Positions 1 to 64,000 of a stretch of DNA of 64,000 nucleotides are shown here, piece by piece. Location of the stretch: the sequence record OP595145.1; one strand, given 5' to 3'. The translations under genes were made by a program, and so were the position numbers. The DNA comes from Escherichia phage vB_EcoM_DE16. The first letter of the stretch is position 1; every line of letters starts with the position of its first letter. The notes below the pieces were generated by a model. The model was not told the origin of the DNA. It saw only the letters and a list, made by a program, of their open reading frames with translations, and searched no databases.

Positions 1-1
1 T

Positions 2-784
2 GGAACCAAGTGGAGTGAGATTCCGGTAGTTGCAGCAGAGAAAGGATACAATCCTGTTGGTGTGGAGTCTATTACAGGGATATCTTCTACCTTTACAGGT
101 TATCTTGATAGTGGTAACTTCTATTCATTTTCCCCTGGTCGAGATGTTGAGACAGACGCAGAATTCCGCTCTCGTTTCAATGACAACGTTGACGAAGCTA
201 ACGCAGGGACACGAGCAGCTATTGTGAAAGCTCTGCTACTTACAGATGGTGTTACTAAGGTGAAGATTTATGATAACCCTACATTACATGATCAAGAACA
301 TGCTCCAGCTATGACTTTCCAGACTATAGTTTATGGTGGCAGTGCAGAAGAAATTGCAAATGTTATCTATAAAACCAAACCAATCAACACTTTGACACAC
401 GGAACAACTAACATAACAGTTACAACAGAAGATGGAGGACAAGAAATTATCCGCTTCTCTCCTGGTACTTCTGCTATGTATTCCGTAAAACTTGTTTATC
501 AAACTGTCAACGGAACAACTTTAAGTGGAACAGAAAAACAAAACATCGTAGAAGCTTTACAAAACCTGCAAGCTTACTTTGAGTTAGGTTCTTCAGTAAC
601 GAACGATCAAATCAAAGGTGTTATTTATGCAGCACTTGCTTTTGGACGCTTGACTTCTCTTCGTGTTTATGTTAAACTTAATACTGAGGATGACAGTAAA
701 TATACAGAGAATAATATAGTTCCTGCTTATAATGTTGTCCCTTCTTTTGACCTTGATAACATTTCTTACGAGTATGGAGTGTAA
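2..784 (+). CDS. baseplate wedge protein (gpJ/gp6-like), C-terminal part; 5' end lies outside the window
   Basis: Frame-2 ORF open from the window edge; first in-window start is an internal GTG at 62; sits directly upstream of a gpI-like gene and the tail fiber block. Confidence 0.45.
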   Translation, partial: GTKWSEIPVVAAEKGYNPVGVESITGISSTFTGYLDSGNFYSFSPGRDVETDAEFRSRFNDNVDEANAGTRAAIVKALLLTDGVTKVKIYDNPTLHDQEHAPAMTFQTIVYGGSAEEIANVIYKTKPINTLTHGTTNITVTTEDGGQEIIRFSPGTSAMYSVKLVYQTVNGTTLSGTEKQNIVEALQNLQAYFELGSSVTNDQIKGVIYAALAFGRLTSLRVYVKLNTEDDSKYTENNIVPAYNVVPSFDLDNISYEYGV

Positions 785-786
785 AA

Positions 787-1416
787 ATGGCAGTGAGTGT
801 TGACCATGTAACAACTTGGGCCAGTATCAATGAAGATGTTAAAAACCTTCTGATTGAAGATTTTAAATCTTCTCCTAACATTGTCAAGCTCCTCTACATC
901 GTATCCAGTGAAAAGCAAAAGATAGATCAGGCAATGATCTATCTTGCTAAACACCGCTTGATCTCTACAGCTACAGGCAAATACCTAGATATTCTAGGGG
1001 AAGAAATGGGGATCGAACGTAATGGCTCTGATGATGAAGAGTATAGAACAATATTAAAAATCAGGGCTTACCGCGTAGCCTCATCGGGGACTCGTGGTGA
1101 CATAATTGATATCTTCGCCCGTTTCACAGGAACAGAGCGTGAAACGCTTAATACTTACGTAGGTTTGAATAAAACCTTTGATGTGTTTTTCTACAACCTG
1201 TGTCTTCAATCTGATCAAGCTTTAGAGCAGTTGCTAAGTGTTTTCCCTATTATTAGTAGCTACCGTCTTGGAGCAAAAGCAGGATCAGCTTTTGGTTTTA
1301 GTTCTTATTATGCTACCAAACCGCCTCATGGTATTGGTGGTTTAGGTTCCCTGTACATGGAATCTACTGGGGATGAAACAGGACGCATGTGTACGCTTCT
1401 CAAGCAAATAGATTAA
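787..1416 (+). CDS. baseplate/tail protein, P2 gpI-like
   Basis: ATG 3 nt after the upstream stop; 209 aa; position between baseplate J-like and fiber genes; family assignment by pattern only. Confidence 0.4.
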   Translation: MAVSVDHVTTWASINEDVKNLLIEDFKSSPNIVKLLYIVSSEKQKIDQAMIYLAKHRLISTATGKYLDILGEEMGIERNGSDDEEYRTILKIRAYRVASSGTRGDIIDIFARFTGTERETLNTYVGLNKTFDVFFYNLCLQSDQALEQLLSVFPIISSYRLGAKAGSAFGFSSYYATKPPHGIGGLGSLYMESTGDETGRMCTLLKQID

Positions 1417-1425
1417 GGAGTTTAA

Positions 1426-2487
1426 ATGGCGAAGCCAATATATTATCCTGACTGGGCTACACAAACTGTAACGCTCCCAGGAACTTTAAACACAAACAAA
1501 ATTAGACCTAAAGAAACCATCCGCACAGTTGGTATGGATTATGGTCAAATCATGACTTGCGAAGAAATGAACTGGATTCTTAATAATATCGGTTTATGGA
1601 TTCGCTATTTGGTGGATGATTTTCTTCCAACTTTACCTAATACCTACTTGCCTTTAGTGGGAACTAAGATTACAATGGCAGGTGATGCTACTGGTGAGGC
1701 CACTTGGAACGGTAACAAAGAAGTTACTTTATCTATCCAAGTTCAAGATAACAGTCATAATCACTTGTCAGCAAACATTACAGATGCTACTAGTTCAACA
1801 GTAACACCAAACGTGTTGGTAAAACGTGATGCGGGTGGTGCTATTTATGGTGGTGATGTTTATGTTAACGGTACTTCCACAACAGATCCTGCAACACTGT
1901 TCTTCAAAAACTTTGCAGGACAAACAAATGGTGAGATTTCTGCCGAGTATCAAAGCGGAGGTCAGCTTTACATCTATCGTAGAAATCCTAACACAGGTAG
2001 TGTATTGGCAGGTGTTCGTTTATATGATGCAGGTTATGTTCTAATAGATAATCCAAGATCGAACAGTGGACAAGATACTTCTAACGGAAATGCTTTAGTT
2101 CGTTTAGATTATCTGAACTCTCGTTTGACTTCCCTTCAGAACACATTGCAGACGAATATTAACACTGTTCAAAACAACTTGAATAATGTTAACAACAACC
2201 TCTCTTCTCGTATAAACAATGTAGAAAGTAATCATCAAAGTCAGATTACAAATAACTACAACTATGCTAACGGAACCTTTGTAAGAGATATTCGTTATAC
2301 TAGCCAAGGTGTGTATTATCCGCCAGGGAACGAGGTTTCTTGGACTTATATCTGTTCTTCTGGTTATGTTCTTTCTGGTATTATCGTACAGGAAACAGGA
2401 CGTAGCTCTGCGGATAACATCGGTGGGGTTTACTTCAAACGCCTCCAGCGCAACGTTAACGGAAACTGGTACGATATTGGAGGCTAA
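1426..2487 (+). CDS. tail fiber-like protein
   Basis: AAGGAG RBS; 353 aa; Asn/Gln/Leu-rich heptad-like segment (NTLQTNINTVQNNLNNVNNNLSSRINNVESN) typical of fiber shafts. Confidence 0.45.
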   Translation: MAKPIYYPDWATQTVTLPGTLNTNKIRPKETIRTVGMDYGQIMTCEEMNWILNNIGLWIRYLVDDFLPTLPNTYLPLVGTKITMAGDATGEATWNGNKEVTLSIQVQDNSHNHLSANITDATSSTVTPNVLVKRDAGGAIYGGDVYVNGTSTTDPATLFFKNFAGQTNGEISAEYQSGGQLYIYRRNPNTGSVLAGVRLYDAGYVLIDNPRSNSGQDTSNGNALVRLDYLNSRLTSLQNTLQTNINTVQNNLNNVNNNLSSRINNVESNHQSQITNNYNYANGTFVRDIRYTSQGVYYPPGNEVSWTYICSSGYVLSGIIVQETGRSSADNIGGVYFKRLQRNVNGNWYDIGG

Positions 2488-3033
2488 ATGATATTTACAA
2501 ACTTTAAAAAATATATTCCTGAAGACCCTGAACTAAAAGAATTGGTAGAAGCAGAGAACATTCTTTTTCTTCGTTGCGATCAAGGTTACGACTGGTATGA
2601 TTTACGTAGCACAGAATTCAATAACGATAAAATGAAAGTCGTTTTTGATGATCAAAATCGTATTGTGTTTTGGAATACTGATCCTACACTACTTTGCCCT
2701 GAAGATCTTTCTATAGCACAAGTAGACTTTAATATAGATACTTTTGAGGATATTAGGAACAAGGTTCTGGATTTAGAAACCTTAACTCTTAAGGATAAAG
2801 AGTATTCCCGTGAAGAGTTGATGACACAAGCTAGTGCAAAAATTCGCTCTTTACAAGAAACAGCGGTAGCACTTATAACACCTTTACAGTATGCTAAAGA
2901 TTTAGAAATGGCTACTGAAGACGAATTAGCTTATCTTAAAAATCTTCAAGTTTATGTAGTTAAACTAAATCGTGTTCCGCTTCAAAAAGACTATCCTTAC
3001 GCTATAGATTGGCCTACATTACCGACAGAATAA
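2488..3033 (+). CDS. hypothetical protein, possibly tail fiber assembly/chaperone
   Basis: ATG overlaps upstream stop (TAAATG); GGAGG RBS; function inferred from position only. Confidence 0.3.
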   Translation: MIFTNFKKYIPEDPELKELVEAENILFLRCDQGYDWYDLRSTEFNNDKMKVVFDDQNRIVFWNTDPTLLCPEDLSIAQVDFNIDTFEDIRNKVLDLETLTLKDKEYSREELMTQASAKIRSLQETAVALITPLQYAKDLEMATEDELAYLKNLQVYVVKLNRVPLQKDYPYAIDWPTLPTE

Positions 3034-3042
3034 GGGATCACT

Positions 3043-3378
3043 ATGGAATTTCAAGAAGCATGGGGACTTGCAAAGGATGCAATAATCCCTTTAATCGGAG
3101 TCATCTGGTTCTTTTTCAAACAAAAAATGGATAAATTCGGCTCTGATCTTGAGGAAATGGAGGAGAAAAGTCGAGAGCTAGAGAAGAAGTTGGTCTTTGT
3201 TGAATCAACTTATGCAACTAAAGCCGAACTTACCCAGATGCTAAATCAAATTAACTCTACATTAATGGCAAATAATAACACCCTTGAGCAAAAAATTGAA
3301 AAGATTATGGACCTCAAGAATGCGACTATCCAAATGATGCTAGATGACATAGTTAAACGTACACAGAATAAGGGGTAA
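3043..3378 (+). CDS. small membrane-anchored coiled-coil protein
   Basis: N-terminal hydrophobic helix (IIPLIGVIWFFF) followed by charged coiled-coil-like region; 111 aa. Confidence 0.35.
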   Translation: MEFQEAWGLAKDAIIPLIGVIWFFFKQKMDKFGSDLEEMEEKSRELEKKLVFVESTYATKAELTQMLNQINSTLMANNNTLEQKIEKIMDLKNATIQMMLDDIVKRTQNKG

Positions 3379-3381
3379 TTA

Positions 3382-6300
3382 ATGGCAACATTCCCAACAT
3401 ATCCAGCAACGTCTCTCGAACAGGGCGTAGACCTGGTTATTTTCTCATCTAACCAACTCCATGATGTTATTAATGGAAGTGCTACAGAGAGTATTGAAAC
3501 AGAATCAGGGTTGATACCAACCCTGAGAAAAGCCCTTGTTGACAACTTTTTCTTTAAAAGCCCATTGGATTGGGCGCAAGGCACAAACGAAACAGTTTTT
3601 AACCAACTTCGTTATTTCCAGAATGGAGTATTGAGCGGTTATTACTATGCCCCTAACGCTACATTGGTTAACCCAATCCCTATGCAAGGGACTCCAGTAG
3701 GAGATAACAACTGGGTATTGTGGGGACTGAAAACAGAACAATTAGCAACAGAAGTCACCCCGTGGGTATACTCTGGTGCAACGGGTTATGAAACAGTAAT
3801 TAGTCCTCCTTACATCTTTGATAGTGCTATTGTTACGATCAATGGTGTTATTCAGGTTCTGGGGGAAGCTTTCCGTATAGAAGATAGTAAGATCATCTTA
3901 TCTGAACCTTTGGGACACGATCCTGCAACAGGACTACCAAACAAGCTTTTTGCTTATATTGGTAAAATCGTAGCTTCAGCAGATACAGATCCTAATCTAG
4001 AGAACCGTCTTGTTAGTTTAGAAACAAAAACGGAAGAACTAACAGAAAGCATGGATAAAGTCCCTCTGCAAACTATTGCTCGTAAATATGGTTTGTTAGA
4101 TGATGAGGTGGCTTACGCAACAGCAGGTCAATCGTTAACAGGGATTAAAGCTCTGTATGATCCAGTAGCACAGTCTTCCTACACATTACCTCCTAACATC
4201 ACAGGAACTTTAACATCCTTGTCTGTTTCTGGAGTAATGACTTATTCTGGGGGGTCTGTAGATCTTTCTGCACTAGCTGTTGAACGTGGACAGTTTGTTC
4301 ATTTGCCTACAAGCTTTGGTAATAACGTAACTCTGACAGCTAAAAATCAGACGATTGGACGTGGTGCTGGTCGTTATCGTTGGGCTGGAAGTTTACCAAA
4401 AAGTATTTTGGCTTCTGATACATTGGAGACAAGCGGTGGATTAGGTCCAAATGCATGGGTTCTGACCAATACAGAAGGACTGTTAACCCCTCGTGGTGGA
4501 ACATACAACGATTTATTCGATGTTGTCTACTTGTCAGAATTTGCTAACAACACAACAACATATACCACACCAGAAGCAGCTTTCCAAGCGGCACTGTTAG
4601 CAGCAAAAGCTTCGAAAAGCAAGATTCTCGATGCTTACGGTTGCGATATGACTTTCACGACAAGCTCTTTTGATATTCAAGGTATCACTTTGCGTGGGGG
4701 TGTGTTCCGTGGTCAACGCGACTATCGTGTGCAAAATGCTACAGTAGAAGGCACAACTTTCCGTAACTCTCGTGTTATGTATTGGGGTGGTGCTGTGCGC
4801 ATGTTCGATTGTTTGTGGGACGGTGCTCCTCGCGCAGGTCAAGTTGGTAGCTTGGTATTCCAAGGCAACCCAATATCAGGTACTTTTGAAATTGATAATT
4901 GTACTTTTAAAAACGGGTTATACGGCATCCTTCAACAAGGAACAGGGGAACCAGTAACACGTGGTGTCTTCCGTAACCTTACCTTCATGGACATGCAAGG
5001 TGATGCAATAGAACTGAACGTCATCAATAAACATTATGACGATGGTTGTGTGATTGAGAATATTTACCTGTCTAATATCGATGGAACTAATGCTCCTATT
5101 CCTCTGTCCAACTGGGGTATCGGTATTGGTGTAGCTGGTAAAGGACCATATGGTTACGGAATCCCTGATGATCAATATTGTAAGAATATTACAATTCGTA
5201 ACGTTTTTGCAAAACGTTGCCGTCAGATTGTCCACGTAGAAGTTGGTCGTAATATCTCTATCGAAAACATTCATGGCGATCCAGACCAGACTGTATCTGT
5301 TGGGACAGGTTTGGCAACTGGCGCAGTTGTAATGTATGGAAGTAAAGATTTTACGATTGATGGTGTTTATGGAGAGCCTAAAACAGACGGTAGCACACTT
5401 GCAAGTAATATCCGTATGATTTATTTGGAGTGGGGAACTAACGCAGTTCTGGACGAAGAGGGTAATCCGGTAGTTCCGGCACAGGGCAGACCTTCAAATC
5501 CATGCTTTAACTATTCTGTTCGTAACATTCACACCAAAACTGGGCGTGTTTTTGCGGGAGTTTCCGCTGGGCCAGGTTATGAAAACAGAGTTAGCTTTGA
5601 AAATATTCGTTGCGCTGCATTGCAGTTGTTCGGTATAGCTTCTTGGCTTTCAATGTCTAACATCACCTGTAATATCTTCGATTGTGTTGGTCAACCTGAA
5701 TCTGGTCCAGGGACATTTTATGATGGATTCTTCCGTAGAGAAAAATCTGTTCTTGAAATGGTTAACGTAAACTGTTACCCAGATGGCAAGACGATGGTTA
5801 CTGGTCGTCCACAGTGGAGCCGTTGCCGTTACTCGGATATTCATCGTGTCAACTGTAATGTTGAAGCTAATATGTATACCAATATCGCAGGTGGTATTGG
5901 AGCTATTGTAGGGACAACGGGCAAAGTTTATTACTTAGAGCCTAATCCTAGTCGAAACATTGATGGAATGCATTTCCCAACAGGGAAAGAGTTTGACAAA
6001 GGGGATATGATAGTCAAGGCGGATAATACGTTCTTCCTTGTAACAACAAGTGGGGCATATATTCCAGATATCCCAGCTTTCGGTATTCGAGCTACACAGG
6101 CAGGAGATACCTTCCTGACACAGAACTTGACTCCTAACGGGACAGCAACAAATGCTTCTTGGTTGTATCATTACCCTCTGTCAGCAGGGACACGTATCCG
6201 TATTCCTGGTGCTGGTGTAGGTGGAGCAGATTTGGACACAGTTATTACTCGTGCACCTTATCAAGATAATGATACGTGGACTAACCCAGTTAAAATAGAC

Positions 6301-6435
6301 ATTGCAGATCCAATTGTAACGCCTACAAGTGCTGGAGTTAGAATTAAAACCATACCTAATGATTCCAGTAATGTTTCTGTAGGTAATACTGCGGTTATTC
6401 GCCCAACGCCAGTAGTAGATGTGCCAACAACCTAA
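3382..6435 (+). CDS. tailspike/tail fiber protein with beta-helix-like repeat core (possible depolymerase)
   Basis: 1017 aa; AAGGGG RBS; recurrent N-I-x-I/V-x-N and Gly-rich turn motifs (NITIRNVFAKRC, NISIENIHGD) as in parallel beta-helix spikes. Confidence 0.5.
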   Translation: MATFPTYPATSLEQGVDLVIFSSNQLHDVINGSATESIETESGLIPTLRKALVDNFFFKSPLDWAQGTNETVFNQLRYFQNGVLSGYYYAPNATLVNPIPMQGTPVGDNNWVLWGLKTEQLATEVTPWVYSGATGYETVISPPYIFDSAIVTINGVIQVLGEAFRIEDSKIILSEPLGHDPATGLPNKLFAYIGKIVASADTDPNLENRLVSLETKTEELTESMDKVPLQTIARKYGLLDDEVAYATAGQSLTGIKALYDPVAQSSYTLPPNITGTLTSLSVSGVMTYSGGSVDLSALAVERGQFVHLPTSFGNNVTLTAKNQTIGRGAGRYRWAGSLPKSILASDTLETSGGLGPNAWVLTNTEGLLTPRGGTYNDLFDVVYLSEFANNTTTYTTPEAAFQAALLAAKASKSKILDAYGCDMTFTTSSFDIQGITLRGGVFRGQRDYRVQNATVEGTTFRNSRVMYWGGAVRMFDCLWDGAPRAGQVGSLVFQGNPISGTFEIDNCTFKNGLYGILQQGTGEPVTRGVFRNLTFMDMQGDAIELNVINKHYDDGCVIENIYLSNIDGTNAPIPLSNWGIGIGVAGKGPYGYGIPDDQYCKNITIRNVFAKRCRQIVHVEVGRNISIENIHGDPDQTVSVGTGLATGAVVMYGSKDFTIDGVYGEPKTDGSTLASNIRMIYLEWGTNAVLDEEGNPVVPAQGRPSNPCFNYSVRNIHTKTGRVFAGVSAGPGYENRVSFENIRCAALQLFGIASWLSMSNITCNIFDCVGQPESGPGTFYDGFFRREKSVLEMVNVNCYPDGKTMVTGRPQWSRCRYSDIHRVNCNVEANMYTNIAGGIGAIVGTTGKVYYLEPNPSRNIDGMHFPTGKEFDKGDMIVKADNTFFLVTTSGAYIPDIPAFGIRATQAGDTFLTQNLTPNGTATNASWLYHYPLSAGTRIRIPGAGVGGADLDTVITRAPYQDNDTWTNPVKIDIADPIVTPTSAGVRIKTIPNDSSNVSVGNTAVIRPTPVVDVPTT

Positions 6436-6441
6436 TGGAAT

Positions 6442-6466
6442 AGAGGGGGATTCCCCCTCTTCTTCC
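6442..6466 (+). terminator. rho-independent terminator-like hairpin
   Basis: AGAGGGGGA-TT-CCCCCTCT stem-loop followed by T-rich run, 7 nt after the stop. Confidence 0.55.
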
Positions 6467-6496
6467 AATAGAATGGTCTAATGATAGGAGAGATAA

Positions 6497-8521
6497 ATGA
6501 ATTTAACAAGACCTAATAGTGCGATAGCCGATCTGGTAGAAGCTACTTATCGAAAACGTCGCAGCTTTGAGGCAGGTTTTACATTACGTAATTCCCGTGA
6601 AGTTTTGCTGTTAGCAGCAGAAGGGAATTATTACCAATGGAAAGGAACTTTTCCTAAAGTTGTTCCAGCAAACTCTACGCCAGCCACCACAGGTGGTATT
6701 TCTTCCCTTGCATGGCAAAGTGTTGGGACCGCTGATGATATAGCAATTATCAATGCCAAGTTTACAGCAATGCAGCAACAGATTGATGATCTGTCGGAAA
6801 CAATACCTGAAGCTGGTAAATCGGCTTATCAGATCGCACTTGATAATGGTTTTGTTGGAACAGAAGCACAATGGCTTGCTTCTTTGAAAGGGGATACTGG
6901 TGCTCAACTTAATATTAAAGGATCATTAGCAAGCACTAGTGAACTACCATCCACAGGTAACGTTGCAGGGGATGGTTATATCGTAGGTGATGTAATCTAC
7001 GCTTGGGATGGTTCTGTTTGGAAACTTATTTCTTCTCTTGGGCCAGAAGGTAAATCAGCTTACGAGGTATGGTTGGCAGATGGTAATACAGGATCTGTTT
7101 ATGATTTTCTTACCTCTATAAAAGGTGATAAAGGTGATGTTGGTCCTACAGGGCCACAGGGAGCACCTGGTGTTAACGCCAACGGTTTTGATTATCGTGG
7201 GGATTTGCCTTCTACAAGTAACTTACCACAACCTAACTCTGAAAACGTAAGCCAAGCTTATTCTATCAATGGTAATCTTTATGTCTCTAATGGGACAGCT
7301 TGGGTCAACATGGGTAATATTGTTGGTCCTCAAGGTCCACAAGGTGAGGCAGGTAAAGACGGTCTTGATGGAACAGATGGAGATGAAGGGAAATCTGCAT
7401 ATCAAAGTTGGCTGGATGCTGGTAATGAAGGGACAGAAGTAGATTTTATTGCCTCACTTAAAGGTCCAAAAGGAGACAAGGGTGATCAAGGAGAGCGAGG
7501 TCCACAAGGTGAACTAGGTCCACAAGGACCAGTGGGTGCAACAGGATCAGGTTTAGAGATTATCGGGGTTCTGAACAGTGAAGCTGAACTTCCTCCTACT
7601 GGAGAAGTAGGTGATGCATATAAAATTAATAATGATTTGTATGTTTGGATTCAAGATGCTACGGAATGGATGAATGTTGGCAGTCTTGGAGGAACATCAA
7701 TTACAGCTAAAGGTCATGTTCCGAACAGTGAAGCTCTCCCTGTTTATAATAACTATGGTGATGCCTATTTAACTGAAGACACTAGTAATCTTTACATCTA
7801 TACCTACGATCAAGACACCAATTCCGCATCTTTTGTTGACATGGGAAGTATTAAAGGCGACAAAGGTGAAAAAGGGGATAAAGGAGATAAGGGTGATCCT
7901 GGAACAAACGGAACCAACGGTACTGATGGGACCAACGGTAAGGACGGCGCACAGTGGTTTGTAGCAACAACTAATCCAGTTGCAGGAGACGGTGTTATCA
8001 ATGATTACGCTTTCAACACTACCACTGGAGCAGTGTTTAAGAAAACAGATTCTTCTACATGGACACTTATAGGAACTCTTCCTAGTATACCAGAAGCACC
8101 TCAAGACGGCTTGACGTATGGTCGTTCTGATGGGAACTGGATCGAAATATCAGGATCAGATCCTACAGAAGCTATAACACCAACTAAAGTTACAGCAGGT
8201 TTCATGGAACTTGAAACAACTACTGCCAACTCTGGAGCATCTTGGACTCCTTCTGGAACTTCCAATATGTATGTTGTTACAGTAACTGACGCTCTGACAG
8301 TTGGAGCATGGCCTGGTGTCACTGGCTCTACAAAGCCTAAAGCGTTTTCAGCAATGATTTATTTGATTCAAGATACAACGGGACACACGGTTACACTAGA
8401 TGCGTCTTATGGAGCACTGAATGATACAGAAATAGCAACTACTGCTAACGCAGTAACAATTTTGCAATTAACGTATCCTGGTGTGGGTGATATCGTGGAC
8501 ATGGTTGTTGTAACACGATAA
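6497..8521 (+). CDS. tail fiber protein with collagen-like Gly-X-Y repeats
   Basis: 674 aa; several G-X-Y runs (GDKGDVGPTGPQGAPG; GPQGPQGEAGKDGLDGTDGDEGK; GPKGDKGDQGERGPQGELGPQGPVGATG; GDKGEKGDKGDKGDPGTNGTNGTDGTNGKDG). Confidence 0.6.
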   Translation: MNLTRPNSAIADLVEATYRKRRSFEAGFTLRNSREVLLLAAEGNYYQWKGTFPKVVPANSTPATTGGISSLAWQSVGTADDIAIINAKFTAMQQQIDDLSETIPEAGKSAYQIALDNGFVGTEAQWLASLKGDTGAQLNIKGSLASTSELPSTGNVAGDGYIVGDVIYAWDGSVWKLISSLGPEGKSAYEVWLADGNTGSVYDFLTSIKGDKGDVGPTGPQGAPGVNANGFDYRGDLPSTSNLPQPNSENVSQAYSINGNLYVSNGTAWVNMGNIVGPQGPQGEAGKDGLDGTDGDEGKSAYQSWLDAGNEGTEVDFIASLKGPKGDKGDQGERGPQGELGPQGPVGATGSGLEIIGVLNSEAELPPTGEVGDAYKINNDLYVWIQDATEWMNVGSLGGTSITAKGHVPNSEALPVYNNYGDAYLTEDTSNLYIYTYDQDTNSASFVDMGSIKGDKGEKGDKGDKGDPGTNGTNGTDGTNGKDGAQWFVATTNPVAGDGVINDYAFNTTTGAVFKKTDSSTWTLIGTLPSIPEAPQDGLTYGRSDGNWIEISGSDPTEAITPTKVTAGFMELETTTANSGASWTPSGTSNMYVVTVTDALTVGAWPGVTGSTKPKAFSAMIYLIQDTTGHTVTLDASYGALNDTEIATTANAVTILQLTYPGVGDIVDMVVVTR

Positions 8522-8525
8522 CAGA

Positions 8526-8549
8526 AGCCCCGAAAGGGGCTTTCTTTTT
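8526..8549 (+). terminator. rho-independent terminator
   Basis: AAGCCCC-GAAA-GGGGCTT hairpin followed by TTCTTTTT. Confidence 0.65.
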
Positions 8550-8562
8550 ATGGAGGGTTTAA

Positions 8563-11235
8563 ATGTTTCCAATTCCAATATTTACTATTATGACCAGCAC
8601 TGGTGTCGTTCCTCTGCCAGCAGGTATTGTTAAAAAAGTAATTACTTTAGATTACCCAGATAACGCTGGTAATTCTAACAGCAGTTTAGCAATTTTGCTT
8701 AATGATGGTAGATTGTTTACTCAAGGCGCAAACCTCTTTGGTGAGATTGCAGATGGAACTCGTAGTGCACGATTCAATAATTTCCACTTAGCTTCTACTG
8801 TAGTAGCAGATGTGTTTACCGCAGATCGTTGTTTTGTTATTAAAACTAACAGTGGGGGATGGCAATATTCAGGATTGACAGCAGGGTTGGTAGGATCTAT
8901 AGCAGCAGGTGGTACGGATGCATGTGTAACTACTTGGACCAGCTTTCCATCTGTAATAACAGGGACTATTTCTTTAGCCAATCTTAAAGAGGTTAAAGGA
9001 GGGTATAACAATACTCTCTGGTTAATGAATAGTGGTGTTCTTTATGGATCGGGTCAAAACACAGTAGGCAGTTTAGGTGCAAGCACTACTAACGAAGTTT
9101 CTACTCCTCGTCAGATAACAAGCGCAGCAGTTGCTTTTGATGCAGGTTACAACCAATGCTCTTATGTCAACAATGTGGGAACCTTGCGTGTTTGTGGAGC
9201 TAGTAAAGGTTTAGCAGGTAATAATAACACAACAACCGCTTTTGTCAATGCCAAGATATCCACTACTGAAACAGTGTATGTCAAAGATTACATCAATACA
9301 GTTTCCCAGACAATAGTTGTAGGAGATACCTCCGGTGGTACGGGTACGGTAAACTACTTATATGTTAGGTCTAATACAGAAACAACCTACACTAAACTGG
9401 ACACCTTTGCAGCAGGTTTCTCAACATGGAAGTTTCCACCAAGCCGCCACTCTTTTTTCGTTGGGATCAATAATTCCTTGTGGGCTATTGGTAAGAACTA
9501 CACTGCAAACTTAGGTTTGGGGTATGATTCTGCGAGCGGAGATCCGCTTCAAGTGGGAAAACCAGTTAAACCTGAAGGAGTGGGTTCCTGGGATATAAAC
9601 AAGCTCACAAGCGTTCATACGCTGAATATGGATGTTACTAACCAATTAGGTTATCAAGGAACCTTTTTCGTTTATAACGGGGATATGTATTATTCCGGTA
9701 TTTGGAAAGATGGGAAAGCCTCGTATCTGTTCAATAGTGGTTTAAACTATAATAAATTCACACCAATAGCAAGCTCTGTGATTACAGGGGATGTGCTGGC
9801 AACTAGCTTAACTACAGATTCTTTAGGAATTTGTATTGTAGGTGGAACTAAACAGTTGACGCATTCTGTTAGCCCAGAAGGAGGTAAACTTTTCAATATT
9901 AAATACACTTCTTCTGCCCCTGCAAACATGACAATATCATCTACTGGTTTAATGACTTTCCATGCAGAAGGTGGTTTTGATGCAGGTATGACAGCCTTAA
10001 ACGCTGAAGGAACAACTTTATCAGATACCTCTGGAGGATATGCTTCAACATTAAGTGTTTACACCCCTAGCTTATCTGCGATGGATGTAGGAACAACACA
10101 AACAATGGTAGCAGAAATAACGCCAACAGGGGCAGCAAGCTTACCTGGTATGGTTGTTGAGTATACAACTACAGATCCTAATGTTGCTACAGTAGATCCT
10201 ACAACTGGTGTAATAACTGGTGTTGGTGATGGTGGTTGTAGAATTGGTTGCACAGCTACGTATCAAGGTGTTGTTACCGCTTCTGATAGTTCTTATTTAA
10301 CGGTGAACGCTGTTGCGGGAAAGGAGTTAGCTCCATCTCCGAGTAGTAGTTTAACGGTTCTAAACGGATATTTCAACCACTCGGCAGATGGGGCAATCAC
10401 GTTCCCAATTTTATCGGGTACTGTCACACCAGCTAACTTTGTAGTTAAGGTGGATGACGTTGTAATACCTTCAAATAAAGTAATATTTAGAAATAAAGCT
10501 TTCTCTACAGTGGATAGTTATCCAGCAGGAGAATATAGACTGGCTATTGAATTTGCAAGTGCTTCAGTAGTGAATAGTGTTGATGTGTCTATGGAAGCAA
10601 ATCCAGATCTTTTAGAATTATGGGGCGGCAACAGAATTGGTTATTCTACAAGCCCAGCCTCACAATTCTTAAAAGGTTGTGCTAACTTAAGACGAATAAC
10701 TTCTGATTGTTTTAGTAACACATCTTACACCGGAACATCTATAAGTGGTATCTTCTCTGGCTGTACAAGTTTGACAGCTATCCCTGAAGGATTATTCAGT
10801 GATGCTTTATTTCCTTCAATGACAACAATGTCAAGCACGTTTGAAGGTTGTACATCTTTAACATCTATTCCTTCAGATTTATTTAAGAATCTGTCAAAAG
10901 TTACAAGATATTCTTACACCTTTAAAGATTGCACCTCTCTTGCAGAAGTTCCAGCAGGAATGTTTGATAATATTCCAACGAAAGTGACCTCTTTAACAGC
11001 TACATTCCAAGGTTGTTTAGCACTTACAGATTTTAATAAAATCTTTAATGACAATCCAGGGTTAACTGTTTGTGGTAAACGTGGATCATTATCTTCTTTC
11101 TTTAGTGGATGCACAAATCTTACAGGAACAGGAACAACATTAACAAATACATTAGGCGGAGTAGCTAATAGTTACCTATTCAGGTATTGCACAAAACTTT
11201 CTGATTATAATAATATTCCTTCGGGTTATAAATAA
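8563..11235 (+). CDS. tail fiber / receptor-binding protein with Ig-like segment and C-terminal BspA-type LRR-like repeats
   Basis: 890 aa; GGAGGG RBS; C-terminal ~200 aa carry at least 5 copies of F-x-G-C-T-S/N-L-T-x-I/V-P-x-x-L/M-F. Confidence 0.5.
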   Translation: MFPIPIFTIMTSTGVVPLPAGIVKKVITLDYPDNAGNSNSSLAILLNDGRLFTQGANLFGEIADGTRSARFNNFHLASTVVADVFTADRCFVIKTNSGGWQYSGLTAGLVGSIAAGGTDACVTTWTSFPSVITGTISLANLKEVKGGYNNTLWLMNSGVLYGSGQNTVGSLGASTTNEVSTPRQITSAAVAFDAGYNQCSYVNNVGTLRVCGASKGLAGNNNTTTAFVNAKISTTETVYVKDYINTVSQTIVVGDTSGGTGTVNYLYVRSNTETTYTKLDTFAAGFSTWKFPPSRHSFFVGINNSLWAIGKNYTANLGLGYDSASGDPLQVGKPVKPEGVGSWDINKLTSVHTLNMDVTNQLGYQGTFFVYNGDMYYSGIWKDGKASYLFNSGLNYNKFTPIASSVITGDVLATSLTTDSLGICIVGGTKQLTHSVSPEGGKLFNIKYTSSAPANMTISSTGLMTFHAEGGFDAGMTALNAEGTTLSDTSGGYASTLSVYTPSLSAMDVGTTQTMVAEITPTGAASLPGMVVEYTTTDPNVATVDPTTGVITGVGDGGCRIGCTATYQGVVTASDSSYLTVNAVAGKELAPSPSSSLTVLNGYFNHSADGAITFPILSGTVTPANFVVKVDDVVIPSNKVIFRNKAFSTVDSYPAGEYRLAIEFASASVVNSVDVSMEANPDLLELWGGNRIGYSTSPASQFLKGCANLRRITSDCFSNTSYTGTSISGIFSGCTSLTAIPEGLFSDALFPSMTTMSSTFEGCTSLTSIPSDLFKNLSKVTRYSYTFKDCTSLAEVPAGMFDNIPTKVTSLTATFQGCLALTDFNKIFNDNPGLTVCGKRGSLSSFFSGCTNLTGTGTTLTNTLGGVANSYLFRYCTKLSDYNNIPSGYK

Positions 11236-11237
11236 GA

Positions 11238-11266
11238 AAAGGAGCCATTTGGCTCCTTTCTTTTAT
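11238..11266. terminator. bidirectional rho-independent terminator between convergent gene blocks
   Basis: AAAGGAGCC-ATTT-GGCTCCTTT hairpin flanked by A-run and T-run; lies between plus-strand stop (11235) and minus-strand stop (11300). Confidence 0.65.
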
Positions 11267-11299
11267 TCAGCATTCAACCTCACACACTTGAAACAAACC

Positions 11300-12232
11300 T
11301 TAGAAGCAATGCAGGAAGTTTCGACCATATTGCAGTCCAATAGGAGCAAATGGAATATCATCGTCGAAGTCCATTGGAGGTTCTTCTTGATTACTTGGAG
11401 TTGGTTCTGGTTGTGGTTCAGGCTTCTTAACTTCTTTCTTCTCTTCTTTCTTAGGTTGTTCTGCGGAACCACGAATGGCAGCAGCAACTTTATCAGACAG
11501 AGCCAGAACTTTACGAGCAGAGTCAATCAGATCTTCTACAGATACAGTCTTAATGGTATGGTCTTTACAAGCATTGAGAATAGCGTGACCAACAGATGCC
11601 CCAAGATCATAATCATTAATATCAACGCCACGAGATTCAGCAATTTCCGATTTCAGCGTGACAGTTGCAGATTGAACAACCCCAGCGATATCGAAAGCAT
11701 CACCTTTAACACCATTACGAATCAGTTCCAGTGCACCATTTACTGCGTGACCAGTTTCCAGACCTACAGTATCACGTTTTTTATAGGACTGCTTAGGAGC
11801 AGCATCGTTGGAACCTTTATTGCCAGAAGATTTGTTAGACTTCTGAACACCATCGGTAGACAATACTGTAATACGAGATTTTTTAGTATTGTAGTAAGTT
11901 TTACCGCCTTTATTATCAACGCGATCAATATCAATACTTACTTCTACACCTTTTTCAATAGTGATCCAATTATCACCTTCTTTGACTTGCAGGTTTTCAT
12001 AACCTTCTTTCAGTTCAATGTCACCAAGAGAAATCCAAACACCTTTCTCATCTGGTTTAGCACCTTTCTCTTTCAGAACAAGAGAAGCTCGGTGAGTTGA
12101 AACAATCGTTTTTCCTTCCCAATGAAAAGTTTTAGGTTCAGCGAATTTATCCAGTTTAACGTAGTCTACGATACCAGTTGCATAAGTTACGGTTTTGCCT
12201 TTACGATCAGTTTCAGTATTAATTACGGACAT
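11300..12232 (-). CDS. SSB-like protein carrying an E. coli SSB C-terminal tip motif (PMDFDDDIPF) followed by a 15-aa extension
   Basis: 310 aa; AGAGGAG RBS; acidic Pro/Glu-rich linker then MDFDDDIPF; N-terminal domain not recognisable by eye. Confidence 0.45.
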   Translation of the reverse strand: MSVINTETDRKGKTVTYATGIVDYVKLDKFAEPKTFHWEGKTIVSTHRASLVLKEKGAKPDEKGVWISLGDIELKEGYENLQVKEGDNWITIEKGVEVSIDIDRVDNKGGKTYYNTKKSRITVLSTDGVQKSNKSSGNKGSNDAAPKQSYKKRDTVGLETGHAVNGALELIRNGVKGDAFDIAGVVQSATVTLKSEIAESRGVDINDYDLGASVGHAILNACKDHTIKTVSVEDLIDSARKVLALSDKVAAAIRGSAEQPKKEEKKEVKKPEPQPEPTPSNQEEPPMDFDDDIPFAPIGLQYGRNFLHCF

Positions 12233-12248
12233 TATTATCTCCTCTACA

Positions 12249-12641
12249 TTACATTAATTTTGCACAGAAAGAACGGAGTCTTTCCATATCATCTTGCTCT
12301 AACAGGTATTTACCTTTACCTATTCCAACTCCAATTTCACCATTAGGAAAATGAACTATTTGCACTGGGAAACCTCCGAGTTTAATTGTGGCAGCTTTGC
12401 CTTCTTCGTCTATAACGTTTCGGATTGTATCTTGCAGTGAAATGAATTCTTTGTTTGTAACGGTGGTTTCAATTATTTCAGATGTTTCAACACGAGCAGT
12501 TAGCTTCTTGTTTCCACCTTGAATAACCAAAATTTGAAAATAAAAAGAGTTGTCAAGACCTACAACATTTTTCTCAACTAGTGTCAAACTGGTATAGTTT
12601 CCATAAACAGTTTCAACAGCTATCTTAGAACGTTCAGTCAT
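12249..12641 (-). CDS. hypothetical protein
   Basis: 130 aa ORF with ATG start, tightly packed in the minus-strand operon. Confidence 0.4.
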   Translation of the reverse strand: MTERSKIAVETVYGNYTSLTLVEKNVVGLDNSFYFQILVIQGGNKKLTARVETSEIIETTVTNKEFISLQDTIRNVIDEEGKAATIKLGGFPVQIVHFPNGEIGVGIGKGKYLLEQDDMERLRSFCAKLM

Positions 12642-12686
12642 TGAATGCTATCCTATCATAAAATGTTTAATATTGTCAAGCTTTAA

Positions 12687-13280
12687 TTACCAAGGAATAT
12701 CATCTTCTTCCAATCTGGTATCTACTTGAGGTGGACGTGGAACCTTAACCTCTTTCACAAAACGAAGATATGGGAAACGTGTAGCAATTTTAATAACATG
12801 TTTGGCATCTTCTCTAACATCTTTGTGCAAGAAGCAGATCCCTGTTTCCAAGGTTGTTTCAAAATCTTCAGAATAATAACAATCCTTCCCATCAAATGCA
12901 GCCTGGCAGATGGACAGATCGAACTCATTTAGAAAGGTTGTCATTACGCTTGTTTCCATAATCATAAGGTTGCAAAGCTGACCATCACGTTCAAACTCAA
13001 AAACGTGTTTAAGACCAGTAACACCTTCATAATTGTCAGAAGCCTCTTTGTTTCCTAGTTTACGAATATTGGTTCCCATTAAAGCAGATGCAATTAATCC
13101 TTGTATTTGTTCTTCAGTCCGATGTGCAGGAAGGGATGTATAGAAATCCAGATCACGTCCAGCAATATCAAGAATACGCCAATCACGAACAGCACCGCCA
13201 GCCAAGACAGAATTAGGATCAGCGATCTTTAATACGGTAAGAATCTCTTTGGCAATATTGATTTGTTTTGATTTAGTCAT
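12687..13280 (-). CDS. nucleotidyltransferase-fold-like protein with SSB-tip-like acidic C-terminus (EEDDIPW)
   Basis: 197 aa; GG-x13-DLD arrangement (LAGGAVRDWRILDIAGRDLDF) compatible with pol-beta-type NTase; true C-terminus is ...LEEDDIPW. Confidence 0.4.
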   Translation of the reverse strand: MTKSKQINIAKEILTVLKIADPNSVLAGGAVRDWRILDIAGRDLDFYTSLPAHRTEEQIQGLIASALMGTNIRKLGNKEASDNYEGVTGLKHVFEFERDGQLCNLMIMETSVMTTFLNEFDLSICQAAFDGKDCYYSEDFETTLETGICFLHKDVREDAKHVIKIATRFPYLRFVKEVKVPRPPQVDTRLEEDDIPW

Positions 13281-13491
13281 TGATACGCTCCACAGTTACT
13301 TTTACAACATCGTCCATATTAATCTCATCCCCCAAGACCTCAATAACACCTTCCTCATAAAGTCGAGCACATTCTTCCCACACTTCAGCTTCCGTCATTC
13401 CACCTGCAATCTTATTTGCAAGACCTTTAATAACATCTTCATTTTGTTCATCAATAAGAATTGAAACATTAAAGCTCACTAATTTACGCAT
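13273..13491 (-). CDS. hypothetical protein
   Basis: 72 aa; AAGGAG RBS 6 nt upstream of ATG. Confidence 0.4.
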   Translation of the reverse strand: MRKLVSFNVSILIDEQNEDVIKGLANKIAGGMTEAEVWEECARLYEEGVIEVLGDEINMDDVVKVTVERIND

Positions 13492-13501
13492 TGTTTTCTC
13501 C

Positions 13502-13669
13502 TTATACTTCTAAACGGAAAGTTTCTTTAGATACAAAATCGTATCCACCTTTTTCAAGCCAGTCATTGTAAACCTCATCAGCTTGAGACTCTATCATAAA
13601 ATACCGAGTGGTAACTTCGTCTCCGACAATACGCACAATTTTATAGCAAATCATGATACCATTTCCCAT
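13502..13669 (-). CDS. hypothetical small protein (55 aa), not in supplied ORF track
   Basis: ATG overlaps upstream stop (TAATG); GAGGAAG RBS; translated by hand to MGNGIMICYKIVRIVGDEVTTRYFMIESQADEVYNDWLEKGGYDFVSKETFRLEV. Confidence 0.35.
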   Translation of the reverse strand: MGNGIMICYKIVRIVGDEVTTRYFMIESQADEVYNDWLEKGGYDFVSKETFRLEV

Positions 13670-13860
13670 TAATCTTCCTCCAGATCAATTTCATTATAAC
13701 AATGTATACAGAAACCATCATTGTGCATATGTTGTTCATAAGACATATCTTTACCACAAGACCAACAACGGATATCCCCATCGTCCCATTCACGTTCTTC
13801 TTCGCCTTCAAATTCATCTGGTAGGTAAGGCATACCAAAATAATCTAAATCGTAACTCAT
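13669..13860 (-). CDS. small zinc-ribbon protein (CxxC...CxxC)
   Basis: Track ORF 13669..13965 trimmed to the internal ATG at 13860 preceded by AGGAG; CWSCG...CIHC pairs; the longer version would run through the polymerase terminator hairpin. Confidence 0.4.
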   Translation of the reverse strand: MSYDLDYFGMPYLPDEFEGEEEREWDDGDIRCWSCGKDMSYEQHMHNDGFCIHCYNEIDLEED

Positions 13861-13873
13861 ATCTTCTCCTATA

Positions 13874-13891
13874 AAGGGGCAGAAGCCCCTT
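13874..13891 (-). terminator. intergenic GC hairpin after the DNA polymerase gene
   Basis: AAGGGGC-AGAA-GCCCCTT stem-loop; weak U-tract. Confidence 0.35.
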
Positions 13892-13909
13892 ATAAAACAA
13901 TACGTTAGA

Positions 13910-16507
13910 TCAATGACAGGATGCCCAGGAATTACCCACATCATATCCGGCAGTAAGCTGAACATTAAGATTGTAAAATTCTCCAGCCTTAGTAACAGCT
14001 AAGGCAGCAAGTTCACCTGCCCGACTATAGGCTGTAAACCATCCACCTTTGGGAGATTCATGAATGTTAGCCCAAATTTGCCCTGTCTCTTTTTCCTTAT
14101 TATGCTTCCATTCTTCGACTTTAGCAAGGCATTCTTTATCAATTTTCTTTTGTTCTTCAGGATCGTCTACTTTCTTCCAACCTAATGATTCAGGTGAAAA
14201 CCATTTGAATTCTACAAGGTTACGAGAAACTTCAAGCTGGGCTTCATCGTGGTATGCAATCATTTGTTGCACGAAGTCTTTATTCTTCCAATCATCTTTA
14301 AAGAAGTCAACACTTAGTCCTTCTTCTTCGATCATGTCGTCATAAATAACCATTGCACGTTTAGCACAGATAACCCCACCACTTTGGAACAGAGAGTTAA
14401 GAATCGCGTGAGCAGAACGAGTAGGAACCTTACGACCGTCAATACCCAAAACATATTGTTTACCAGTCTTAACCCAGAAATCGTTTAAACGTTCTTTAAG
14501 ACGCGCCAATGGGAATGCAGCTTCCCAGAAAGCATCGAACACCAATTGACCTGTAAACTTATCGCTACCAATTGTTTTAGCAACCTTGTCGGCTTGTGCA
14601 CCATAGGTAATACCATACTTAACAGATTTAGCAGGACTACGTTCAAATTTACGTCCAATAGTTTCAGTGATACGTTTTGCCATCATTGTGTGAACATCAT
14701 TAGGTTTCTCTAACAACAGGGCGTTACAATACTCGTGTGGCTCCGGCTCGTACCGCCAACAGTAGTGTGATTCAATTTTTGCTTCCAAAGAGTCGAAGTC
14801 GTAGCCGATCTGGAAGTATTTAGGAACCTCCACACCAAACAAGTTACGCATCTCCCATCCAAACAAAGATGTGACACGAGGAATATTAGCTACAGACCTA
14901 TGCTTCATACGCGAGGTTGCAGCATCACATGTAGCGGCTGGGGTAGGAATACGCCCATCCGCCCTTACTGCGGCTAAGAAACCTTTATCGTATTCTTGAT
15001 CTTCTTCATCTTCTTCCCAATCAGCACCGCCACCTAAAATAGAGTTCCTACGATGTTTATACGTTAAGTATTCTACAATCTGTGTAGCATAAGGGAATTT
15101 CTCACCCAAAGCTTGCAGGTTAGGACAGATTTCTTTTTCCTGACCTTTGGTAAAGCATGGGTTAGTCAATACTTTAAGACCGCGACCTTTACCTTTTGCT
15201 ATACGCTCTTGAATCTTCCTTTCCAAAGTTTCCGGTGTGCACTCCAGATGATCACAACGATCCTGACAAAAATTAGAAGATAGAGTTTGCTCAACGTAAG
15301 CTCGAATACCTTTCTGAAGTTCTTCCTCGCTCTTTTTAATCTTGGTGCCAGATTTAAGAGTCAAGTCTTTATCTTTATATTCAGACGGTACCCAACCTAA
15401 TCCTACAAGCCAGTTTTTAATATGGGTAGTATCGTTCAATGTTGCAGGGATGTTAGGATCACACAAAGGCTCATCTGCTGCAACTGGCAGTTTCCACTCT
15501 TTCCCCAACATCACTAACCACCAATCTCCATCCCTCTCTTCCAAATGACCATCATGTTTCTTAGCAAAATTGATCATATGGTTAGTTGGCTCTAAGTTCT
15601 TTTTAATTTGCAACTTAGGTGGAATAAAAGCCTTAAGATAACCTTTTGTTGCTGGTTTAGGTGGCAAAATAGGCTCAACGAGTAAACGAAGACGCTCCAT
15701 TTCTGCATCCAAAAAAGCAAGGTTCTCTTCTGCTTGCTTCATGTTAAAAGCAAACCCACGGTGTTCCTGGCGTGTAATAATGTCTGCTACACGTTGTTCA
15801 AGTTCAAATGGACCTTCCCATTTATCATAATCACCCCATTCTTCCATAAGGTAATTATATACGCTCGTATTGGCTTTGTTGTCATAGATACAGTAATAAA
15901 GCATATCAGCAGCAAAAGTCTTAAATCGATCTTCTTCTGGAATCTCTTTACGGAAATCTATTTTTACATCACCCCCTGCCTTTCGAGAAAGTGCTGCCAA
16001 ACTATGTCCTGATTTGCCTTCAATCTTTCGATCTGGGTTTAACACTTTACTCAAAATCAAGGAGTCAATAAGTTTTACCTTATTTTTGCCCCACGTATTA
16101 TATTTAACACTGTAATCTAAGCCATAAAACAGTTTTGTAGCCAACCAGTCATAGTTGATACCGTTGTGAGCCACAGCCATTTCAACCAGATATTCAGGCT
16201 TATCTTTAAAATAACCTTCATGATTAATAAAGTCTGGGAAATCTTTTAGTTGAAAATGTGTGTAATCTTGCGCCACATACTCTTTAAGAACATATGTGTA
16301 TTTACCATCTGACTCTTCATAAGGACGCCCATCAAAGATGTATTTAGGGCCATCGTGGAAAGCTACTATTTCTCCTGTTTCATGGTTCTCTAAGACAATA
16401 CAGTGCATTTGAAATGTGTCTTTGAGACGATAAGGACTAGCTAAATAATCGATAGTGTCATTATTCAACAATCCGTTTGCTTCAATATCCCATGTAAACT
16501 TACTCAC
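13910..16507 (-). CDS. DNA polymerase, family A, T7 gp5-like, with N-terminal 3'-5' exonuclease
   Basis: 865 aa; N-terminus MSKFTWDIEANGLL mirrors T7 gp5 MIVSDIEANALL (Exo I); motif B-like ERSPAKSVKYGITYG; motif C YHDE; C-terminus ...NSWASCH like T7 ...PNWAICH; GTG start after AGGAGG, overlapping upstream stop (TAGTG). Confidence 0.85.
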   Translation of the reverse strand: MSKFTWDIEANGLLNNDTIDYLASPYRLKDTFQMHCIVLENHETGEIVAFHDGPKYIFDGRPYEESDGKYTYVLKEYVAQDYTHFQLKDFPDFINHEGYFKDKPEYLVEMAVAHNGINYDWLATKLFYGLDYSVKYNTWGKNKVKLIDSLILSKVLNPDRKIEGKSGHSLAALSRKAGGDVKIDFRKEIPEEDRFKTFAADMLYYCIYDNKANTSVYNYLMEEWGDYDKWEGPFELEQRVADIITRQEHRGFAFNMKQAEENLAFLDAEMERLRLLVEPILPPKPATKGYLKAFIPPKLQIKKNLEPTNHMINFAKKHDGHLEERDGDWWLVMLGKEWKLPVAADEPLCDPNIPATLNDTTHIKNWLVGLGWVPSEYKDKDLTLKSGTKIKKSEEELQKGIRAYVEQTLSSNFCQDRCDHLECTPETLERKIQERIAKGKGRGLKVLTNPCFTKGQEKEICPNLQALGEKFPYATQIVEYLTYKHRRNSILGGGADWEEDEEDQEYDKGFLAAVRADGRIPTPAATCDAATSRMKHRSVANIPRVTSLFGWEMRNLFGVEVPKYFQIGYDFDSLEAKIESHYCWRYEPEPHEYCNALLLEKPNDVHTMMAKRITETIGRKFERSPAKSVKYGITYGAQADKVAKTIGSDKFTGQLVFDAFWEAAFPLARLKERLNDFWVKTGKQYVLGIDGRKVPTRSAHAILNSLFQSGGVICAKRAMVIYDDMIEEEGLSVDFFKDDWKNKDFVQQMIAYHDEAQLEVSRNLVEFKWFSPESLGWKKVDDPEEQKKIDKECLAKVEEWKHNKEKETGQIWANIHESPKGGWFTAYSRAGELAALAVTKAGEFYNLNVQLTAGYDVGNSWASCH

Positions 16508-17301
16508 TATTCCTCCTTTCTAATGTTCTCCAGAACCCACTGAAGTTCTTTTAAACTTAAACTTCTTACTCCCGCAGTTTTACTAGCTTCAGCTTTAAGT
16601 AACGGGTAAGCCTCAATGATACGCGTTTTAAGATCAGAAGTCAAGGCTTTTAAAAAATAGGTAGATGCTTCAGATAAAGAATCTTCTTCTGATAACACTT
16701 TACCTGCACTTGCTCCCGCTCTCCTAACGGCTATATCGTAGTCTTTACTGTTACCTAATACGAATAGTCGATTCTCTCCTAAAACAACGGGAGAACGCTT
16801 CTCGTTGCGTTTAATCCATATCTGGAATACACAAGGAACATCCCAAGGTTCTCCATGAAGAATAAAAGATCCTTTTGGACATTCTTCTTCGTAAAGAAGA
16901 TGCATATGGGGATTTAGTTTGTGTGCAAAAAAGATTTTTTGAAATGTGCGAGGCAAGATAAAACAAATACCACCTTCGTTATCCAGCATTTCAGCACAAT
17001 GGTTAAAGAATTTAATGGCAAGACTAGCATTTTTTCCAAATGGAGGATTACCGACAAAAGCAGTTACACTACCAACAGACTCAACAGATTGAGCTAAAAA
17101 ATCTGCCTCAATACAATCTTCAAACTTAGGGTCAATATCAAAAGAAGTTATGTTTTTAAAACAAGAAGAGAAAGCTCCTTCTCCCGCAGATGGTTCTACG
17201 TAGTTAGCTTCCTCTCCAAAAATTTCTTTGATCTTATCACATAAGAACCCCGCATAAGCGGGGTTAGTGTAATATTGATCAAGTGTGTTCAACTTGCTCA
17301 A
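16507..17301 (-). CDS. N6-adenine DNA methyltransferase-like protein
   Basis: 264 aa; motif I-like VEPSAGEGAF then motif IV GNPPFG; TTG start after AAGGAGG; stop overlaps polymerase start. Confidence 0.6.
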   Translation of the reverse strand: MSKLNTLDQYYTNPAYAGFLCDKIKEIFGEEANYVEPSAGEGAFSSCFKNITSFDIDPKFEDCIEADFLAQSVESVGSVTAFVGNPPFGKNASLAIKFFNHCAEMLDNEGGICFILPRTFQKIFFAHKLNPHMHLLYEEECPKGSFILHGEPWDVPCVFQIWIKRNEKRSPVVLGENRLFVLGNSKDYDIAVRRAGASAGKVLSEEDSLSEASTYFLKALTSDLKTRIIEAYPLLKAEASKTAGVRSLSLKELQWVLENIRKEE

Positions 17302-17310
17302 TAGTCCTCC

Positions 17311-17742
17311 TTAGTTGTTAGCGAACTCAATAGTGAGGTCCACTTTACCATCATCAGAAATAACCATGTTTTTGGTATTTTTAAAGATGATATCTACTTT
17401 ACCTTCACTTACACGACAGAATGCAACACCATCTGCAACTTTATCAATATAATATTTGTAAGAAAGAATACCCACTTTACTACGACCAGCACCTTTTGTG
17501 AAAGAAGGGCTTACATCGAAACGGAAACCTTTAGAAGAAACAACACGGTAAGAACGTCCAGTTGGGATATGTTCAATAACAGAGACATTGTTCTCAACAA
17601 CTTTTACAGCAAACTCTTCAGGATGATCCTCAACAATCATGTGCGGAATGGCAAATGCCAACGCTTGTTTGTGTTTAATAACACCAGCACCCAGAGCACC
17701 AGCAGCTTTAACTTTTGCATTCAGATCGATTGTCATACGCAT
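17311..17742 (-). CDS. hypothetical protein
   Basis: 143 aa; GAGGAG RBS before ATG. Confidence 0.4.
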   Translation of the reverse strand: MRMTIDLNAKVKAAGALGAGVIKHKQALAFAIPHMIVEDHPEEFAVKVVENNVSVIEHIPTGRSYRVVSSKGFRFDVSPSFTKGAGRSKVGILSYKYYIDKVADGVAFCRVSEGKVDIIFKNTKNMVISDDGKVDLTIEFANN

Positions 17743-17811
17743 TTTTACTTCTCCTCTTGTTTGGTTGATGAGACAAGTATAAGTCCCTTCCGCAAAGTTG
17801 TCAACAGGTAT

Positions 17812-17837
17812 TTTTAATAAAAGGGCCGAAGCCCTTA
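17812..17837 (-). terminator. rho-independent terminator after primase-helicase gene
   Basis: AAGGGC-CGAA-GCCCTT hairpin followed on the minus strand by TTTTATTAAAAAT; includes the stop codon. Confidence 0.6.
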
Positions 17838-19613
17838 ATAGTTGCTATCCGTAGGCAAATTAGCAGGATTGTTGAAATACTGCTCTTTGTCATGCAGAGT
17901 TGCAGTTCTAATGTCATAGTAAAACTGCCCTGCTGGACCAGTCTCTGAGAACTCACGGTTTTTTAGGATAAAGCAATGAGTCGTATTTCGTTCTACAGGG
18001 TCTTCAGCGGCTTTATCTCGTTCCAAAGCCAAGGTAATACCAGCACCTTTAGCCAAGAAACTACTACCCATTGCATCGTCCTCTGTTAAGTGTTCATTGC
18101 CACCATTAGCCGATTTCTTAACGTGTGAGATGACAATAATAGTTATAGCATACTCTTTCATGATGCGCTTCAACCATGTTGCTAACTCTTCCTGGGCTTG
18201 AACATCCATACCAGAAAGCAAATCAGAATAAGGGTCGATAACAAGAATTGTTACTCCAAAATAGATGATCATCTCCAAAACTTTTTCTTTGATAGACTCC
18301 ACATCTGCTCCACGATCATCACACACATAAAAACGTGGTGATCCATCTTCTCTTTCGTAAAAATCTAGGATTTTTTCTTTATTCTCTTCCAAGATTTGAA
18401 ATTTCTCTTCCGGTGTTTTCCTATGTAGAGGAATGTGCAGGAAAGAGGACAACAGGTTACGAGAATATTTCTTATAGGTTGCTTCCAATGACAGAATACC
18501 GAGGGTATGTTCTGGGTGTGCAACAATAATATGTTTGGTGATCTCGTTCACCATCAAAGTTTTACCGATACTGGTCTTTGCCAGGATGACTGTAATCTCT
18601 TCCTCTACTAAACCACCACCCAGCATATTTGCAGCAACACGCATAAAAGGAGGCAAGGTAATCATCTTGGATTCCAAACATTCTAATGCAGCTTCATACA
18701 AGACATTAGAAGCATAAACACCTGCTGGGGTGTATAGACGAGCACTCCAAAAAGCTTTTACGAAATCCTTTGCACGACCTTCTTCCAGATACTGATTGGC
18801 ATCCTTAAGATCCATCTGCATACGGTAGACTTTGTTACGAGGCAGCACCTTAACAATATTTTCAAATGCCTCATTACCCGCTTTGTCATTATCCATGCAA
18901 ACAATAATCTTCTTAAATTTTTCAAAGAAAGGATATTGTGCCTGAACTTGTTTATACATACTGGTTTCACCAGTTGTGCCACTTACTACTGCTGGAAGCT
19001 CATATTTGTTGTCCAAGTTTTCAGACAGCATTTGATAAGCTGCCAGAGCATCGTGTTCACCACCTGTAATTACCACAGTATGAGAACGATCTGCAAAACG
19101 AATTTGTCCAAAAAGATCTACATCTTTACCTACTTGACCAATAGGTTTACTGAAATCTTTAGGATGAATACGACGCTTAAAACCAACCAATTCTTTACCG
19201 ATGGTAGTCGGATATAAACAACTTTCTACTACCATCTGATCCCCTTCCTGACGGTATTCATAACGAACACCATAGAAAGATGAAACTTTTTCTTTAATGC
19301 CTCGATAACCACGTGGGTTGGTTGATGTTTCTTGAACAATTTTACGATGAATCTGTTTATTAAATTCCGAACCCACAATCTCCTCCTCTTCTTCTAAAAC
19401 TTCACCATTTTCTCGTAACCATTCTACGCTAGGAATAGTGTATTCACACGCAAAGCACTTAGCACCTTTATGCTCTCCATTAGAATCTAATCCATAAACC
19501 ATCAGGTTATTACGAGAGCGATCCTTGCCATTTTTCATGCAGCGCGGACAACCTGTATGCCCTTCCTTGCTAAGATCAACATCAAATCCATATTTAGTTA
19601 TAATGTGCGACAC
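17835..19613 (-). CDS. bifunctional DNA primase/helicase, T7 gp4-like
   Basis: 592 aa; N-terminal Cys4 zinc ribbon (CPRC...CFAC); TOPRIM-like GGEHDALAAYQ; DnaB-type helicase Walker A AKTSIGKT; GTG start after AGGAGAA. Confidence 0.8.
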   Translation of the reverse strand: MSHIITKYGFDVDLSKEGHTGCPRCMKNGKDRSRNNLMVYGLDSNGEHKGAKCFACEYTIPSVEWLRENGEVLEEEEEIVGSEFNKQIHRKIVQETSTNPRGYRGIKEKVSSFYGVRYEYRQEGDQMVVESCLYPTTIGKELVGFKRRIHPKDFSKPIGQVGKDVDLFGQIRFADRSHTVVITGGEHDALAAYQMLSENLDNKYELPAVVSGTTGETSMYKQVQAQYPFFEKFKKIIVCMDNDKAGNEAFENIVKVLPRNKVYRMQMDLKDANQYLEEGRAKDFVKAFWSARLYTPAGVYASNVLYEAALECLESKMITLPPFMRVAANMLGGGLVEEEITVILAKTSIGKTLMVNEITKHIIVAHPEHTLGILSLEATYKKYSRNLLSSFLHIPLHRKTPEEKFQILEENKEKILDFYEREDGSPRFYVCDDRGADVESIKEKVLEMIIYFGVTILVIDPYSDLLSGMDVQAQEELATWLKRIMKEYAITIIVISHVKKSANGGNEHLTEDDAMGSSFLAKGAGITLALERDKAAEDPVERNTTHCFILKNREFSETGPAGQFYYDIRTATLHDKEQYFNNPANLPTDSNY

Positions 19614-19625
19614 TTTGTTCTCCTG

Positions 19626-19904
19626 TTAAAATGGTTCGTTAGTCTCCATCATATATTCTGCTTCTAGTTCTTCCATGTGCTTTCTAAATTGGAAAGCAAT
19701 TTCTGCTACAGTTACATTTAAATCTTTTTCAAAAACTTCTGTAGAGCCTTCGTAAAAACGAATACCGTCAATTAAAAGCCCTCCGTGGTAATCCCAATCA
19801 CTTTCACGAGAAAGCGGGTTAGGCTCTTCATAATAGTAATCCACCTCCACGACTAAGGCTTTCCCGTTACGAGTGGTGTATTCAAAATCAAAAGTGTTAA
19901 TCAT
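19626..19904 (-). CDS. hypothetical protein
   Basis: 92 aa; ATG overlaps upstream stop. Confidence 0.4.
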   Translation of the reverse strand: MINTFDFEYTTRNGKALVVEVDYYYEEPNPLSRESDWDYHGGLLIDGIRFYEGSTEVFEKDLNVTVAEIAFQFRKHMEELEAEYMMETNEPF

Positions 19905-20848
19905 TATAGCTCCTCAAATAAAAGTCTACGACGCTCATTCAACACATCAATGTGATAATGAGTCCTGACATACTTAGCTAATGCTAATCCTTTCTCCATG
20001 CAAACATCGGGAGCACTTAATAAGTATTCCGTAATATCTTTCCACTCGGAAGGTGTTTCAGCAAAGAATAACAGATCTTTAAACTCTTGTGTATGATAAT
20101 TCTCACGAGGAGAACAAATCAAAGGTAAACCCTTAGCACCTGCCTCAAGAATTTTAAGATTGCTTTTTGCATTATTAAACACGTTATCAATCAATGGCGC
20201 AAGACTGACTTGATGACCATCGTAAGATTCCATGTAGTTGGCATATGGTCTTACACCTTCATAAACACAAGTTGGTGCTACATTTTCTCTGATTACAGAC
20301 CATTCACGACTACTTAAAACTTCAGAATCCCTACGAAAACCACATATTGTAAGATCTTTACCAAAATCGGGCAAGATAGCCAAATCTTGTTTATGTGTTT
20401 CACTTCCAGCCCAGACTAATGGAGTTTTGGAGTAGCGATCACGGGTCAACACAAATTGACCTTCATCGTAAGGAAGTCCATTAGGGATTATGTGCACATT
20501 ATCATTGTATTGTGAAAGTTCAACTTGCAAGGCAGGTGTCGTAGTTGTAACAAGGTCACTGTGCTCTAAAAACCATTTTAAATGTTCACGAATACCTGAT
20601 TCAAAAATACCTTCTAACATGTGTCCTTTTGGAATAACTAAAGAGTCATCCAAATCCATAACCATTTTAAAGCCTAGGTTTTTAAGGGCTAAAAAGCCCT
20701 CTTTACCTTTTGTTGGCACTCCGTTAAAAACGAAAACGTTGTGTTTAGGTTGTGAAGAGAACTGCCTTGAGTAAGGCAGCACTACCCTATGGAAATCGCA
20801 GACACTATAATTGATTCCGTTACGATTGTCAAGAATTATTTGTCCCAT
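19904..20848 (-). CDS. glycosyltransferase-like protein (paralog 1 of a tandem pair)
   Basis: 314 aa; shares CDFHRV, NN-x-KSNLKILEAGAKG-x-P and VRTHY blocks with the next gene. Confidence 0.5.
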   Translation of the reverse strand: MGQIILDNRNGINYSVCDFHRVVLPYSRQFSSQPKHNVFVFNGVPTKGKEGFLALKNLGFKMVMDLDDSLVIPKGHMLEGIFESGIREHLKWFLEHSDLVTTTTPALQVELSQYNDNVHIIPNGLPYDEGQFVLTRDRYSKTPLVWAGSETHKQDLAILPDFGKDLTICGFRRDSEVLSSREWSVIRENVAPTCVYEGVRPYANYMESYDGHQVSLAPLIDNVFNNAKSNLKILEAGAKGLPLICSPRENYHTQEFKDLLFFAETPSEWKDITEYLLSAPDVCMEKGLALAKYVRTHYHIDVLNERRRLLFEEL

Positions 20849-20855
20849 ACTTCAC

Positions 20856-21803
20856 CTACAAACTTTCAATAACCTGGCGTCGCAATTCGTTTGCATCTGC
20901 CAGATTATAATGTGTTCGAACATGTTCAGCCAAGAACAAGCCACGATCTTCCCGATAGTTTGGATTGCGAAGAAGCTTAACAATTTCGTAATGCCATTCT
21001 GCTTTATTCTCTGCGTAAGCAACAGCACGAGCATCTACAGGGTTAAAATAAGGTAACACCTTAGAACAAACAATCGGAATACCTTTTGCCCCAGCTTCCA
21101 GGATTTTGAGATTACTTTTGCAATTATTAAAATCATTATCTACCAAAGGAGCTATAGCAATAGCATGACTTTCGTAAACACTCATGTAATTATCTAAATC
21201 TTTTACAGCAGCTTTATATTTAGCGTTTGGTAAATTTCTGCGAATCTTAATCCACTCTTGTCCCGTGATGCTCTGTGATGCTTCATATCCCGCAATAGTA
21301 AGAAGTTCATCATCGAAAGTATTAGAGACTAGTCGTAAGTCGGGTTCGTGACTAGCACCGCCAGCCCATACAACAGGGGTACCGGATGAACGATCATTTG
21401 ACAAAGTGAATTGTCCACTATCAAAAGGAAGTGCATTTCGGATCACAACAACATTCCTATTTAAGTGACGGATCTTATATGCCAAGTATTCCGTAGTCAC
21501 AATAACCACATCAGCAAGCTTAACCATAGCCACAATAGCATGAGTGTTTGACTCGTATAAACTTGCCAAATAATGCTCTGGATTAAGTTGGTAAAAATCA
21601 TCTAAGTCTACAACAATCTTAACACCTTGACGTTTCAAAGATAAAACGTATTCTGCACCTTTAGAGTGGATACGGTTAAACACAACAACATCTTTCTTAG
21701 GTTGAATATTACTGTTGTTAAATGGTATAACAATACGATGATAGTCACAACCGCTGTGAGGTTTTGCATCAATTTTTAGTTTAGACCATTTTTTATTTGA
21801 CAT
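20856..21803 (-). CDS. glycosyltransferase-like protein (paralog 2 of a tandem pair)
   Basis: 315 aa; colinear similarity to 19904..20848 over the whole length (CDYHRI, NNCKSNLKILEAGAKGIPIV, HVRTHY). Confidence 0.5.
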   Translation of the reverse strand: MSNKKWSKLKIDAKPHSGCDYHRIVIPFNNSNIQPKKDVVVFNRIHSKGAEYVLSLKRQGVKIVVDLDDFYQLNPEHYLASLYESNTHAIVAMVKLADVVIVTTEYLAYKIRHLNRNVVVIRNALPFDSGQFTLSNDRSSGTPVVWAGGASHEPDLRLVSNTFDDELLTIAGYEASQSITGQEWIKIRRNLPNAKYKAAVKDLDNYMSVYESHAIAIAPLVDNDFNNCKSNLKILEAGAKGIPIVCSKVLPYFNPVDARAVAYAENKAEWHYEIVKLLRNPNYREDRGLFLAEHVRTHYNLADANELRRQVIESL

Positions 21804-22476
21804 GTGCTAGTGCCTCCTCATAGGAAATTCGGATTTTCCCATTTTTAATATCCTCTAAAGATGCTTTATATTCTTCCCAGTTAATCCCAATAGCAGCTTC
21901 TTTCTCTTCTTTTGTCAGGTTAGCAAAAGGCATAGGATTGTTTCCAAAAACATCGTCTGGGTGGATATAAGCCATGATACGAAGTGGACAAGGTGTTGCC
22001 TGAATACCATGATTCAAACCAGCAGCTTGCAAACGGTGTCCCCATTCAGCATCTTCAAAACCATAACCGTGAGTGTAAGGACGGAAATAACCCATCTTCT
22101 CAACAACGGCACGAGAATACATTGCAAATTGACACATTGCAAGTTCCCAGAGAATAACTTCTCCTTTGCTTCCAACAACTTTATCTTTGAAATACTCCGG
22201 CATACCAAAGAAATCCCATCCTCCAGAAACAGCCTGATCTACAAAGTATGTTTCCCATCCTTCCATGACTGGGTAGCAATCATCGTCAAAAATAAACCAA
22301 TAATCATAACCTTCTTCATAAAACTGGTGCATAAGTTCATTCCTGGCATAAGCTACACCTTTACGATCTGGATCGTTGAATACTCGAAAATCTGCACGTG
22401 GATCTGTTACAAGGTAGTCTTTAAGTGGACGGACACCTACAGTGATAACACCCACTCCGATTTTAATATTTTCCAT
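21793..22476 (-). CDS. glycosyltransferase, GT-A fold-like (DxD)
   Basis: 227 aa; GVAYARNELM...WFIFDDDCYP resembles a nucleotide-sugar transferase DxD region. Confidence 0.45.
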   Translation of the reverse strand: MENIKIGVGVITVGVRPLKDYLVTDPRADFRVFNDPDRKGVAYARNELMHQFYEEGYDYWFIFDDDCYPVMEGWETYFVDQAVSGGWDFFGMPEYFKDKVVGSKGEVILWELAMCQFAMYSRAVVEKMGYFRPYTHGYGFEDAEWGHRLQAAGLNHGIQATPCPLRIMAYIHPDDVFGNNPMPFANLTKEEKEAAIGINWEEYKASLEDIKNGKIRISYEEALAHVK

Positions 22477-22484
22477 TATCTCTC

Positions 22485-23048
22485 CTAAATAGTTTTACTG
22501 TGATCGTGACAGTGTAATAAATGATGTATAGACCGTTGAGGATTTGTTTGACCTAATCTGTAAATGTGGAACAGATACATTCCCCGCATCAATCCTAACC
22601 TTTTTCCTTTTTCGTGTAAAGTGCGAGAGAAAATTAAGTCAAATTGAATAGATTTTTCTTCGAAAGGAATTTCATTCCATAGTGATTTCCTAAAAAGCAA
22701 AAAGAAACCTGCCAGAGGTGTTCCGAAAGGAACTTCTTCAACACTCACTTTATGATATTCTCTTGCAATCTTAGCATATTCTATATGGTTTAGAATATCT
22801 GGATCATCGTTAATTTGGTTAGAGAAAAGCTGATAACCACTGCCTAACCTGTTACAAGTTGCACCTATTACATCAAAAGGCGGGTTTGACATAACAAGCT
22901 CTTCAAGCATAGATGGTTGATCAGGTAGGAGGAACATTGTATCGGTATCTCTTAAACACACCCAACTATCATCTGGAAGAACGGCAATGGCTTCATTGAT
23001 AGCCTTGCCGATATTTCCTGTCAGATAGGGAGTAATATAATAAATCAT
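22485..23048 (-). CDS. putative glycosyltransferase-like protein (DxD-type)
   Basis: 187 aa; WVCLRDTDTMF D-x-D-like motif; weak assignment. Confidence 0.3.
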   Translation of the reverse strand: MIYYITPYLTGNIGKAINEAIAVLPDDSWVCLRDTDTMFLLPDQPSMLEELVMSNPPFDVIGATCNRLGSGYQLFSNQINDDPDILNHIEYAKIAREYHKVSVEEVPFGTPLAGFFLLFRKSLWNEIPFEEKSIQFDLIFSRTLHEKGKRLGLMRGMYLFHIYRLGQTNPQRSIHHLLHCHDHSKTI

Positions 23049-23064
23049 TCTCCCCTCCGTTATA

Positions 23065-23256
23065 TTAACTGTCGGCTACAATCCCACGTTTAATCATTTC
23101 TTGTTGAATCTGGATCACACGATCTCGTGCTTCCATATATTCTTTAAAAGATTCTTGAAGATGGTCACGAGCTACGTCTCGTAGCTTAATCAGTTTGTCG
23201 TTTGTCACTTCTTGAAGAGAGATTTCGCCAGTTTCATTGGTCCCAAGCGTTTTCAT
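23065..23256 (-). CDS. hypothetical protein
   Basis: 63 aa charged helical ORF. Confidence 0.35.
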   Translation of the reverse strand: MKTLGTNETGEISLQEVTNDKLIKLRDVARDHLQESFKEYMEARDRVIQIQQEMIKRGIVADS

Positions 23257-23464
23257 TTACAACCTCCTTAATAGCTACTGCACAGTTCTTACAAATACAT
23301 TGACCTTTGTTCTTAGAAATTTCAATGTAAGGTTCATTTTCGTTTTCTCCGCGTCGTGAGTCGTATATTACTGTATTGAAGCAGACAACGCAAATGTTTT
23401 TAATAACGACATATTTTTGCACTTTCTGTTTAGTGCGAAAATTGACTTCAATGACTTCTCCCAT
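23234..23464 (-). CDS. small zinc-ribbon protein
   Basis: Track ORF trimmed to internal ATG (MGEVIEV...) with GGGGAG RBS and ATGA overlap with upstream stop; CVVC...CKNC. Confidence 0.35.
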   Translation of the reverse strand: MGEVIEVNFRTKQKVQKYVVIKNICVVCFNTVIYDSRRGENENEPYIEISKNKGQCICKNCAVAIKEVVNENAWDQ

Positions 23465-23748
23465 CAGTGAATCTCCCCTAAAATGTTGTTTTGAGACATT
23501 ACTGCGGAGCATTCTACAGCATCATGAGTCCTTGCAAAACGCTCCCACAACACAGCATCTACTTTAAGAACCATACAAGGATAAATACTGTCGTTGATCA
23601 TGTCAATGCTATATTTATCTACATCCTTTTCATCTTCCATAAACAAAGTAGCGTATGCTTCTAAATGCTTACGGGTGTAGTATACATCCTCCTCGGTAAG
23701 ACCGACAACCAGGTAACTTGCTACAACAACAGTATTATCTTCTTGCAT
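23464..23748 (-). CDS. hypothetical protein
   Basis: Track ORF trimmed to internal ATG (MQEDNTVV...) preceded by AGGGGAG, directly after the endolysin stop. Confidence 0.35.
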   Translation of the reverse strand: MQEDNTVVVASYLVVGLTEEDVYYTRKHLEAYATLFMEDEKDVDKYSIDMINDSIYPCMVLKVDAVLWERFARTHDAVECSAVMSQNNILGEIH

Positions 23749-23749
23749 T

Positions 23750-24271
23750 TTAACTCCCCTTTGGTAGATAGAAACCATGCACTTTATCTCGATAAACAAG
23801 ACGCATATCACGTTCCCAGTGTGTCCTTATATTCCGTTTCTTGAAGTATAGAGCACCTTTAGTAACATCTAAAACAGACCGCAATTCAGGAAAATGTTTC
23901 TCTAAATAAAGTAAACGCTCCGCTATTGCTTTTGCTTCCTGCCATTTATCTTTTTCTGTTACGTTAAAAGTTTTCGCATATGAGAATTGCCCTTTCTGGA
24001 ACAAAACTCCTCTGACTGTGTTAGGGAAGTAGGTATCATTTCTTCTGTTGATTACCACATTCCCAACGGCATTCATTCCTTTTTTACCCAGACCGCGACC
24101 TTCTGCGTAAATTGCACAAGCTAATAGAATTTTATCATTATATTGCTTTGTACATTTGTGAACTACTTTAGCGGTTTTTACGTTTGCAGCTTCGGCTTTC
24201 GCCACAACAGGTGTAAATGTAAAAGCAGTTAAGGATAGTAACGCAACTGTTACAAAGTTTTTTATCAGCAA
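23750..24271 (-). CDS. endolysin, SleB/CwlJ-type cell wall hydrolase with N-terminal signal peptide
   Basis: 173 aa; signal-like LLIKNFVTVALLSLTAFTFTPVVAKA; core LACAIYAEGRG...VGNVVINRRNDTYFPNTVRGVLFQKGQFS; TTG start after AAGGAGG. Confidence 0.6.
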   Translation of the reverse strand: MLIKNFVTVALLSLTAFTFTPVVAKAEAANVKTAKVVHKCTKQYNDKILLACAIYAEGRGLGKKGMNAVGNVVINRRNDTYFPNTVRGVLFQKGQFSYAKTFNVTEKDKWQEAKAIAERLLYLEKHFPELRSVLDVTKGALYFKKRNIRTHWERDMRLVYRDKVHGFYLPKGS

Positions 24272-24332
24272 ATTTTGCCTCCTTTTTAAGTTAACGAATT
24301 TCTAGTATAACACGATAGAGGCTTTATTGCAA

Positions 24333-24352
24333 GAGGGGGATTTCTCCCCCTC
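24333..24352 (-). other. intergenic GC hairpin
   Basis: GAGGGGGA-TTTC-TCCCCCTC stem-loop between TerD-like gene and endolysin; no clear U-tract. Confidence 0.35.
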
Positions 24353-24370
24353 AAAATCATTTGTTAATTA

Positions 24371-24973
24371 TTATGGACATTCATACCATTCTTTTTTACC
24401 ACCGAAGGCCATCACCACATCACAAATATCCAGACCAGCTTTACCTACACCATATGCTTTCAGCTTCCATTCTCCATCTTCACGAACCAAGGAAGCCACG
24501 TGGCAGATTGTGTTGCCAGCTACTTCAGGAGCCAGGAAGTCAAAATCCAGAATTTCCACATTGCGCTCGGAGTCGAAGATTTTAAGCATACCTTCAGAAG
24601 CATGACCAAAACGTTTCAGACCTGTATCATCATCAATGGTCAGAACAAAGGCAATCTCTTGTGCATCAGGAGAGATTTTAGCCAGAGTAATATCAATCTG
24701 CTCCATGCTGCCAGTTCCATCACGAACATCATCACCAGCGAAGGTAGAACGTTCAGGATCAAACTTGTTAGCATAGCAAACCAGATGACGTGCAGACAGC
24801 ATTTCAGGATTGCCAGCGGCATTGTGACGACAAACCAGTGCACTTACATCCAGGTCCAGTTTAGAATCAGATTTCCAAGAGAATTCCAGGCGCAGTTCTT
24901 TCAGAGCCGGAGCAACTTTCTTCAGGGAAATTTTTTCGCTAGAGCCTTTTTTCAGGGAAATTTTATCAGTCAT
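24371..24973 (-). CDS. terD: TerD-family protein
   Basis: 200 aa; N-terminal KISLKKGSSEKISLKK repeat, LDLDVSALV, GDDVRDGTGS, EIAFVLTIDD and GEWKLKAYGVG match the bacterial TerD pattern. Confidence 0.75.
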   Translation of the reverse strand: MTDKISLKKGSSEKISLKKVAPALKELRLEFSWKSDSKLDLDVSALVCRHNAAGNPEMLSARHLVCYANKFDPERSTFAGDDVRDGTGSMEQIDITLAKISPDAQEIAFVLTIDDDTGLKRFGHASEGMLKIFDSERNVEILDFDFLAPEVAGNTICHVASLVREDGEWKLKAYGVGKAGLDICDVVMAFGGKKEWYECP

Positions 24974-24988
24974 CTTTTGTCTCCTCTA

Positions 24989-25258
24989 TTATTTAAGTGT
25001 AATACCAGTTACAGTCAATTCTACTTCCAAAAGCTTAGATGTGTTTTGGATTGATACTAATTGTGCATGATGGTTTAGTTCTACAGCAGAATAATCATTC
25101 TCCCCATCATCTACTTTTAAATAAACAATAACTTCACTAAGGTCTAAACCATTTTCGTCAAATGCAGTTTCATAGACGAAAGTATCTCCTACATCCAAAT
25201 CTTTAATGGTAAGGCATCGTTTATTTACTTTTTGCTCATCAATTTCGAAGTTTAACAC
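24989..25258 (-). CDS. hypothetical protein (paralog A, C-terminus ...LEVELTVTGITLK)
   Basis: 89 aa; GTG start after AGGAGG; directly upstream of terD; paralog of 26280..26558. Confidence 0.4.
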   Translation of the reverse strand: MLNFEIDEQKVNKRCLTIKDLDVGDTFVYETAFDENGLDLSEVIVYLKVDDGENDYSAVELNHHAQLVSIQNTSKLLEVELTVTGITLK

Positions 25259-25487
25259 TTCTTCCTCCTAATGTTATCTCCGGTTTGTATATACGAAGAA
25301 TTATAGCATTTTCATTTTCTTTGTCAACCCATTCTTCATAATCGGGCCATACATGAATCTCTACTCTATTCGCAATATCTTCCATCCGCACAGTCCCAAT
25401 GAAATACTCTTTGAGACTGCGCATAATGAAAGCTTCTCTCTCGCGCCAATAATTTTCTACGACTTGAGAGGCAAGCTCGTCGATCAT
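25239..25487 (-). CDS. hypothetical protein
   Basis: 82 aa; ATGA overlap with upstream stop. Confidence 0.35.
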   Translation of the reverse strand: MIDELASQVVENYWREREAFIMRSLKEYFIGTVRMEDIANRVEIHVWPDYEEWVDKENENAIILRIYKPEITLGGRSVKLRN

Positions 25488-26278
25488 TTTTTAGCACCTA
25501 CTTTAACAACCCACTCTCCGAACTCTTCAGATAAGAGTTTGTCATAAAGCTCTGAATCTGTCAAGTCTAAATCTTTAATGCCAATAAAACCAACATTATC
25601 ATAAGCATTTGCCAGTTCTTTCAGGAAGCCAAACTTCTCATTACCAACGCCAACCATGAACCAATAGATAGGCTTATTCTTATTTTCTTCAATAAGACGA
25701 CGAACAGCACTAGGATCACCATTCTCACCATCTGTCTGGAAGAATACAACACCAGGGGTAACGTCAGCACCTGGTTCAGATACAGCTACAACCTTTTCAC
25801 GCTCTACAGACACTGTTTCAGTTTTACCAAGCAGACGATTAAAGAAGCCTTTCTTTGGAGCCTCCTCTTGTACCACTTGTTTAGTGGTAATATATTTGGT
25901 AACAGTGCCAAAATACTCATCGTAGATATCTGCCATTACAGGGGCGTAATTTGTTCCACCTCCGATACGAACATTACGCATACATTTACCAACATAGTCA
26001 TCGTAAACGTCTGCTGTTGCTGGAGTAAGCTCTTGAGAACTCGTATTGAAGGCCCACATGTCAATTTGTTCATTATCGTCGAACAGCATACCAAAAGGAA
26101 GCAGTTTACCTACAAAATCACTCACTACCCCACGAGCATATAGACTATGCATACTACCAGAAATATCTAGAGCACATGCTACACGAAGAACAATCTTACC
26201 TTCATTCAGGTTCTTATTCTTTTTCAGAGAGAAAGCAAGGTTTTCTTGACGTTTTTTCAGGCTGATTTTCTCGGACAT
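25484..26278 (-). CDS. von Willebrand factor A (vWA) domain protein with TerD-like N-terminal repeat (TerY-like)
   Basis: 264 aa; N-terminal MSEKISLKKRQENLAFSLKK; MIDAS motif ALDISGSM. Confidence 0.65.
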   Translation of the reverse strand: MSEKISLKKRQENLAFSLKKNKNLNEGKIVLRVACALDISGSMHSLYARGVVSDFVGKLLPFGMLFDDNEQIDMWAFNTSSQELTPATADVYDDYVGKCMRNVRIGGGTNYAPVMADIYDEYFGTVTKYITTKQVVQEEAPKKGFFNRLLGKTETVSVEREKVVAVSEPGADVTPGVVFFQTDGENGDPSAVRRLIEENKNKPIYWFMVGVGNEKFGFLKELANAYDNVGFIGIKDLDLTDSELYDKLLSEEFGEWVVKVGAKK

Positions 26279-26279
26279 A

Positions 26280-26558
26280 TTATTTCTCCTTCTTAAGTGT
26301 AATGTTGGTAACTTCTAAATCTACTTCCACCATATTTGTATCTGGTGGGATACAATGAGTATAGCCTCGTTGTGCTAGTGATCCATTAATACAAATCGCA
26401 CTGTTTGTGGAATTTTTAATGAACACCAAGTTACGGTAGGTATCCAACCCTGCGTCTTCATAGGCATCATAATACATGAATGTGGCCCCTATGCCAAGAT
26501 CTTCGAAAGCAATAGGCAAATCCTGACACTTTTCTTCTTGAATATTGAATCTAAACAC
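26280..26558 (-). CDS. hypothetical protein (paralog B, C-terminus ...VEVDLEVTNITLKKEK)
   Basis: Track ORF trimmed to GTG preceded by GAGGAGG; colinear with paralog A; directly upstream of the vWA gene. Confidence 0.35.
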   Translation of the reverse strand: MFRFNIQEEKCQDLPIAFEDLGIGATFMYYDAYEDAGLDTYRNLVFIKNSTNSAICINGSLAQRGYTHCIPPDTNMVEVDLEVTNITLKKEK

Positions 26559-27114
26559 GCATACCTCCTCTACCAATTTTGAAGCCCAAATCGTAAGCTT
26601 CCTTAGTGATCTTTTGTAACTCACTTATAGGAAGTGTTACAAGAGGATCATCTTCTTCAATTTCCATCTTGTCATCTTCTGTTTCAATGAGAGTATTATG
26701 CACTTTGTGATAAGGGTTGTCAACACGTTTAAACTTATTCTTTTCTGTGCTGAAAAAACAATCTGGATCTTCTTCACCATCACCCCAACCTTGGTTAGGA
26801 TCTCCGTCAGATTGTTCTGTAGGGATTTCACCTGTAAAGTACTCTTCCAGCACCATAGCAATACCGTCCCTTGGATTTGAGGAATGCATTAAATCACAAA
26901 CCTTACCCCAATCCATAGCCCATTCGAACCGTTCACGAACGCCATTTTCATCCTCCTTTCCAGAGAAAACACAACCATAACTATCATAGTTGCCATACAT
27001 CTCTTCAATAACAACACCATCCTTCAAAAGAAAGAGATAACAAGGTGATCCGTCGAAAGAAGTAGAAAGGGCAGCTTTGCCAGATTCCTTACACAAAAAA
27101 CTAAAACAACCCAT
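26551..27114 (-). CDS. hypothetical protein
   Basis: 187 aa; acidic, Cys-containing; ATG start. Confidence 0.4.
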   Translation of the reverse strand: MGCFSFLCKESGKAALSTSFDGSPCYLFLLKDGVVIEEMYGNYDSYGCVFSGKEDENGVRERFEWAMDWGKVCDLMHSSNPRDGIAMVLEEYFTGEIPTEQSDGDPNQGWGDGEEDPDCFFSTEKNKFKRVDNPYHKVHNTLIETEDDKMEIEEDDPLVTLPISELQKITKEAYDLGFKIGRGGMRV

Positions 27115-27317
27115 TACAAACCCTCCTTCAGATTATCAAGAGCTACAGTGGTTTCACAAAAGTCTCCATACGTTTTATGATGTTCCAGAAAAGCTTCGGG
27201 TCCACCCCAATCATTATCTTGTGTATTCCAGCCATCAATAAAAGCATCTTCAATGATTGTGATCAGTTCTTGTCGGGTTAACTGGATAATATCAGGATCG
27301 TTATCGTAGTTAAACAT
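27114..27317 (-). CDS. hypothetical protein
   Basis: 67 aa; start overlaps upstream stop. Confidence 0.35.
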   Translation of the reverse strand: MFNYDNDPDIIQLTRQELITIIEDAFIDGWNTQDNDWGGPEAFLEHHKTYGDFCETTVALDNLKEGL

Positions 27318-27483
27318 CTTCTTCCTCCTCTAAAATATGAAACCCGTAATTACAATAGTCCTGAAATGTTTCGTGTGCAAGATCTTCTATATCCTCTTGA
27401 GACATATCATCTTCAATTTCGATATCCACAACCTCATTGCATCCACACCAAGCAGTTTCAATATTCACTCGTAATATTTTCAT
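27310..27483 (-). CDS. hypothetical small acidic protein (57 aa), not in supplied ORF track
   Basis: AGGAGGAATA RBS plus ATG overlapping upstream stop; hand translation MKILRVNIETAWCGCNEVVDIEIEDD...; coordinates approximate. Confidence 0.3.
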   Translation of the reverse strand: MKILRVNIETAWCGCNEVVDIEIEDDMSQEDIEDLAHETFQDYCNYGFHILEEEEDV

Positions 27484-27680
27484 TATTCCTCCTCCTCGTT
27501 GAAGTCGATATCTGCAAGTAGTTGGAATTTACGGAAGTTACGACAACCTTCATAAATATAACAATCACGACAAACTGCTAGAACACTTGGGGGATATATG
27601 CCTCCCATCGGTGCGAATCGTTTTTCGTCATCATAACGGACACCAATGTCTTCATCAATTATATAGATACGGATTCTCAT
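27483..27680 (-). CDS. hypothetical Cys-containing small protein
   Basis: 65 aa; ATGA overlap with the TelA-like gene. Confidence 0.35.
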   Translation of the reverse strand: MRIRIYIIDEDIGVRYDDEKRFAPMGGIYPPSVLAVCRDCYIYEGCRNFRKFQLLADIDFNEEEE

Positions 27681-28789
27681 TTACCAAGCCCTCGTTTCAC
27701 AGCAGCTACCATCCCGTCTTCCAGAGATTGAACTTCATTAATATAATCAACACGAGCAGCACGGGCTTCCGTATTGATGCGGTTAGTTTCTTCCAACATC
27801 TTAACCAAGTTTTCCTGATCGTGACGCAGAGTTTCAATATCCAACACTTGACGGTTAGCCAGTGCTGCTGCTTCGATCTGATTCTGTGTGGCAAGATCGC
27901 TACCCAGTTTAATTGCCAGGTTAAATTCGTCAAGAACGTTATTCTGCGTCTCTGCTGCTTTCATTTGACGTAAGCTCTCGATATACATGGAGAAGTTAGC
28001 AGAGTAAGCAGGAATAACATTATTTACTATGTTACGCGCAGATCGCATTAAGCTTGCAGAAACTTTTTGCATACCTTGTACACGCGGTCCCATTTGGACA
28101 CACAGTAGGCGCAATGCTTTTAAATCTGCAATACGAATCTCCAGAAGATCCAAAGTATCTCGGATCACTTGTCGCTGTTCTACTGCATCTTCTGGAAGAG
28201 CAGCCAAAGCTTGTTCTTCTTTTTCATAGGTTGCTGTTAGAAGCTGCATATCTCGGTTCAAACTTGCAGCATATTGTCCAATAGCTTGATGTAGCTTTTC
28301 AAGATATACCAAGGAATCTTCTTCTTTGCGAATATCCATTTGAAGGTTCTTTACCAACTCTTCAATACGGTTATTAACATTATCAAACTCCCCAAACAGG
28401 TCTTCTTTCATACCCATAACTTTTTTAATGAGTTTAGTAATACCCTTGCTTTGTTTAATAGAGTTTGGATCAAGTTGTTTTGCCTGTTTAATCAAAGCTG
28501 TGAGTCGTTCACTCATCTGATCACCTTGATTACTACGTTGATGTTTTAATACCTCGGCATTCAAGGAACGCAAGGTTGTTCCTGCCTCTGCCCCGATTTC
28601 TTCGATTTCTTGCCTGGTCATAGAAGGCAAAGCTGGTACTTCTTGCGGTGCGGCTGGTGCATAAACAGGACTGGCATCTAACACGCTTGGAGCGAATACA
28701 GATTTACTGGCATCTGTTGTTGCAGCAAATACGCTCATTTCAGGCTTCTTCTGACCACCAGTAGCTGCTTTTAAAAATGGACTTGTCAT
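27677..28789 (-). CDS. TelA/KlaA-like toxic-anion-resistance family protein (predicted all-helical)
   Basis: 370 aa, helical/coiled-coil composition, size and neighbourhood (TerD, vWA, TerC) fit TelA; no sharp motif. Confidence 0.45.
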   Translation of the reverse strand: MTSPFLKAATGGQKKPEMSVFAATTDASKSVFAPSVLDASPVYAPAAPQEVPALPSMTRQEIEEIGAEAGTTLRSLNAEVLKHQRSNQGDQMSERLTALIKQAKQLDPNSIKQSKGITKLIKKVMGMKEDLFGEFDNVNNRIEELVKNLQMDIRKEEDSLVYLEKLHQAIGQYAASLNRDMQLLTATYEKEEQALAALPEDAVEQRQVIRDTLDLLEIRIADLKALRLLCVQMGPRVQGMQKVSASLMRSARNIVNNVIPAYSANFSMYIESLRQMKAAETQNNVLDEFNLAIKLGSDLATQNQIEAAALANRQVLDIETLRHDQENLVKMLEETNRINTEARAARVDYINEVQSLEDGMVAAVKRGLGK

Positions 28790-29376
28790 TCTTCATTCTC
28801 CTCTTCTGCATCTCTTATATATGGTGAAACACCGTACTCTTTAGCTACTTTAACCCAATCGTCCCATTTATACAACCATAATTTTCCTTCTGTCCCTTCT
28901 TTATCTGATTTCAACCACATATTAGGTTGCTTACCTGGGTACATGCGATTAGGTTTACGATTATAACCTCTAACACATCTTGTCGCAAACCTATCTACCA
29001 GAACAAGAACATATTTATATTCGTGGTTCAACGGCTCTTTGGAAGTGGCTTTAGGATTAGCCCCTAATTCTGCTGCCAGTTTTTGCCAATGAGCACCGTG
29101 CCTACTAAACTTACCCATACAACCATCAATAGCATGAGCAATTTCGTGCTTCATTGTATCTACGATCATATCTCTTGTGGAGTTCTTATGCAAGTGCCAA
29201 TTTACAACAACAATTTTATCTCGGTAGTTGCACCAACCGAAAGAGTTATTCACTTTGTTTCTAACACAAGCTTTATATCCTGCTTCACGTAACATGTTGT
29301 AGTAAACAGGAAAATCTTCTTTTATTTCCTGCATCACTTCCCACCACAAGAGTTGCAAGTCTCTCTCGGTATGCAT
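28786..29376 (-). CDS. SprT-like zinc metalloprotease domain protein
   Basis: 196 aa; HEIAH (HExxH) followed by GKFSRHGAHW. Confidence 0.5.
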   Translation of the reverse strand: MHTERDLQLLWWEVMQEIKEDFPVYYNMLREAGYKACVRNKVNNSFGWCNYRDKIVVVNWHLHKNSTRDMIVDTMKHEIAHAIDGCMGKFSRHGAHWQKLAAELGANPKATSKEPLNHEYKYVLVLVDRFATRCVRGYNRKPNRMYPGKQPNMWLKSDKEGTEGKLWLYKWDDWVKVAKEYGVSPYIRDAEEENEE

Positions 29377-29379
29377 AAC

Positions 29380-29973
29380 TTACACCTTAAAAGCGAAATG
29401 TGTGGTCGTGGCTTCAAAATCAGGGCCAGATAAACTTGCACTGAAATCTGAAATATTTGTAATTAAAAAGCTTTTATGCATACCTAACACAGCCACGCTT
29501 TCAATATCTTCTACTAACATTTCAATCATGTTAGAAACATGGCTGAACGTATAGTTTTGTTTTTTGATGGTGTAGAAAGAAAGACTCCCACCTGCTGTAT
29601 AAGATACCTCTTCAAAATCTTTAATCGTATATTGTGTGCCATCAGTAAAGAAAATGGTAGCTTTATTAGTAGCACGTTTCTTGTTTTTTGGTCCTTTTTT
29701 ACGTTTACTGCGAGTAGGCAAACCATTTGGAAATACCGTAGCTACAAATTCTTCAGGAGAAACCTCCTTACCGAAATCATAACCGTAAGAAACAGCGTCT
29801 ATAAACTCGTCGTCTTCATTTTTAAAATAATGAAAATAGGGCCAATTTGAGAGATTATCGAGCATCTTGTGCTCATCCACAGCAGAGAACGTATCCCTCA
29901 AAGCACGTGTGATTTGCAAAGCATTAGGCAAACTTTTAACACCTGTAATGGAAGTACGAATAGAAATTGTCAT
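29380..29973 (-). CDS. hypothetical protein
   Basis: 197 aa ORF with ATG start. Confidence 0.4.
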   Translation of the reverse strand: MTISIRTSITGVKSLPNALQITRALRDTFSAVDEHKMLDNLSNWPYFHYFKNEDDEFIDAVSYGYDFGKEVSPEEFVATVFPNGLPTRSKRKKGPKNKKRATNKATIFFTDGTQYTIKDFEEVSYTAGGSLSFYTIKKQNYTFSHVSNMIEMLVEDIESVAVLGMHKSFLITNISDFSASLSGPDFEATTTHFAFKV

Positions 29974-29987
29974 TGTTTTTCTCCTTA

Positions 29988-30425
29988 TTAACGTCGCTTG
30001 CTACGAGATGAACTCTTTTTACTTAAAGGGCTATTGTAAGATTTACGAGTTGTATAGCTACTATTTGTTTTAAAAGTTTGTCTCGGCTTTTCATAAGTTT
30101 TTATCTCTTGTTTAGGCTTACCATAAAAATTAGTTTTCGGTTTAGGTGTATTATAATGCTTATTAATAATCGTTCTGTTATCGTTATAATCTCCACTGCT
30201 ACGATTACTACCGCCACTCATCATATGCCCTAACAACATACCTGTAGCAAACTCACCAACACCGCTACTACTAGAACCGCCACCATTGTTGATAATAGTT
30301 GTATCTCCGTCAGATCCTTGTTGAGCGTATTGTTGAGGAGGTTGTTGGTATTGTGCAGGATTTGTTTCATCCTCGCAAGCTGTTAAAAAGATACAACCAA
30401 TTAAAATCAGGGCTAGTTTTTTCAT
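29988..30425 (-). CDS. lipoprotein (lipobox LTAC), Gly/Ser-rich with basic C-terminus
   Basis: Track ORF trimmed to ATG (MKKLALILIGCIFLTAC...) preceded by GAGGAAAG; signal peptidase II lipobox. Confidence 0.45.
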   Translation of the reverse strand: MKKLALILIGCIFLTACEDETNPAQYQQPPQQYAQQGSDGDTTIINNGGGSSSSGVGEFATGMLLGHMMSGGSNRSSGDYNDNRTIINKHYNTPKPKTNFYGKPKQEIKTYEKPRQTFKTNSSYTTRKSYNSPLSKKSSSRSKRR

Positions 30426-30612
30426 ATTTGCTTTCCTCGTTTTGGCTATTAATACATCTGTGTTTGAAATCTCCAGAGAAGCAATAAAGTTGCTCTCCAT
30501 CTCGGTATAAACTCACTTTACTGCCGTTGATTATGCTTGTCAATACAAAAATTACAACAAACAACCCTATTGCAAAACAGATATTTTCAAACACAACCAA
30601 CAAGTATTTCAT
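30367..30612 (-). CDS. small membrane protein whose 3' end overlaps the lipoprotein gene
   Basis: 81 aa; N-terminal TM helix; ATGA coupling to upstream gene; 59-nt out-of-frame overlap with lipoprotein start. Confidence 0.35.
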   Translation of the reverse strand: MKYLLVVFENICFAIGLFVVIFVLTSIINGSKVSLYRDGEQLYCFSGDFKHRCINSQNEESKYEKTSPDFNWLYLFNSLRG

Positions 30613-30959
30613 TTTAAAAATACCTCATCATCAGTTTCATTATCCCAGAAGAACAAATCCCAACCACTTGGATCATTCCATTTGGCTGCTGGAGAAGTCC
30701 ATATTTGCTCAATATCAATATTCAAAACTTCACCGTTTCGTTTTGAAACAGCTTTAGTTAATTCCCAACGGGATACAGGCTCCACTTCCCCTGAACCACT
30801 CCCACAACAAGCTACAACATTAGGAGGCAAATTAATTGGATCTTTGGTCACAATCATAACGCTTACCCCAGGGTAAACTTTTGAAAGATAATCTGAAATA
30901 TAATCCACATCACCAGATAAATCCCAAACAAGTTCTTGAATTTCATCAAAATTATTCAT
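30609..30959 (-). CDS. hypothetical protein
   Basis: 116 aa acidic ORF. Confidence 0.4.
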   Translation of the reverse strand: MNNFDEIQELVWDLSGDVDYISDYLSKVYPGVSVMIVTKDPINLPPNVVACCGSGSGEVEPVSRWELTKAVSKRNGEVLNIDIEQIWTSPAAKWNDPSGWDLFFWDNETDDEVFLK

Positions 30960-31001
30960 AAGTCTCTCCTATAAAATAGCCTCCCGAAGGAGGCTCATCT
31001 A

Positions 31002-31976
31002 TTAAACAGCAGCTTCTTCTTTTTCAGGGAAGATAAAGCTTGCAATAACACCAAGAGCTAATGTGCCTAGAACAATCATCAGACTTACGTTAGGGGAAAT
31101 ATCATGCGGGAGGAATGACCACTTGGCATGAAGTGTTTCACCGAACGGGTGATACATAAGTTTAGCACCAACAAACACCAGAACCACAGCAACAGCTTTC
31201 TCTAAGTGAACCAGATATTTCACAGCTACACTTAACACAAAGAAAAGTGCACGTAAACCAAGAACAGCCATCAGCATTGCAGAATAAACTAGCAGAGGTT
31301 CTTGTGTCACCCCGATCACAGCCGGAACTGAATCAAAAGAGAAGACAATATCTGTAAGCTCAATAACAAACACACAAAGAAGAGCAGGAGTTGCATATTT
31401 AATACCATTCTTAATGGTAATGAACTTTTCACCATCTAGTGCATTGTGCACAGGCAGAACTTTACCTACTAAACGAACAGCCCAATGCTTAGAGTAATCA
31501 ATATCCTCTTCTTCGTCACCACCTTTGATGATAGCCACGGCAGACCAAGCTACAATCAAACCGAACAACACTTGGACCGACCAATGAAGGTTAAACAAAG
31601 CGGTCCCTGCTGCAACAAAAATACCTCGGAAGACAATGGCTCCTGCAATCCCCCAAAGTAAAATCTTATGTTGGAGATGTGTGCTCTTAATTCCAAAGCT
31701 TGCAAAAATTGCCATGAACACCATCAGGTTATCTACAGAAAGACTCTTTTCCAACACATAACCACTTAGGAAAAGCGCGGCAAACTCTTTACCATGTTCT
31801 ACCCAAATGAATGCGTAATATCCTAAAGCTAAAGCAATCCAAAAAACAGACCAAAGCAAAGCAGATTTAATTCCAATTTCTTTATTCTCTTTATGACCAA
31901 AGAAATCGATACCAATAGACAATGCCAAAATACCAACTAAAACAACTACATCAATAATTGGGAAACCGAGTTGCAT
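31002..31976 (-). CDS. terC: TerC-family integral membrane protein
   Basis: 324 aa multi-pass membrane protein; SLSVDNLMVFMAIF and FSFDSVPAVIGVTQEPLLVYSAMLMAVLGLRALFF match TerC signatures. Confidence 0.75.
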   Translation of the reverse strand: MQLGFPIIDVVVLVGILALSIGIDFFGHKENKEIGIKSALLWSVFWIALALGYYAFIWVEHGKEFAALFLSGYVLEKSLSVDNLMVFMAIFASFGIKSTHLQHKILLWGIAGAIVFRGIFVAAGTALFNLHWSVQVLFGLIVAWSAVAIIKGGDEEEDIDYSKHWAVRLVGKVLPVHNALDGEKFITIKNGIKYATPALLCVFVIELTDIVFSFDSVPAVIGVTQEPLLVYSAMLMAVLGLRALFFVLSVAVKYLVHLEKAVAVVLVFVGAKLMYHPFGETLHAKWSFLPHDISPNVSLMIVLGTLALGVIASFIFPEKEEAAV

Positions 31977-32055
31977 TCTTTTCTCCTCTCTTTGCGGGGA
32001 ACTATTCCCCGCTTCATGTGATATATCTTACTCTTTTTAAGAACTATGTCAACAC

Positions 32056-32277
32056 TTATTTTGTTGAATGAGAGGAAAAGATTCCTCGTAATACCGCCAG
32101 AATAAACGAAACACAAACCACGGTCCAGAAGGTTACTGGGACAGTGATATCTGCATGACCCATAACTTCAGCAACATAGTTGTAAGCCAGCAACAGTAAC
32201 CAAGCTGGAATCAAACTAAGCATAAAAGCAATAACAAAAAAGCTTACCACTGCAACAATACCTGCAAAAACACCCAT
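32056..32277 (-). CDS. small two-helix membrane protein
   Basis: 73 aa; two hydrophobic segments. Confidence 0.4.
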   Translation of the reverse strand: MGVFAGIVAVVSFFVIAFMLSLIPAWLLLLAYNYVAEVMGHADITVPVTFWTVVCVSFILAVLRGIFSSHSTK

Positions 32278-32289
32278 ACTAATCTCCTC

Positions 32290-32763
32290 TTAAAGTTTAT
32301 AAATAGTCACATCGTGACCTGTTTTTACTAAAGTTTCTTCAATCATCACTTGGATGATAGCCCAATTACCTCCGGCATGTCCCGCTCCAATCATAGGTAA
32401 ACCGATCTTACATTTTTGGTCACGGAGAAGCAAATCATTAGCCATAGCTATTAGTGCATCGTATAGGGCATCATAGTCCAACTGACGACCTTTAGCATTA
32501 TATCCGTAACGGTATTGCCCGTATAGATTATATACCAAAGGGTCTGATTGTTCGTCTGGCACCCCTAAACTAAAAGAACCTAACTTACTTTGATCACCAG
32601 CCATTGTGTCTAAATCTGCCGCATATGCATAAGGGAATGCTCGTTTAATTTGCGGAGCAATTCCTGCCCCCATATTACACATACAATTGCAACAATGAGC
32701 AATAACAGTTACTTCACCTGCTTTAGCGGCATCAATAAGATTACCTGTTTTCATTTTAAGCAT
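32290..32763 (-). CDS. macro-domain-like protein (ADP-ribose binding/processing fold)
   Basis: 157 aa; VIAHCCNCMCNMGAGIAPQI and IGLPMIGAGHAGGNW resemble the macro-domain N-x6-GGG and G-x-G-x-G loops. Confidence 0.5.
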   Translation of the reverse strand: MLKMKTGNLIDAAKAGEVTVIAHCCNCMCNMGAGIAPQIKRAFPYAYAADLDTMAGDQSKLGSFSLGVPDEQSDPLVYNLYGQYRYGYNAKGRQLDYDALYDALIAMANDLLLRDQKCKIGLPMIGAGHAGGNWAIIQVMIEETLVKTGHDVTIYKL

Positions 32764-32775
32764 TTTAGCTCCTTA

Positions 32776-33603
32776 TTACAGAATGTGTTGTTTTGTGTAA
32801 CGATCCAAGAATTCAAAGTTTTCAGCATACTTTGAAATTCGGTTGTAACCTTCTCCCAAACATCCGAAGAAAAGTTGCTCTACATAGTAGTGTGGCAATT
32901 GGCTAAGAATGATTTTGAAGTCTTCGTGATTTTGGCCCATAAGATACTTAATAGGACGAACAAGACACTGTGCATCACGTTCTTCATTAATCATTTTAAC
33001 AAACGCTTCTGGTGTATTAATATAATTAAAATTCAGTTTAGCTTCGGTATCTGCTTGATTACCTTCATATTTTGCAAAATACAAGAAGTAAACATCATTT
33101 TTAACTTGATTTTCATCAAGGATCTCAATCAGTTTGTCTTCATGAGTTCCAGTGATATTTACATCATCAATAAACACAAGCTTCTTATCACCCCAGAATT
33201 CTTTGTTGCAGTAGAATGTATCCCCATCGATAAGTTTCTTACGACTAGCTTTATCCAAGAAACCATAATCGTTGATATAGCTAACTTTACGATGAATAAT
33301 ATCCAGTTCTGCTGAACGACCTTGATCATATTGTGATTGCAACATATTAAAGTAATTAATAAAATGATCTGTCATCATTGTTGCAGCATTATGCACATGG
33401 TTGTAAGGAGAAGGAATGATAACAAATTGTTCCCCAATATGTTTCATTGCCACTTGAGCAAAAAACTGAAGTGCCAATTCTTTACCCATACGACGCGCAG
33501 CCTGGTTACTACCAAATTTCAATTTTGAATAATCTTGGATATCAAAAGTAGCAGTTTCCAGGTCATCAAATTTATTTGCAAAAATTTGAGTTTGATTACG
33601 CAT
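32776..33603 (-). CDS. type I phosphoribosyltransferase-like protein
   Basis: 275 aa; PRPP-loop-like KLVFIDDVNITGTH. Confidence 0.5.
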   Translation of the reverse strand: MRNQTQIFANKFDDLETATFDIQDYSKLKFGSNQAARRMGKELALQFFAQVAMKHIGEQFVIIPSPYNHVHNAATMMTDHFINYFNMLQSQYDQGRSAELDIIHRKVSYINDYGFLDKASRKKLIDGDTFYCNKEFWGDKKLVFIDDVNITGTHEDKLIEILDENQVKNDVYFLYFAKYEGNQADTEAKLNFNYINTPEAFVKMINEERDAQCLVRPIKYLMGQNHEDFKIILSQLPHYYVEQLFFGCLGEGYNRISKYAENFEFLDRYTKQHIL

Positions 33604-34252
33604 TTACAATTTCTCCTCTTTTAAGTTTCTCTAGTAAGTCGTTAGGGTTCTTAATATGACAGAAGTTAATCCCTATGTCAACACATTTACCATCAAATTC
33701 TTCGCTGTCCCCAACATGTAAAATCTCTTCAGCCTTCAAAGGAATGCTTGAATATGTGGCGGTCCTAACAAAGAATCTAGGATCTGGTTTACACAACAGA
33801 TGTTCGTCTGAAAAATGCATAAATTCAAAACAATTCCAACTGTCGAACATACAAGCACGACGCAAAATATCCCCAGATATAAAATTAGTATTGCTTTTAA
33901 TACTAAGATCATATTTACCAGACAAGTATAGCAAACAAACTGGCAAATCTAAAGCAATATGTGGAGGAAATTTAAGAAACCATTGCTCACACTCAAAACG
34001 CATTTGTGCAGATTCTACAGGGGTTAAACCTATCTTTCTTCCCAACATATTCCATGCATATGCTACACCTTCTGCACACCCATTTAGTGCAGCATTATCC
34101 ATAATTTCTTTGGCATCTTTATATGCTTCTTTTGCCGCACGTTCAGACATTCTACCATATGTAGCAATAGTGTGCGTACGTGCATCTGCATAGTTTTGAT
34201 TGGCAGAAATAAGAGTATTCCATACATCAAAAGAGATATGTTTTATTGTCAT
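33596..34252 (-). CDS. HAD-superfamily hydrolase (phosphatase)-like protein
   Basis: Track ORF trimmed to ATG after GGTGGG; motif I-like FDVWNTL, conserved Lys (CKPDPRFF), motif IV-like HVGDSEEFD. Confidence 0.5.
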   Translation of the reverse strand: MTIKHISFDVWNTLISANQNYADARTHTIATYGRMSERAAKEAYKDAKEIMDNAALNGCAEGVAYAWNMLGRKIGLTPVESAQMRFECEQWFLKFPPHIALDLPVCLLYLSGKYDLSIKSNTNFISGDILRRACMFDSWNCFEFMHFSDEHLLCKPDPRFFVRTATYSSIPLKAEEILHVGDSEEFDGKCVDIGINFCHIKNPNDLLEKLKRGEIVNA

Positions 34253-34253
34253 A

Positions 34254-34859
34254 CTAGGCCCACCATGCATCAAGATTTAAGTTACTGTCTACCACAACTT
34301 GTTCTATGTGGTAGCCTTTTATCTGTATGCCACTGTTCAAGAGCATATCATATGCTTCATTGAAACGCAACTTATCTTCTGCGGAATATAAGCGAGCATT
34401 ATAAAATCGGTAATCAATTTCTTCAGCATTAGAAGAAATACGGAAGAAGTTTGTTTCTACTTCGGGATCACTTGCTGAAGTCTTAATGTGAACTTCTCCA
34501 TAATTTTCTTTACTTAGATCCATGAAAAGAACACAGGCAACATGTTTAAACATTCGTTCCAGTTTGTAACGAACAACATTGAAACCTGCATTCTCAAGTT
34601 TTTCTACACACTGCAACATTAAAGTAGTGTCGAGATCGCTTTGATACTTTGTTAACATACGATCACGTTGAGACTTTGTATCCCGATGTAAATCAATTGT
34701 TGTGCATTTTGCACCAATAATCTTAGCTGCTTTCATCAACTCTTCAGAACTAACGTTAGATAAAGTAAGATGAAAATGGGCTTTCCACACTTTTTTAGCA
34801 GGGACACCAAAAGATTTATCCCCACTATTCGGCATGTTGACTACTACACTATGTTGCAT
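34254..34859 (-). CDS. hypothetical protein (one H-x-T-x motif, weak 2H-phosphoesterase-like hint)
   Basis: 201 aa; HFHLTL motif; second motif not clear. Confidence 0.35.
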   Translation of the reverse strand: MQHSVVVNMPNSGDKSFGVPAKKVWKAHFHLTLSNVSSEELMKAAKIIGAKCTTIDLHRDTKSQRDRMLTKYQSDLDTTLMLQCVEKLENAGFNVVRYKLERMFKHVACVLFMDLSKENYGEVHIKTSASDPEVETNFFRISSNAEEIDYRFYNARLYSAEDKLRFNEAYDMLLNSGIQIKGYHIEQVVVDSNLNLDAWWA

Positions 34860-34874
34860 TACTTATCTCCTCAC

Positions 34875-35066
34875 TTAAAATGGAAGTCTTTGAAGTTCAT
34901 CTCCTCCGATATCAAGTAATTTAGCAACATCTCGATCAGAAAGCAACTCTTTTCTTTGTAAAATATCCACAAGGGTTGCAAGAATGTCCTTAACGTCCCG
35001 ATCACTGTTCTTCAAAAGTTCTCCTGCCGTCCCTACTTTATCTCCTACAGCAAAATATGTAACCAT
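34875..35066 (-). CDS. hypothetical small protein
   Basis: Track ORF trimmed to ATG after AGGAGG; 63 aa. Confidence 0.3.
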   Translation of the reverse strand: MVTYFAVGDKVGTAGELLKNSDRDVKDILATLVDILQRKELLSDRDVAKLLDIGGDELQRLPF

Positions 35067-35079
35067 GAAACCTCCTAAG

Positions 35080-35550
35080 TTAATCTGATTGCCAACCACT
35101 TGCCGTTTTGGTCCATAATCTTTGATTATCTGACCCTCTGAAAGGTTTTGTAGTTGGATTGTTTATTTCATACTTTCCGTCTACAATAATGTCAACAAGA
35201 TTTTTAATATATAAAGGCACTTCCTCAAAAGTATATCCTGTATACACCATTATATCTTTGCTTGACCCATAAACGTCTCTAACCTTTTCTATAAGGCTTT
35301 TAACATTGTAAATATTCTGCGGATCTAATGGTTCTCCTCCTAAAATTGTTAAACCTTTTACAAACGGTCTTGACAAATCTTTTAAAACTTGCTCTACATT
35401 TTCGTGAGTAAATGGTTTCCCGTAAGAATAAGACCAGGCTTTCTGGTTAAAACAGCCACGACAACCGTGGCTACAACCACTAACCCAGAGGGAGCACCTA
35501 ACTCCCTCACCATTAATAAGATCTACAGGTTCATATCCTGCAAAATTCAA
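35080..35550 (-). CDS. nrdG: anaerobic ribonucleoside-triphosphate reductase activating protein (radical SAM)
   Basis: 156 aa; CxxxCxxC cluster (GCSHGCRGC); colinear with T4 NrdG including C-terminal RGSDNQRLW. Confidence 0.85.
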   Translation of the reverse strand: MNFAGYEPVDLINGEGVRCSLWVSGCSHGCRGCFNQKAWSYSYGKPFTHENVEQVLKDLSRPFVKGLTILGGEPLDPQNIYNVKSLIEKVRDVYGSSKDIMVYTGYTFEEVPLYIKNLVDIIVDGKYEINNPTTKPFRGSDNQRLWTKTASGWQSD

Positions 35551-37361
35551 AGATGTTTCTCCCTTTGCAAAACTTCCTGCATTTTACCTTTGTTATAAGG
35601 CCGTGAATTAGGGGCAGAAAGATACCCTGATACACGTCTAACTACAGAAATAGTTTCTTCTTCATGGTTGCCACAATCAGGGCACTCAAACCCTTTAGCC
35701 GTTGCCTTAAATTCTCCATGAAAACCACACTTAAAGCATTGATCCACGGGCTGATTAATACCAAAATAGTGAATATGTTCATAAGCGTAGTCTACTAAAG
35801 TCTCCAAAGCTTCTAAGTTATTCTTTAAGTTTGGTGTTTCGACATAACTTATGTTACCACCATTGCTAATCTGTGCAAAACCTGCTTCATAATCCCATTT
35901 TTCAAAAGGATTTGTTACCAACCATACAGGTTGATGAAAAGAGTTGGTAAGATAGTCTCTTTCTACCAAACCTGGGTATTTTTCATTTAAAGCTGTTGCA
36001 AACTTATAGCACAAGGATTCTGCTGGAGTTCCATAGAGACTAAACGCCAGTTTAGATCGTTCTTTAAACACAGCACACACATCTTTCATATGTTGCAGAA
36101 TGTTTTTACCAAGTTCCTTTTTATCTTTTTCTTCTGGATAAAGGATTTCCAAAGCTTCAGCAAGACCTACATAACCAATACTAATAGAAGCATAACCATC
36201 TTCAAACAAAACACCAATTTCATCGTTGGCATTTAAACGCGCTAAAGCCCCTTCCATGAAAAGAATAGGGTTTTCAGATGCTTTGGTATGTCTAATACGG
36301 TTTACACGTAGCATGTGAGCATCATAGGCTATCTCCATATGCTTATTAAGAAGATCGGTGAAAGATTCTCCTTTGCTTCTCGCTTCCGCAGCAATCAGAG
36401 GCAAGTTGATAGAAACTACTCCAAGGTTGAATCGTCCATCATATTTTTCTCCTTGTTCTGTGGCATAGTACGACAAAAAGGAACGACAGCCCATACTCGT
36501 AACGGTACCATCTGCTGATCCCGTAACTTCTTTGTTCAAAGGAACAGAAATAAAATCTGGATAAATACGATCAGCACAACATGCCAAAGCTTGTTGCTTA
36601 AGGTCATAGTTAGGATCACTAGGTTTCATGTTAACACCTTCTTGTAAAAAGAAAATAACTTTAGGGAATACAGGCGTTACATGATCTTTGCCTAGACCAT
36701 TACTATGCACTTTAAGATAGTTAGCTGTGATCATTCTGCCAAAAACAGAGGTATCCAGACCCATACTGATTGTAATAAAAGGAGATTGTCCATTTACACT
36801 CATTAAAGTATTAACCTGATACAAGAGAGTTTGCATAGCATCATATACATCTTGTTCAGTCATTTCTAGGGCTTCTTTCCTTGCATAACAACCGTAGCGA
36901 CGTTTGGTTATCTCCATGTTTTTAAGGAAACTAGCTTCAACATAAGGACTAAGACCTTTATCAATGTGCGCACACGTCTGACCGCCATACTGACTGGAGG
37001 CAACAGCTTGGATGATTTGAGTTAGCACTGTAGTAGCTACTCCAATAGATTTTGGTTTTTCTATCTGTGCAGCACCGATCTTAAAACCATTCTCTAACAT
37101 ATCTTGATAATTAACAAGACAACAGTTTGTAAGAGGAGAGAGTAGATAATCCAAGTCGTGAATATGTCCAAAACCTTCTGTATGCCATTCTGACAAGTTT
37201 TTTGGCAGTATCTGTGTCATTGCCATATGTTTGCTTAAAATCCCCGCCAAGAGATCCCTGTGCGTGTTAACGAGGTGGGAAGGTTTGTTTGCATTCTCTC
37301 TAGTGTATGTTTCTGAAGTGCGATCTAAAAAAGAAAAAACATCTTGGTACAAATCTTTCAT
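35547..37361 (-). CDS. nrdD: anaerobic ribonucleoside-triphosphate reductase (glycyl radical enzyme)
   Basis: 604 aa; N-terminal ENANKPSHLVNTHRDLLAGILSKH close to T4 NrdD; C-terminal Zn ribbon CFKCG...CPDCG and glycyl-radical motif RRVSGY. Confidence 0.9.
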   Translation of the reverse strand: MKDLYQDVFSFLDRTSETYTRENANKPSHLVNTHRDLLAGILSKHMAMTQILPKNLSEWHTEGFGHIHDLDYLLSPLTNCCLVNYQDMLENGFKIGAAQIEKPKSIGVATTVLTQIIQAVASSQYGGQTCAHIDKGLSPYVEASFLKNMEITKRRYGCYARKEALEMTEQDVYDAMQTLLYQVNTLMSVNGQSPFITISMGLDTSVFGRMITANYLKVHSNGLGKDHVTPVFPKVIFFLQEGVNMKPSDPNYDLKQQALACCADRIYPDFISVPLNKEVTGSADGTVTSMGCRSFLSYYATEQGEKYDGRFNLGVVSINLPLIAAEARSKGESFTDLLNKHMEIAYDAHMLRVNRIRHTKASENPILFMEGALARLNANDEIGVLFEDGYASISIGYVGLAEALEILYPEEKDKKELGKNILQHMKDVCAVFKERSKLAFSLYGTPAESLCYKFATALNEKYPGLVERDYLTNSFHQPVWLVTNPFEKWDYEAGFAQISNGGNISYVETPNLKNNLEALETLVDYAYEHIHYFGINQPVDQCFKCGFHGEFKATAKGFECPDCGNHEEETISVVRRVSGYLSAPNSRPYNKGKMQEVLQREKHL

Positions 37362-37424
37362 TATTAATCCTTATTTTGTGAGTAGAACTATTATTCTACC
37401 TCTTTCAACCGAAAAAAGCTTTGA

Positions 37425-37455
37425 GGGAAATCAAAAAAGGCGCAAAGTGCGCCTT
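37425..37455 (-). terminator. rho-independent terminator after the 449-aa gene
   Basis: Minus-strand AAGGCGC-ACTTT-GCGCCTT hairpin followed by TTTTTTGATTT. Confidence 0.65.
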
Positions 37456-37461
37456 TAAGTT

Positions 37462-38811
37462 TTATCGTTTGGAGAGGAATTGTCTTCCCATGATCTTACC
37501 ATTCTTTACAGCGGTCCCATCATGTCCATTATAATCCCAAGTTCCGTCGATATTACGCAAGAAACTATCACGAACAGTGTAGGCTTTACCGTTCTCTACT
37601 TTACTTTCTTCCACAATGATCGCCATAACAAGCTTATTTTCAATTTCGGTAGTAACCGATTCTTTGATACCCTCTGTAACTTCACGATCATATTGGATAT
37701 AAACTCGCTCCTCAGTCACTTGCACGTCTACCACATTTTTAAATGTGTAGGTCTGTTGTGTAGTGTAGAGGACACGAACGACACTCTTCTTACCTACTGG
37801 CGGCTTCTGACGACGTTTGCGGTAACGTGGAGACGGGTTAAGTTTAATATAGCCTACAATGTCTGATCCATCTCCAGAGTGGCTCCAATAAAGTGTCTCT
37901 GCCAACAAACCTTTTCCTTGGTCCCCATTTCGAAAAAGAACATCAACAGGACCATCACAAGGGCGTTTACCTCCGATGTGGGCTTGGTATTTTGCTGTTC
38001 TTGGGAGAACAAAATATTCTTCAATCTGCCATTCACTATCGTATTTCTCCCACTCAAAGTGGTTGGCTTTGCATACTTCTAAAACACCATTTTTGTAACG
38101 GACTTGAACAAAGTCCTCACAAGGTTGAATACCTGTATTAGGAATATAGGTAGGCTCTGTGTCTTCTGGTTCAAAAGTCTCTTTTTGTTGTTCCACATCT
38201 TCCACTTTTCTTACATGCTTAGTATAAAACATATCTTTAAACTCCTGTGCTTCAACCTCAACTGCAAATTCATGTTCTCTGACAGCCGGAGGCACAAGGC
38301 TTCCACACTCAAGATGTAGAGCATCCAGACCTGCCATTTTATCGTAAAAGATAACTTTTCGATACTTCTTACCGTCTTCTGGAATAGCAGGGTCTACTCG
38401 TTTAAGACGGGAAGCATCGCTTTTAGTCCAAAAACTCTTCCCTGTTGTATTATTGAAAGTAGTAATCATTTCTCCAATTTCTTCTTCAGAAAGGTTACTA
38501 GTGTCTGTGTAAACATCTTCAATTTTTAGCATTTTAGTTTTCTTAAAAATTAAATCTAGCATTGCATCTCCTGTAAAACGTAGTTCATTATCTCCTACTG
38601 TCGGCTCTCCAGTAAATTCATCGGTCCCGACTGTGTGACAGATGTATGGAAAATTTGTGCAACCGTGTAAAAGAGCATATTGTCCTGTAAGTTTAGGATC
38701 TGTCTCTTTAGTCCAACCATATGCAATCTCAATAGCTTTGCAAAGCTTATCGAACAAGCCCCGATTGTTTGCCGCTGTTACCAAATCTTGCTTATGTGCA
38801 TATACATTCAT
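37462..38811 (-). CDS. hypothetical protein (449 aa)
   Basis: Long ORF with ATG start and own terminator; no motif recognised. Confidence 0.45.
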   Translation of the reverse strand: MNVYAHKQDLVTAANNRGLFDKLCKAIEIAYGWTKETDPKLTGQYALLHGCTNFPYICHTVGTDEFTGEPTVGDNELRFTGDAMLDLIFKKTKMLKIEDVYTDTSNLSEEEIGEMITTFNNTTGKSFWTKSDASRLKRVDPAIPEDGKKYRKVIFYDKMAGLDALHLECGSLVPPAVREHEFAVEVEAQEFKDMFYTKHVRKVEDVEQQKETFEPEDTEPTYIPNTGIQPCEDFVQVRYKNGVLEVCKANHFEWEKYDSEWQIEEYFVLPRTAKYQAHIGGKRPCDGPVDVLFRNGDQGKGLLAETLYWSHSGDGSDIVGYIKLNPSPRYRKRRQKPPVGKKSVVRVLYTTQQTYTFKNVVDVQVTEERVYIQYDREVTEGIKESVTTEIENKLVMAIIVEESKVENGKAYTVRDSFLRNIDGTWDYNGHDGTAVKNGKIMGRQFLSKR

Positions 38812-39362
38812 AATAACCCTCCTCGTTTTATTGCAATAGATGCCCTAGGCTCTGCGATACCAGTGGCGTATAAATATGGATGACCTTGTGGAGAAGTTCT
38901 CATCCCAAACGAACCTAATTCTAACCCATACATATCTTCCACGTCAAGACCAATATCTGTCTCTATGATTTGAGTTTGAACTTTGTAATACGTCCAAAAG
39001 AAATAGCGCATAGTTTCGGCATATTCTTTGACGGACGCTCCTGGATAAAACTCAATAATTTCCAACTTTAAGAAAATGTTAAAATGAGCATCATCCAATT
39101 CTTCTTCTGTTCGGTAGCAAGGTGTTAGAGCCATATAAGGATGATCTGTTGAAAATTCAAACCCATCTTTCTCCATCTGGAGGAAAGACTGCTCTGCACT
39201 GGCTACGTAGAACTTACCATTAGGATGCCCCAAGGGGCGATCCTCTTTACCTTCTGGTAATGTATATGCAAGGATATCCGCATCTACAAGATAAGGGACT
39301 TCCAACATCTCCGCAAATCGCCCGTAGTAATCAATAGCTTGAGCAATAACAGCTACGTTCAT
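38808..39362 (-). CDS. hypothetical protein
   Basis: 184 aa; ATGA overlap with downstream gene. Confidence 0.4.
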   Translation of the reverse strand: MNVAVIAQAIDYYGRFAEMLEVPYLVDADILAYTLPEGKEDRPLGHPNGKFYVASAEQSFLQMEKDGFEFSTDHPYMALTPCYRTEEELDDAHFNIFLKLEIIEFYPGASVKEYAETMRYFFWTYYKVQTQIIETDIGLDVEDMYGLELGSFGMRTSPQGHPYLYATGIAEPRASIAIKRGGLL

Positions 39363-39610
39363 GATCTTCCTCCTGTGCGGAAAGCGCGTTTAGTAATGTT
39401 GGACATAATGATTAAATCTTGTAAAGTCATATCTGGGAACTGTTGTTCTAAAACTCCCTCAACAGCACCTATAATATCTGACAATTCAACAAGTTGCATT
39501 ATTTTGCAATCCTGTTCAACAGCATCAAAAAGTTCTTCTACTTCCTCTTTAATCTTTTCTATGCTGCCATAAGGTTGTTTCTTAATGTCTGTTATGTGAT
39601 ACCCCGCCAT
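39359..39610 (-). CDS. hypothetical protein, possibly MazG-like helical NTP pyrophosphohydrolase
   Basis: 83 aa; EEVEELFDAVEQD...ELSDIIGAVEGVL pattern. Confidence 0.3.
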   Translation of the reverse strand: MAGYHITDIKKQPYGSIEKIKEEVEELFDAVEQDCKIMQLVELSDIIGAVEGVLEQQFPDMTLQDLIIMSNITKRAFRTGGRS

Positions 39611-41203
39611 TTAACGATCCTCTCTGATTTGATTAATCTTACGAGCAAGGGCAGCTATAAGCTTATCTTCTTCGGATACAGGAGCCGTGCTCTTACCTAA
39701 ACGATGCATGTCTAGAATCTCTTGAACAGTCCGGTTCCATTGTAGACATTTAATACAACGTGTATGTGCAACATACAGAAGATTTCGTTCTGATTCTTCA
39801 AGACCTACCCACTCACCCTTCTTATCATAATTAGAAGGGAAGTCATTTGCAACAATAACCTGATCCCATTCCAAACCTTTTGATTTGTGGGCTGTAGTTA
39901 AAGTAACTTTAGCCGTTGGAGAGTTACGGTGCATACGTAAAGTGTATGCAATATTATTAGCTTTACCAGAAACAACAATGTTTAAAAGTCGTTTTGCATC
40001 AGGATCTGATTCTGCACACTCTACAAATTCTTCCCAAGAAGTGTAAGGTAGAACTGTCTCATGCTTAACTTTGTCCAAATCACCTCTACGTAAAGCATTA
40101 ACACTATCAACCATAGAAATGAAATCTTTGGTATCTACGTTAATAATAATCTCTTCTCCGTTAGCGATTCGGTCCATAGCTTCGAGCAACAGGGTCAAAT
40201 TCTTACGGAAAATAATGGTGTAAGGTTTACTATAATCTACCACATCAGAATGAAAACTTCCAGTGACAGTATCATAACCTTTCCCTACCAGCGGATGCTT
40301 CAGAGGTGAGCGATCAGAAAGGATCGCATTAGCAATGTCCGCAACTTTAGGACCAAAGCGAAAACAAGCTGTCAGAGGCAACTCAACCCCATATGTAGCC
40401 GTTTGCTTCATCATGTTCTGGCTTCCACGGAACTGATAAATACTCTGAAACTCATCACCCACAACAACAATACGTTTAGCCGATTTAGCATTGCGAAGGA
40501 TAGACAGGAATGCAGGGTTAACATCCTGGAATTCATCTCCAAAAATAATATCGTATCCTAAATCTTCTTTACTCAATTCAAAGAGTTTCACATAGGTGTC
40601 ATGAGTCATAATGGTTTCTGATTTAGGATCAATACGCTCACGCCAAAGTTGCTTCGCATATTTAACAACTTCGTTAATAAGTTTTTGTTCGTTGATGTTC
40701 TTACGTTTAAGATCTGACATATGCACTTTAGGAAAATGTTTATGTCCAATATGTTCATCGTCAGAAAACTCGTATTTAGCTAAAGTTTGTTTTACCATTA
40801 ACCCGATCATTGCACGAGTCAGTAGCACTTTACCATTCTTATCGATCAAGTTCTGAATCTTGAATTTTTTAGCAATCTCACTACCAGTTCCAGCTACGTT
40901 AACATATTGACCTTCTGGACGAGACAATTTGTGTCGAAGGTTTTGTGGAAGACGCTGGTAGCAGATAGAATGTAGCGTTCGGCACATAACATTAGGCGGC
41001 ATTTTACGTCGAGCTTCCTCTGCCATACTTTTGTTAAACGCCAAGTATAGAATACTATCATTTGTGCCATTAGCCAACATATACAGTGTTGACGTTTTAC
41101 CTGATCCAGATTTAGCTTGAATTGTAACGAAACGATTTTCTTTATACCCGCTTTCAATAGCGTATTGTTCCTCGGTAGGTGTAAAACTCAATTGTGTAGA
41201 CAC
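39611..41203 (-). CDS. SF1 DNA helicase, UvrD/Rep-like
   Basis: 530 aa; Walker A AKSGSGKTSTL; motif II GDEFQDVN; motif III VVGDEFQSIYQFRGS; motif VI TAHKSKGLEWD. Confidence 0.75.
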   Translation of the reverse strand: MSTQLSFTPTEEQYAIESGYKENRFVTIQAKSGSGKTSTLYMLANGTNDSILYLAFNKSMAEEARRKMPPNVMCRTLHSICYQRLPQNLRHKLSRPEGQYVNVAGTGSEIAKKFKIQNLIDKNGKVLLTRAMIGLMVKQTLAKYEFSDDEHIGHKHFPKVHMSDLKRKNINEQKLINEVVKYAKQLWRERIDPKSETIMTHDTYVKLFELSKEDLGYDIIFGDEFQDVNPAFLSILRNAKSAKRIVVVGDEFQSIYQFRGSQNMMKQTATYGVELPLTACFRFGPKVADIANAILSDRSPLKHPLVGKGYDTVTGSFHSDVVDYSKPYTIIFRKNLTLLLEAMDRIANGEEIIINVDTKDFISMVDSVNALRRGDLDKVKHETVLPYTSWEEFVECAESDPDAKRLLNIVVSGKANNIAYTLRMHRNSPTAKVTLTTAHKSKGLEWDQVIVANDFPSNYDKKGEWVGLEESERNLLYVAHTRCIKCLQWNRTVQEILDMHRLGKSTAPVSEEDKLIAALARKINQIREDR

Positions 41204-41217
41204 GTATTTCTCCTCTC

Positions 41218-41733
41218 TTAATAAAAACTCTTGACAATCCTCATCATTTCCTTAGCTCTGCTGGCATAAGGTTCTTTTAGATTAGGTGGCAAATGTGCAT
41301 TAATGTACCCCATTTGTTTTTCCCATGTCCACTTATCTTTAAATCTTGGCATGGTGTCTCCTGCTAAACTGTTTTCTTTTCGTGTTTGAATAATCCAATT
41401 ACATGGAAAATGCACACCACCTTTACGGAAGGGAATATAATGTCCCAATGTGAATGCCTTATTGTTCTTTAAACGTCCAGCTAAATTAAGATTAACAATA
41501 AGACTACGAAACACGTAGTATTGATAAAGATTGTCAACAGTATATACAGAGTAGTATGCTCTAAGTGCATTATCTCGACTAAGATTACCAACATCCAAAC
41601 TGCACCAGTTTAAATTACTTGGATCGTAGTTGTGATTATCAATCCATTCTTCTCTTTCCTCAAATTCTGCATTAACAGCGGATTGCCCTGCTGTAGATAC
41701 AAAAAGAGAATTTGCATCAAAGAACATACTCAC
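41218..41733 (-). CDS. hypothetical protein
   Basis: 171 aa ORF. Confidence 0.4.
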   Translation of the reverse strand: MSMFFDANSLFVSTAGQSAVNAEFEEREEWIDNHNYDPSNLNWCSLDVGNLSRDNALRAYYSVYTVDNLYQYYVFRSLIVNLNLAGRLKNNKAFTLGHYIPFRKGGVHFPCNWIIQTRKENSLAGDTMPRFKDKWTWEKQMGYINAHLPPNLKEPYASRAKEMMRIVKSFY

Positions 41734-41741
41734 TCCCCCTT

Positions 41742-42095
41742 TTAGTTTACATCGTTTAGAGCATTACCAATCTTTAAGATAATAACATCGTTAAGAGCTT
41801 CTTCTCCATTAAGGCCAGAGAAAGCAGGAGTAACGAAAGTTACCATATAATAATGGTCTTCTTGTAGGATTGCGATAACGCCGTCTAGTTTAACATCTCC
41901 TGTGAAACGAAAAACTTTCAACTTTTGTTCTAAAGGAAGATCTCCTTCAACATTTAAAACCATATCTCCGACACCAAACTTTTCTGCCCCGATGTAGATG
42001 TAAGCTTGGTCCTCTTTTTTATGGTAATACAATGTTGCTTGTTTGTCTTGTAGTGTTGTGATACCAAACACATCTACATCAATAATATTTTTCAA
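41742..42095 (-). CDS. hypothetical protein
   Basis: Track ORF trimmed to TTG after GGGAGGAG (TTGA overlap with upstream stop); untrimmed version would overlap upstream gene by 60 nt. Confidence 0.3.
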   Translation of the reverse strand: MKNIIDVDVFGITTLQDKQATLYYHKKEDQAYIYIGAEKFGVGDMVLNVEGDLPLEQKLKVFRFTGDVKLDGVIAILQEDHYYMVTFVTPAFSGLNGEEALNDVIILKIGNALNDVN

Positions 42096-42460
42096 AAATT
42101 CTCCTCCCAAATCCAATAATTGTCTACATAAGTAGGATGCCTTTTGTCCCACTCTTTTCTAGCCCAGGCCACGGCTGCTACCAATACATCTCCATGACAA
42201 GGTTGAGGGGAGCAGAAGCAAACTAAATCTTTCCCTTCTAACTCTAATAAATCTTCAAGAGTGATCTTACCACAACGAATTTGCTCCCACAACCACTCTT
42301 TATACCTTTGTATAGTTGATCCTCGTGGTTCATCATCTTTTAACTTAAAAGGGTTTGCAAACTTAGAGGCTTTTAGTCCCATATGTGGCATTGCTCTACC
42401 AATATAAACAGCACCATCTGGGATTGTTTTGCCTAAATGGTAAAAGTTTAATACCTTCAT
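42092..42460 (-). CDS. hypothetical protein with C-x-C-x5-C-H-G-D motif
   Basis: 122 aa; VCFCSPQPCHGDVL. Confidence 0.4.
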   Translation of the reverse strand: MKVLNFYHLGKTIPDGAVYIGRAMPHMGLKASKFANPFKLKDDEPRGSTIQRYKEWLWEQIRCGKITLEDLLELEGKDLVCFCSPQPCHGDVLVAAVAWARKEWDKRHPTYVDNYWIWEENF

Positions 42461-42461
42461 A

Positions 42462-42824
42462 TTAACCTAAACACATACGTGCGATCAGACCTTGGATGAG
42501 TTTATCTGCTTCTTCACGATCATAGTCGGTATCTTCTATACCACCATCTTCGTCACGATAAACTTTACCTTCCAGGTACCCAGCATCGATCAAACCAATA
42601 ATCAAATCAAACTGCCAGCAAGAGTTACCGAAAGGGCGTTTTCCACTGAAACTGTCTTCTTCTTCCCAAAGTGTAGAGAGCAGTCGTCTGAAATATTCAC
42701 GCACAGTAACAGTGCCAAGATCATCGTCTTCAAAAACAACATCTAAAGCATCTGGTTCAGCTTTCTCTACAACAGGCACATAACGTTGACCATTAATAAC
42801 AACATCTACGATTGTTTCTCTCAT
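42462..42824 (-). CDS. hypothetical acidic protein
   Basis: 120 aa ORF. Confidence 0.4.
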   Translation of the reverse strand: MRETIVDVVINGQRYVPVVEKAEPDALDVVFEDDDLGTVTVREYFRRLLSTLWEEEDSFSGKRPFGNSCWQFDLIIGLIDAGYLEGKVYRDEDGGIEDTDYDREEADKLIQGLIARMCLG

Positions 42825-43183
42825 TTTTCCTCCTTTTTGTATTCAATGAACATATCTGCATAGTAAGCTTTACGTTCTTCAAATTTAGCAGGGTTTACCA
42901 CAATGAACAACACCTTTCTGTTGTCTTGTGGTTCTTTGACTGTAATATATAAATCTTTTGTGCAATAGAAACCTGTGGCTTTGTAAGCGTCACCCCAATT
43001 ATCCACTCCACGATCTATACGATCAAACTTACAGTTATACTTTTTATCATCCACCTGGTAGACAGCTTCACCACCATACCAAGTGAAGAATTGGCTACCT
43101 TCCACCCCAATCTTGAAACCATCACGGGCAGCTGTAGCATTGGTGGCAATCATCAACATCAGGACACAAAGTAGCCTTTTCAT
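42821..43183 (-). CDS. secreted/periplasmic protein (signal peptide)
   Basis: 120 aa; N-terminal MKRLLCVLMLMIATNATAA. Confidence 0.4.
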   Translation of the reverse strand: MKRLLCVLMLMIATNATAARDGFKIGVEGSQFFTWYGGEAVYQVDDKKYNCKFDRIDRGVDNWGDAYKATGFYCTKDLYITVKEPQDNRKVLFIVVNPAKFEERKAYYADMFIEYKKEEK

Positions 43184-43489
43184 TTAGAATTCCTCTTCAG
43201 TCTTCTGTCGGTTTTTGAAGAATACTACGTCATATACCTCTCCGTAACCATCATTTACACAAAACATAATAAAACGATCATCTTCTGCTGTTGGTGCACG
43301 ATGTTCAAGTTCAAAACTTTCAATAAAACCGCGTGAATTTACGTAGTAGATTTCATCCTCACCAGAGAACATCCAATCCCTGTCTATCAGATAGAAAGCT
43401 AAACTCACAGGCGACAACTCATCCTTCACAGAATCATTGTACAGCATGTGGGCTGCAACTGCCAAGCTTAAAGTCGGATTATACAACAT
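43184..43489 (-). CDS. hypothetical protein, tandem paralog 1
   Basis: 101 aa; shares DEIYY..., ELEHR..., DDRFIMFCVNDGYGEVYDVVFFK with the upstream gene; GAGGAGG RBS and TAATG coupling. Confidence 0.4.
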   Translation of the reverse strand: MLYNPTLSLAVAAHMLYNDSVKDELSPVSLAFYLIDRDWMFSGEDEIYYVNSRGFIESFELEHRAPTAEDDRFIMFCVNDGYGEVYDVVFFKNRQKTEEEF

Positions 43490-43797
43490 TACACCTCCTC
43501 GTCAGACTCATCTGCTTTAGAGAATACAACATTAAACGTTTCACCGCAACCATTATTTACGAAATACATGATAAAGTTTTCATCTTCGTCTACAGGGCCA
43601 CGGTATTCCAGTTCGTAGCTATACAGAGAACTATCGCTTGTGGCTCCCTGCGGATACCAGAAATAGATCTCATCGAAAGATTTAACCCACTTCAAACCTG
43701 TACGATCCTCAAACACTAATGAGGAAGGATTGTCAGCATCTTTGACAGCTTCTTCATAATCCTGGTGGAACTTGACTGCTGTTGATAATGTGCTCAT
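43489..43797 (-). CDS. hypothetical protein, tandem paralog 2
   Basis: Track ORF (GTG-initiated) trimmed to ATG after GAGGAGG; 102 aa; ...ENFIMYFVNNGCGETFNVVFSK. Confidence 0.4.
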   Translation of the reverse strand: MSTLSTAVKFHQDYEEAVKDADNPSSLVFEDRTGLKWVKSFDEIYFWYPQGATSDSSLYSYELEYRGPVDEDENFIMYFVNNGCGETFNVVFSKADESDEEV

Positions 43798-43970
43798 TAT
43801 GCCTCCTCGTAATGTTTGCAAACAACGTGTCTCCACGTCTTCTTATAATGTTCTCGCTTCGTCATAGCTTCTTGATAAGAGGGAATACGCTGTAACAGAA
43901 GTCTCCATTCGCAGTCTACGCCCATACGTCCGTACAAAGCATAACGAACATTGTTTTTCTTGTCTTGCAT
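43797..43970 (-). CDS. hypothetical small basic protein (57 aa), not in supplied ORF track
   Basis: GGAGGG RBS plus ATG; stop overlaps downstream ATG (TAATG). Confidence 0.3.
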   Translation of the reverse strand: MQDKKNNVRYALYGRMGVDCEWRLLLQRIPSYQEAMTKREHYKKTWRHVVCKHYEEA

Positions 43971-43989
43971 ACTCCCTCCGATCAGTTAA

Positions 43990-44187
43990 TTAAACTTTTT
44001 CCCAAGTACCAAAAGCACAGGAAGGGTAGATTCCAACTTGAGGGTTTCCGTTATCATCTTTGAAAGTAAAACTGTTGTTGTCTTTATCAAGAACTGTAGA
44101 ATAAATCTTACCAACAGTAACGCAGTTGGAAGCTTGACCCAGTTCAGTGAGAGTAAGACATTTCATTTTCTGTTTCTTTGTAGCCAT
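43990..44187 (-). CDS. hypothetical protein
   Basis: 65 aa ORF with ATG. Confidence 0.35.
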   Translation of the reverse strand: MATKKQKMKCLTLTELGQASNCVTVGKIYSTVLDKDNNSFTFKDDNGNPQVGIYPSCAFGTWEKV

Positions 44188-44269
44188 TTATAAAATCTCC
44201 TTAGTAAGTGAATCTTTATTCTACACAAAGAGCTTTGCACATGTCAAGTAACTCTTTGTCAGATTAGTC

Positions 44270-44539
44270 TTAATGATTAGTGATGTTGATGACAATCTTA
44301 GTTTCAACCTTAGCCCAACAGTAGTCTGCTTCATTAAAACGACTAGTCACAATGTATTCTCCTGCACGAGAACCTGTTAAGCACACTGCACCTGTATCTG
44401 TAGCTAAGTAGTAGTCCCGTTCTTGTTCACTTACTTCTGAATCGTAGTAGTAGAAAACAGACATAGGTTCAATTTCATCTAAACGATATAATTTTGGAAC
44501 AGGGGATTTCTCGATAAACTCGATAGAAGTCTTACTCAT
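44270..44539 (-). CDS. hypothetical protein
   Basis: 89 aa ORF. Confidence 0.35.
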   Translation of the reverse strand: MSKTSIEFIEKSPVPKLYRLDEIEPMSVFYYYDSEVSEQERDYYLATDTGAVCLTGSRAGEYIVTSRFNEADYCWAKVETKIVINITNH

Positions 44540-44733
44540 TTGTTTTCTCCTAGATCTAAACTAATTAAGAAGTCACGAAGGATGATCATTTGTTCTGTAG
44601 ATAATGATAATACACCTTCTCCATAAATATCACCAGACCATTCAGCAGTCAGATCTAGTGTACCAGTACCAGGAAACCAATCAATAGTGATCTGATTACC
44701 ATTAGAGTCAGGTAGTATTTCACTAACTAACAT
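44536..44733 (-). CDS. hypothetical protein
   Basis: Track ORF trimmed to ATG after AGGAGAG; 65 aa. Confidence 0.3.
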   Translation of the reverse strand: MLVSEILPDSNGNQITIDWFPGTGTLDLTAEWSGDIYGEGVLSLSTEQMIILRDFLISLDLGENK

Positions 44734-44910
44734 AACACACTCTCCTATTATTGTTCTTGATCTTACGATCATCTACCGATAAGAACAAGTACTTAAATCT
44801 CTGTTCTTCGAACATCTAACGATAGAGATTAATCTATTACATAATCTATACTCGCTATCGCTCGACCCTTCGGGGTTAGGGTAGCATATTTTTTTGAAAA
44901 AAGTCAACAT

Positions 44911-45228
44911 TTATTTTTTGGTAAGTAGATAAATCAATTGTTCACCTGCTTCTGGTGCATATAGTGATTTAGTATCGGAGTCAAAGAAGTGAGTGACCCC
45001 TGTTACTTTGGATACCTGAATAGATAATCGTGCAAGCTTAAGCAGATTATCCATTTCCGCAATCTTTGCACGAAATACTGCACGTGTAGCGTCAAAAGCT
45101 GCATGTGGCATGTATTTACGATTTAGACTACTACGTTTAAATTTACGATAATCTGCAATGATCCTGTTACGTTCTTTGTTCAAGTACTCTACCAGTGCAG
45201 TATATACGTGTGGTTCTTTGTTAGCCAT
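44911..45228 (-). CDS. hypothetical protein
   Basis: Track ORF trimmed to ATG (MANKEPHVY...) after AGGAGA. Confidence 0.35.
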   Translation of the reverse strand: MANKEPHVYTALVEYLNKERNRIIADYRKFKRSSLNRKYMPHAAFDATRAVFRAKIAEMDNLLKLARLSIQVSKVTGVTHFFDSDTKSLYAPEAGEQLIYLLTKK

Positions 45229-45433
45229 TGTTAATCTCCTCTTCATATGTTGGTAGTGCATGGTATGCGATCACAGGTGCCAAGTCAAAATAAAAATGAC
45301 CATTGATAACAGCTATCGTTCCATTGCGTGTTTTGTTAACTTCACAGAATCCCTTCTTGCCGTTTGCCATGATTACAAGCCACTCTCCGATAGGAACATC
45401 CTCAGTACCAGATACTTTAATCCATCCACTCAC
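45221..45433 (-). CDS. hypothetical protein
   Basis: 70 aa ORF. Confidence 0.35.
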   Translation of the reverse strand: MSGWIKVSGTEDVPIGEWLVIMANGKKGFCEVNKTRNGTIAVINGHFYFDLAPVIAYHALPTYEEEINNG

Positions 45434-45690
45434 TTTACTTCCCCTTTGTAATCGGACACTATACCAGGTCTTACTTTTGCCTTAAGATGTTTCAACTCTG
45501 CCATAGGAGTTGCCACTTGTATAAGGTTAATAATTTCAACCTCGTAGATAGTATACTCATAACCCGCATACTTCCCGATGGAATGCAGGTATTTGATAGC
45601 ATGTTCAGGTGAATCTGCTTCAACATACCCCAAATCTTTTGTAGTGCGGCCTTCACAGTCGCCTTCTGTAGTTACGTGATAAAGTGTCAT
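45430..45690 (-). CDS. hypothetical protein
   Basis: Track ORF trimmed to ATG (MTLYHVT...) after GAGGAGG. Confidence 0.35.
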   Translation of the reverse strand: MTLYHVTTEGDCEGRTTKDLGYVEADSPEHAIKYLHSIGKYAGYEYTIYEVEIINLIQVATPMAELKHLKAKVRPGIVSDYKGEVK

Positions 45691-45836
45691 AAAACCTCCT
45701 CGTAGTAAGGCAAAGCTTTGATTAACTGTTCTGAAGTGCCATTCTCTGTCCATGTAACCCCGTTGTCAAGAGAAACAAACCCTTTCTTATCGATAAATTT
45801 ACGGAGACAACCAGTGAACTTGTTTTTGTAGATCAT
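45687..45836 (-). CDS. hypothetical small protein (49 aa), not in supplied ORF track
   Basis: ATGA coupling at both ends; AAGGAAAG RBS; alternative to the 5' extension of track ORF 45430..45753. Confidence 0.3.
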   Translation of the reverse strand: MIYKNKFTGCLRKFIDKKGFVSLDNGVTWTENGTSEQLIKALPYYEEVL

Positions 45837-46267
45837 TTCTTCTTTCCTTTCTTTAATTTGTTGTGACCTTTACCCTTATAAAGCTTGTGATTACGAGCAG
45901 ACGGGTTATTTTGGTTCTCCAGTCGGCTAACAGGTGTATTCCAAAGGTTTCCTGCTACAAAAGATGCTGCCACAAGTTCTTCCAGGTATACAAAATCCAA
46001 AGCAGGTATCTTTGTTTCCCTCATCTCGCGTTCTACATTAGACAACACGCCTTCTTCCTTACTGTCTTCTTTTTCAATTACAGACCAACCCTCTTCCTGC
46101 CAAGCTTCCCCTCTGAACCAAGTTTCCATGTTATAACCTTGTTCGTCGAGAATAACACCATCTCGCATCTCAAACCATTCGCCACCACAAAAATGGCGGT
46201 GCTCAACACGTCTACCTTCCTTCATTGCTTCTTTAGCTTCGGGCCAAGTCAGTTTGATGTTTTGCAT
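45833..46267 (-). CDS. hypothetical protein with N-terminal region resembling DUF2829 (Tad2-like) proteins
   Basis: 144 aa; first gene of the leftward operon; N-terminal LTWPEAKEAMKEGRRV...GEWFEM; Lys-rich C-terminus; assignment tentative. Confidence 0.35.
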   Translation of the reverse strand: MQNIKLTWPEAKEAMKEGRRVEHRHFCGGEWFEMRDGVILDEQGYNMETWFRGEAWQEEGWSVIEKEDSKEEGVLSNVEREMRETKIPALDFVYLEELVAASFVAGNLWNTPVSRLENQNNPSARNHKLYKGKGHNKLKKGKKK

Positions 46268-46328
46268 TTGTTTTCTCCTTTTGTTTGGTAGGAGTTGATC
46301 TTAACAAGATTAAAAAGTATGTCAATAC

Positions 46329-46356
46329 TTGATCTGAAATTATTTTCAGGTATCAT
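46329..46356 (+). promoter_or_regulatory. candidate sigma70-like promoter for the rightward early operon
   Basis: TTGATC, 16-nt spacer, TATCAT; about 25 nt upstream of the first plus-strand early gene. Confidence 0.35.
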
Positions 46357-46381
46357 GTATGAACATTAACAAGAGAGGTAG

Positions 46382-46675
46382 ATGATGAACATTACTTTAG
46401 CAACTAAGAATATTTCTGAAACAATTAACGGTTTTGGTGTGATTGTAGCCTTGCACGGTAACAATGAGAAATGGTTGGCTTCTTTTGAAGAGGATCGTCA
46501 ACACAACATTATTTTAGATGCCCCTATAAAAGTTATGCATATCGTTGGTGAAAGCAAAGTGCTCACTTCCTCCCGTTCAAAAGAACAAATTACAAATGAA
46601 TTAGTAAAACTGCTTGACAATGTTCTTAACATGTTTGATAATGCACCCATCGATACAAAACGTGTCTTAATGTGA
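46382..46675 (+). CDS. hypothetical early protein
   Basis: 97 aa; AGAGAGG RBS. Confidence 0.4.
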   Translation: MMNITLATKNISETINGFGVIVALHGNNEKWLASFEEDRQHNIILDAPIKVMHIVGESKVLTSSRSKEQITNELVKLLDNVLNMFDNAPIDTKRVLM

Positions 46676-46687
46676 GAGGAGAACAAA

Positions 46688-46975
46688 ATGTACTATTCAC
46701 AAGACGAAGTAGCAAACATTAAACTGGCAGTGGGAGATCTTATTGTGTCACCTAACTACTATTGGGATAACACAGATTTGGTTGAAGTAGTAACCCATGT
46801 TGGAGTTGAAGGTATTGTGCTCTACACACTAGGTGGAGGTGTTGTTGGGGAAATGGAACGTTATACGACAACGAAGAAACTGGTAAGCTCTTATCACATG
46901 TTTTTACACCAAGGTTCGGAAGAGTATACAGCTTTCTTGTTGAAATTAGATGCAGATCGGGAGAAGGCACGATGA
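46688..46975 (+). CDS. hypothetical early protein
   Basis: 95 aa; GAGGAG RBS. Confidence 0.4.
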   Translation: MYYSQDEVANIKLAVGDLIVSPNYYWDNTDLVEVVTHVGVEGIVLYTLGGGVVGEMERYTTTKKLVSSYHMFLHQGSEEYTAFLLKLDADREKAR

Positions 46976-47328
46976 AAATTGTACACGATGAAATTCAAAT
47001 AGAAGAAAGTGACCTGATGGATTTGGATGCAGCTTTGGGGAAGGTAATCTATGCAGGAATTAAAGCCTTCCGTGAGAAGGCAAACAATAGCACGTTTGTC
47101 ATGATCCCCACTAAACTGATGCGTGTTTTGTATCCAAATAGAAGTGCGCCGTATACAGATGAAGAAGAGGAGACAGGTAGAAGAGAGTGGTTAAATATTT
47201 TAGAAAAGATGGAGAATGCTTTTATTGATAGTGGTAATCCAGAAATCGTGTATGCTCAAGATCAAAGGAAGGCACGATTAGAGGGCCGTCTTTTATTCGC
47301 TAGTTATTTTGATAATCTTTGGAGCTAA
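46972..47328 (+). CDS. hypothetical early protein
   Basis: 118 aa; ATGA overlap with upstream gene. Confidence 0.4.
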   Translation: MKIVHDEIQIEESDLMDLDAALGKVIYAGIKAFREKANNSTFVMIPTKLMRVLYPNRSAPYTDEEEETGRREWLNILEKMENAFIDSGNPEIVYAQDQRKARLEGRLLFASYFDNLWS

Positions 47329-47330
47329 AT

Positions 47331-47507
47331 ATGTCTGAATTCTTCACAATGGTTTTCTTAGGGATCTATCTGATTATTAGTGCTGTTGGCTTAATCATGT
47401 CTCTAATAGAGGAAATGGGAATTAAGTGGAATTGTGCATTCGGTATAGCTCTTATGCTCACTCCAGTTTGGATCTACATTTGCAAATCGGTTGAACTAAT
47501 TGGTTAA
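47331..47507 (+). CDS. small membrane protein
   Basis: Track ORF trimmed to ATG; 58 aa; two hydrophobic helices. Confidence 0.35.
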   Translation: MSEFFTMVFLGIYLIISAVGLIMSLIEEMGIKWNCAFGIALMLTPVWIYICKSVELIG

Positions 47508-47517
47508 TGGAGGTAAT

Positions 47518-47856
47518 ATGTTTAGTAAAGAAATGAGAGAGGTGATCGCTACTCTGGTAGTTGATCATGGTGTTGAAGTTGAGCGTCACGTTTGGAAAGA
47601 TGAGCCTCCTTTCTTTGATTTGGCATCACGGGCTAAAAGTCACATGTATCTCCTTGAAGATGATAAGGATTTTATTCTGCGTATGCGTTATGATCGAGAG
47701 TTTAGAATTCCTCTTGACACAGATCCTGATGATGTAGTATTGTGGTTGGCAGAGCATTTCGCATTTAACGCTCTACATGGAAGAAGTTTTGGTAATGAAC
47801 GTTGGGATACCATTTGTCGTAAACATAATATTGAACCAGAATACGGGAGTATGTAA
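47518..47856 (+). CDS. hypothetical early protein
   Basis: Track ORF (TTG) trimmed to ATG after GGAGG. Confidence 0.4.
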   Translation: MFSKEMREVIATLVVDHGVEVERHVWKDEPPFFDLASRAKSHMYLLEDDKDFILRMRYDREFRIPLDTDPDDVVLWLAEHFAFNALHGRSFGNERWDTICRKHNIEPEYGSM

Positions 47857-48107
47857 TGTTAAGTATCAAACCTAAAATGATTACTGAAGATCAAAAAGAT
47901 TACATTTATAAATGTGGTCGGGTGTGGAAAGAATACACTAAAGGTAATGAAGTTATTGTAGTTACGGAACATACTATTTCTTTATCAGATCTTTTTGGGG
48001 ATTATTTGCAAGTCATTAAAATTGGTATTGACAGAGGTTTGGTGCAGGTGTTAACATTATCCCAAGTTGAAGCAGAACACTTAGACAAAATCATTGTCGA
48101 GTTCTAA
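47856..48107 (+). CDS. hypothetical early protein
   Basis: 83 aa; TAATG coupling. Confidence 0.4.
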   Translation: MLSIKPKMITEDQKDYIYKCGRVWKEYTKGNEVIVVTEHTISLSDLFGDYLQVIKIGIDRGLVQVLTLSQVEAEHLDKIIVEF

Positions 48108-48120
48108 GAGGAGAAAGAAT

Positions 48121-48285
48121 ATGATCTCTTTAGAATCAATAGCTTTTAAGAAGGGGTATACCGCAGGGTTCAAGTTTGGTATGTTTAATAAAGTAAATCC
48201 ATATTGTCCAATGACACACAAAAAGGAATTCGAAGAATGGGAAGATGGATTTTCTAAAGGCTATCAGGCAAAAGGTTGGTTGTAA
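48121..48285 (+). CDS. hypothetical small protein
   Basis: Track ORF trimmed to ATG after AAGAGGAG; 54 aa. Confidence 0.35.
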   Translation: MISLESIAFKKGYTAGFKFGMFNKVNPYCPMTHKKEFEEWEDGFSKGYQAKGWL

Positions 48286-48294
48286 GGAGAGAAT

Positions 48295-48459
48295 ATGATT
48301 TTAAACTTCATCATCAACTTGTGTTTGACATTGGGATTACTCTGTGCAATAGTATCCCCTCTGGTTGGTGAATATTGTTCTGAACTGGCGATGTTTATAG
48401 TTCTTGGTGCGGCTATTGCTAATATGTTTGTCGCTGCGATTTGTATGTTGTGGGAATAG
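48295..48459 (+). CDS. small membrane protein (54 aa), not in supplied ORF track
   Basis: TAAGGAGAG RBS; two hydrophobic segments. Confidence 0.35.
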   Translation: MILNFIINLCLTLGLLCAIVSPLVGEYCSELAMFIVLGAAIANMFVAAICMLWE

Positions 48460-48470
48460 GAGGGAAGTTT

Positions 48471-48827
48471 ATGAAAAAACTAATCTTAGCCACATTGCTG
48501 GCTACCGTAAGCTTCACCACTTACGCTCAAAAATTTGTAGCAGTTAAAACGGATATTGGTAAAGATGTTGTGATCACAGGCAACAAATTTTACTATACAC
48601 CTGGAAATGGTGTTCTAGAAGAGTGCAAAGATGTTGAGGCATATACAGGAAAAGAAGATAACACGGAACGTCCTTTTTATTCGATTATAGCTACTTGCAA
48701 AAATGAAATAGTAGCTATTAAACAATACAAAGATGCCCCTGGAGGAGAGTACTTATTAGTCAAGAATATTAAGAGTGAAAAAACTGCAAAGTTTACAGTA
48801 ATTATTTTAAAAGGAGAAACGTTCTAA
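48471..48827 (+). CDS. secreted protein with signal peptide
   Basis: Track ORF trimmed to ATG after GGAGGGAAG; MKKLILATLLATVSFTTYAQ. Confidence 0.4.
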   Translation: MKKLILATLLATVSFTTYAQKFVAVKTDIGKDVVITGNKFYYTPGNGVLEECKDVEAYTGKEDNTERPFYSIIATCKNEIVAIKQYKDAPGGEYLLVKNIKSEKTAKFTVIILKGETF

Positions 48828-49966
48828 TGAAATACACTATTTTTGGAGATGTAGCTGTTGTAAATAAGGAATATGGCGTTGAAGCTAATAAACTTCCTGC
48901 TGGAGTTTGGGTTGTCAACTGCGATCCGCACGGTAACTACTCTTTAGCGCGTGGCGAAAGTTTCTCTCTTCCGAACACTCTTTATGGGGAAACTAAAGAT
49001 CGCGCCGCACATGTTATTAAAACATTTGCTCGTCGTAGTAAAGAAGGTAAAAATACTGGGGTGTTACTGACAGGCACAAAAGGTAGTGGTAAGACGATGT
49101 TAGCTAAACTAATTAGCATGTCCCTAATGTCCACAGAAGGTTTAGGTATTCCAACCATTTTGGTTACACAGCCTTACACAGATGCTGGATTCTTAGAATT
49201 TATGAGTAAAATTACAGATCGTGCTGTTGTTTTATTTGACGAATTTGATAAAGTGTATGCTAAGAAAGAAGATCAGGAAGCACTGTTGACCTTGTTGGAT
49301 GGAACAGGAAGTGGGAATAAACTTTACATCCTCACTAAAAATAGTGGCTATATCTCGGAATATTTTGTAAACCGTCCTAGTCGTATTTATTACAGTTTCA
49401 ATTACGATAAACTGTCTAGTGAAACTATGTTAGATTACTTGGATAAGAACTTGGTAAATAAAAAGCACGTAGATAACTTCCAACGTTTATGGGATGTTAG
49501 CACAGAGCTGTCTTTCGATGTTATTCAAGGCATTGTAGAAGAATTGAATTTCTATCCAAAAATGACTTTTAAAGAATGTCTTGAAATGATGGGTATTTCT
49601 TTAGGCAACGATGCTAAATGGAATGTGGCTTCTATCGTAGCTAATGGCAAAACCCTGAAGGTGAATTGGATCAATAACTGGCACGACTTCACCCCTACTA
49701 AGTTTTTGTCGGGTTCTTGTTCCCTGAACATCTATCTGCAAAGCTTGAAAGATGATGAAGTGGAAGCAATGGAAACCAACAGTTATGTTATCCTGGATGA
49801 AGATGGCGATCCACATATTGATCTGTGTGCAACTGCTGATGGTCTAACTTGTGATCTGATTGAAGGTGGTAAGATTCTGGTGATGAGCACTACACCAGGA
49901 AACACTCTGCGAGTGGTGCTGGAGCCTGTAACACAACGTTCCACTACACTGGGTAGCGTGTTCTGA
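48827..49966 (+). CDS. AAA+/P-loop ATPase
   Basis: 379 aa; Walker A GTKGSGKT; Walker B VVLFDEFD. Confidence 0.55.
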   Translation: MKYTIFGDVAVVNKEYGVEANKLPAGVWVVNCDPHGNYSLARGESFSLPNTLYGETKDRAAHVIKTFARRSKEGKNTGVLLTGTKGSGKTMLAKLISMSLMSTEGLGIPTILVTQPYTDAGFLEFMSKITDRAVVLFDEFDKVYAKKEDQEALLTLLDGTGSGNKLYILTKNSGYISEYFVNRPSRIYYSFNYDKLSSETMLDYLDKNLVNKKHVDNFQRLWDVSTELSFDVIQGIVEELNFYPKMTFKECLEMMGISLGNDAKWNVASIVANGKTLKVNWINNWHDFTPTKFLSGSCSLNIYLQSLKDDEVEAMETNSYVILDEDGDPHIDLCATADGLTCDLIEGGKILVMSTTPGNTLRVVLEPVTQRSTTLGSVF

Positions 49967-49982
49967 TACAGCACAAATAACT

Positions 49983-50008
49983 AAACCCGCTTCGGCGGGT
50001 TTTGTTAT
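49983..50008 (+). terminator. rho-independent terminator
   Basis: AAACCCGC-TTCG-GCGGGTTT hairpin followed by TGTTAT. Confidence 0.7.
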
Positions 50009-50046
50009 ATTGACTTCAGACTTATAGGGAGAGAGGATAGATAAAG

Positions 50047-51249
50047 ATGGCGAAGACGTTAGAACAGTATATAGGAGAATGTAAACCAATAGCGGAAGCT
50101 AAAGGATATGAGATTATAGGGATTGTAGAGCCATTTAAAGGTGTGCACACGAAGATGATCAACTTCTGCCCTAATCATGGGGAGTGGAGAACATCCACAT
50201 TTGCCAATTTTAAACGTGGTAAGTCTGGTTGCCCTGGGTGCAAAAATGAGAAAGCAAGACAAGACAACAGTAAAAACCTAGATTATTACCTTTCGGAATG
50301 TAAGCCTATTGCTGAAGCTAAGGGAATCGAGATTTTAGGCATTAATGGAGAGTTTATAGGTGTACATACAAAGATGATCAACCTTTGTCCTGAGCACGGG
50401 GAATGGCGAACATTAACATTTCATAATCTTAAGGGTGGTAGTGGTTGTCCTAAATGCGGTAACAAAAGATCTAGGAATTCTAAAATACTCCCAGACGATC
50501 AGCACATACAAGACTTCATTAATACAGGAAAGTTTAAAGAGGGTACAATCTTCACTAAAACAGATAAAAAACGAGGCCGCGATTCTTTATGGTGTGTAGA
50601 GTGTCCTACCTGCTCTCACGATGAGTATGTGCAAGCTGGGGTGTGTGATGGTAAGTTTTATGTCGCAGGGAATGACCTTAAACAAGGGAAGATTCCTTGC
50701 CGTTGTGCAACTAACTGTCATTACACAGAAGCCCAGATTACCTATAGGGTAAAAAAGGCAGTAGAAAGGAAAGGGTATATCTGGGTAGGTTGGATCGGGA
50801 AACCGTCTGTAAGATTAGGTAAGTTTAAATATGGATGTAAGAAACATGGGGTACAAATAGGACGTGCCAGTGGTTTGTTAAATCATGGCACTGGTTGTCC
50901 GCAATGTGCTAACCAGACACAACAACAATGTTACATTAACCACATTCATGATGAACAAGGTATTCTCTGTGCTTTGAAATTTGGAATTGCCAATAATAGT
51001 GATCGCCGTATCAAAAAACAAAATAGTCGTAATGTGTTTACTATGAAACAGGTCCAAGTGTGGCACTTCCCTACTGTGAAGCAATGCAAAGATGCAGAGA
51101 AGCGTTGTAAGCGTGTCCTTCACACGGAAGCAGTGAGCAAATATGCTATGCCAGATGGCTACACAGAAACAGTAGAGTTATCTTGCATGGCCTCAATACA
51201 AAACATTTATAAACTTTATGGTGGAACATTACAGGAGGAAACATGTTAG
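50047..51249 (+). CDS. Cys/His-rich protein with tandem ~55-aa zinc-ribbon-like repeats
   Basis: 400 aa; two near-identical modules (ECKPIAEAKG...GVHTKMIN-x-CP-x-HGEWRT-x-TF...GCP-x-CxN) plus further CxxC/CP-x-C pairs. Confidence 0.5.
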   Translation: MAKTLEQYIGECKPIAEAKGYEIIGIVEPFKGVHTKMINFCPNHGEWRTSTFANFKRGKSGCPGCKNEKARQDNSKNLDYYLSECKPIAEAKGIEILGINGEFIGVHTKMINLCPEHGEWRTLTFHNLKGGSGCPKCGNKRSRNSKILPDDQHIQDFINTGKFKEGTIFTKTDKKRGRDSLWCVECPTCSHDEYVQAGVCDGKFYVAGNDLKQGKIPCRCATNCHYTEAQITYRVKKAVERKGYIWVGWIGKPSVRLGKFKYGCKKHGVQIGRASGLLNHGTGCPQCANQTQQQCYINHIHDEQGILCALKFGIANNSDRRIKKQNSRNVFTMKQVQVWHFPTVKQCKDAEKRCKRVLHTEAVSKYAMPDGYTETVELSCMASIQNIYKLYGGTLQEETC

Positions 51250-51608
51250 TTGACGTTCAAATTATGCGCAATGAAAGGATGGATTTCTTTGAAGCAGTAG
51301 AGGAACATCTGATTCGATGGGATTATGAATTTGTTCCTGCTGGATGTGGACCAGTAGAGCATTTAGCGGAAGACGATGATGTATACATGATCATTCGTCA
51401 AGTGTACCAGACAGACCAGTGTGAAGAAACTCCCGAACTGATTTTGTTTGAGTGTAAAGATCTTGCAAAATATTTTGACTATGGCGGAAAAGAGGGTCAT
51501 AATCTCTCCAGATACAATAAACGTCTACTTATCTTAGACTACATGCGGAACAACAAACACAAACTCATCGACGCAGACGCAGTTTATGGCTACTGGTGGA
51601 TGGACTAA
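51243..51608 (+). CDS. hypothetical early protein
   Basis: 121 aa; start overlaps upstream gene. Confidence 0.4.
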   Translation: MLVDVQIMRNERMDFFEAVEEHLIRWDYEFVPAGCGPVEHLAEDDDVYMIIRQVYQTDQCEETPELILFECKDLAKYFDYGGKEGHNLSRYNKRLLILDYMRNNKHKLIDADAVYGYWWMD

Positions 51609-51621
51609 CAAAGGAGAAATT

Positions 51622-51801
51622 ATGGCACGTTTAGCAGATCATGAAATCTTTAAACCTATTCTGAACCACTATGATGAACTTAAAGCAGTGTTGGATTGTT
51701 ATAGAGAGGATGAAGAACGTTTGGAAGTCAATCTTAAGATAGTTCTGATGAAAGCTTTTCAAGACGGGCAAGCTAAAGTTTTAGAAGGCATGAAAAAATG
51801 A
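51622..51801 (+). CDS. hypothetical small protein
   Basis: Track ORF trimmed to ATG after AAAGGAG; 59 aa. Confidence 0.35.
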   Translation: MARLADHEIFKPILNHYDELKAVLDCYREDEERLEVNLKIVLMKAFQDGQAKVLEGMKK

Positions 51802-52340
51802 GAATAACTGATGAATATGTATTCTTCTTTTCACATAAAGATGTGTTTAGTAATTGGTATATTGCACCCTTTACAGAAACTGAACCAGGTTACAATGAGA
51901 CTTTCTGTTGTGTTGAGCAATATATGATGTGGCGTAAGGCTTTGCTGTTCAAGGATCATGCGATTGCAGCAGCTATCCTTGATCACTCGACTATACGTGA
52001 CAACGAGAGGAAACAAGCTTATTACAAACGTATGGGTAGGGCAGTGTCGGATTTTGATAACAACGTATGGGAAGAGAACCGTGAGCGTATTGTTATGCGA
52101 GGTTTATGCTTGAAATATGTACAGAATCCAGATTTGTATGCAGACTTACACCTTTACCAATACAAAACGTTTGTTGAAGCAAGCCCCTACGATAAGGTTT
52201 ACGGAATTGGAATGGGGATGTATGAACCAGGGGTGCTAAACCCTGCCACCTGGAAAGGGCAGAATCTTTTAGGCAAATATCATAATAAACTGATCGAAAT
52301 ACTTTTCCCAGACAAAATACCGCAAAGACGATATTTGTGA
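51798..52340 (+). CDS. NADAR (YbiA-like) domain protein
   Basis: 180 aa; FFFS...FSNWY, FCCVEQYMMWRKALLF, ASPYDKVYGIGMG follow the NADAR pattern. Confidence 0.55.
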   Translation: MRITDEYVFFFSHKDVFSNWYIAPFTETEPGYNETFCCVEQYMMWRKALLFKDHAIAAAILDHSTIRDNERKQAYYKRMGRAVSDFDNNVWEENRERIVMRGLCLKYVQNPDLYADLHLYQYKTFVEASPYDKVYGIGMGMYEPGVLNPATWKGQNLLGKYHNKLIEILFPDKIPQRRYL

Positions 52341-52395
52341 TATTTTAACTTTTTTCATTTTTAGAACAAAGGTGTCACTTTGTAGCACAGAAATA

Positions 52396-52430
52396 AGGCT
52401 CCTACAGCACCGTAGAGAGCCTATTATTTT
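52396..52430 (+). terminator. terminator-like hairpin after the NADAR gene
   Basis: AGGCTCCTAC-AGCACC-GTAGAGAGCCT imperfect stem followed by ATTATTTT. Confidence 0.45.
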
Positions 52431-52581
52431 GTCCTATACAAACCTTGTCTTTTTCAGTTTGCATCACTAGGATTCGATCTGAGTGGGTTCCTGAAGGTCT
52501 GCCAATAAGATTAAAGGTTATCTCAAATTCCCATTACCTATTATCTCAAAAATCCCTCAAATTATTTAAACTTTTTAAGAA

Positions 52582-52758
52582 TTTACAAAAGTGAAAGTTG
52601 AAAACCAAAATTTAAAGTTTAGGAAAATTATCTTAAAATGTTAGATACAAAACAAAACTCAAAAGTCAAGGAAAATTTTAAAAATTTTGCGCGCCCACAG
52701 TATTTAAAGTTTTTTTGCTTTTACAAAAATGAAAGTACAAAAGCAAAATTTAAAGTTT
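52582..52758. repeat. AT-rich direct repeats (two ~39-bp copies) with embedded TTTAAAGTTT near-palindromes
   Basis: TTTACAAAAGTGAAAGTTGAAAACCAAAATTTAAAGTTT (52582-52620) vs TTTACAAAAATGAAAGTACAAAAGCAAAATTTAAAGTTT (52720-52758). Confidence 0.6.
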
Positions 52759-52807
52759 ACAAAAATTTATGCAGGTGGGAATGAGAAGAGTTCTCATGTG
52801 GAAATGC

Positions 52808-52886
52808 AAATGATAATGATTCGCATTTAGGTTTATAAATGAGATTGATTCTTATTCAATAAGGTAAATGATAATCATTCTCATTT
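52808..52886. promoter_or_regulatory. two Fur-box-like palindromic operators
   Basis: AAATGATAATGATTCGCATTT (52808-52828) and AAATGATAATCATTCTCATTT (52866-52886) vs Fur consensus GATAATGATAATCATTATC; also palindrome AATGAGAAGAGTTCTCATG at ~52779-52797. Confidence 0.45.
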
Positions 52887-53117
52887 AGAGAATGACGCGC
52901 AGGGGCGGTGTTTGTCTCGCGCTCCCGTGTCCCCTCGCCATGTAATAAGAATAACAGATCCAGCCAGGAAAGCAAGCGATTATTTTATCTTTACATTTCT
53001 TTACAAATATATAGCGCCCAGCCTACCGGCGATCAACCTTCCAACCAGCGCCCTGGTATGTTAGCCCCGCCTTTACGCCGTGGGGTGGCGCTTCCTCTTC
53101 TGTATGTAAAACAGTAT

Positions 53118-53160
53118 AAGCCCGATCCCTGGGCTTGTCAAGATTATTTTTTGTTTTCTT
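53118..53160 (+). terminator. terminator-like hairpin at the end of the GC-rich island
   Basis: AAGCCC-GATCCCT-GGGCTT stem then TTTTTTGTTTTCTT 10 nt downstream. Confidence 0.3.
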
Positions 53161-53519
53161 GCCAGGATAGGACACCTAACCAAAAATGCATATCGCCCCG
53201 CGCCCCTGGTGGGATCTTGCTTTCCCCGCCGCCACTGCAAGCCCATAAATAACCATCAGCGAACGGATCAAAGTTTTCTATTTCTTCCACCTTATGATCG
53301 CCCAGGTTGAGAACGGTTTCAACCTTTAAGCCCGTTGCGCTTGCTACCTGGTGCACCGTGCCGCCTTGCCAGCCCAATGAGTGCATAAGGTGTAATGTAG
53401 TATTTGTCATGGTATCGCCCTTTCTTTGTTGTGCGCCCTGGTTGGCGCGGTAGAAAGATGATAGCCGTTTCCTTCATATACAGCAAGCAAAAAGAAAATA
53501 AAAAAGATTGAAAAAGTGG

Positions 53520-53548
53520 TTGACGTTCCTCACCTGGTAGCGTAGTAT
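53520..53548 (+). promoter_or_regulatory. sigma70-like promoter with long leader
   Basis: TTGACG, 17 nt, TAGTAT; ~135-nt leader before ATG 53683. Confidence 0.4.
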
Positions 53549-53682
53549 TCATCTTGTCGAGGGGGCGCGGCACAACGACAATAAACAACAGGAGGGCGCA
53601 ATGTAGGACGGGCAAAGGTGAGGATCTCCATAATCCACCGTCCACCAACAAAAAACATCATTCATCACCTGGAGTTAAAATC

Positions 53683-53880
53683 ATGGCAACATTGCACATA
53701 GTAGCGAAAGCAGGACAAATCAGCGTCGTGGTAAACGGTTTTACTGAGTTCAGTCATCCCCAGGATGATCATGAAACGGTTTTATCTTTTATTGATTCCT
53801 TGTTAGAAATGGGAGTCATTACAGAAGACCAGCACGCTACAAAATGCAAGCGCGTTAATCAAATTGCAGGGATAGAATAA
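53683..53880 (+). CDS. hypothetical early protein
   Basis: Track ORF trimmed to ATG after GGAG; 65 aa. Confidence 0.35.
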   Translation: MATLHIVAKAGQISVVVNGFTEFSHPQDDHETVLSFIDSLLEMGVITEDQHATKCKRVNQIAGIE

Positions 53881-53886
53881 AAAGTA

Positions 53887-53946
53887 TTGACAACAAACAA
53901 CAACCTGATAAGATGTATCACATAGGGCGGGAAGTGGTTTCCCGCT
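53887..53946 (+). promoter_or_regulatory. promoter plus 5'UTR stem-loop cassette
   Basis: TTGACA, 16 nt, TAAGAT; hairpin GGGCGGGAA-GTGG-TTTCCCGC; then AGAGAGATTATCATC-ATG. Confidence 0.5.
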
Positions 53947-53970
53947 CGTAACAGAAGAGAGATTATCATC

Positions 53971-54243
53971 ATGGCATCATATAGCGCAACAATGATCGTA
54001 GCTGGCACAACTGGTAAACCTATGAGCGGTGGCGGATCTTTCGCTAATATCAATATTGACGGGCGTTTATCCCTGGACGCAGCGATTGCCATTGCACGGG
54101 AAACATTTAAAAAAGAATGTAATTTCAATAAGCAAGATTATTTAGGTTTCGCTATTGAAAAAACCGCGCGCTTTGTTGATTATAAAAGCCCGAAAATGAT
54201 CGACACTACACTAAAAGCGCAAGATGTAGCGTTTTTGCTTTAA
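53971..54243 (+). CDS. hypothetical early protein
   Basis: 90 aa; cassette-supplied RBS and ATGGC start. Confidence 0.45.
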   Translation: MASYSATMIVAGTTGKPMSGGGSFANINIDGRLSLDAAIAIARETFKKECNFNKQDYLGFAIEKTARFVDYKSPKMIDTTLKAQDVAFLL

Positions 54244-54246
54244 GGC

Positions 54247-54302
54247 TTGACATTAACGAATAATTTGTTAATATGTTACATAAAGCGGGAATAGTTCCCG
54301 CT
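54247..54302 (+). promoter_or_regulatory. promoter plus 5'UTR stem-loop cassette
   Basis: TTGACA, 16 nt, TAATAT; hairpin AGCGGGAA-TAG-TTCCCGCT. Confidence 0.5.
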
Positions 54303-54319
54303 ATTTGTAAGGTGGTAGA

Positions 54320-54577
54320 ATGTTTTACATCAAATTAAAAGGTCACGTGATCGCGTTCAAAGATAACGCTTTTTACAGATTAGCAAAATATGCGTTAATA
54401 CATCCCCACTATGTTTATATAAGGGGGCGTGATGAAATAAATATCTTTGATCAAACAACATGCGAGAACATCGAGATCCGCAAGGTTGGCGTACGTGACT
54501 ATCGTACATCTTTCTACCCTTGCAAGGATTCAGCAAGTCTTTTTAAAGTATGCCAATTGTTGAAAAAAGGTGGTTAA
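54320..54577 (+). CDS. hypothetical early protein
   Basis: 85 aa; GGTGG RBS. Confidence 0.4.
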   Translation: MFYIKLKGHVIAFKDNAFYRLAKYALIHPHYVYIRGRDEINIFDQTTCENIEIRKVGVRDYRTSFYPCKDSASLFKVCQLLKKGG

Positions 54578-54578
54578 T

Positions 54579-55136
54579 ATGGGCCGCGAATATGTGATCC
54601 AGTCTTGGGTAAAACATGAAGCAGATGATCCGCGCATCATTCCCGATCATCTTATCGATGAATCCACGGGATATAGCGGTGAGCAAATAGGTAACAGATT
54701 AGCACGTAGTAACGGCAACGTAAAAGCGCGTTATGTGCGCCCTGGCTGGCTGGCAAATGGTAACGCTGATTTATCCAGTGCGGAAGATGCGAGCGACGGC
54801 GCGAAAGATAATCCTTTGTACAAAATTGATCCGGCTTTTCGTGTCCTGGATGAATACCCCAGCAAGATAGCGGCGCTCGATCAGGCCCTGGAAAGTAAGC
54901 GCATCACCTGGACCGCTTACAACATGGCAAAAAACGTACTTGATGGTAAATTGATTCAAGCTGAAAGAAAATTAGCCAAAATTGCAGCCATAGCCCAGGA
55001 GGAAGACGAGGAGACAACGGAAGAGGAAGAGTACGAAGAGATCCCGCCGTTGTTGTGTGTTGATGCTTTTCCTGATTATCAGCCGACAGAGGAAGAAAAA
55101 AGGATCGCACTAGAAAACTTTGAAAATAGTCTTTGA
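54579..55136 (+). CDS. hypothetical protein with acidic C-terminal region
   Basis: Track ORF trimmed to ATG after AAAGGTGG; 185 aa. Confidence 0.4.
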   Translation: MGREYVIQSWVKHEADDPRIIPDHLIDESTGYSGEQIGNRLARSNGNVKARYVRPGWLANGNADLSSAEDASDGAKDNPLYKIDPAFRVLDEYPSKIAALDQALESKRITWTAYNMAKNVLDGKLIQAERKLAKIAAIAQEEDEETTEEEEYEEIPPLLCVDAFPDYQPTEEEKRIALENFENSL

Positions 55137-55189
55137 CATATCGCCGCCACTGGCATAATATTTACCACGTAGGGCGGCAATGGTGCCGC
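55134..55189 (+). promoter_or_regulatory. promoter plus 5'UTR stem-loop cassette
   Basis: TTGACA, CATAAT/TAATAT; hairpin GGCGGCA-ATGG-TGCCGC. Confidence 0.5.
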
Positions 55190-55218
55190 TCATAGTGAAA
55201 TTATGCAAGAGGCTTACA

Positions 55219-55314
55219 ATGATTAATAAAGAAAATAGCTTGACGGTTGGAACGATTAACGCTATCATTCTAGCCGTTCCATTTTGGGTTGTAGTAGCGG
55301 CTATTATTTTCTAA
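55219..55314 (+). CDS. small membrane peptide (31 aa), not in supplied ORF track
   Basis: CAAGAGG RBS; MINKENSLTVGTINAIILAVPFWVVVAAIIF. Confidence 0.3.
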   Translation: MINKENSLTVGTINAIILAVPFWVVVAAIIF

Positions 55315-55322
55315 AAATATTC

Positions 55323-55383
55323 TTGACAACGTTTTTTAATCTGATAAGATGTATCACATAGGGCGGCGGAATACTTCCCCGCC
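55323..55383 (+). promoter_or_regulatory. promoter plus 5'UTR stem-loop cassette
   Basis: TTGACA, 16 nt, TAAGAT; hairpin GGGCGGCGGAA-TAC-TTCCCCGCC. Confidence 0.5.
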
Positions 55384-55406
55384 AAAACAAAAAAAAGGGT
55401 AACACA

Positions 55407-55769
55407 ATGAGCAAGCAAATCAATACTATCATGTTTAATCTGGTATCTTTCCGCGATGATATGAAAAATTTACCACGTGAAACGGTTGATATCCATGTTT
55501 CAGCTTATCGCGCCCTTATTGATATGTTACCGCTAAAACGTGATCAACATGCCGCTAATATGATGCTTAATGCTATGCTTAAAAAGATGATTCAAACGGA
55601 TCTTACTCTGGCGTATGAGTATCAAGGGCGCTTATATGCGACTTACAACAAAGCGGTACCTGGTCTGGGAAGTACCGAAGAGTTGCACGGCTTAAACCTG
55701 GATCAAAACACTTGGGATAGTATGCGCCGCGTTATGGTATGGGCCGAAAGCGGTAAAATTTACGAATAA
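55407..55769 (+). CDS. hypothetical early protein
   Basis: 120 aa. Confidence 0.45.
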   Translation: MSKQINTIMFNLVSFRDDMKNLPRETVDIHVSAYRALIDMLPLKRDQHAANMMLNAMLKKMIQTDLTLAYEYQGRLYATYNKAVPGLGSTEELHGLNLDQNTWDSMRRVMVWAESGKIYE

Positions 55770-55775
55770 AAACGG

Positions 55776-55832
55776 TTGACACTGTTTAAACTTCTGGTAT
55801 AGTTTATCACGTAGGGCGGCAATGGTGCCGCC
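55776..55832 (+). promoter_or_regulatory. promoter plus 5'UTR stem-loop cassette
   Basis: TTGACA, 16 nt, TATAGT; hairpin GGCGGC-AATGG-TGCCGCC. Confidence 0.5.
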
Positions 55833-55852
55833 AACAATAAAAGGTTAACATC

Positions 55853-56032
55853 ATGGCTATCATTGCAAAAACTGAGATTATAGGTTTAGATTCGATCCTC
55901 CTGGCTTATGAGGAAACTTTAAAAATGTATGTAGTGACCTATGGTGATTATGTGCGTGAATACGAATACATTGATCTTGCTTTCGAATGTTACATTCGCC
56001 AGGTCAATAAAGCCTATAACGATTATCGTTAA
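55853..56032 (+). CDS. hypothetical small protein (59 aa), not in supplied ORF track
   Basis: AAAGG RBS; ATGGCT start as in other cassette genes. Confidence 0.35.
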   Translation: MAIIAKTEIIGLDSILLAYEETLKMYVVTYGDYVREYEYIDLAFECYIRQVNKAYNDYR

Positions 56033-56051
56033 AAGTTTTAGTCTTATACTA

Positions 56052-56103
56052 TTGACAATGAGTGATAGTATAAGCATAATAACTTTTATCGGGAATACTT
56101 CCC
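56052..56103 (+). promoter_or_regulatory. promoter plus short 5'UTR stem-loop cassette
   Basis: TTGACA, 17 nt, CATAAT; hairpin GGGAA-TAC-TTCCC. Confidence 0.45.
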
Positions 56104-56129
56104 ACTAACCAAAAAGAGAGATTATCATC

Positions 56130-56495
56130 ATGGCTATTAATATCAATGTTTCCGCTTATGCTACCCTGGCTAACACGGCTAAAATTGAATTATCCAGCAT
56201 TGAAGCGGTGCACATTAGCGCCCGTCGCTGGTTTCAACAGTCCTACGGTAACACATATTTTTCTTTAATGGTTGACGTTGAGATCGGCGGTAAACTGATC
56301 GAGGTGGTTAACGTTCCGTTTCAATATGGCTATGGTGATCATTTTGATACCGTCGCCCTGGAAGAATTTAGCAAGGTTATTAATATGGAAGGTAAAGAGT
56401 TTTCACGCGGCGCGTATCTTTCCCGTTTTTGCCGTGACAATGGGATCACTGTATACAGTCATGCGAGCGATGTTAAACGTAAAAAAGATTTATAA
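56130..56495 (+). CDS. hypothetical early protein
   Basis: 121 aa; AGAGAGATTATCATC-ATGGCT. Confidence 0.45.
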   Translation: MAININVSAYATLANTAKIELSSIEAVHISARRWFQQSYGNTYFSLMVDVEIGGKLIEVVNVPFQYGYGDHFDTVALEEFSKVINMEGKEFSRGAYLSRFCRDNGITVYSHASDVKRKKDL

Positions 56496-56501
56496 AAAGC
56501 A

Positions 56502-56560
56502 TTGACAGCACGAATAAAAAGAGTAAACTGTATTACATAGAGAGCGGGAATACTTCCCGC
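56502..56560 (+). promoter_or_regulatory. promoter plus 5'UTR stem-loop cassette
   Basis: TTGACA, 16 nt, TAAACT; hairpin GCGGGAA-TAC-TTCCCGC. Confidence 0.5.
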
Positions 56561-56584
56561 CTCACTGAAAAAGAGATTAATATC

Positions 56585-56824
56585 ATGGCTAAATCAAAAA
56601 TGTTCTTAGGTCACAAAAATAAAACTCATTGGAATGTAAGCCTTTGGATTAATAATGACGAATCATTATATCGGTTGGCGAAAGAATTTATCGCCGCTAA
56701 TACTAATCGTAATGATGCTGCCCGTGATATGATGTTATTCCTGGAACAAACTGGACAAGATAAAACTCCAGACGGTTTCAAGTATAGCACTACAGCGATC
56801 CGCGCCGCGATGGTTGGAATGTAA
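56585..56824 (+). CDS. hypothetical early protein
   Basis: 79 aa. Confidence 0.45.
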   Translation: MAKSKMFLGHKNKTHWNVSLWINNDESLYRLAKEFIAANTNRNDAARDMMLFLEQTGQDKTPDGFKYSTTAIRAAMVGM

Positions 56825-56833
56825 TAAAAACAG

Positions 56834-56893
56834 TTGACAACGTTTAAAATTAGTGTAAGATGTATCACATAGGGCGGGAAGTGGTTTCCCGCC
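56834..56893 (+). promoter_or_regulatory. promoter plus 5'UTR stem-loop cassette
   Basis: TTGACA, 16 nt, TAAGAT; hairpin GGGCGGGAA-GTGG-TTTCCCGCC (same as the 53887 copy). Confidence 0.5.
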
Positions 56894-56914
56894 AAAACAG
56901 AGAGATTAAAGATT

Positions 56915-57142
56915 ATGGCTATCAATATTGTTCGCGTATCCGGCACCGTTGGCACTTCCCAGGTTATTGCAGTTGTAACAAACAAAAAGATTAATGATGT
57001 ATGTGAGATCTTGAATAAGTGGGCTGTTGCTAATTTTGGGGAATATGCAAGCGTCGAGTACATCGAATCCTACCAGGTGCCAACCATCAGCCTAACCGAT
57101 CTCAACGTTGATCGCCTGTTATGCCTGGATGAATTAATCTGA
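56915..57142 (+). CDS. hypothetical early protein
   Basis: 75 aa. Confidence 0.45.
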   Translation: MAINIVRVSGTVGTSQVIAVVTNKKINDVCEILNKWAVANFGEYASVEYIESYQVPTISLTDLNVDRLLCLDELI

Positions 57143-57151
57143 AAAAGATTG

Positions 57152-57207
57152 TTGACACGGGAAAGAAAAAGAGTAAACTGTATTACGTAGGGCGGCAATA
57201 GTGCCGC
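57152..57207 (+). promoter_or_regulatory. promoter plus 5'UTR stem-loop cassette
   Basis: TTGACA, 16 nt, TAAACT; hairpin GGCGGCA-ATAG-TGCCGC. Confidence 0.5.
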
Positions 57208-57232
57208 TCACAACAGAAGAGAGATTATCACG

Positions 57233-57448
57233 ATGGCTAATATCCGTACACTGTTAAAAAATGCAAGTCAAGTTTTATTTTCAGATGACGAGTATTTCAA
57301 TAAAGACATTACAGGCGTAAAAAATCTTAAAGATGTAAAGGATGTGATAGGTATTCGCGGATCTTTACGTAAAGGTGACTACTACGGCAATAAAGTACAA
57401 TATAAATTAAATCAGTCTTATGATTTTACTTTGACAATTATTTCATAA
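57233..57448 (+). CDS. hypothetical early protein
   Basis: 71 aa. Confidence 0.45.
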   Translation: MANIRTLLKNASQVLFSDDEYFNKDITGVKNLKDVKDVIGIRGSLRKGDYYGNKVQYKLNQSYDFTLTIIS

Positions 57449-57454
57449 AACCGC

Positions 57455-57516
57455 TTGCAATCTTAATAAAATAAAGTAAACTGTATTACATCAAGGCGGC
57501 GGAATGGTCCACCGCC
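57455..57516 (+). promoter_or_regulatory. promoter plus 5'UTR stem-loop cassette
   Basis: TTGCAA, 16 nt, TAAACT; hairpin GGCGGCGGA-ATGG-TCCACCGCC. Confidence 0.45.
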
Positions 57517-57540
57517 TAACAAAGAGAAGAGGAAAACACC

Positions 57541-57708
57541 ATGATCACTTTCGCTACCCGTGAAGCCGCTCGCAACGTTGCCCGTAAAGTTAACGCCGCC
57601 AACCTGGGCGCTACGTTTAAAGCACCTGTAAAAGATGAATCAGGGAAATGGATCTTCCCTGGTCTGCGTCATGCTGACAAGTTAGGTACTTTAAGCCTTA
57701 AAAAATAA
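57541..57708 (+). CDS. hypothetical small basic protein (55 aa), not in supplied ORF track
   Basis: AGAGGAAAA RBS; MITFATREAARNVARKVNAANLG... Confidence 0.35.
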   Translation: MITFATREAARNVARKVNAANLGATFKAPVKDESGKWIFPGLRHADKLGTLSLKK

Positions 57709-57711
57709 TCG

Positions 57712-57749
57712 TTGACTTTTCGTTATAGCGCCTTATAATGGGCGCTATA
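57712..57749 (+). promoter_or_regulatory. sigma70-like promoter with -10 box inside a perfect palindrome
   Basis: TTGACT, 16 nt, TATAAT; inverted repeat TATAGCGCC / GGCGCTATA brackets the -10. Confidence 0.45.
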
Positions 57750-57782
57750 GAGAAGAGAAACCACTACTAACAAGGAAACATC

Positions 57783-58004
57783 ATGATCACTTTCGCTATT
57801 GTCGCCGTTGTCGCTGGTCAGGTTTACGTAAACGATACATTCACCACAGAAGACAAGGCCGCAGGAGACATAACCGCCGTTTACAATAAGTGCAAGGCAG
57901 TAGAAAGGATGTTAGCGCCTTGTATGTTAATGAGTGAACGCCAGGACGGGATAACAGTGTTTACTAACATTGAAACAGGGTACCAAATGGTAGTAACAAA
58001 ATAA
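57783..58004 (+). CDS. hypothetical early protein
   Basis: 73 aa; hydrophobic N-terminus MITFAIVAVVAG. Confidence 0.4.
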   Translation: MITFAIVAVVAGQVYVNDTFTTEDKAAGDITAVYNKCKAVERMLAPCMLMSERQDGITVFTNIETGYQMVVTK

Positions 58005-58007
58005 AGC

Positions 58008-58065
58008 TTGACACGGATTTAATTTTCAGTAAACTGTTACACGTAGGGCGGGAATAGTTCCCGCT
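58008..58065 (+). promoter_or_regulatory. promoter plus 5'UTR stem-loop cassette
   Basis: TTGACA, 16 nt, TAAACT; hairpin GGGCGGGAA-TAG-TTCCCGC. Confidence 0.5.
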
Positions 58066-58082
58066 AAAAAGAGAGAAAGACC

Positions 58083-58436
58083 ATGAAAGCACAAAATGCA
58101 ATTAAAGAGTACATCCTTGCCGCTATCGATTTTAATGATTACGGTATTACAACCGAAAAAGAGAAGATCGCGGAATTGATGCGCCGTTTTAATTCAGAGT
58201 ACTGGTACCCTGATAACCAATCACGTTTTAATTATAGTATTGTTAAAGCACTTGCATCATGGTTACAAGGTTTGCCATCAGATATCAATATCGCTTTCGA
58301 ATATTGGGAAATTGATCGCTTGTTAACATCCTGGGGATACATTAAAGAGAATAGCAACGATGATAAAATCCAACGAGAAAGGGAAAATTATTGGCTTTAT
58401 ATTGCAGGCGTGATCCTTGCTTGCTCTTATGAATGA
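58083..58436 (+). CDS. hypothetical early protein
   Basis: 117 aa. Confidence 0.45.
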   Translation: MKAQNAIKEYILAAIDFNDYGITTEKEKIAELMRRFNSEYWYPDNQSRFNYSIVKALASWLQGLPSDINIAFEYWEIDRLLTSWGYIKENSNDDKIQRERENYWLYIAGVILACSYE

Positions 58437-58442
58437 TAAACC

Positions 58443-58496
58443 TTGACAATTTTACAAAACAGTTTAAATTAACAATATAGCGGCAATGGTGCCGCT
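58443..58496 (+). promoter_or_regulatory. promoter plus 5'UTR stem-loop cassette
   Basis: TTGACA, 16 nt, TAAATT; hairpin AGCGGCA-ATGG-TGCCGCT. Confidence 0.5.
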
Positions 58497-58515
58497 CATA
58501 TGAAGAGGAAACAAA

Positions 58516-58662
58516 ATGAATACATCTAATCGCGCAGAAAAAATTCAATCTTCCAAGATCCGCAAGGCCTGGAACGAGGAAGTGATCCGCAAAGGCGACA
58601 AGCGCAATAAAACAAAGCGCGGGAAGAGTGACAAATATAATTGGATGGATTTAGAGGATTAA
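58516..58662 (+). CDS. hypothetical small basic protein (48 aa), not in supplied ORF track
   Basis: GAAGAGGAAA RBS; followed by a strong terminator. Confidence 0.35.
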   Translation: MNTSNRAEKIQSSKIRKAWNEEVIRKGDKRNKTKRGKSDKYNWMDLED

Positions 58663-58668
58663 CATAAC

Positions 58669-58696
58669 AAGGGCGCACCAAGCGCCCTTTCTTTTT
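58669..58696 (+). terminator. rho-independent terminator
   Basis: GGGCGC-ACCAA-GCGCCC hairpin followed by TTTCTTTTTAT. Confidence 0.7.
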
Positions 58697-58717
58697 ATAT
58701 GTAGAGGATAAACAAAG

Positions 58718-58903
58718 ATGACTTTAAACGAGCTTAAAACAGCCTACAACGCAACGTTAAAAATAGCCGTGCGTTACCGTGATGCGTACGGTTTTATCGC
58801 GCAGGGCGTGATCCTGGGCTTTTCTGACGATGGTTTGATCTATGTTGATGCACATCATAACAAGGTAAAACCTGAAAACGTCATTAGCATAAAATATCTT
58901 TAA
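58718..58903 (+). CDS. hypothetical early protein
   Basis: 61 aa; GAGGA RBS. Confidence 0.4.
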   Translation: MTLNELKTAYNATLKIAVRYRDAYGFIAQGVILGFSDDGLIYVDAHHNKVKPENVISIKYL

Positions 58904-58909
58904 AAGTGG

Positions 58910-58969
58910 TTGACACCATAACCGGACCTGTTAAACTGTATTACATCAGGCGGGGAATAGTTCCCCACC
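58910..58969 (+). promoter_or_regulatory. promoter plus 5'UTR stem-loop cassette
   Basis: TTGACA, 16 nt, TAAACT; hairpin GGCGGGGAA-TAG-TTCCCCACC. Confidence 0.5.
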
Positions 58970-58988
58970 ATACAAAAAGGTAAATATT

Positions 58989-59195
58989 ATGATCACAACA
59001 AAACAAGAAAAAATTATTACAGACATTGCCGCAGTAGCCGCTATTGCTATTATTGGTACCTACTATGACACCGCGCGTCCTTCCTCCTTGCATGAGGTCG
59101 CCGCCGTTGCATCAGTTGGCGTACTGTTTTACGTTGGTAAACGCTATTTATCACCAATGATTAACAAGCTGACACCGTGGAAAAATAAAGGTTGA
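58989..59195 (+). CDS. small membrane protein
   Basis: 68 aa; two hydrophobic segments. Confidence 0.4.
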   Translation: MITTKQEKIITDIAAVAAIAIIGTYYDTARPSSLHEVAAVASVGVLFYVGKRYLSPMINKLTPWKNKG

Positions 59196-59250
59196 TCCTG
59201 TTTTATATTGTGTTATAGTTATCGTGTAGGGCGGCAATGGTGCCGCGCCC
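59192..59250 (+). promoter_or_regulatory. promoter plus 5'UTR stem-loop cassette
   Basis: TTGATC, 16 nt, TATAGT; hairpin GGCGGCA-ATGG-TGCCGC then GCCCTTTT. Confidence 0.45.
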
Positions 59251-59266
59251 TTTTGAGGATGCAATC

Positions 59267-59551
59267 ATGAGTAAAGCTAACACCGTGTTAATGTTTTCCC
59301 TAGTTAATGATGCCGCTCACTTGTCCAACATGACGCAGGAGGGTAACACATTAACGGCAACATTCACCAATAAGCTTGACCGAGTGATCATCATCTCACT
59401 GAAAACAGTTAGTAAAGGCTTTTACTCGTTAGCTTATCATTGGATCACCGATACCGATGAGACAAGCCAGGACTATAGCGCCCCTTTCCCTGAATCAATG
59501 GCACGGGAGATCATCGCCGCCGTTGTAAATGATGGTTTGTTTACTGCATAA
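59267..59551 (+). CDS. hypothetical early protein
   Basis: Track ORF trimmed to ATG after GAGGA; 94 aa. Confidence 0.4.
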   Translation: MSKANTVLMFSLVNDAAHLSNMTQEGNTLTATFTNKLDRVIIISLKTVSKGFYSLAYHWITDTDETSQDYSAPFPESMAREIIAAVVNDGLFTA

Positions 59552-59566
59552 AAATTTAGAAAAGGC

Positions 59567-59623
59567 TTGCAATAATTTTGAGATAGTGTATATTTAATTC
59601 ATAGGGCGGCGGGAATAGTTTCC
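59567..59623 (+). promoter_or_regulatory. promoter plus degenerate 5'UTR stem-loop cassette
   Basis: TTGCAA, 16 nt, TATATT; decayed hairpin GGGCGGCGGGAATAGTTTCC. Confidence 0.4.
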
Positions 59624-59646
59624 AAAGCAAACGAGAGGATTACACG

Positions 59647-59766
59647 ATGAGCAAGTACACAGTAGAATACACGGTAGAAAATCCGGCAGTATCCGAAGGT
59701 AAAAAGATGACATTTGCCATCAGTATAATCGCTTTCGTTGTCACTATCTTATCAATCATCTTATAA
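59647..59766 (+). CDS. small membrane peptide (39 aa), not in supplied ORF track
   Basis: GAGAGGA RBS; C-terminal TM segment; coordinates approximate. Confidence 0.3.
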   Translation: MSKYTVEYTVENPAVSEGKKMTFAISIIAFVVTILSIIL

Positions 59767-59776
59767 GGTGCACACC

Positions 59777-59938
59777 ATGAAAACAACAGACATTATCAAA
59801 GAGATCGCCCTTGCCGCTGGCGTTGAAGTCGAGGAAGTGATCGCGCTCAATCTTACAGAAAACGATCTGCGCAACTATGAAGCGGAAAGCGTGAAAGCAA
59901 GCGGCGCGGTCCTGGTATATGATCCGGCTAACAAGTAA
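59777..59938 (+). CDS. hypothetical small protein
   Basis: Track ORF trimmed to ATG after AGGTG; 53 aa. Confidence 0.35.
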   Translation: MKTTDIIKEIALAAGVEVEEVIALNLTENDLRNYEAESVKASGAVLVYDPANK

Positions 59939-59947
59939 GGGGATAAC

Positions 59948-60058
59948 ATGAATCCGAAAGATATGCAAGCATGGAAAGGGTACGACGATCTAAGCGCCTT
60001 GCGCAATAAGTCAAGCCGTAACCTTAGACGGTTGGAAGCAAAGAAAAAGAAAAAATAG
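59948..60058 (+). CDS. hypothetical small basic peptide (36 aa), not in supplied ORF track
   Basis: AAGGGG RBS; Lys-rich C-terminus. Confidence 0.3.
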   Translation: MNPKDMQAWKGYDDLSALRNKSSRNLRRLEAKKKKK

Positions 60059-60059
60059 T

Positions 60060-60115
60060 TTGACAAGTCCGCCTAGTCTGATAATATATATCTTGTAGGG
60101 CGGCAATGGTGCCGC
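60060..60115 (+). promoter_or_regulatory. promoter plus 5'UTR stem-loop cassette
   Basis: TTGACA, 17 nt, TAATAT; hairpin GGGCGGCA-ATGG-TGCCGC. Confidence 0.5.
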
Positions 60116-60136
60116 TCACAAGAAGAGAGAAAAATC

Positions 60137-60421
60137 ATGAAAATCACAAAAAGCCTAACTAATTATGCAGCACGTCGCGGATTATGTTTAACCGTTGAAA
60201 ACTTAGGGAAAGAAGACTTTTTGTGTTTTTGGGAGCTTGAAAATGATTGCGAGTGGATGTTTTCTTATTCTATCTGCGAAGATCAAAACGGTTGTTTGTT
60301 AACCTGGCGCGGTAATATCTATTTACCGGAAGAAATTAAAGAAGAGTTACCAGGTACGATCATGACAGAGAGACAGCTTAAGGAAATGATTAATTTTGTA
60401 GGGCAAAACATTAAAAAATAA
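60137..60421 (+). CDS. hypothetical early protein
   Basis: 94 aa. Confidence 0.45.
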   Translation: MKITKSLTNYAARRGLCLTVENLGKEDFLCFWELENDCEWMFSYSICEDQNGCLLTWRGNIYLPEEIKEELPGTIMTERQLKEMINFVGQNIKK

Positions 60422-60422
60422 T

Positions 60423-60483
60423 TTGACAGCACGCAAACAACGTAGTAAAGTTTACCACATAGGGCGGCGGAATGGTCCACCGC
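60423..60483 (+). promoter_or_regulatory. promoter plus 5'UTR stem-loop cassette
   Basis: TTGACA, 17 nt, TAAAGT; hairpin GGCGGCGG-AATGG-TCCACCGC. Confidence 0.5.
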
Positions 60484-60506
60484 TCACAACAGAAGAGAAA
60501 CAAATC

Positions 60507-60677
60507 ATGATCCCGACTATGTTTTATGTATCGCGCAAAGGTCACAATATTTTTTGGTCTGAAGATTTAAATGAAGCTATGACGTTTGCCCGTGATCGTG
60601 TTGCTATCGGTGGCGTTAACATCACCGTAACCGATGAAAACGGCATTGAATACTATAACGGCGACAATGAAGAGTAA
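60507..60677 (+). CDS. hypothetical small protein
   Basis: Track ORF trimmed to ATG downstream of the cassette; 56 aa. Confidence 0.4.
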   Translation: MIPTMFYVSRKGHNIFWSEDLNEAMTFARDRVAIGGVNITVTDENGIEYYNGDNEE

Positions 60678-60684
60678 TCAACAA

Positions 60685-60702
60685 GGCGGGATTAATCCCG
60701 CC
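60685..60702 (+). other. intergenic palindromic hairpin without promoter boxes
   Basis: GGCGGGAT-TA-ATCCCGCC perfect palindrome. Confidence 0.4.
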
Positions 60703-60721
60703 TGTATTAAAGGGTAATATA

Positions 60722-60859
60722 ATGAAAACTTTCAACGCAACAGCCTCGACAATTGGTTATATTATTACAGTGCAAGCCGTTGACCTGGTAGCGGCAGCAA
60801 ACAAGATTAAAAAGATGATCCCAACAGGCAGCGAATTTTCCGTTTGGGAAGTAAAATAA
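60722..60859 (+). CDS. hypothetical small protein (45 aa), not in supplied ORF track
   Basis: AAAGGG RBS; MKTFNATASTIGYIITVQAVDL... Confidence 0.3.
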   Translation: MKTFNATASTIGYIITVQAVDLVAAANKIKKMIPTGSEFSVWEVK

Positions 60860-60862
60860 AGC

Positions 60863-60923
60863 TTGACAATAATTTGTTATCTAGTAAAGTGTATTACGTA
60901 GGGCGGGGCAATGGTGCAACGCC
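60863..60923 (+). promoter_or_regulatory. promoter plus degenerate 5'UTR stem-loop cassette
   Basis: TTGACA, 15 nt, TAAAGT; hairpin GGGCGGGGCAATGGTGCAACGCC. Confidence 0.4.
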
Positions 60924-60942
60924 TACTAATGAGGGTAGAATC

Positions 60943-61047
60943 ATGTTAGAGAAAATTTTCACGGTTGCAGTGGTTGGCCTGGCGTTATCGGTTGGAGTAG
61001 TTGCAACTATGGCTAATATGATCCTATCTTCCCACGGTATCGGTTAA
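60943..61047 (+). CDS. small membrane peptide
   Basis: Track ORF trimmed to ATG after GAGGG; 34 aa hydrophobic. Confidence 0.3.
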   Translation: MLEKIFTVAVVGLALSVGVVATMANMILSSHGIG

Positions 61048-61048
61048 G

Positions 61049-61273
61049 GTGAAACAAATGATCACGAATAAGACAGGTAAAACGGAATTTTTACGCAGCT
61101 TGCAAGTTGGTAAACCTGAGATTTGGCATTGTACTAAATCCGCGCATAATGAAATGAAAGATTTTACCGCTACTTTACAACGTGTTAAAATATCTATCAC
61201 ACAGAAAAAAGCCTTGTTAGTAGTAGAAAACGAGATCCCGCAAACTATTATTATTGTCGAGCGTACAGCATGA
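61049..61273 (+). CDS. hypothetical early protein
   Basis: 74 aa; AAGGTG RBS. Confidence 0.4.
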   Translation: MKQMITNKTGKTEFLRSLQVGKPEIWHCTKSAHNEMKDFTATLQRVKISITQKKALLVVENEIPQTIIIVERTA

Positions 61274-61656
61274 AAACAGAAATCATTATTGAAATCATCA
61301 ACGGCTATAAAGAAGCCTTTATTTTTGCTGAATCAGCAAGGGATCATGAAGGTAATTTTATTGATAACTTAGACGATTATGATTTTTCTCCTAGCGCAGA
61401 TCAACGGATCGCCCAGGATGTAACAGCCTTTATTAATGCTAATCTTGCCGCTATCTCTGAGGCAATGAGCGACGGCGCAACAGCCAACCAGATCGGGAAT
61501 GATTTACATTTTACCCGTAACGGTCACGGCGTAGGCTTTTGGGATCGCCCTGAAATATACACCACTAACACAGCCAACCGCCTAACCAATGCAGCTAAGT
61601 TTATGCCGAACGTGTCGGCTTACATTGGTGAAGATAATTTGATTTATATTGAATAA
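61270..61656 (+). CDS. hypothetical early protein
   Basis: 128 aa; ATGA coupling. Confidence 0.45.
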   Translation: MKTEIIIEIINGYKEAFIFAESARDHEGNFIDNLDDYDFSPSADQRIAQDVTAFINANLAAISEAMSDGATANQIGNDLHFTRNGHGVGFWDRPEIYTTNTANRLTNAAKFMPNVSAYIGEDNLIYIE

Positions 61657-61662
61657 AAAGTA

Positions 61663-61718
61663 TTGACACAGATCGCCAGTGTGCTAATATTTACCACGTA
61701 GGGCGGCAATGGTGCCGC
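61663..61718 (+). promoter_or_regulatory. promoter plus 5'UTR stem-loop cassette
   Basis: TTGACA, 16 nt, TAATAT; hairpin GGGCGGCA-ATGG-TGCCGC. Confidence 0.5.
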
Positions 61719-61739
61719 TCCCCGAAAAAGGTAAACATT

Positions 61740-61931
61740 ATGAAAACCATCTCCTACCTGGAATCGAATAACATGTTTTTTGCGCCCGTTGATGAAATCA
61801 TCGAAGCATTAAACAACGAGGAAGGGATCAAAGGTTTATCTTATAGCCAACTTTTAGGAATGGTTGCAGCAAATGAAGAGCTTGCTTACTATGTTGAAAA
61901 TTTTGATGAAGCTGTAATCTTTACAAAATAA
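61740..61931 (+). CDS. hypothetical early protein
   Basis: 63 aa. Confidence 0.4.
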   Translation: MKTISYLESNNMFFAPVDEIIEALNNEEGIKGLSYSQLLGMVAANEELAYYVENFDEAVIFTK

Positions 61932-61934
61932 TCC

Positions 61935-61991
61935 TTGATCTAATCTCTTAGATAACTTATATTTAATGCGTAGGGCGGCAATGGTGCCGCC
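61935..61991 (+). promoter_or_regulatory. promoter plus 5'UTR stem-loop cassette
   Basis: TTGATC, 17 nt, TATATT; hairpin GGGCGGCA-ATGG-TGCCGCC. Confidence 0.5.
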
Positions 61992-62009
61992 GATAATGAG
62001 GAAAGTAAA

Positions 62010-62309
62010 ATGGAAACTATCGCTATTGTTACCGTAGAAAAACTGGTTGTTGGTGATGTATTCGCGTTAATGGTGCCTAACAGTAGCAAGCTGGGCGCTT
62101 ATGAAGTGATGGATCATAAAAATGAATCATTTGGCGACGGTTGCACAATGGCGGTAAAATCTTTAAAGGATGGAATCATCCGTCAAGCTAATTGGCACAA
62201 AGGGAATCAAGTCGGATTAATATCAGCTAATTTCTTGCCAGAAGAGCAAACGTTAGACCAACTATCAGGCGGTAAGACGTTAGCCGAACTACTGGAAACA
62301 GCGATCTAA
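62010..62309 (+). CDS. hypothetical early protein
   Basis: 99 aa. Confidence 0.45.
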   Translation: METIAIVTVEKLVVGDVFALMVPNSSKLGAYEVMDHKNESFGDGCTMAVKSLKDGIIRQANWHKGNQVGLISANFLPEEQTLDQLSGGKTLAELLETAI

Positions 62310-62317
62310 TCAACAAA

Positions 62318-62333
62318 GGGGCGGCAACGCCCC
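62318..62333 (+). other. intergenic GC hairpin (second family), no promoter boxes
   Basis: GGGGCG-GCAA-CGCCCC. Confidence 0.4.
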
Positions 62334-62353
62334 ACATCAGAAAGGAAAAGATT

Positions 62354-62590
62354 ATGAGTATTGCAACAGTATTAACCGCCGTTAAAACCGCTGAATCATC
62401 CGGCTTGCATGTTGAGCTTATAGATCAACCAGGTGGCGATCTCCTTGTCCAGGTTTACCCGCCGAAAGTAGGAGATGATTATTATTGGTGCTATTCTGAT
62501 ACGTTCGAACAAGTAGACACGAAAGCGATCACAGCTTTTATTTTAAAAGCCATTGAAGAAAATAACTTTCATCATAACATCAAGCAATAA
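62354..62590 (+). CDS. hypothetical early protein
   Basis: 78 aa. Confidence 0.45.
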   Translation: MSIATVLTAVKTAESSGLHVELIDQPGGDLLVQVYPPKVGDDYYWCYSDTFEQVDTKAITAFILKAIEENNFHHNIKQ

Positions 62591-62599
62591 ACCATAAGC

Positions 62600-62615
62600 G
62601 GGGCGGTAACGCCCC
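62600..62615 (+). other. intergenic GC hairpin (second family), no promoter boxes
   Basis: GGGGCG-GTAA-CGCCCC. Confidence 0.4.
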
Positions 62616-62645
62616 ATTAAACGCAATAGGAAGAGGCTAGAAAGC

Positions 62646-62930
62646 ATGAAAAAGATGATCGCAGTAGTTGCCCTGGTTGTTGGTATTAACGCGCCTGTAA
62701 TGGCTAATGAGTTGCCTGAATCCATCACGTTAACCGATATCAACGCAATAAACCGGATCGGTGTTAATTATCGCCTATGCCTTGCCGCTAAAACTTTCCA
62801 GGATGGCACGACAGAATACCACGGATTCGAGGGTATCCGCTGCGGTGAGCTTGCACGCGACCTTAAGGAAGATCCAGACCTTGAGGCCATACCGATGACC
62901 GTAAACGGTAAAGCCCAGGTAAACCGCTAA
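62646..62930 (+). CDS. secreted protein with signal peptide
   Basis: 94 aa; MKKMIAVVALVVGINAPVMA. Confidence 0.45.
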   Translation: MKKMIAVVALVVGINAPVMANELPESITLTDINAINRIGVNYRLCLAAKTFQDGTTEYHGFEGIRCGELARDLKEDPDLEAIPMTVNGKAQVNR

Positions 62931-62932
62931 CC

Positions 62933-63067
62933 ATGAGAAAGGTAATCATCACAATGGGGATCGTAGTAGCAACGCTGGCGCTTATTCCCTTCCTGGTTGA
63001 ATATGTGCTGATTAATGTTGTCCTGGTAGTCAGTGACCTATTGGAAACGGTTGGCAACTGGTTTTAA
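62933..63067 (+). CDS. small membrane peptide (44 aa), not in supplied ORF track
   Basis: ATG 2 nt after upstream stop; two hydrophobic segments. Confidence 0.3.
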   Translation: MRKVIITMGIVVATLALIPFLVEYVLINVVLVVSDLLETVGNWF

Positions 63068-63075
63068 GATAAATA

Positions 63076-63105
63076 AACAGGGCTTGTTTTTGTCCTGTTT
63101 TTTGT
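63076..63105 (+). terminator. weak terminator-like hairpin
   Basis: AACAGG-(12-nt loop)-CCTGTT then TTTTTTG. Confidence 0.3.
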
Positions 63106-63242
63106 TATACTTATTGAACGGGCGGCACCTGGGAGCAGGTGAAGATAATCACCGGACGACCCCGCTATATATTGATAGCTAACATCTATCAAACAACAAA
63201 ACATCAAAGGAATAAACTATCAAATCTTTACAATCCTACCTA

Positions 63243-63301
63243 TTGACACCGGATCACGCTTACATTATCATTTATCACGTAGGGCGGGAATGTTTCCCGC
63301 C
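63243..63301 (+). promoter_or_regulatory. promoter plus 5'UTR stem-loop cassette
   Basis: TTGACA, 15 nt, CATTAT; hairpin GGGCGGGAA-TGT-TTCCCGCC. Confidence 0.5.
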
Positions 63302-63319
63302 TGATTTAGGAGTCATATC

Positions 63320-63553
63320 ATGATCGAACAAATTAAAAGCACTAAACCAAATGTTAACGGTAATGTTTCTCACTTTATCGGGGATAATGAAAGAGGTACA
63401 CCGTACGCCGCCGTAACCGTTCAACCGAACGGGGATTATTGGTTTACCGTGTACGGATCTTACTCTTTTGGACGTTCGGCACATGATAAGATCTTGCAAG
63501 TGGTTAAGCCTACTGGGAAGAATATCACAGCAGAAAAATTTTATAAAAAATAA
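63320..63553 (+). CDS. hypothetical early protein
   Basis: 77 aa; AGGAG RBS. Confidence 0.45.
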   Translation: MIEQIKSTKPNVNGNVSHFIGDNERGTPYAAVTVQPNGDYWFTVYGSYSFGRSAHDKILQVVKPTGKNITAEKFYKK

Positions 63554-63554
63554 C

Positions 63555-63615
63555 TTGCTTTATAGCTCTTGTTAACTTATAGTTATTGCGTAGGGCGAGC
63601 AATACAGCAAGCCCA
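63555..63615 (+). promoter_or_regulatory. promoter plus degenerate 5'UTR stem-loop cassette
   Basis: TTGCTT, 17 nt, TATAGT; decayed hairpin GGGCGAGCAATACAGCAAGCCC. Confidence 0.35.
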
Positions 63616-63631
63616 CAAAGAGGAAAAGAAG

Positions 63632-64000
63632 ATGAGCAAATCAGCAATTAAAGCAGTTGAAAAAGCGCAAGAAGTGATCGCAACGTCAACCACTGGCGCA
63701 AAGGTTAATCTCGTTGGTTATCTGACAGATGAAACTATCCGTAAAAATTGGCATAATGCTGATTTACTGGCTTGCTTATTGATTAATAGTGTCGCTAATG
63801 CTTTCCAGTGTGAAACAGCCGAGAGCCTGGAGGAAAACTTGTTTGATAATATGGATCAAGCCATTGAAACCTATATACAATCAAACCTGGATAGCTGGAA
63901 CAGTAAAACATGGCCCGACAATTTACGCGATACAACTGATCAACTGATCCGCCTTGCCCTGATGGTTGAACGCGATAACGTTCACAACCGCACAAAGTAA
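63632..64000 (+). CDS. hypothetical early protein
   Basis: Track ORF trimmed to ATG after AGAGGAAAAG; stop at window end. Confidence 0.4.
   Translation: MSKSAIKAVEKAQEVIATSTTGAKVNLVGYLTDETIRKNWHNADLLACLLINSVANAFQCETAESLEENLFDNMDQAIETYIQSNLDSWNSKTWPDNLRDTTDQLIRLALMVERDNVHNRTK

Follow-up and report, generated by a model that had tools for sequence, protein, structure and literature searches.

A predicted leucine-rich-repeat solenoid forms the exchangeable C-terminus of the tail protein TfpM1 in a Phapecoctavirus

Results

The TfpM1 gene and its surroundings

The phage whose DNA supplied our window (the whole 64,000-nt stretch of Escherichia phage vB_EcoM_DE16 analysed here, record OP595145.1) is a Phapecoctavirus. 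The gene of interest, for which the first-pass annotation of the window had given the exact boundaries and whose product has 890 aa, closes a co-oriented tail-fibre cluster, with baseplate genes, a short fibre, a chaperone, a colanidase and a collagen-like fibre upstream, and is tightly packed with the fibre genes of the same strand (Table 1). The collagen-like fibre gene has its stop at 8521, and the hairpin that follows may act as an attenuator of read-through. An RBS is annotated in ESCO13 at the place of our Shine-Dalgarno sequence, and the SSB gene (11300-12232, minus strand) is convergent with the gene.

The product matched phrog_11922 (tail protein) with 1347.5 bits, residues 1-890 being aligned to profile positions 1-867 of 870, and the protein has been named TfpM1, with a length of 890 or 891 aa (PMC12695924). 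Its orthologue is gp118 of Mt1B1_P17 (YP_009987043); the gene was found at 96-99% DNA identity in 33 full-length phage records, and in Justusliebigvirus the gene in the equivalent position carries the annotation lateral tail fibre.

Table 1. Positions of features of the TfpM1 locus in the window
Feature	Residues	Position	Strand	Basis or remark
Terminator-like hairpin and T-run		8524..8543	+	Consensus scan, sequence; between collagen-like fibre gene and TfpM1 gene
Shine-Dalgarno sequence GGAGG		8552..8556	+	6 nt 5' of ATG; sequence inspection
CDS, "tail protein" TfpM1	890 aa	8563..11235	+	ATG start; stop codon included
RCC1-like beta-propeller (predicted)	1-400	8563..9762	+	Conserved in all alleles; Pfam, family profile against PDB, model
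Two Big_2 Ig-like domains	411-584	9793..10314	+	Pfam; model strands 415-582; end is the conserved junction ...SSYLTVNAV
Exchangeable cassette (from alignments)	585-890	10315..11337	+	Includes stop codon, bidirectional terminator and last 38 nt of convergent SSB gene
Beta-sandwich (predicted)	598-686	10354..10620	+	AlphaFold models; travels with the LRR
Seven-repeat LRR solenoid, DUF285/BspA type (predicted)	695-890	10645..11232	+
LRR repeat R1	695-722
LRR repeat R2	723-751
LRR repeat R3	752-778
LRR repeat R4	779-806
LRR repeat R5	807-838
LRR repeat R6	839-864
LRR repeat R7	865-890			C-terminal cap, CTKLSDYNNIPSGYK
Terminator-like hairpin, bidirectional		11238..11259	.	Both strands in consensus scan; between TfpM1 gene and SSB gene

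Domain architecture of TfpM1

The protein was divided into four parts, namely a propeller, two Big_2 Ig domains, a beta-sandwich and an LRR solenoid with its cap (Table 1). For the propeller, Pfam RCC1 (PF00415) scored 23.9 bits against a cutoff of 21.7, and WD40_RLD matched with an E-value of 9e-11, yet stayed below its whole-domain cutoff. When the family profile was compared with the PDB, the RLD of HERC2 was the best match (1.9e-13), followed by UVR8, RCC2 and RPGR, and the predicted model of the region consists of blade-like four-stranded units, so that the assignment as an RCC1-like propeller rests on sequence profiles and modelled secondary structure. Residues 1-20 are conserved and were modelled with low confidence; they may be a docking segment.

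An Ig-like stretch upstream of the repeats had been proposed before, and we recovered it as a Big_2 match of 35.3 bits (cutoff 22.8) over residues 505-565, two stretches of the protein being matched; in the model, two Ig domains at residues 411-582 are followed by the third beta-sandwich. The Ig region is 65% identical to phi92 gp152 and is common to lateral tail fibre genes of Justusliebigvirus. The beta-sandwich, which had no match of its own in a Pfam scan of the C-terminus, occupies the place that a PKD-like domain (VDWGDG...H.Y..G.Y.V.I) has in bacterial relatives.

The name "tail fiber" under which the gene was first described fits its location in the tail-fibre cluster, but not its predicted form. 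A Pfam scan of the protein gave no collagen, coiled-coil, beta-helix or Tail_spike_N match, whereas a profile scan found Tail_spike_N in both fibres upstream, and the monomer model shows confident globular domains without fibrous repeats. On its sequence and model, TfpM1 is not a classical trimeric fibre.

A diverged LRR solenoid at the C-terminus

The C-terminal 188 residues contain seven [F/L]xxCxxL repeats, anchored at L703, F731, F760, F787, F815, F847 and F873 with spacings of 28, 29, 27, 28, 32 and 26 residues. The core motif is an exact F..C..L in six of the seven and L..C..L in the other, and in 20,000 shuffles of the whole protein or of its last 206 residues (mean 0.06 matches, maximum 2) the observed count was never reached. 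The earlier description of at least five copies of a longer consensus, F-x-G-C-T-S/N-L-T-x-I/V-P-x-x-L/M-F, was accordingly borne out for this core motif. Only R2 and R3 agree with the complete consensus throughout, since its 11 specified positions were matched at 11/11 in these two repeats, 9/11 in R4, 8/11 in R6, 6/11 in R1, 5/11 in R5 and 4/11 in R7.

Residues 695-890 were predicted to form a curved solenoid in which each repeat contributes one short beta-strand to a parallel sheet, the arrangement expected of an LRR fold. When 13 related sequences were compared descriptively, variable positions alternated with the conserved core on the predicted concave face, to which S726, S728, T755, S757, R782, S784, S810, T812, S842 and S844 are assigned.

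Curated profiles scored the protein itself below threshold. LRR_5 (PF13306, threshold 27.7 bits) gave no match in the whole protein or in its C-terminus even at E <= 10, DUF285 (PF03382) reached 13.5-16.9 bits against a cutoff of 25, and TIGR02167 (PARCEL repeat) reached 17.4-18.3 bits against a cutoff of 30. However, to read these Pfam and NCBIfam scans alone as showing that the region is not an LRR would be wrong, because its relatives, the family profile and the canonical DUF285 allele described below do match. A phmmer search recovered 200 relatives with E-values down to 1e-55, proteins carrying DUF285 being among the matches; among 70 aligned relatives LRR_5 was matched by 22 and DUF285 by 20, and the family profile matched solved LRR structures at 2e-25 to 1.5e-17. 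The module also aligned in register with the canonical DUF285 allele (BLASTP 9e-8; hhalign probability 81%, E 1.2e-5), and surface proteins encoded on the chromosomes of gut bacteria are among the sequences nearest to it. Profiles and model together identify residues 695-890 as a true LRR solenoid related to the bacterial BspA/DUF285 surface adhesins, and the LRR reading of the first-pass annotation withstood both of the refutation checks proposed there.

The label "BspA-type" given in the first-pass annotation is, by sequence comparison, valid at the level of the superfamily. It does not hold for the repeat unit, as the repeats of TfpM1 are 26-32 residues long, a length that resembles DUF285/PARCEL more than the BspA/LRR_5 unit of 23 residues. 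The bacterial BspA/DUF285 proteins are secreted or anchored, whereas the LRR described here is on a phage tail protein, and bacterial BspA-like adhesins resemble TfpM1 in the repeat domain only. PARCEL elements are dyad-symmetric (palindromic) repeats at the DNA level (Roeske et al. 2010, PMC2996958). Between 10600 and 11240 we detected two weak inverted pairs only (12-16 nt, 75-92%) and short direct matches, with no clear PARCEL-type dyad symmetry, and the repeats are strongly diverged as DNA.

An LRR had been considered unusual among the fibres of the window, and this was confirmed: because no other open reading frame in the window matched the LRR family profile, the module is unique among its fibre genes.

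The region after residue 584 is exchanged between related phages

The same gene, as the LRR allele of the Phapecoctavirus protein, is present in phages such as tuntematon, Mt1B1_P17 (gp118), ESCO5, AV125/AV126 and phiWec188/190, with 99% protein identity in the tuntematon cluster and 88% DNA identity in phiWec188/190. These records are annotated "tail protein" or "hypothetical protein" only and otherwise show no difference of substance.

A different allele, of 891 aa, is found at the same gene position in phages of the phAPEC8/ESCO13 type. Its residues 1-584 are 98% identical to those of the window protein, whereas residues 585-891 are unrelated to the LRR and have a higher GC content. In blastn comparison with ESCO13, identity was 97% up to 10313, absent from 10314 to 11337 and 98% from 11338 on; the GC content of the window cassette (36.6%) is lower than that of the gene's 5' part (40.7%) and that of the ESCO13 cassette (44.0%). 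For the ESCO13-type module, Pfam gave no match, and neither BLASTP nor hhalign showed any resemblance to the LRR or DUF285 modules. We counted the LRR type in 35 phage records and the unrelated ESCO13 type in 61, and the Justusliebigvirus lateral tail fibre bas61_0035, from the same gene position, grouped with the latter.

At least four C-terminal states were found at this one junction: the LRR of the window, the ESCO13 type, a PKD-like domain with a canonical DUF285 array, and no module. The third of these (P0141-P0145, on contigs of ~151-157 kb) shares the propeller-Ig scaffold and junction with the window protein and, like it, continues with a beta-sandwich or PKD-like domain and then an LRR-type array; this array has the textbook motif (FNQdis.Wdvs.v.nMs.MF), scores 132.8 bits and is ~25% identical to the window module. 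P0132 and P0141 have a common backbone and different cassettes. Short relatives of 565-573 aa in related genera end without any C-terminal module, and the cargo is therefore dispensable in some lineages. These comparisons indicate that everything downstream of residue 584 behaves as a cassette, which related phages swap for unrelated modules.

The LRR module also occurs without the propeller (P0002) and fused to a Tail_spike_N anchor (P0001), and is thus, by its sequence distribution, portable onto other N-termini. A 216-aa open reading frame upstream of P0002 was considered as a split-off TfpM1 N-terminus and rejected, as it is not homologous. An assembly collapse at P0001 is disfavoured, the longest k-mer shared by both sites being 8 nt; a real deletion, with imperfect microhomology at the junction, is the more likely origin of this chimera.

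Outside this gene family, a counterpart in layout is gp35 of Klebsiella phage ST16-OXA48phi5.4, a P2 gpI-like baseplate protein of 1008 aa in which an anchor, a Big_2 Ig domain and a BspA-type LRR follow one another. It is 33% identical to residues 705-886 of the window protein, and it differs in having a Tail_P2_I anchor instead of a propeller, in an LRR that scores above the LRR_5/DUF285 thresholds, and in belonging to a temperate P2-like phage. The internalins of Listeria are comparable in that an LRR solenoid with an Ig-like spacer serves as a surface-recognition module. However, they are bacterial proteins of another LRR subfamily and domain order that bind host-cell proteins, and we found no close sequence relationship between them and TfpM1. 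InlK was among the weak Foldseek matches.

Host factors and the virion

The phages phiWec179/181/186 need flhD (flagella) and phiWec188/190 need yhaH, while waaT is needed by both groups (PMC12548472 Table 2; PMC12695924). By our assignment, the first group has the ESCO13-type allele and the second the LRR allele. The two groups also differ in TfpL, which confounds this correlation. YhaH is unlikely to be the direct ligand, because it is an inner-membrane protein. Phages isolated with E. coli K-12 as host include carriers of both alleles, and the LRR module is therefore not needed to plate on K-12. The precise cassette swap, together with the published receptor correlation (PMC12548472), makes it plausible that the LRR end is a host-recognition module and host-range determinant.

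Direct evidence of TfpM1 in the virion was not found in the phi92 cryo-EM paper, where gp152 is neither placed nor mentioned, and a search for a phAPEC8 proteome yielded nothing relevant. The O177 "proteomics" paper contains no mass spectrometry, and the data of the rV5 proteomics paper could not be assigned to the homologue.

Discussion

We consider it reasonably probable that TfpM1 is a modular adhesin, in which a constant scaffold carries an exchangeable LRR cargo that binds the E. coli envelope and tunes host range. The protein would be a string of globular domains, probably monomeric, with the propeller and the two Ig domains as the constant scaffold, which presumably attaches it to the baseplate or to the network of fibres. 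The cargo after residue 584, here the predicted beta-sandwich and seven-repeat solenoid, would be exchanged by recombination at two sites, the conserved ...SSYLxVNAV junction and a point within the 3' end of the SSB gene. The solenoid itself most likely binds a structure of the E. coli envelope and would in this way tune adsorption and host range.

Several observations speak against this explanation, among them the negative search for TfpM1 in virion studies, the isolation of phages with either allele on K-12, the relatives that end without a module, the confounding by TfpL and the sub-threshold Pfam and NCBIfam scores of the window protein. In diverged carriers the cassette is better conserved (89-92%) than the backbone (76-81%), unlike the usual fast-evolving receptor tip, and the protein has neither a known N-terminal anchor domain nor trimeric fibre repeats.

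Hoc-like Ig decorations have been proposed to stick weakly and reversibly. The Ig domains and LRR of TfpM1 could act similarly on common glycans, mucus or biofilm matrix, raising the number of encounters without selecting strains, and the presence of Big_2 Ig-like domains, the plating of both alleles on K-12, the cassette-less forms in related genera, the conservation of the cassette above the backbone and the surface proteins of gut bacteria among the nearest relatives are all consistent with such an accessory adhesin. We nevertheless think it unlikely, since clean replacement at a single junction, seen repeatedly in two lineages or more, is the pattern of specificity modules, and in the phiWec phages the host factor required differs with the allele (PMC12548472).

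That the protein has the reverse polarity, with the LRR docking to virion components or recruiting another fibre and the propeller as the exposed, ligand-binding end, is improbable in our judgement. LRRs are classical protein-protein interaction modules, beta-propellers are able to bind ligands, and the N-terminus has no recognised anchor of the kind that both neighbouring fibres possess. However, the propeller and Ig domains are conserved across genera and the C-terminus is swapped or absent, which is hard to fit to essential docking; the LRR module occurs on different N-termini, and phage receptor-binding proteins are normally anchored N-terminally. A late soluble or cell-associated protein outside the virion, acting for example at the surface of the infected cell or in a superinfection block, would agree with the terminator-like hairpin between the gene and the upstream fibre gene and with the lack of virion proteomics or structural placement in the phi92, O177 and rV5 papers, but is very improbable given the tail-protein calls of PHROG and RefSeq across the family, the homologous N-terminal/Ig regions in tail or lateral tail fibre genes of rV5-like, PVP-SE1-like and phi92-like phages, and the tight, co-oriented packing with fibre genes.

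The modular-adhesin explanation could be extended further, although we hold the extension to be doubtful: DUF285/BspA-type LRR solenoids may be widespread monomeric receptor-binding modules of phages, exchanged as cassettes between adhesins of gut bacteria and phage tails, and in Phapecoctavirus and "Wecvirus" a swap for the phAPEC8-type module may switch between yhaH-dependent and flagellum-dependent infection.

To our knowledge, no experiment has established the LRR as a fold by which phages bind receptors, and many proteins of uncultured phages are already labelled BspA-like in databases. The gene studied here was already known as a "tail protein", and our literature search found no paper that mentions an LRR in TfpM1. 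Of the coliphages used in therapy and biocontrol cocktails, phapecoctaviruses have some of the broadest host ranges (PMC10844046), and one common TfpM1 allele among them would end in an LRR solenoid too diverged for detection by Pfam. Residues 585-890, together with the junction ...SSYLTVNAV, would thus offer a precisely bounded and naturally exchangeable unit for engineering.

Leucine-rich repeats in the C-terminus of the tail protein

The 890-aa tail protein encoded at 8563-11235 had been described in the first-pass annotation as a tail fiber ending in a BspA-type leucine-rich repeat (LRR)-like domain. The LRR interpretation holds, and the observation is real. Seven repeats occupy residues 695-890, anchored at L703, F731, F760, F787, F815, F847 and F873 with a spacing of 26-32 residues, and follow the in-register pattern x-V-T-x-h-x-x-x-F-x-G-C-T-S-L-T-x-I-P-x-x-L-F (h, hydrophobic). 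The core F..C..L was exact in six of the seven, whereas 20,000 shuffles averaged 0.06 matches and never exceeded 2. The full consensus, reported earlier in at least five copies, was perfect in R2 and R3, agreed at 9/11 positions in R4 and at 8/11 in R6, and was weaker in R1, R5 and R7. As the repeats are scarcely visible at the DNA level, they are old rather than recently duplicated.

Direct scans of the protein fell below threshold for DUF285 (13.5-16.9 bits; cutoff 25) and for TIGR02167, the 'PARCEL repeat' (17.4-18.3 bits; cutoff 30), and gave no match to LRR_5. However, a phmmer search with residues 585-890 returned 200 relatives, and of the 70 that were aligned, LRR_5 was matched by 22 and DUF285 by 20 (best E-value 3.4e-100); their consensus recovered the window repeat and its C-terminal cap. 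The family profile matched solved LRR structures (5a5c, 2.1e-25), including BspA-type ones (4fs7, 4.9e-19; 4gt6, 1.5e-17), and a canonical DUF285 allele belonging to this phage protein family could be aligned to the module in register (BLASTP 9e-8; hhalign 81% probability, E 1.2e-5). With these independent lines of evidence, the LRR fold and superfamily membership are well supported despite the sub-threshold scans. The label 'BspA-type' is right at the level of the superfamily, but the module is a diverged subtype that escapes curated models. Among the window's ORFs, only this one matched the LRR family profile.

Architecture and gene neighbourhood

The predicted full-length model (mean pLDDT 85.7) had a pTM of 0.54, as expected from domains strung along a chain, and placed a solenoid at the C-terminus (see table). 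The Ig-like stretch noted upstream of the repeats was recovered as Big_2 (35.3 bits; cutoff 22.8), and the N-terminal part was RCC1-like (PF00415, 23.9 bits versus 21.7), its family profile matching the HERC2 RLD (1.9e-13) and then UVR8, RCC2 and RPGR. The protein showed no signature of collagen, coiled coil, beta-helix or Tail_spike_N, whereas both upstream fibres carry Tail_spike_N, a domain employed in branched receptor-binding complexes, and one also has collagen repeats; judged from these sequence signals, the protein is not a classical trimeric fibre.

The window is a segment of a Phapecoctavirus genome (Stephanstirmvirinae; E. coli myovirus, ~150 kb) with the ORF layout of Mt1B1_P17, in which the upstream neighbours on the same strand are annotated as baseplate wedge, baseplate protein, tail fibre, tail fibre assembly protein, lipoprotein, colanic-acid-degrading protein and tail fibre, and the downstream neighbours on the opposite strand as SSB, nucleotidyltransferase and DNA polymerase. 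The gene region was matched full-length at 96-99% identity by 33 phage records (among them Phapecoctavirus 536P1, ESCO5, tuntematon, Mt1B1_P17, AV125 and AV126), and M1, P3 and P5 were conserved across all relatives. The hairpin preceding the gene may be an attenuator reducing expression of the cluster's last gene. The TTG-start ORF antisense to the SSB gene has a low-complexity translation and is almost certainly not a gene. Records labelled as Campylobacter phage B15 (MG065650.1, 93% identity), Pseudomonas phage PsgM04F (OR584014.1, 88%) and Acinetobacter phage ABPW7 (OP562383.1, 99%, ESCO13-type allele) carry the same E. coli-phage tail protein gene; their host labels look doubtful, or else the host range is unusually wide.

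Features of the tail protein gene and its surroundings in the window
Feature	Nucleotides (strand)	Residues	Remarks
Colanidase, upstream fibre protein	3382-6435	302-361	Tail_spike_N (TSP1/gp66-type), internal
Collagen-like fibre	6497-8521	12-77	Tail_spike_N (TSP1/gp66-type), N-terminal; collagen repeats
GC-rich hairpin and T-run	8524-8543		in 41-nt gap between collagen-like fibre and tail protein genes
Tail protein	8563-11235 (+)	1-890	GGAGG 6 nt 5' of ATG
All-beta region		~8-400	four-stranded blades, predicted model
Two Ig domains		411-582	predicted model
Beta-sandwich		598-686	predicted model
Solenoid		~690-890	predicted model
Bidirectional terminator	11238-11259		in cassette
TTG-start ORF	11249-12100 (+)		283 aa
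SSB gene	11300-12232 (-)		310 aa; last ~13 codons (11300-11337) in cassette

An exchangeable cassette

Compared with ESCO13, which carries an alternative allele, the DNA was 97% identical up to 10313, without identity over 10314-11337 and 98% identical from 11338 on; the proteins were 98% identical through residue 584 and then unrelated. These breakpoints define a cassette comprising the module, the terminator and, from the convergent SSB gene, its final 38 nt; the SSB product is 295 aa long in ESCO13 and in the Logan SRR10359460 contig. The LRR-type cassette was found in 35 phage records (phiWec188 and phiWec190 at 88%) and the ESCO13/phAPEC8 type in 61, among them lateral tail fibre genes of Justusliebigvirus (~91%). 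Searches with the full-length protein revealed at least four C-terminal states at a shared ...SSYLxVNAV junction: the LRR type of the window (identity as low as 57%); the ESCO13 type, which matched nothing in Pfam; a PKD-like domain combined with canonical DUF285 (132.8 bits); and proteins of 565-573 aa that lack any extension. Two proteins (P0132 and P0141) had a common backbone with different cassettes, and another protein (P0002) had the LRR module without the propeller. GC content was 36.6% in the cassette and 40.7% in the gene's 5' portion, compared with 44.0% for the ESCO13 cassette. In diverged carriers, conservation was higher across the cassette (89-92%) than across the propeller (76-81%), a pattern indicative of lateral spread or of strong constraint.

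In Mt1B1_P17, a 434-bp insertion (L001, 11718-12151) between the tail protein and SSB genes, absent from the window (~11280), holds the annotated endonuclease gene JR327_gp117 just inside the cassette; a homing-type endonuclease at this edge could promote cassette exchange.

The Logan contig (21.4 kb) encodes, at 6001-7191, a 396-aa in-frame fusion of collagen-like fibre residues 1-74 (the Tail_spike_N anchor) to tail protein residues 567-890, seen in one assembly. Its junction joins window positions ~6719 and ~10261, deleting the remainder of the fibre gene together with the propeller and the Ig region. As the microhomology there is imperfect (CAA-A/G-GTGTTG-GG/TT-ACCGCT) and no shared k-mer exceeds 8 nt, this is probably a real microhomology deletion variant rather than an assembly collapse.

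Relation to known systems and proposed function

The definition of PARCEL/DUF285 repeats goes back to Roeske et al. (PMC2996958); a 2020 jumbo-phage paper (PMC7765460) reported that they had not been described in phages before. A close architectural parallel is gp35 of Klebsiella phage ST16-OXA48phi5.4 (L003, 3523-6549), a P2 gpI-like baseplate protein extended to 1008 aa, in which Tail_P2_I, Big_2 and LRR_5/DUF285/LRR_8 all score above Pfam thresholds; it is an independent instance of LRRs on a phage baseplate protein. By tblastn, 7-8 places matched in this record and in its relative Kp4848-1. Relatives of the module occurred both in bacterial chromosomes and in phage-like contigs. One 30-kb phage-like contig (L010, 6590-9419) encodes a pair of neighbouring DUF285-type paralogues (426 and 472 aa), adjoining an RNA ligase and a protein with a faint BACON-domain match, and the protein P0010 has a cap-like motif, W.RAG..GYP, at each end.

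The protein is named TfpM1 (890 or 891 aa) in PMC12695924, which notes its C-terminal variation and does not mention leucine-rich repeats; our literature search found no paper pairing 'leucine-rich' with Phapecoctavirus, and the phi92 cryo-EM study did not place gp152. Phages phiWec179/181/186 require flhD and waaT, and phiWec188/190 require yhaH and waaT (PMC12548472). By sequence, we assigned the former to the ESCO13 type and the latter to the LRR type, so that the flhD versus yhaH requirement tracks the allele as a correlation only, confounded by TfpL, which also differs between the groups; YhaH itself is an inner-membrane protein. Phages isolated on K-12 include carriers of both alleles.

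The gene, its allelic variation and LRR/BspA labels on many uncultured-phage proteins are already known; new here are the recognition of a common Phapecoctavirus allele as an LRR missed by curated models, and the exact cassette boundaries. The best-supported reading is that of a modular, baseplate-associated adhesin; we infer its virion location, anchoring, ligand and host-range effect. Its exchangeable LRR tip would bind an envelope component and thereby tune adsorption.

What the first reader, a model, noticed from the sequence alone, without database searches (positions are those of the whole stretch)
11300..13280. Two adjacent proteins carry SSB C-terminal-tip motifs, one internal and one terminal
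The 310-aa protein contains the exact E. coli SSB tip PMDFDDDIPF, but 15 further residues (APIGLQYGRNFLHCF) follow it. In bacterial SSB the tip functions as the free C-terminus. The next gene ends in ...RLEEDDIPW, a tip-like true C-terminus on a nucleotidyltransferase-fold-like protein. Either the first gene has a frameshift or read-through artifact, or the phage deliberately masks one tip and appends another to an enzyme, which would redirect the host SSB interactome.
Basis: seen in the sequence. Interest (0 to 1): 0.55.

Follow-up and report, generated by a model that had tools for sequence, protein, structure and literature searches.

The report
Capped SSB tip beside endonuclease-gene scar
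A phage DNA-binding protein carries the host-style docking tail followed by 15 extra residues; this is not a sequencing error but a conserved, apparently undescribed "cap" found on many phage SSBs, and here it sits next to the scar of a selfish endonuclease gene that targets SSB gene ends.

Summary
Both motifs are real. The window is a phAPEC8-like coliphage (Phapecoctavirus). The 310-aa protein is an OB-fold SSB whose exact E. coli tip (PMDFDDDIPF) is followed by APIGLQYGRNFLHCF. The 197-aa nucleotidyltransferase ends in EEDDIPW. The two genes are not adjacent: a 130-aa gene lies between them.

The extension is not an artefact. At least eight other independent genomes share it. About 40 near-identical relatives stop right after IPF. 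Inside the genus the extension travels with an HNH/EndoVII-type homing-endonuclease gene. The window keeps only a 21-codon remnant of that gene.

The extension also belongs to a widespread family of caps (AP[IV]GLQY plus a hydrophobic, usually Cys-containing end). These occur on SSBs, and on some primase-helicases, of gamma-proteobacterial phages and prophages. Most capped genes have no endonuclease gene nearby, and the peptide is under purifying selection.

The endonuclease family sits directly behind SSB-tip-encoding gene ends in at least 72 of 76 viral contigs.

The transferase's DDIPW tail is conserved down to about 35% identity behind a variable linker.

What the cap does is inferred, not shown: masking, re-targeting or a removable pro-peptide. 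The coordinated "mask one tip, append another" idea is not supported.

The parts
11300..12232 (-). SSB gene, 310 aa, 'capped-tip' allele
   Evidence: ORF. phrog_4477 matches at E=3e-97, with the profile ending at residue 295, which is the F of the tip. Annotated as single-stranded DNA-binding protein in Mt1B1_P17 and EF1-1. AF2 model has mean pLDDT 81.
11858..12232 (-). N-terminal OB-fold domain (residues 1-125)
11474..11767 (-). Four-helix domain (residues 156-253) of unknown role
11378..11473 (-). Disordered Pro/Glu/Lys-rich linker before the tip
   Evidence: Sequence RGSAEQPKKEEKKEVKKPEPQPEPTPSNQEEP. pLDDT 44-57.
11348..11377 (-). SSB tip PMDFDDDIPF, internal in this allele
   Evidence: Identical to E. 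coli SSB residues 169-178. F289, D290, D292, P294 and F295 are invariant or nearly so in 79 homologs.
11303..11347 (-). 15-residue cap APIGLQYGRNFLHCF
   Evidence: Shared by Mt1B1_P17, ZCKP1, nieznany, PsgM04F, ECO340P2, vB_Ec-G1 and phi92. Member of the AP[IV]GLQY cap family. Five synonymous and zero non-synonymous differences against the phi92-type copy.
11263..11328 (-). 21-codon remnant of an HNH/EndoVII-type homing endonuclease gene (MVETSCIASKVCFKCVRLNAE*); its ATG lies inside the cap codons
   Evidence: Alignment with the intact 164-codon gene of Mt1B1_P17 and nieznany shows that the first 15 and last about 4 codons are retained and about 143 codons are deleted in frame. The intact gene matches phrog_2340 'endonuclease' at E=1.5e-48.
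11237..11260 (.). Bidirectional intrinsic terminator between the SSB gene and the convergent tail-protein gene; right border of the indel
   Evidence: The flank ATAAAAGAAAGGAGCC... is shared by all alleles.
12249..12641 (-). Conserved 130-aa gene of unknown function between the two tip-bearing genes
   Evidence: ORF. phrog_16560 matches at E=1e-76, function unknown. Syntenic 132-135-aa genes occur in phi92-like and other relatives. No Pfam, NCBIfam or PDB match.
12650..12679 (-). Sigma-70-like promoter (TTGACA, 18 nt, TG-TAGGAT) upstream of the 130-aa and SSB genes
   Evidence: Consensus scan, 10 of 12 positions with an extended -10. This is a consensus match only.
12687..13280 (-). 197-aa nucleotidyltransferase
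   Evidence: phrog_10174 and phrog_1614, both 'nucleotidyltransferase', at E=1.7e-62 and 2.4e-11. 446 relatives in the representative library. Orthologs carry a precomputed PF26128 'Gad2' hit.
13146..13199 (-). Catalytic signature GGAVRDWRILDIAGRDLD (class II Pol-beta nucleotidyltransferase head motif)
   Evidence: G28, G29, D43 and D45 are invariant in 64 family members. The profile aligns this motif to CCA-adding enzyme 6ibp (GGAVRD...DVD) at E=0.015, which is weak.
12690..12740 (-). Transferase C-terminal linker plus tip PRPPQVDTRLEEDDIPW
   Evidence: D193, P196 and W197 are invariant, and D194 and I195 are at least 90% conserved, in orthologs of 58-97% identity, while the linker varies in length and sequence. 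P0134, at 35% identity, also ends in DDIPW.

Best explanation
SHOWN.
(1) The 310-aa protein is the phage's SSB. It has an OB fold, a helical domain and a disordered acidic tail carrying the exact enterobacterial SSB tip.
(2) The 15 residues after the tip are a genuine heritable allele. Within Phapecoctavirus the SSB 3' end exists in four states:
- free tip, no endonuclease gene (the majority);
- free tip plus a type-B endonuclease gene;
- capped tip plus a type-A endonuclease gene whose ATG lies inside the cap codons;
- capped tip plus a 21-codon remnant of that gene (the window).
Gene bodies are 99% identical up to the last two tip codons, so the 3' end is swapped as a cassette.
(3) The endonuclease family (ββα-Me, HNH/EndoVII-like, with a zinc-finger N-terminus) is specialised for the 3' ends of genes that end in an SSB tip.
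(4) The cap is one member of a conserved family: AP[IV]GLQY, then 2-3 residues, then two hydrophobic residues, any residue, Cys or Ala, and a final hydrophobic residue. This family is found on many SSBs, and on some primase-helicases, of phages and prophages of gamma-proteobacteria. Most of these have no endonuclease gene nearby, and the peptide is maintained by purifying selection.
(5) The 197-aa protein is a small Pol-beta-type nucleotidyltransferase of a large phage family. In this lineage it carries a conserved variable-linker-plus-DDIPW tail.

INFERRED.
- Canonical docking of the SSB tip uses the terminal Phe side chain and its free alpha-carboxylate. The cap therefore most likely switches off or re-targets the tip towards host SSB-interacting proteins. 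Alternatively it is removed to unmask the tip.
- Homing and co-conversion by the endonuclease gene move the capped 3' end between phages.
- The transferase's DDIPW tail most likely docks the enzyme into the same kind of pocket that binds SSB tips, on a host or phage replisome protein. This would parallel the two acidic, aromatic-ended tails of T7 gp2.5 and gp4.
- Whether the cap came first (as the endonuclease's target) or arrived with the endonuclease gene is unresolved.
For: Identity and alleles:
- 97-99% DNA identity to about 67 Phapecoctavirus records.
- The three-way alignment shows the free-tip, capped-plus-endonuclease and capped-plus-remnant alleles with sharp borders.
- C-termini and junction DNA of ten genomes were read directly; allele distribution is.
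- 99% identity with anhysbys through the gene body, then a break at the tip.

Fold:
- AF2 mean pLDDT 81.

Cap family:
- 28 of 120 homologs retrieved by the SSB body carry PF+[AS][PS][ILV]GL[QP]Y plus 6-10 aa; the other 92 end in PF.
- 37 IMG/VR contigs and 8 bacterial genomes were found with a degenerate DNA pattern.
- It occurs in phi92 gp156, rV5 gp209, epsilon34 SSB, Vibrio phage Val-yong3 SSB and the Vequintavirinae primase-helicases.
- 85 of the 120 nearest homologs of a classical Vibrio-phage SSB carry an addition after the tip (this sample is biased because the query itself carried the cap).

Selection on the cap peptide:
- Window versus phi92-type: 5 synonymous and 0 non-synonymous changes.
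- For the last 7 codons, which the search pattern did not constrain, pN/pS is 0.46 in the SSB frame against 0.9 and 1.8 in the other two frames.
- Only about 5 of the 37 motif loci have this endonuclease gene downstream. The others are followed by methyltransferase, RdgC-like or unrelated genes.

Endonuclease family:
- phrog_2340 'endonuclease'.
- Of 76 IMG/VR loci with enough upstream sequence, 75 by a lenient rule (at least 72 by eye) lie directly behind an ORF ending in an acidic-xPF tip.
- Of those 75, 33 have a free tip, 26 have one added residue (Asn in 20) and 16 have 4-22 added residues.

Transferase:
-.

Literature:
- The DnaG pocket contacts the tip's carboxylate (PMC5872125).
- T4 segG lies next to, and targets, the SSB gene 32 (PMC2988022).
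Against: - No experiment or structure here shows what the cap does. AF2 leaves the tail disordered.
- Phages with free and capped tips are 99% identical and were isolated on the same E. coli K-12 host. The cap is therefore neither essential nor lethal there and could be nearly neutral in this genus.
- Many endonuclease-associated SSB genes carry unrelated additions (+1 Asn and others). This shows that some C-terminal remodelling is simply tolerated.
- In the endonuclease-associated caps, the last codons are also constrained by the overlapping endonuclease start.
- The first seven cap residues of the IMG/VR set were imposed by my search pattern.
- The transferase fold could not be modelled (pLDDT 45). 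Its PDB and Pfam matches are below threshold.
- phi92's ortholog lacks the DDIPW tail.
Confidence: 0.7

Rival explanations
1. The extension is a sequencing or assembly error (a lost stop codon or a frameshift) in this one genome.
For: Most close relatives have TGA right after the Phe codon. The PHROG profile ends at residue 295.
Against: - An identical extension occurs in ECO340P2, 536P1, DIJ07P2, vB_Ec-G1, Mt1B1_P17, ZCKP1, nieznany, PsgM04F and phi92.
- The difference from the short allele is an 85-nt versus 28-nt segment replacement, not a point change.
- Related caps are found in hundreds of other SSBs.
Confidence: 0.01
2. The cap is only a by-product of endonuclease-gene insertion. The SSB frame reads through into the mobile cassette until the first stop. 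The peptide has no function of its own and is merely tolerated. Its conservation reflects the cassette's own signals: the ribosome-binding site and the overlapping start of the endonuclease gene.
For: - In the genus, the cap occurs only with the type-A endonuclease gene or its remnant.
- The endonuclease ATG lies inside the cap codons in eight different contexts.
- More than half of endonuclease-associated SSB genes have some addition after PF, many of them unrelated to this cap.
- Capped and uncapped phages are both viable on K-12.
Against: - About 30 of 37 cap-bearing loci have no such endonuclease gene and show tidy operon junctions to unrelated genes.
- phi92 and L017 keep the cap without the gene.
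- Substitutions are synonymous in the SSB frame but non-synonymous in the endonuclease frame (window versus phi92-type).
- Cap length is held at 13-17 codons with no premature stops in more than 50 sequences.
- The AP[IV]GLQY part lies upstream of the endonuclease start in most cases.
Confidence: 0.15
3. The cap is a pro-peptide. It is cleaved between Phe and Ala-Pro, or trimmed from the C-terminus, by a host or phage protease. The mature SSB would then regain the free tip, and the cap would time or limit tip activity or act as a degradation signal.
For: - The tip stays strictly host-like (DFDDDIPF) in capped proteins. This implies that it is still used.
- The PF|AP junction is invariant.
- Some caps end in ssrA-like ...YALA...ALYA or ...IYAL. 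That resemblance rests on my own knowledge of the ssrA tag.
Against: No protease site is known to me that matches F|AP. No processing data exist. The second half of the cap is also conserved (Φ-Φ-[NH]-C-Φ), which a simple cleavage site would not require.
Confidence: 0.15
4. One reading: the phage masks the SSB tip and transfers tip function to the nucleotidyltransferase in order to redirect the host SSB interactome.
For: Both features coexist in the window. The transferase tail is conserved and truly C-terminal.
Against: The two features assort independently. Most Phapecoctavirus genomes have a free SSB tip together with the DDIPW transferase. phi92 has the capped SSB together with a transferase lacking the tip.
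Confidence: 0.08

Closest known systems
E. coli SSB C-terminal tip (SSB-Ct, ...PPMDFDDDIPF)
   Same: Identical 11-residue sequence after a disordered linker on an OB-fold ssDNA-binding protein. The transferase tail EEDDIPW keeps the acidic run, I-P and a terminal aromatic residue.
   Different: In the window's SSB the tip is not the C-terminus, because 15 conserved residues follow it. The SSB body is not a canonical PF00436 SSB: only the tail matches known SSBs by sequence. The transferase is not an SSB and ends in Trp.
T4 segG / gene 32 (a free-standing homing endonuclease gene next to, and targeting, the phage SSB gene; PMC2988022)
   Same: A free-standing endonuclease gene lies next to the SSB gene. 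It shows presence/absence polymorphism among close relatives, and flanking sequence is exchanged with it.
   Different: SegG belongs to the GIY-YIG family. The family here is ββα-Me (HNH/EndoVII-like, phrog_2340) with a zinc-finger N-terminus. It sits at the extreme 3' end, overlapping or replacing the SSB stop codon, and it recurs behind tip-encoding gene ends in very diverse phages. Cleavage was not tested.
T7 gp2.5 and gp4 acidic C-terminal tails ending in Phe (my own knowledge of the T7 replisome literature)
   Same: More than one replication-module protein in one phage carries an acidic tail with a terminal aromatic residue. In Vequintavirinae the primase-helicase also carries tip plus cap.
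   Different: Here the tails copy the host SSB tip sequence. One of them is on a nucleotidyltransferase and one is capped. No polymerase-binding data exist.
Gad2, anti-Gabija nucleotidyltransferase (Pfam PF26128; bioRxiv 10.1101/2023.05.01.538930)
   Same: A phage-encoded predicted nucleotidyltransferase. Orthologs of the window protein carry precomputed PF26128 hits.
   Different: Gad2 is about 400 aa and comes from Bacillus phages; the window protein is 197 aa. Its own cluster has no Pfam hit on record, and the local Pfam copy lacks the model. No anti-defence test was done. No SSB-like tail is reported for Gad2.
Class II CCA-adding enzyme / poly(A) polymerase head domain (PF01743)
   Same: The GGAxRD...DxD catalytic signature is invariant across the family.
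   Different: Only the first roughly 60 residues align, at sub-threshold scores (14 bits against a cutoff of 23; E=0.015 against PDB). There are no neck, body or tail domains, and no tRNA genes in the window.

Membership tests
Bacterial-type SSB C-terminal tip (SSB-Ct) | Acidic-hydrophobic sequence D-D-D-I-P-F | tested here: met
   PMDFDDDIPF at 11348-11377 is identical to E. coli SSB residues 169-178. The transferase has EEDDIPW.
Bacterial-type SSB C-terminal tip (SSB-Ct) | Motif is the extreme C-terminus, with a free alpha-carboxylate on the aromatic residue | tested here: not met
   In the SSB, 15 residues follow the Phe. The feature is met for the transferase, where W197 is followed by a stop, and for the SSB of most sister phages.
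Bacterial-type SSB C-terminal tip (SSB-Ct) | Tethered by a disordered linker to an OB-fold ssDNA-binding domain | tested here: met
Bacterial-type SSB C-terminal tip (SSB-Ct) | Binds SSB-interacting proteins (ExoI, chi, RecQ, PriA and others) | not testable with these tools
   Needs peptide-binding assays.
Free-standing homing endonuclease gene (HNH/EndoVII ββα-Me) | Intact endonuclease ORF with the catalytic His-Me motif | tested here: not met
   The window retains only 21 codons (11263-11328) without the HH...H motif. Intact 142-164-aa genes are present in Mt1B1_P17, nieznany, ZCKP1, PsgM04F and nepoznato, and they match phrog_2340 at E=1.5e-48.
Free-standing homing endonuclease gene (HNH/EndoVII ββα-Me) | Presence/absence polymorphism at one site among near-identical genomes | tested here: met
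   Four allelic states at the SSB 3' end, with 99%-identical flanks.
Free-standing homing endonuclease gene (HNH/EndoVII ββα-Me) | Recurrent association with one conserved target gene | tested here: met
   At least 72 of 76 family members in IMG/VR lie directly behind an ORF ending in an SSB-type tip.
Free-standing homing endonuclease gene (HNH/EndoVII ββα-Me) | Site-specific cleavage of the endonuclease-free allele and biased inheritance | not testable with these tools
   Needs in vitro cleavage assays and phage crosses.
Pol-beta superfamily nucleotidyltransferase (class II CCA/PAP head) | hG[GS]-x(9-13)-Dh[DE]h catalytic motif | tested here: met
   GGAVRDWRILDIAGRDLD. G28, G29, D43 and D45 are invariant in 64 relatives.
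Pol-beta superfamily nucleotidyltransferase (class II CCA/PAP head) | Significant profile match or fold match | tested here: inconclusive
   PHROG nucleotidyltransferase families match at E=1.7e-62 and 2.4e-11. Pfam PF01743 scores 14 bits against a cutoff of 23. PDB CCA-adding enzyme matches at E=0.015. The AF2 model is unusable at pLDDT 45.
Gad2 (PF26128) anti-Gabija protein | Match to the PF26128 model | tested here: inconclusive
   Precomputed hits exist for orthologs P0009 (60% identity) and for the L010 and L012 proteins. There is none on record for the window's own cluster, and the model is absent from the local Pfam copy.
Gad2 (PF26128) anti-Gabija protein | Roughly 400-aa architecture and inhibition of Gabija | tested here: not met
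   The protein is 197 aa, against 400 aa for Gad2. The activity itself cannot be tested here.

The most novel reading that the evidence does not exclude
The AP[IV]GLQY...C-Φ cap is a functional switch on mobile-element SSBs. It converts the universal host-type tip into an internal motif, so that phage or prophage SSB no longer recruits, or recruits a different set of, host genome-maintenance enzymes. Alternatively it is unmasked by proteolysis at a set time. A dedicated homing-endonuclease family spreads the capped and uncapped alleles between phages. In parallel, the DDIPW tail is a true SSB-tip mimic. It would dock a Gad2-like nucleotidyltransferase onto SSB-tip pockets of host or defence proteins, either to modify them or to block them.
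Probability: 0.3. Interest if true: 0.85.

Novelty: new variant of a known kind. Interest (0 to 1): 0.68.

Why it matters
The SSB tip is the hub through which more than a dozen bacterial replication, repair and recombination enzymes are recruited. The field treats its free C-terminal Phe as indispensable. A conserved peptide that follows the tip in many phage and prophage SSBs either breaks that rule or defines a new way of regulating it.

The question becomes directly testable because natural isogenic pairs exist: phages that are 99% identical, with and without the cap. It bears on how phages use or avoid host nucleases and helicases, and possibly on defence systems that watch SSB.

An endonuclease-gene family that homes to the tip-encoding end of SSB genes explains why this locus is a recombination hot spot. 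It also gives a handle for phage engineering.

A nucleotidyltransferase with a conserved SSB-like tip suggests that enzymes can be delivered to the SSB interaction network by tip mimicry.

For genome annotators, the extra residues should not be 'corrected' as errors.

Tried and rejected
1. Random read-through into endonuclease DNA was my first reading. I dropped it as the full explanation once the cap proved conserved in SSBs of 30-60% identity and in loci without the endonuclease gene.
2. I thought the free-tip allele might carry a decayed copy of the cap codons (TCTTATTGA versus TCCTATTGGA). This is not significant: 3205 of 5000 shuffles reach the same alignment score. The polarity of the polymorphism is therefore unresolved.
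3. Recent horizontal transfer of the cap between phi92 and the window: cap DNA is 83% identical against 68-75% for the gene body. This is too small a contrast to decide.
4. AF2 on the transferase with an 11-sequence alignment failed (pLDDT 45), so no fold search was run on it.
5. A direct test of Gad2 homology was not possible. The local Pfam copy lacks PF26128. The paper gives no accession for SPbetaL7. The 400-aa relative P0258 is not the Bacillus Gad2, because it has no Bacillus-phage hits.
6. I read the cap by eye as a beta-clamp-binding motif (QLxLF) or a PIP box. The spacing does not fit, so I rejected it; this rests on my own knowledge.
7. I looked for other tip-bearing proteins in the window and found none.
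8. Full-text searches for the peptide strings (APIGLQY, IPFAPI, DDIPFA, DDIPFN and others) and for endonuclease genes at ssb genes found nothing relevant.
9. The PDB holds no chain with the cap and no relative of the 130-aa protein.
Full report
**What is there**

The window matches about 67 Phapecoctavirus (phAPEC8-like, Stephanstirmvirinae) genomes at 97-99% identity over 11100-13500. All relevant genes are on the minus strand:
- DNA polymerase I, 13910-16507.
- Several small genes.
- A 197-aa nucleotidyltransferase, 12687-13280.
- A promoter-like site, 12650-12679.
- A 130-aa gene of unknown function, 12249-12641.
- The 310-aa SSB, 11300-12232.
- A bidirectional terminator, 11237-11260, facing a convergent tail-protein gene.

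- The tip PMDFDDDIPF lies at 11348-11377. It is identical to the last residues of E. coli SSB, PDB 1eqq.
- It is followed by APIGLQYGRNFLHCF (11303-11347).
- The transferase ends in EEDDIPW.

No other ORF in the 64 kb has such a motif near its end. The genes are not adjacent, since the 130-aa gene separates them.

**The SSB**

Only the tail resembles known SSBs by sequence. An AF2 model built on 79 homologs (mean pLDDT 81) gives three parts:
- A beta domain, residues 1-125.
- A four-helix domain, residues 156-253.
- A disordered tail.

**The extension is an allele, not an error**

Aligning the SSB 3' ends of relatives and surveying the phage collection gives four states:
- (a) A stop immediately after IPF and a 28-nt spacer to the terminator. 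This was read directly in anhysbys and EF1-1. It is inferred from match patterns for about 40 further phages.
- (b) A stop after IPF followed by a 143-aa endonuclease gene (nepoznato, AV125).
- (c) The 15-residue extension followed by a 164-aa endonuclease gene whose ATG lies inside the extension (caaTATGGtc). This is seen in Mt1B1_P17, ZCKP1, nieznany and PsgM04F.
- (d) The extension followed by a 21-codon remnant, MVETSCIASKVCFKC-VR-LNAE*. It keeps both ends of that gene and has lost about 143 codons in frame. This is the window (11263-11328), ECO340P2, 536P1, DIJ07P2 and vB_Ec-G1.

All five remnant alleles share the same junction, so a single deletion event is likely. The window and anhysbys are 99% identical through the whole gene body and diverge only from the last two tip codons onward. 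The 3' end is therefore exchanged as a cassette. Phages of states (a), (b) and (c) were isolated on the same E. coli K-12 host.

**The endonuclease family**

The intact genes match phrog_2340 'endonuclease', with weaker matches to EndoVII and HNH families. They share a CxxC...CxxC N-terminus and an HH...H motif.

A profile-guided scan of IMG/VR found 317 relatives, of which I examined the best 80. Of the 76 with enough upstream DNA, 75 by a lenient rule (at least 72 by eye) lie directly behind an ORF that ends in an acidic run plus [ILVT]PF, in very different phages. Among those 75:
- 33 have a free tip.
- 26 have exactly one added residue (Asn in 20).
- 16 have 4-22 added residues.

This family is therefore specialised for the tip-encoding end of SSB genes and often remodels the protein's last residues. 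The nearest precedent is T4 segG, a GIY-YIG homing endonuclease gene beside, and targeting, gene 32 (PMC2988022). Cleavage and homing were not tested here.

**The cap is more than a scar**

Among 120 homologs retrieved through the SSB body (30-99% identity), 92 end in PF. The other 28 carry PF+[AS][PS][ILV]GL[QP]Y followed by 6-10 residues.

A degenerate DNA pattern for DIPFAP[IV]GLQY found 37 IMG/VR contigs. Most are 40-55-kb phages with classical Gln/Gly-rich SSBs. The same pattern found 8 bacterial genomes, presumably prophages or plasmids, nearly all of them gamma-proteobacteria.

GenBank examples:
- phi92 gp156, with a cap identical to the window's and no endonuclease gene.
- rV5 gp209.
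- Salmonella phage epsilon34 SSB (APVTLPFPRHAIHAI).
- Vibrio phage Val-yong3 SSB (APIGLQYPALLNCM).
- The DNA primase-helicases of Vequintavirinae (KE23 ...DMDDDTPF-APIGLQYANHAIYVL; NDO71 ...AKHAIYVI).

Of the 120 nearest homologs of the Val-yong3 SSB, 85 carry an addition after the tip, mostly of this family. That sample is biased, because the query itself carried the cap.

Only about 5 of the 37 motif loci have the endonuclease gene. The rest run straight into methyltransferase, RdgC-like or unrelated genes with tidy junctions.

Evidence that the peptide is under selection:
- Identical caps are encoded with many synonymous differences. PALLMCM is CCT GCT CTA TTG ATG TGT ATG in one locus and CCA GCA CTC TTA ATG TGC ATG in another.
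- Window versus phi92-type shows 5 synonymous and 0 non-synonymous changes. Two of these would be non-synonymous in the endonuclease frame.
- For the last seven codons, which my search pattern did not constrain, pN/pS is 0.46 in the SSB frame against 0.9 and 1.8 in the other frames.
- Cap length stays at 13-17 codons.

Two classes are visible:
- One has Pro, Arg or Lys after QY and ends like LLNCM. It has no endonuclease gene.
- The other has Gly or Ala after QY. The endonuclease start codon is nested in its [HY][AV] codons. This is the window's class.

The tip itself remains strictly DFDDDIPF in capped proteins, which argues that it is still used.

I found no mention of these peptides in the searchable literature. 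That library does not cover most subscription journals.

**What the cap probably does (inference)**

In solved complexes the tip binds through the terminal Phe side chain and its alpha-carboxylate. This rests on established SSB-Ct structural work; for DnaG see PMC5872125. A cap removes that carboxylate. The options are:
- Permanent masking or re-targeting of the tip.
- A composite tip-plus-cap motif for another partner.
- A removable pro-peptide.

I favour masking or re-targeting, but the data do not discriminate between these. The near-neutral hitch-hiker reading remains possible for this particular genus.

**The transferase**

It matches PHROG nucleotidyltransferase families. It belongs to a family of at least 446 cluster representatives of roughly 190-aa phage proteins. 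G28, G29, D43 and D45 are invariant within GGAxRD...DxD, the class II CCA-adding / poly(A) polymerase head signature. Pfam and PDB scores are sub-threshold, and the AF2 model failed.

Orthologs carry precomputed Pfam PF26128 'Gad2' hits. Gad2 is a 400-aa anti-Gabija protein with a predicted nucleotidyltransferase domain. Membership could not be tested directly.

The tail is clearly selected. D193, P196 and W197 are invariant across orthologs of 58-97% identity, while the preceding linker varies in length and sequence. A 35%-identical relative also ends in DDIPW. Most of the wider family, and phi92's ortholog, lack the tail.

This is the signature of an acquired short docking motif. I infer that it binds an SSB-tip pocket on a host or phage protein.

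The cap and the transferase tip assort independently across phages. A coordinated mask-and-append strategy is therefore not supported.

**Verdict**

The artefact reading is refuted.

Noticed in passing
window 13910-16507 (-), compared with L002/L148 (anhysbys) and L003 (ECO340P2): The window's DNA polymerase I ORF is 865 aa, as in Mt1B1_P17. It abuts the 264-aa DNA N6-adenine methyltransferase gene (16507-17301). In anhysbys and ECO340P2 the polymerase CDS is 1110 aa. That is a 735-nt in-frame difference at the 5' side, possibly an intein, an inserted domain or another mobile element.
   Followed up: partly
L004 4217-4807 (EF1-1), corresponding to about 13880-13910 in the window: EF1-1 has a 196-aa HNH endonuclease gene between the small genes and DNA polymerase I. 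The window and most relatives lack it. This is a second endonuclease presence/absence site in the replication module.
   Followed up: no
L068-L147 (IMG/VR loci of the endonuclease family): 26 of 75 SSB genes that precede this endonuclease family end in PF plus exactly one residue (Asn in 20, Ser in 4). They come from diverse phages. The recurrence of Asn is unexplained.
   Followed up: partly
P0280-P0399 (homologs of the Vibrio phage SSB): A second, unrelated cap family follows the tip in several Vibrio-associated SSBs: PF-RD[TV]FARG[AS]RTAY[AC]CS. Like the main family it ends in a small residue or Cys near the C-terminus.
   Followed up: no
L053 524-2578 (KE23) and L065 1-1581 (NDO71): The DNA primase-helicases of Vequintavirinae end in an SSB-like tip plus the same cap (DMDDDTPF-APIGLQYANHAIYVL; GPDDDTPF-APIGLQYAKHAIYVI). 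In KE23 the same endonuclease family follows. In NDO71 a different HNH gene follows.
   Followed up: partly
window 12650-12679 (-): A good sigma-70-like promoter (TTGACA, 18 nt, TG-TAGGAT) lies between the transferase gene and the 130-aa gene. The 130-aa and SSB genes may therefore form their own transcription unit.
   Followed up: no
window 11249-12100 (+): A 283-aa ORF with a TTG start runs antisense through the SSB gene. It is low-complexity and Phe/Ile-rich, has no annotation in any relative, and is most likely spurious.
   Followed up: no
window 11100-13500, compared with the phage collection: Records labelled Campylobacter phage B15/A145, Acinetobacter phage ABPW7/ABPH49 and Dompiswa phage TSP7_1 are 94-98% identical to these coliphages. 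Their host labels may be unreliable.
   Followed up: no
window 1-64000: ARAGORN found no tRNA gene in the window. A tRNA-repair role for the CCA-adding-like transferase therefore gets no local support.
   Followed up: no

Follow-up and report, generated by a model that had tools for sequence, protein, structure and literature searches.

The window analysed here is a 64,000-nucleotide stretch from Escherichia phage vB_EcoM_DE16 (OP595145.1). On its minus strand, an open reading frame (ORF) for a 264-aa methylase (17301–16507) is followed by one for an 865-aa family-A DNA polymerase (16507–13910). Upstream of this pair, the same strand carries a primase/helicase gene (17835–19613; Pfam Toprim_2 and DnaB_C) and a 143-aa gene of the gp077 family (17311–17742; ATG start), which is the methylase's conserved partner. 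The window is approximately 99 per cent identical in nucleotide sequence to 64 Phapecoctavirus records, and its source is a phAPEC8-like Phapecoctavirus. In the phAPEC8 RefSeq record (NC_020079), gp078 (putative DNA N6-adenine methyltransferase) and gp079 (DNA polymerase I) agree with the two ORFs described here in their boundaries, their TTG and GTG starts, and their overlap, but that pair is known from annotation alone; the literature searched holds no functional or methylation study of either gene. Product names given to the methylase vary by record, and include 'hypothetical protein' and, in ev052, 'DarB-like anti-restriction'.

The stop codon of the methylase (TAG, 16509–16507) and the start codon of the polymerase (GTG, 16507–16505) share a single G, which produces a TAGTG junction (16505–16509). 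The same junction is found in phAPEC8, anhysbys, and ev052, and the one-base overlap is restricted to phAPEC8-like genomes. The Shine–Dalgarno sequence of the polymerase (AAGGAGG, 16518–16512) lies inside the methylase coding region and is separated from the GTG by a 4-nt spacer (AATA). The methylase starts with TTG (17301–17299), which is preceded by a Shine–Dalgarno sequence, UAAGGAGG (17306–17313), that includes the gp077 stop codon (UAA), and by a 4-nt spacer (ACTA). Translationally coupled overlapping genes of bacterial and phage operons have stop/start overlaps of the UGAUG or UAAUG type. The methylase–polymerase pair resembles them in its one-base overlap and in the location of the downstream Shine–Dalgarno sequence within the upstream gene, but here the shared base yields UAGUG, so that translation would restart at GUG, and the downstream start lacks a masking RNA structure. 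Specifically, the Shine–Dalgarno sequence and the GTG of the polymerase are predicted to be free of base pairing in the minimum-energy fold and in the centroid fold (z-score against shuffled sequences of −0.09). Since this region is not masked, coupling would not be obligatory. At the methylase start, a weak hairpin includes the TTG in its stem, and no significant masking structure was found (z-score of −1.14). A methylase–polymerase fusion by frameshifting was also considered and rejected: there is no slippery heptamer, and the polymerase frame has a stop codon 15 nt upstream of its GTG.

The TTG is the earliest possible methylase start downstream of the in-frame stop codon. The start must precede the conserved DQYYT motif, and the first internal methionine is located near residue 105, beyond the SAM-binding and NPPF motifs. 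The TTG is shared by the window, phAPEC8, Klebsiella phage 05F01 (59 per cent identity), the rV5-like phage RudolfGeigy (54 per cent), and a marine locus (43 per cent); the start is ATG in the homologues from L022, L025, ph0011, and bacteria. For the polymerase, no start codon other than this GTG lies in the stretch from the preceding in-frame stop to the DIEAN exonuclease motif, and the codon at this position is ATG in phiWec186 and TTG in the metagenome locus L020. The start codon of the primase/helicase, GTG in the window, is likewise at one position in its orthologues (GTG in JohannJBalmer and L020, ATG in phiWec186 and 05F01). The TTG start of the endolysin-like gene (minus strand, 23750–24271; identified by ORF translation), which corresponds to that of phAPEC8 gp067, is needed to encode a signal-peptide-like N-terminus. 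The earlier note had therefore read all of these start codons, the TAGTG overlap and the Shine–Dalgarno sequences correctly. It had proposed an alignment of orthologues as a check of the starts, and such an alignment places the methylase, polymerase, and primase/helicase starts at the same codons, in agreement with the phAPEC8 RefSeq record; the non-ATG starts are thus genuine and not sequencing artefacts. Phages of this group genuinely use TTG and GTG starts, and these lie at conserved codons; some deposited records mis-call them, as in 05F01, where the methylase was deposited as a truncated 200-aa CDS plus a spurious 34-aa ORF.

The start codon is ATG in 66 of the 78 annotated CDS in the homologous 50 kb of phAPEC8, GTG in 7, and TTG in 5. 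Non-ATG starts thus account for 12 of 78 (15 per cent), and the window retains 11 of these 12. In the same region, there are 75 pairs of neighbours on the same strand; 30 of them (40 per cent) overlap, 8 by exactly one base, i.e. seven besides the junction under study. Non-ATG starts are not significantly enriched among genes with an assigned function (6/26 versus 6/52; Fisher P-value = 0.20). Within the sampled 50 kb, four genes serve replication or modification (the polymerase, the primase/helicase, the helicase gp040, and the methylase), and every one of them has a non-ATG start. This exceeds the expectation from the 15 per cent base rate, but the set was picked after the data were seen. 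Neither the junction nor the non-ATG starts go beyond chance expectation. The junction is real but ordinary: it was read correctly, is routine in this genome, and already stands in the public annotations of relatives, so that by itself it changes little.

The polymerase matches the Pfam family DNA_pol_A (PF00476; E-value = 1.4e-13, 51 bits against a curated cut-off of 34.3) and has an Exo I motif, DIEANG, at residues 7–12 that aligns with those of its orthologues, pointing to a putative N-terminal 3'-5' exonuclease. Its description in the earlier note as T7-like is borne out, as T7 gp5 is its sole match among solved structures (E-value = 1e-22, residues 503–758). The two proteins have in common the family-A assignment and the N-terminal exonuclease motif, but the identity is about 29 per cent over a quarter of the protein, and the phage DE16 polymerase is longer (865 versus 704 aa). 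Its closest relatives are Pakpunavirus polymerases (~52 per cent).

As judged from its motifs and its predicted structure, the methylase (16507–17301), which the earlier note had called N6-adenine methyltransferase-like, is intact and belongs to the gamma class of N6-adenine enzymes (TaqI/BseCI/CamA type). Motifs X (DQYYT, residues 8–12), I (SAM binding; EPSAGEGAF, residues 36–44), and IV (NPPF, residues 85–88) occur in this order and are followed by a conserved C-terminal domain of ~130 residues, where enzymes of this class have their target-recognition region. Across 48 family members, N85, P86, and P87 of the catalytic (D/N)PP(Y/F) motif are invariant and F88 is nearly so; these residues and every other family-invariant one are present in the window's protein. 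The AlphaFold model (pLDDT of 93.6) has a class I SAM-dependent (Rossmann-like) fold, for which the top Foldseek matches are M.BseCI, M.TaqI, and CamA. These three give the longest structural alignments (220–232 residues, C-terminal domain included), whereas alignments to Ta1320 and METTL5 span 136–153 residues and cover the catalytic domain only, a domain that RNA enzymes fit equally well. The PADLOC profile for Type II methyltransferases (MTase_II) matches nearly the full length of the protein (E-value = 1.6e-36). Given this profile and the long alignments to DNA enzymes, the substrate is probably DNA. M.TaqI, M.BseCI, and CamA share with the methylase the class I SAM fold, the X-I-IV motif order followed by a C-terminal domain and the NPPF motif, but the phage protein is much smaller (264 versus 421–580 aa), is only 14–20 per cent identical to them, and is usually linked to a gp077-family partner and not to a characterised restriction enzyme.

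Searches of Pfam and NCBIfam with the methylase returned no match, and a comparison of the single sequence with solved structures gave only noise; the family profile produced weak matches to solved structures, the best of them to Ta1320 and the next to METTL5. A precomputed PF26055 tag is attached to some homologues, and the literature searched does not mention it. The family is large (~2,500 homologous protein clusters) and has no curated Pfam or NCBIfam model. Phages of the phAPEC8-like and rV5-like groups are under development for therapy and biocontrol.

The slot between the primase/helicase and the polymerase is variable. It holds the gp077–methylase cassette in 64 records and lacks it in phiWec181/186; in Justusliebigvirus, it holds a 131-aa ORF that is not related to gp077, and no methylase. 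In L020, the slot contains a gp077-like gene and an unrelated 112-aa ORF, which was ruled out as a methylase remnant. An alignment of the window with phiWec186 leaves the boundaries of the insertion undefined, with homology resuming only at the polymerase Shine–Dalgarno sequence and the intergenic regions unalignable. In 05F01, the methylase is separated by a 35-nt gap from a divergent polymerase (22 per cent identical), and in rV5-like phages, the methylase module is found at a different locus, ~49 kb from the polymerase. In the latter phages, a DnaQ-like exonuclease is encoded upstream of the methylase; as a candidate for a detached exonuclease domain of the polymerase it was rejected for lack of similarity (E-value = 0.3). 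Had it held, such a split polymerase would preserve the link between methylase and polymerase. The adjacency of the two genes is retained in two divergent lineages, Phapecoctavirus and 05F01, which leaves room for some benefit of a position next to the polymerase.

A putative sigma-70-like promoter (TTGACA-17-TATACT; minus strand, 17776–17804) lies upstream of gp077. It matches the consensus at 11 of 12 positions, is the best such site in 13500–20000, corresponds to a putative host-dependent promoter annotated in phAPEC8, and is probably the start of a gp077–methylase–polymerase transcription unit. Directly after the primase/helicase stop codon is a terminator-like hairpin (AAGGGC-TTCG-GCCCTT, then TTATT; minus strand, 17821–17836), which a consensus scan missed because its T run is short. 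A second one (AAGGGGC-TTCT-GCCCCTT; minus strand, 13874–13891), located 19 nt past the polymerase stop, was also read from the sequence and was not called by the scan. Because gp077, the methylase, and the polymerase are situated between one sigma-70-like promoter and one hairpin, the methylase would be made together with replication proteins.

The reading we favour, with a probability of roughly 70 per cent, is that of an ordinary compact operon junction in a phAPEC8-like replication cluster, in which the methylase forms an accessory module with gp077. The promoter would drive gp077, the methylase, and the family-A polymerase in this order, with the unit probably closing at the hairpin, and a strong Shine–Dalgarno sequence lies four bases ahead of the start in each gene. 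Ribosomes that end methylase synthesis at UAG could restart at the overlapping GUG, and, with the polymerase start region predicted to be open, they could also load there directly. The methylase would function as one half of a pair with the small protein of the gp077 family, not with the polymerase, and this two-gene module would be accessory cargo in the variable slot. The weak TTG of the methylase would be inherited and probably selected, keeping output low, and the GTG codons of the polymerase and the primase/helicase would be evolutionarily labile variants, the corresponding starts being ATG in close relatives. As to the proposal that frequent non-ATG starts tune stoichiometry, the methylase TTG recurs in orthologues with 43–59 per cent identity, which fits selection for low output, but non-ATG starts as such are not unusually frequent.

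The methylase–partner module, rather than the junction, is the part worth an experiment: a methylase with a partner of nuclease-like fold is a testable lead to either a phage-borne restriction–modification (RM)-like cassette or a novel type of methylase partner. Seven distinct contexts have a gp077-family gene next to a methylase gene, usually with an overlap of 4–17 nt, and gp077 is predicted to have a PD-(D/E)XK nuclease-like fold, so that a methyltransferase adjoins a nuclease-fold gene in a conserved linkage. Among 29 members of the gp077 family, only K83, G84, and R87 are invariant; about two thirds have an acidic residue at position 50, and most have K/R66. The (D/E) of the (D/E)XK motif is replaced by R or S, leaving the catalytic motif incomplete, and no sequence-level match to any nuclease family was found. 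In half of the methylase contexts sampled there is no gp077; one bacterial methylase homologue, located in a defence island, adjoins another ORF that resembles a restriction enzyme. A 199-aa ORF beside the Poseidonibacter methylase is not a relative of gp077. Conversely, gp077-like genes occur without a methylase in L020 and L021. Type II RM pairs with small PD-(D/E)XK enzymes, such as PvuII (157 aa), likewise place a small protein of this fold beside a methyltransferase, often in overlapping frames; the gp077 pair differs from them in its incomplete catalytic motif, which varies among family members, in having lytic phages as carriers, and in that one relative has the small gene but no methylase.

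We regard as a tentative possibility that gp077 and the methylase constitute an undescribed compact mobile two-gene system of lytic phages, ranging from those of E. coli to marine ones. The PD-(D/E)XK-fold protein might then cut unmethylated DNA of the host or of rival phages, or else be a subunit that the methylase requires; the weak TTG, which is conserved, and the overlapping frames might set the ratio of the two proteins, and the place in the replication operon might let methylation keep pace with phage DNA synthesis. A miniature RM or homing-nuclease/methylase cassette, in which gp077 would cleave unmethylated DNA of the host or of competitors, the methylase would shield the phage genome, and expression alongside the polymerase keeps new DNA safe from the phage's own nuclease, is unlikely. 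The conserved, overlapping arrangement of the genes and the Type II profile match agree with it, the variable slot is typical of mobile cargo, and the mix of contexts with gp077, without it and with another restriction-enzyme-like ORF is what RM evolution would be expected to leave. However, the canonical catalytic residues of gp077 are not invariant, its sequence resembles no nuclease family, and an active restriction enzyme should not tolerate the lack of a partner observed in L020 and L021; the L020 case in particular argues against an active classical restriction enzyme.

Quite unlikely, in our assessment, is the idea of the earlier note that the methylase is coupled to the polymerase so that phage DNA receives its methyl groups as soon as it is made and escapes restriction, with weak starts setting the enzyme ratio. 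The single operon, the one-base overlap, the intact methylase, its conserved TTG, and its position beside the polymerase in 05F01 speak for such coupling. Against it, the overlap is lineage-specific and gives way to a gap in 05F01, the rV5-like module is remote from the polymerase, the gene is missing from this locus in close relatives, no RNA structure closes off the polymerase start, and one-base overlaps are common in this genome. A link to the polymerase is not a conserved trait of the methylase. T4 Dam is an orphan phage DNA adenine methyltransferase. Like T4 Dam, the methylase is an adenine enzyme without a recognised cognate restriction enzyme and is encoded among replication genes, but it belongs to the gamma class (T4 Dam is of the alpha class) and has a conserved small partner gene. 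Broad anti-restriction is not evident for it, because carriers of its orthologue are restriction-sensitive: Vequintavirinae, whose orthologue is 54 per cent identical, are reported to be exceptionally susceptible to RM systems in BASEL assays (PMC8594841). Protective methylation against host restriction is therefore doubtful, and the literature searched contains no direct methylation or restriction-digest data for phAPEC8-like or rV5-like phages.

It is very improbable that the methylase is a METTL5-type RNA m6A enzyme acting on host or phage rRNA or tRNA, with gp077 as its activator in the way that TRMT112 is for METTL5: Ta1320 and METTL5 are the best solved-structure matches of the family profile, some sources label homologues 'predicted RNA methylase', and a small obligate partner recalls TRMT112, but the RNA-enzyme alignments end with the catalytic domain where those to DNA enzymes continue, the Type II DNA methyltransferase profile spans the protein, half of the sampled family contexts are without gp077, and the catalytic similarity to METTL5 is not accompanied by a TRMT112-like partner, the predicted fold of gp077 being nuclease-like and not that of a zinc-knuckle protein.

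The translation start regions of the methylase and the polymerase are also similar to each other. They contain the two copies of a 22-nt imperfect direct repeat on the minus strand, AAGGAGGACTATTGAGCAAGTT upstream (17291–17312; methylase) and AAGGAGGAATAGTGAGTAAGTT downstream (16497–16518; polymerase), which are identical at 19 of 22 positions, are spaced by 794 nt, and form the top direct repeat in 16400–17900. Among 77 start regions, that of the methylase is the closest to that of the polymerase.

The methylase, the polymerase, the primase/helicase and an endolysin-like ORF are all encoded on the minus strand, and the sequence features that the earlier note had described for them (a TTG-initiated methylase, a TAG/GTG overlap, Shine–Dalgarno [SD] sequences, a GTG-initiated primase/helicase and a TTG-initiated endolysin) were all read correctly. 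The methylase, an N6-adenine-methyltransferase-like ORF of 264 codons, extends from a TTG at 17301–17299 to a TAG at 16509–16507. Directly upstream are a perfect eight-base SD, UAAGGAGG (17313–17306, minus strand), and a four-base spacer, ACTA. The TTG is the earliest start codon past an in-frame stop, and the SAM-binding and NPPF motifs precede the first internal methionine. The first three bases of the SD double as the stop codon (TAA) of the preceding gene, gp077; this TAA is in frame with the methylase and three codons upstream of its TTG (window 17302–17313, minus strand). The polymerase (865 codons) starts with GTG at 16507–16505 and ends at 13910; it shares one base with the methylase, the G of TAG being the first base of GTG, and is preceded by the SD AAGGAGG (16518–16512, minus strand) and the spacer AATA. 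Because its frame contains a stop 15 nt upstream of the GTG and no other start codon before the DIEAN exonuclease motif, the GTG is the sole possible polymerase start. The primase/helicase (19613–17835, minus strand) starts with GTG and the endolysin-like ORF (24271–23750, minus strand) with TTG. The endolysin-like protein has a hydrophobic, signal-peptide-like or SAR-like N-terminus, MLIKNFVTVALLSLTAFTFTPVVAKAEA, that is encoded only if the TTG is used.

The 3.4-kb region is about 99 per cent identical to 64 Phapecoctavirus genomes, including those of phAPEC8, anhysbys, Ro121lw and ESCO13. In the phAPEC8 RefSeq record, gp078 ('putative DNA N6-adenine methyltransferase') and gp079 ('DNA polymerase I') have the same boundaries, TTG and GTG starts and one-base overlap as in the window, and the junction was therefore already present in public annotation; we found no discussion of it in the literature searched. 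Gene names for the methylase are inconsistent between records: the same gene is labelled 'DarB-like anti-restriction' in phAPEC8_ev052 (LR597654; 1400–2194 of the fetched locus). Mapping of the phAPEC8 starts onto the window revealed two differences: a one-base indel at the gp050 start codon (near 32761–32763), and a gp043 (ribonucleotide reductase) start that could not be mapped (region about 37600–39000). Additionally, more than 20 MG0656xx records ('Campylobacter phage A135, C9, B15...') carry a methylase or gp077 essentially identical to those of Escherichia coli rV5-like or phAPEC8-like phages, and are probably mislabelled or contaminated assemblies.

At the level of sequence comparison, orthologues settle that the non-ATG starts of the polymerase, primase/helicase and methylase are real, as upstream ATG starts were looked for in orthologues and are absent. 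The polymerase start (N-terminus MSKFTWDIEA) is GTG in the window and phAPEC8, ATG in phiWec186 and TTG in a metagenomic relative (L020), all at the same position. Likewise, the primase/helicase start is GTG in the window, Justusliebigvirus JohannJBalmer and the metagenomic relative, and ATG in phiWec186 and Klebsiella phage 05F01. In the best-supported account, the start codons of these two genes shift between ATG, GTG and TTG from one close relative to another. The methylase (N-terminus MSK(L/R/K)..DQYYT) starts with TTG in the window, phAPEC8, 05F01 (59 per cent identity), the rV5-like phage RudolfGeigy (54 per cent) and a marine contig (L026; 43 per cent), and with ATG at the same position in loci L022 and L025, ph0011, fHe-Yen9-04 and bacterial homologues. 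This weak TTG is conserved among partner-linked orthologues, which fits lower production of the methylase than of gp077. The cost of overlooking TTG starts is exemplified by 05F01 (LC483177; 4919–5692 of the fetched locus), whose record annotates a truncated methylase of 200 aa from an internal ATG together with a spurious 34-aa ORF; the complete, TTG-initiated ORF encodes 257 aa and shares 8 nt with the gp077-like gene.

Among the 78 annotated CDS in the homologous 50 kb of phAPEC8, starts are ATG in 66, GTG in seven and TTG in five (15 per cent non-ATG, close to the approximately 17 per cent of E. coli), and 11 of the 12 non-ATG starts are kept in the window. The proposal that such starts are unusually frequent is unsupported, and genes with assigned function are not significantly enriched (6/26 vs 6/52; Fisher P-value = 0.20). 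It is nevertheless striking that all four replication/modification genes in the 50 kb (polymerase, primase/helicase, helicase gp040 and methylase) are non-ATG, although this grouping was picked post hoc. Overlaps are common as well: of the 75 pairs of adjacent genes on the same strand, 30 overlap, by four bases in 13 cases and by one base in eight; among the eight one-base overlaps, the methylase–polymerase pair is the sole TAGTG, the others being T(A/G)ATG. RNA folding predicts that the polymerase SD and GTG are unpaired, with structure no greater than in shuffled sequence (z = −0.09), so that reinitiation at the polymerase after methylase termination would be possible, not obligatory. The junction is real but neither rare nor new, and is best accounted for as an ordinary junction of a compact operon.

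Judged by gene order in relatives, the methylase is not tied to the polymerase, and what separates the primase/helicase from the polymerase varies across Stephanstirmvirinae. In 64 Phapecoctavirus records it holds gp077 and the methylase, which overlaps the polymerase; in phiWec181/186, only about 83–86 nt with a hairpin and promoter-like sequence, followed by an ATG-initiated polymerase; in Justusliebigvirus, an unrelated 131-aa ORF; and in the metagenomic relative, a gp077-like gene and an unrelated 112-aa ORF. Klebsiella phage 05F01 has the gp077-like gene and methylase, then a 35-nt gap and a polymerase with only 22 per cent identity. In rV5-like phages, the methylase comes after a DnaQ-like exonuclease and is separated from the polymerase by about 49 kb (comparison ruled out that this exonuclease is a detached polymerase domain). 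Given this variability, that distance and the predicted unpaired polymerase start, the methylase–polymerase coupling proposed in the earlier note finds no support. Its corollary, protection of phage DNA from host restriction, fares no better: Vequintavirus has the 54 per cent identical methylase orthologue, yet Vequintavirinae are reported to be exceptionally susceptible to restriction–modification systems (PMC8594841), which argues against broad protective methylation but leaves room for protection of one site. On the best-supported account, the methylase is cargo in a two-gene module, gp077 plus methylase, that has been inserted at a variable position within the replication cluster.

The methylase ORF is exactly bracketed by a 22-nt imperfect direct repeat (16497–16518 and 17291–17312; 19/22 identical, 794 nt apart), whose copies, AAGGAGGACTATTGAGCAAGTT and AAGGAGGAATAGTGAGTAAGTT, are the regions where translation of the two genes starts. 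When 77 other start regions were compared with that of the polymerase, the methylase's was the closest by a wide margin (18/22 in phAPEC8, against a mean of 9.6, sd 2.7, and a next best of 14). The polymerase start region of phiWec186, GGAGGACTA-ATG-AGT-AAG, combines a methylase-type spacer with polymerase-type codons; had the repeats recombined and the methylase been lost in this way, such a chimera-like arrangement would be expected. Yet the rV5-like methylase natively has TTGAGCAAG too, and the resemblance may therefore be pre-existing microhomology or coincidence instead of a recombination footprint. The polymerase itself is interrupted in some Phapecoctavirus (anhysbys, 3001–6333 of locus L002; EF1-1; vB_EcoM_REC; vB_EcoM_01) by an in-frame 245-aa insertion that is absent from the window, where the site would be polymerase residue 582 (about 14760). 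It sits after ...ESHY and before CWRY, and it looks like an intein because it begins with Cys, ends with GN and is followed by Cys; a related Justusliebigvirus record already annotates a polymerase with an intein.

The consistent neighbour of the methylase is gp077 (17742–17311, minus strand; 143 aa; phrog_9938). A homologue directly adjoins the family methylase, in the order gp077 then methylase and usually with an overlap of 4–17 nt, in Phapecoctavirus, 05F01, L022, L025, L026/27 and L028/29; Vequintavirus has the opposite order. When all fetched loci were scanned with a profile, 7 of the 14 distinct methylase contexts contained a gp077-family gene, and one such gene occurred where there was no methylase (L020). 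Related loci are L003:5782–6240, L012 (05F01):4501–4926, L022:1363–1785, L025:3001–3411, L026:1504–1914 and L028:1034–1450. gp077, whose predicted fold is PD-(D/E)XK nuclease-like, belongs to a small family (34 clusters at 50 per cent identity). Among 29 members, the sole invariant residues are K83, G84 and R87 (motif PSxTKGxGR); most retain K/R66 and an acidic residue 50, which corresponds to the 'PD' position, and R or S occupies the (D/E) of (D/E)XK. Sequence searches with gp077 gave no link to any nuclease family, and nuclease activity is not confirmed at the sequence level. A bacterial methylase homologue (Poseidonibacter), in a defence or mobile island, adjoins a different ORF that weakly resembles restriction enzymes, and several other phage methylase homologues have no such neighbour. 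The boldest reading, to which we give a low probability, is that the pair makes up a phage-borne restriction–modification-like or nuclease/methylase cassette, or that gp077 is an obligate partner of the methylase.

The methylase has no Pfam or NCBIfam match and falls in phrog_5172, labelled 'unknown function' in PHROGs. Its family comprises about 2,500 homologous protein clusters that share the motifs DQYYT, EPSAGxGxF and GNPPFG and conserved C-terminal blocks, and the window protein keeps every family-invariant residue. The PADLOC Type II methyltransferase profile PDLC03255 matches nearly end to end (E = 1.6e-36), and the confident AlphaFold model (pLDDT 93.6) has M.BseCI, M.TaqI, a type I M subunit and CamA at the top Foldseek ranks. 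On our reading, the protein is a compact gamma-class N6-adenine methyltransferase that most probably acts on DNA, although its substrate may instead be RNA.

The best sigma-70-like site in the region, TTGACA-17-TATACT (17804–17776, minus strand), lies upstream of gp077 and matches the promoter annotated in phAPEC8. Because of this site and the hairpins on either side, one overlapping the primase/helicase stop codon (17836–17821, minus strand) and one after the polymerase stop (13891–13874, minus strand), gp077, the methylase and the polymerase look like one operon. Co-expression of the methylase with replication is thus reasonable as a matter of timing, even though a specific coupling to the polymerase is not supported. 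Another promoter-like sequence, TTGACT-17-TATCAT (10/12; 16616–16644, minus strand), occurs within the 3′-terminal part of the methylase gene, some 110 nt ahead of where the polymerase starts; such sites are no more numerous in the region than in shuffled sequence. Just upstream of the primase/helicase are four consecutive glycosyltransferase genes, phAPEC8 gp071–gp074 (window about 19904–23050, minus strand); a dTDP-rhamnose pathway has been noted in these phages, and DNA glycosylation has been speculated (Olsen et al., PMC7552041).
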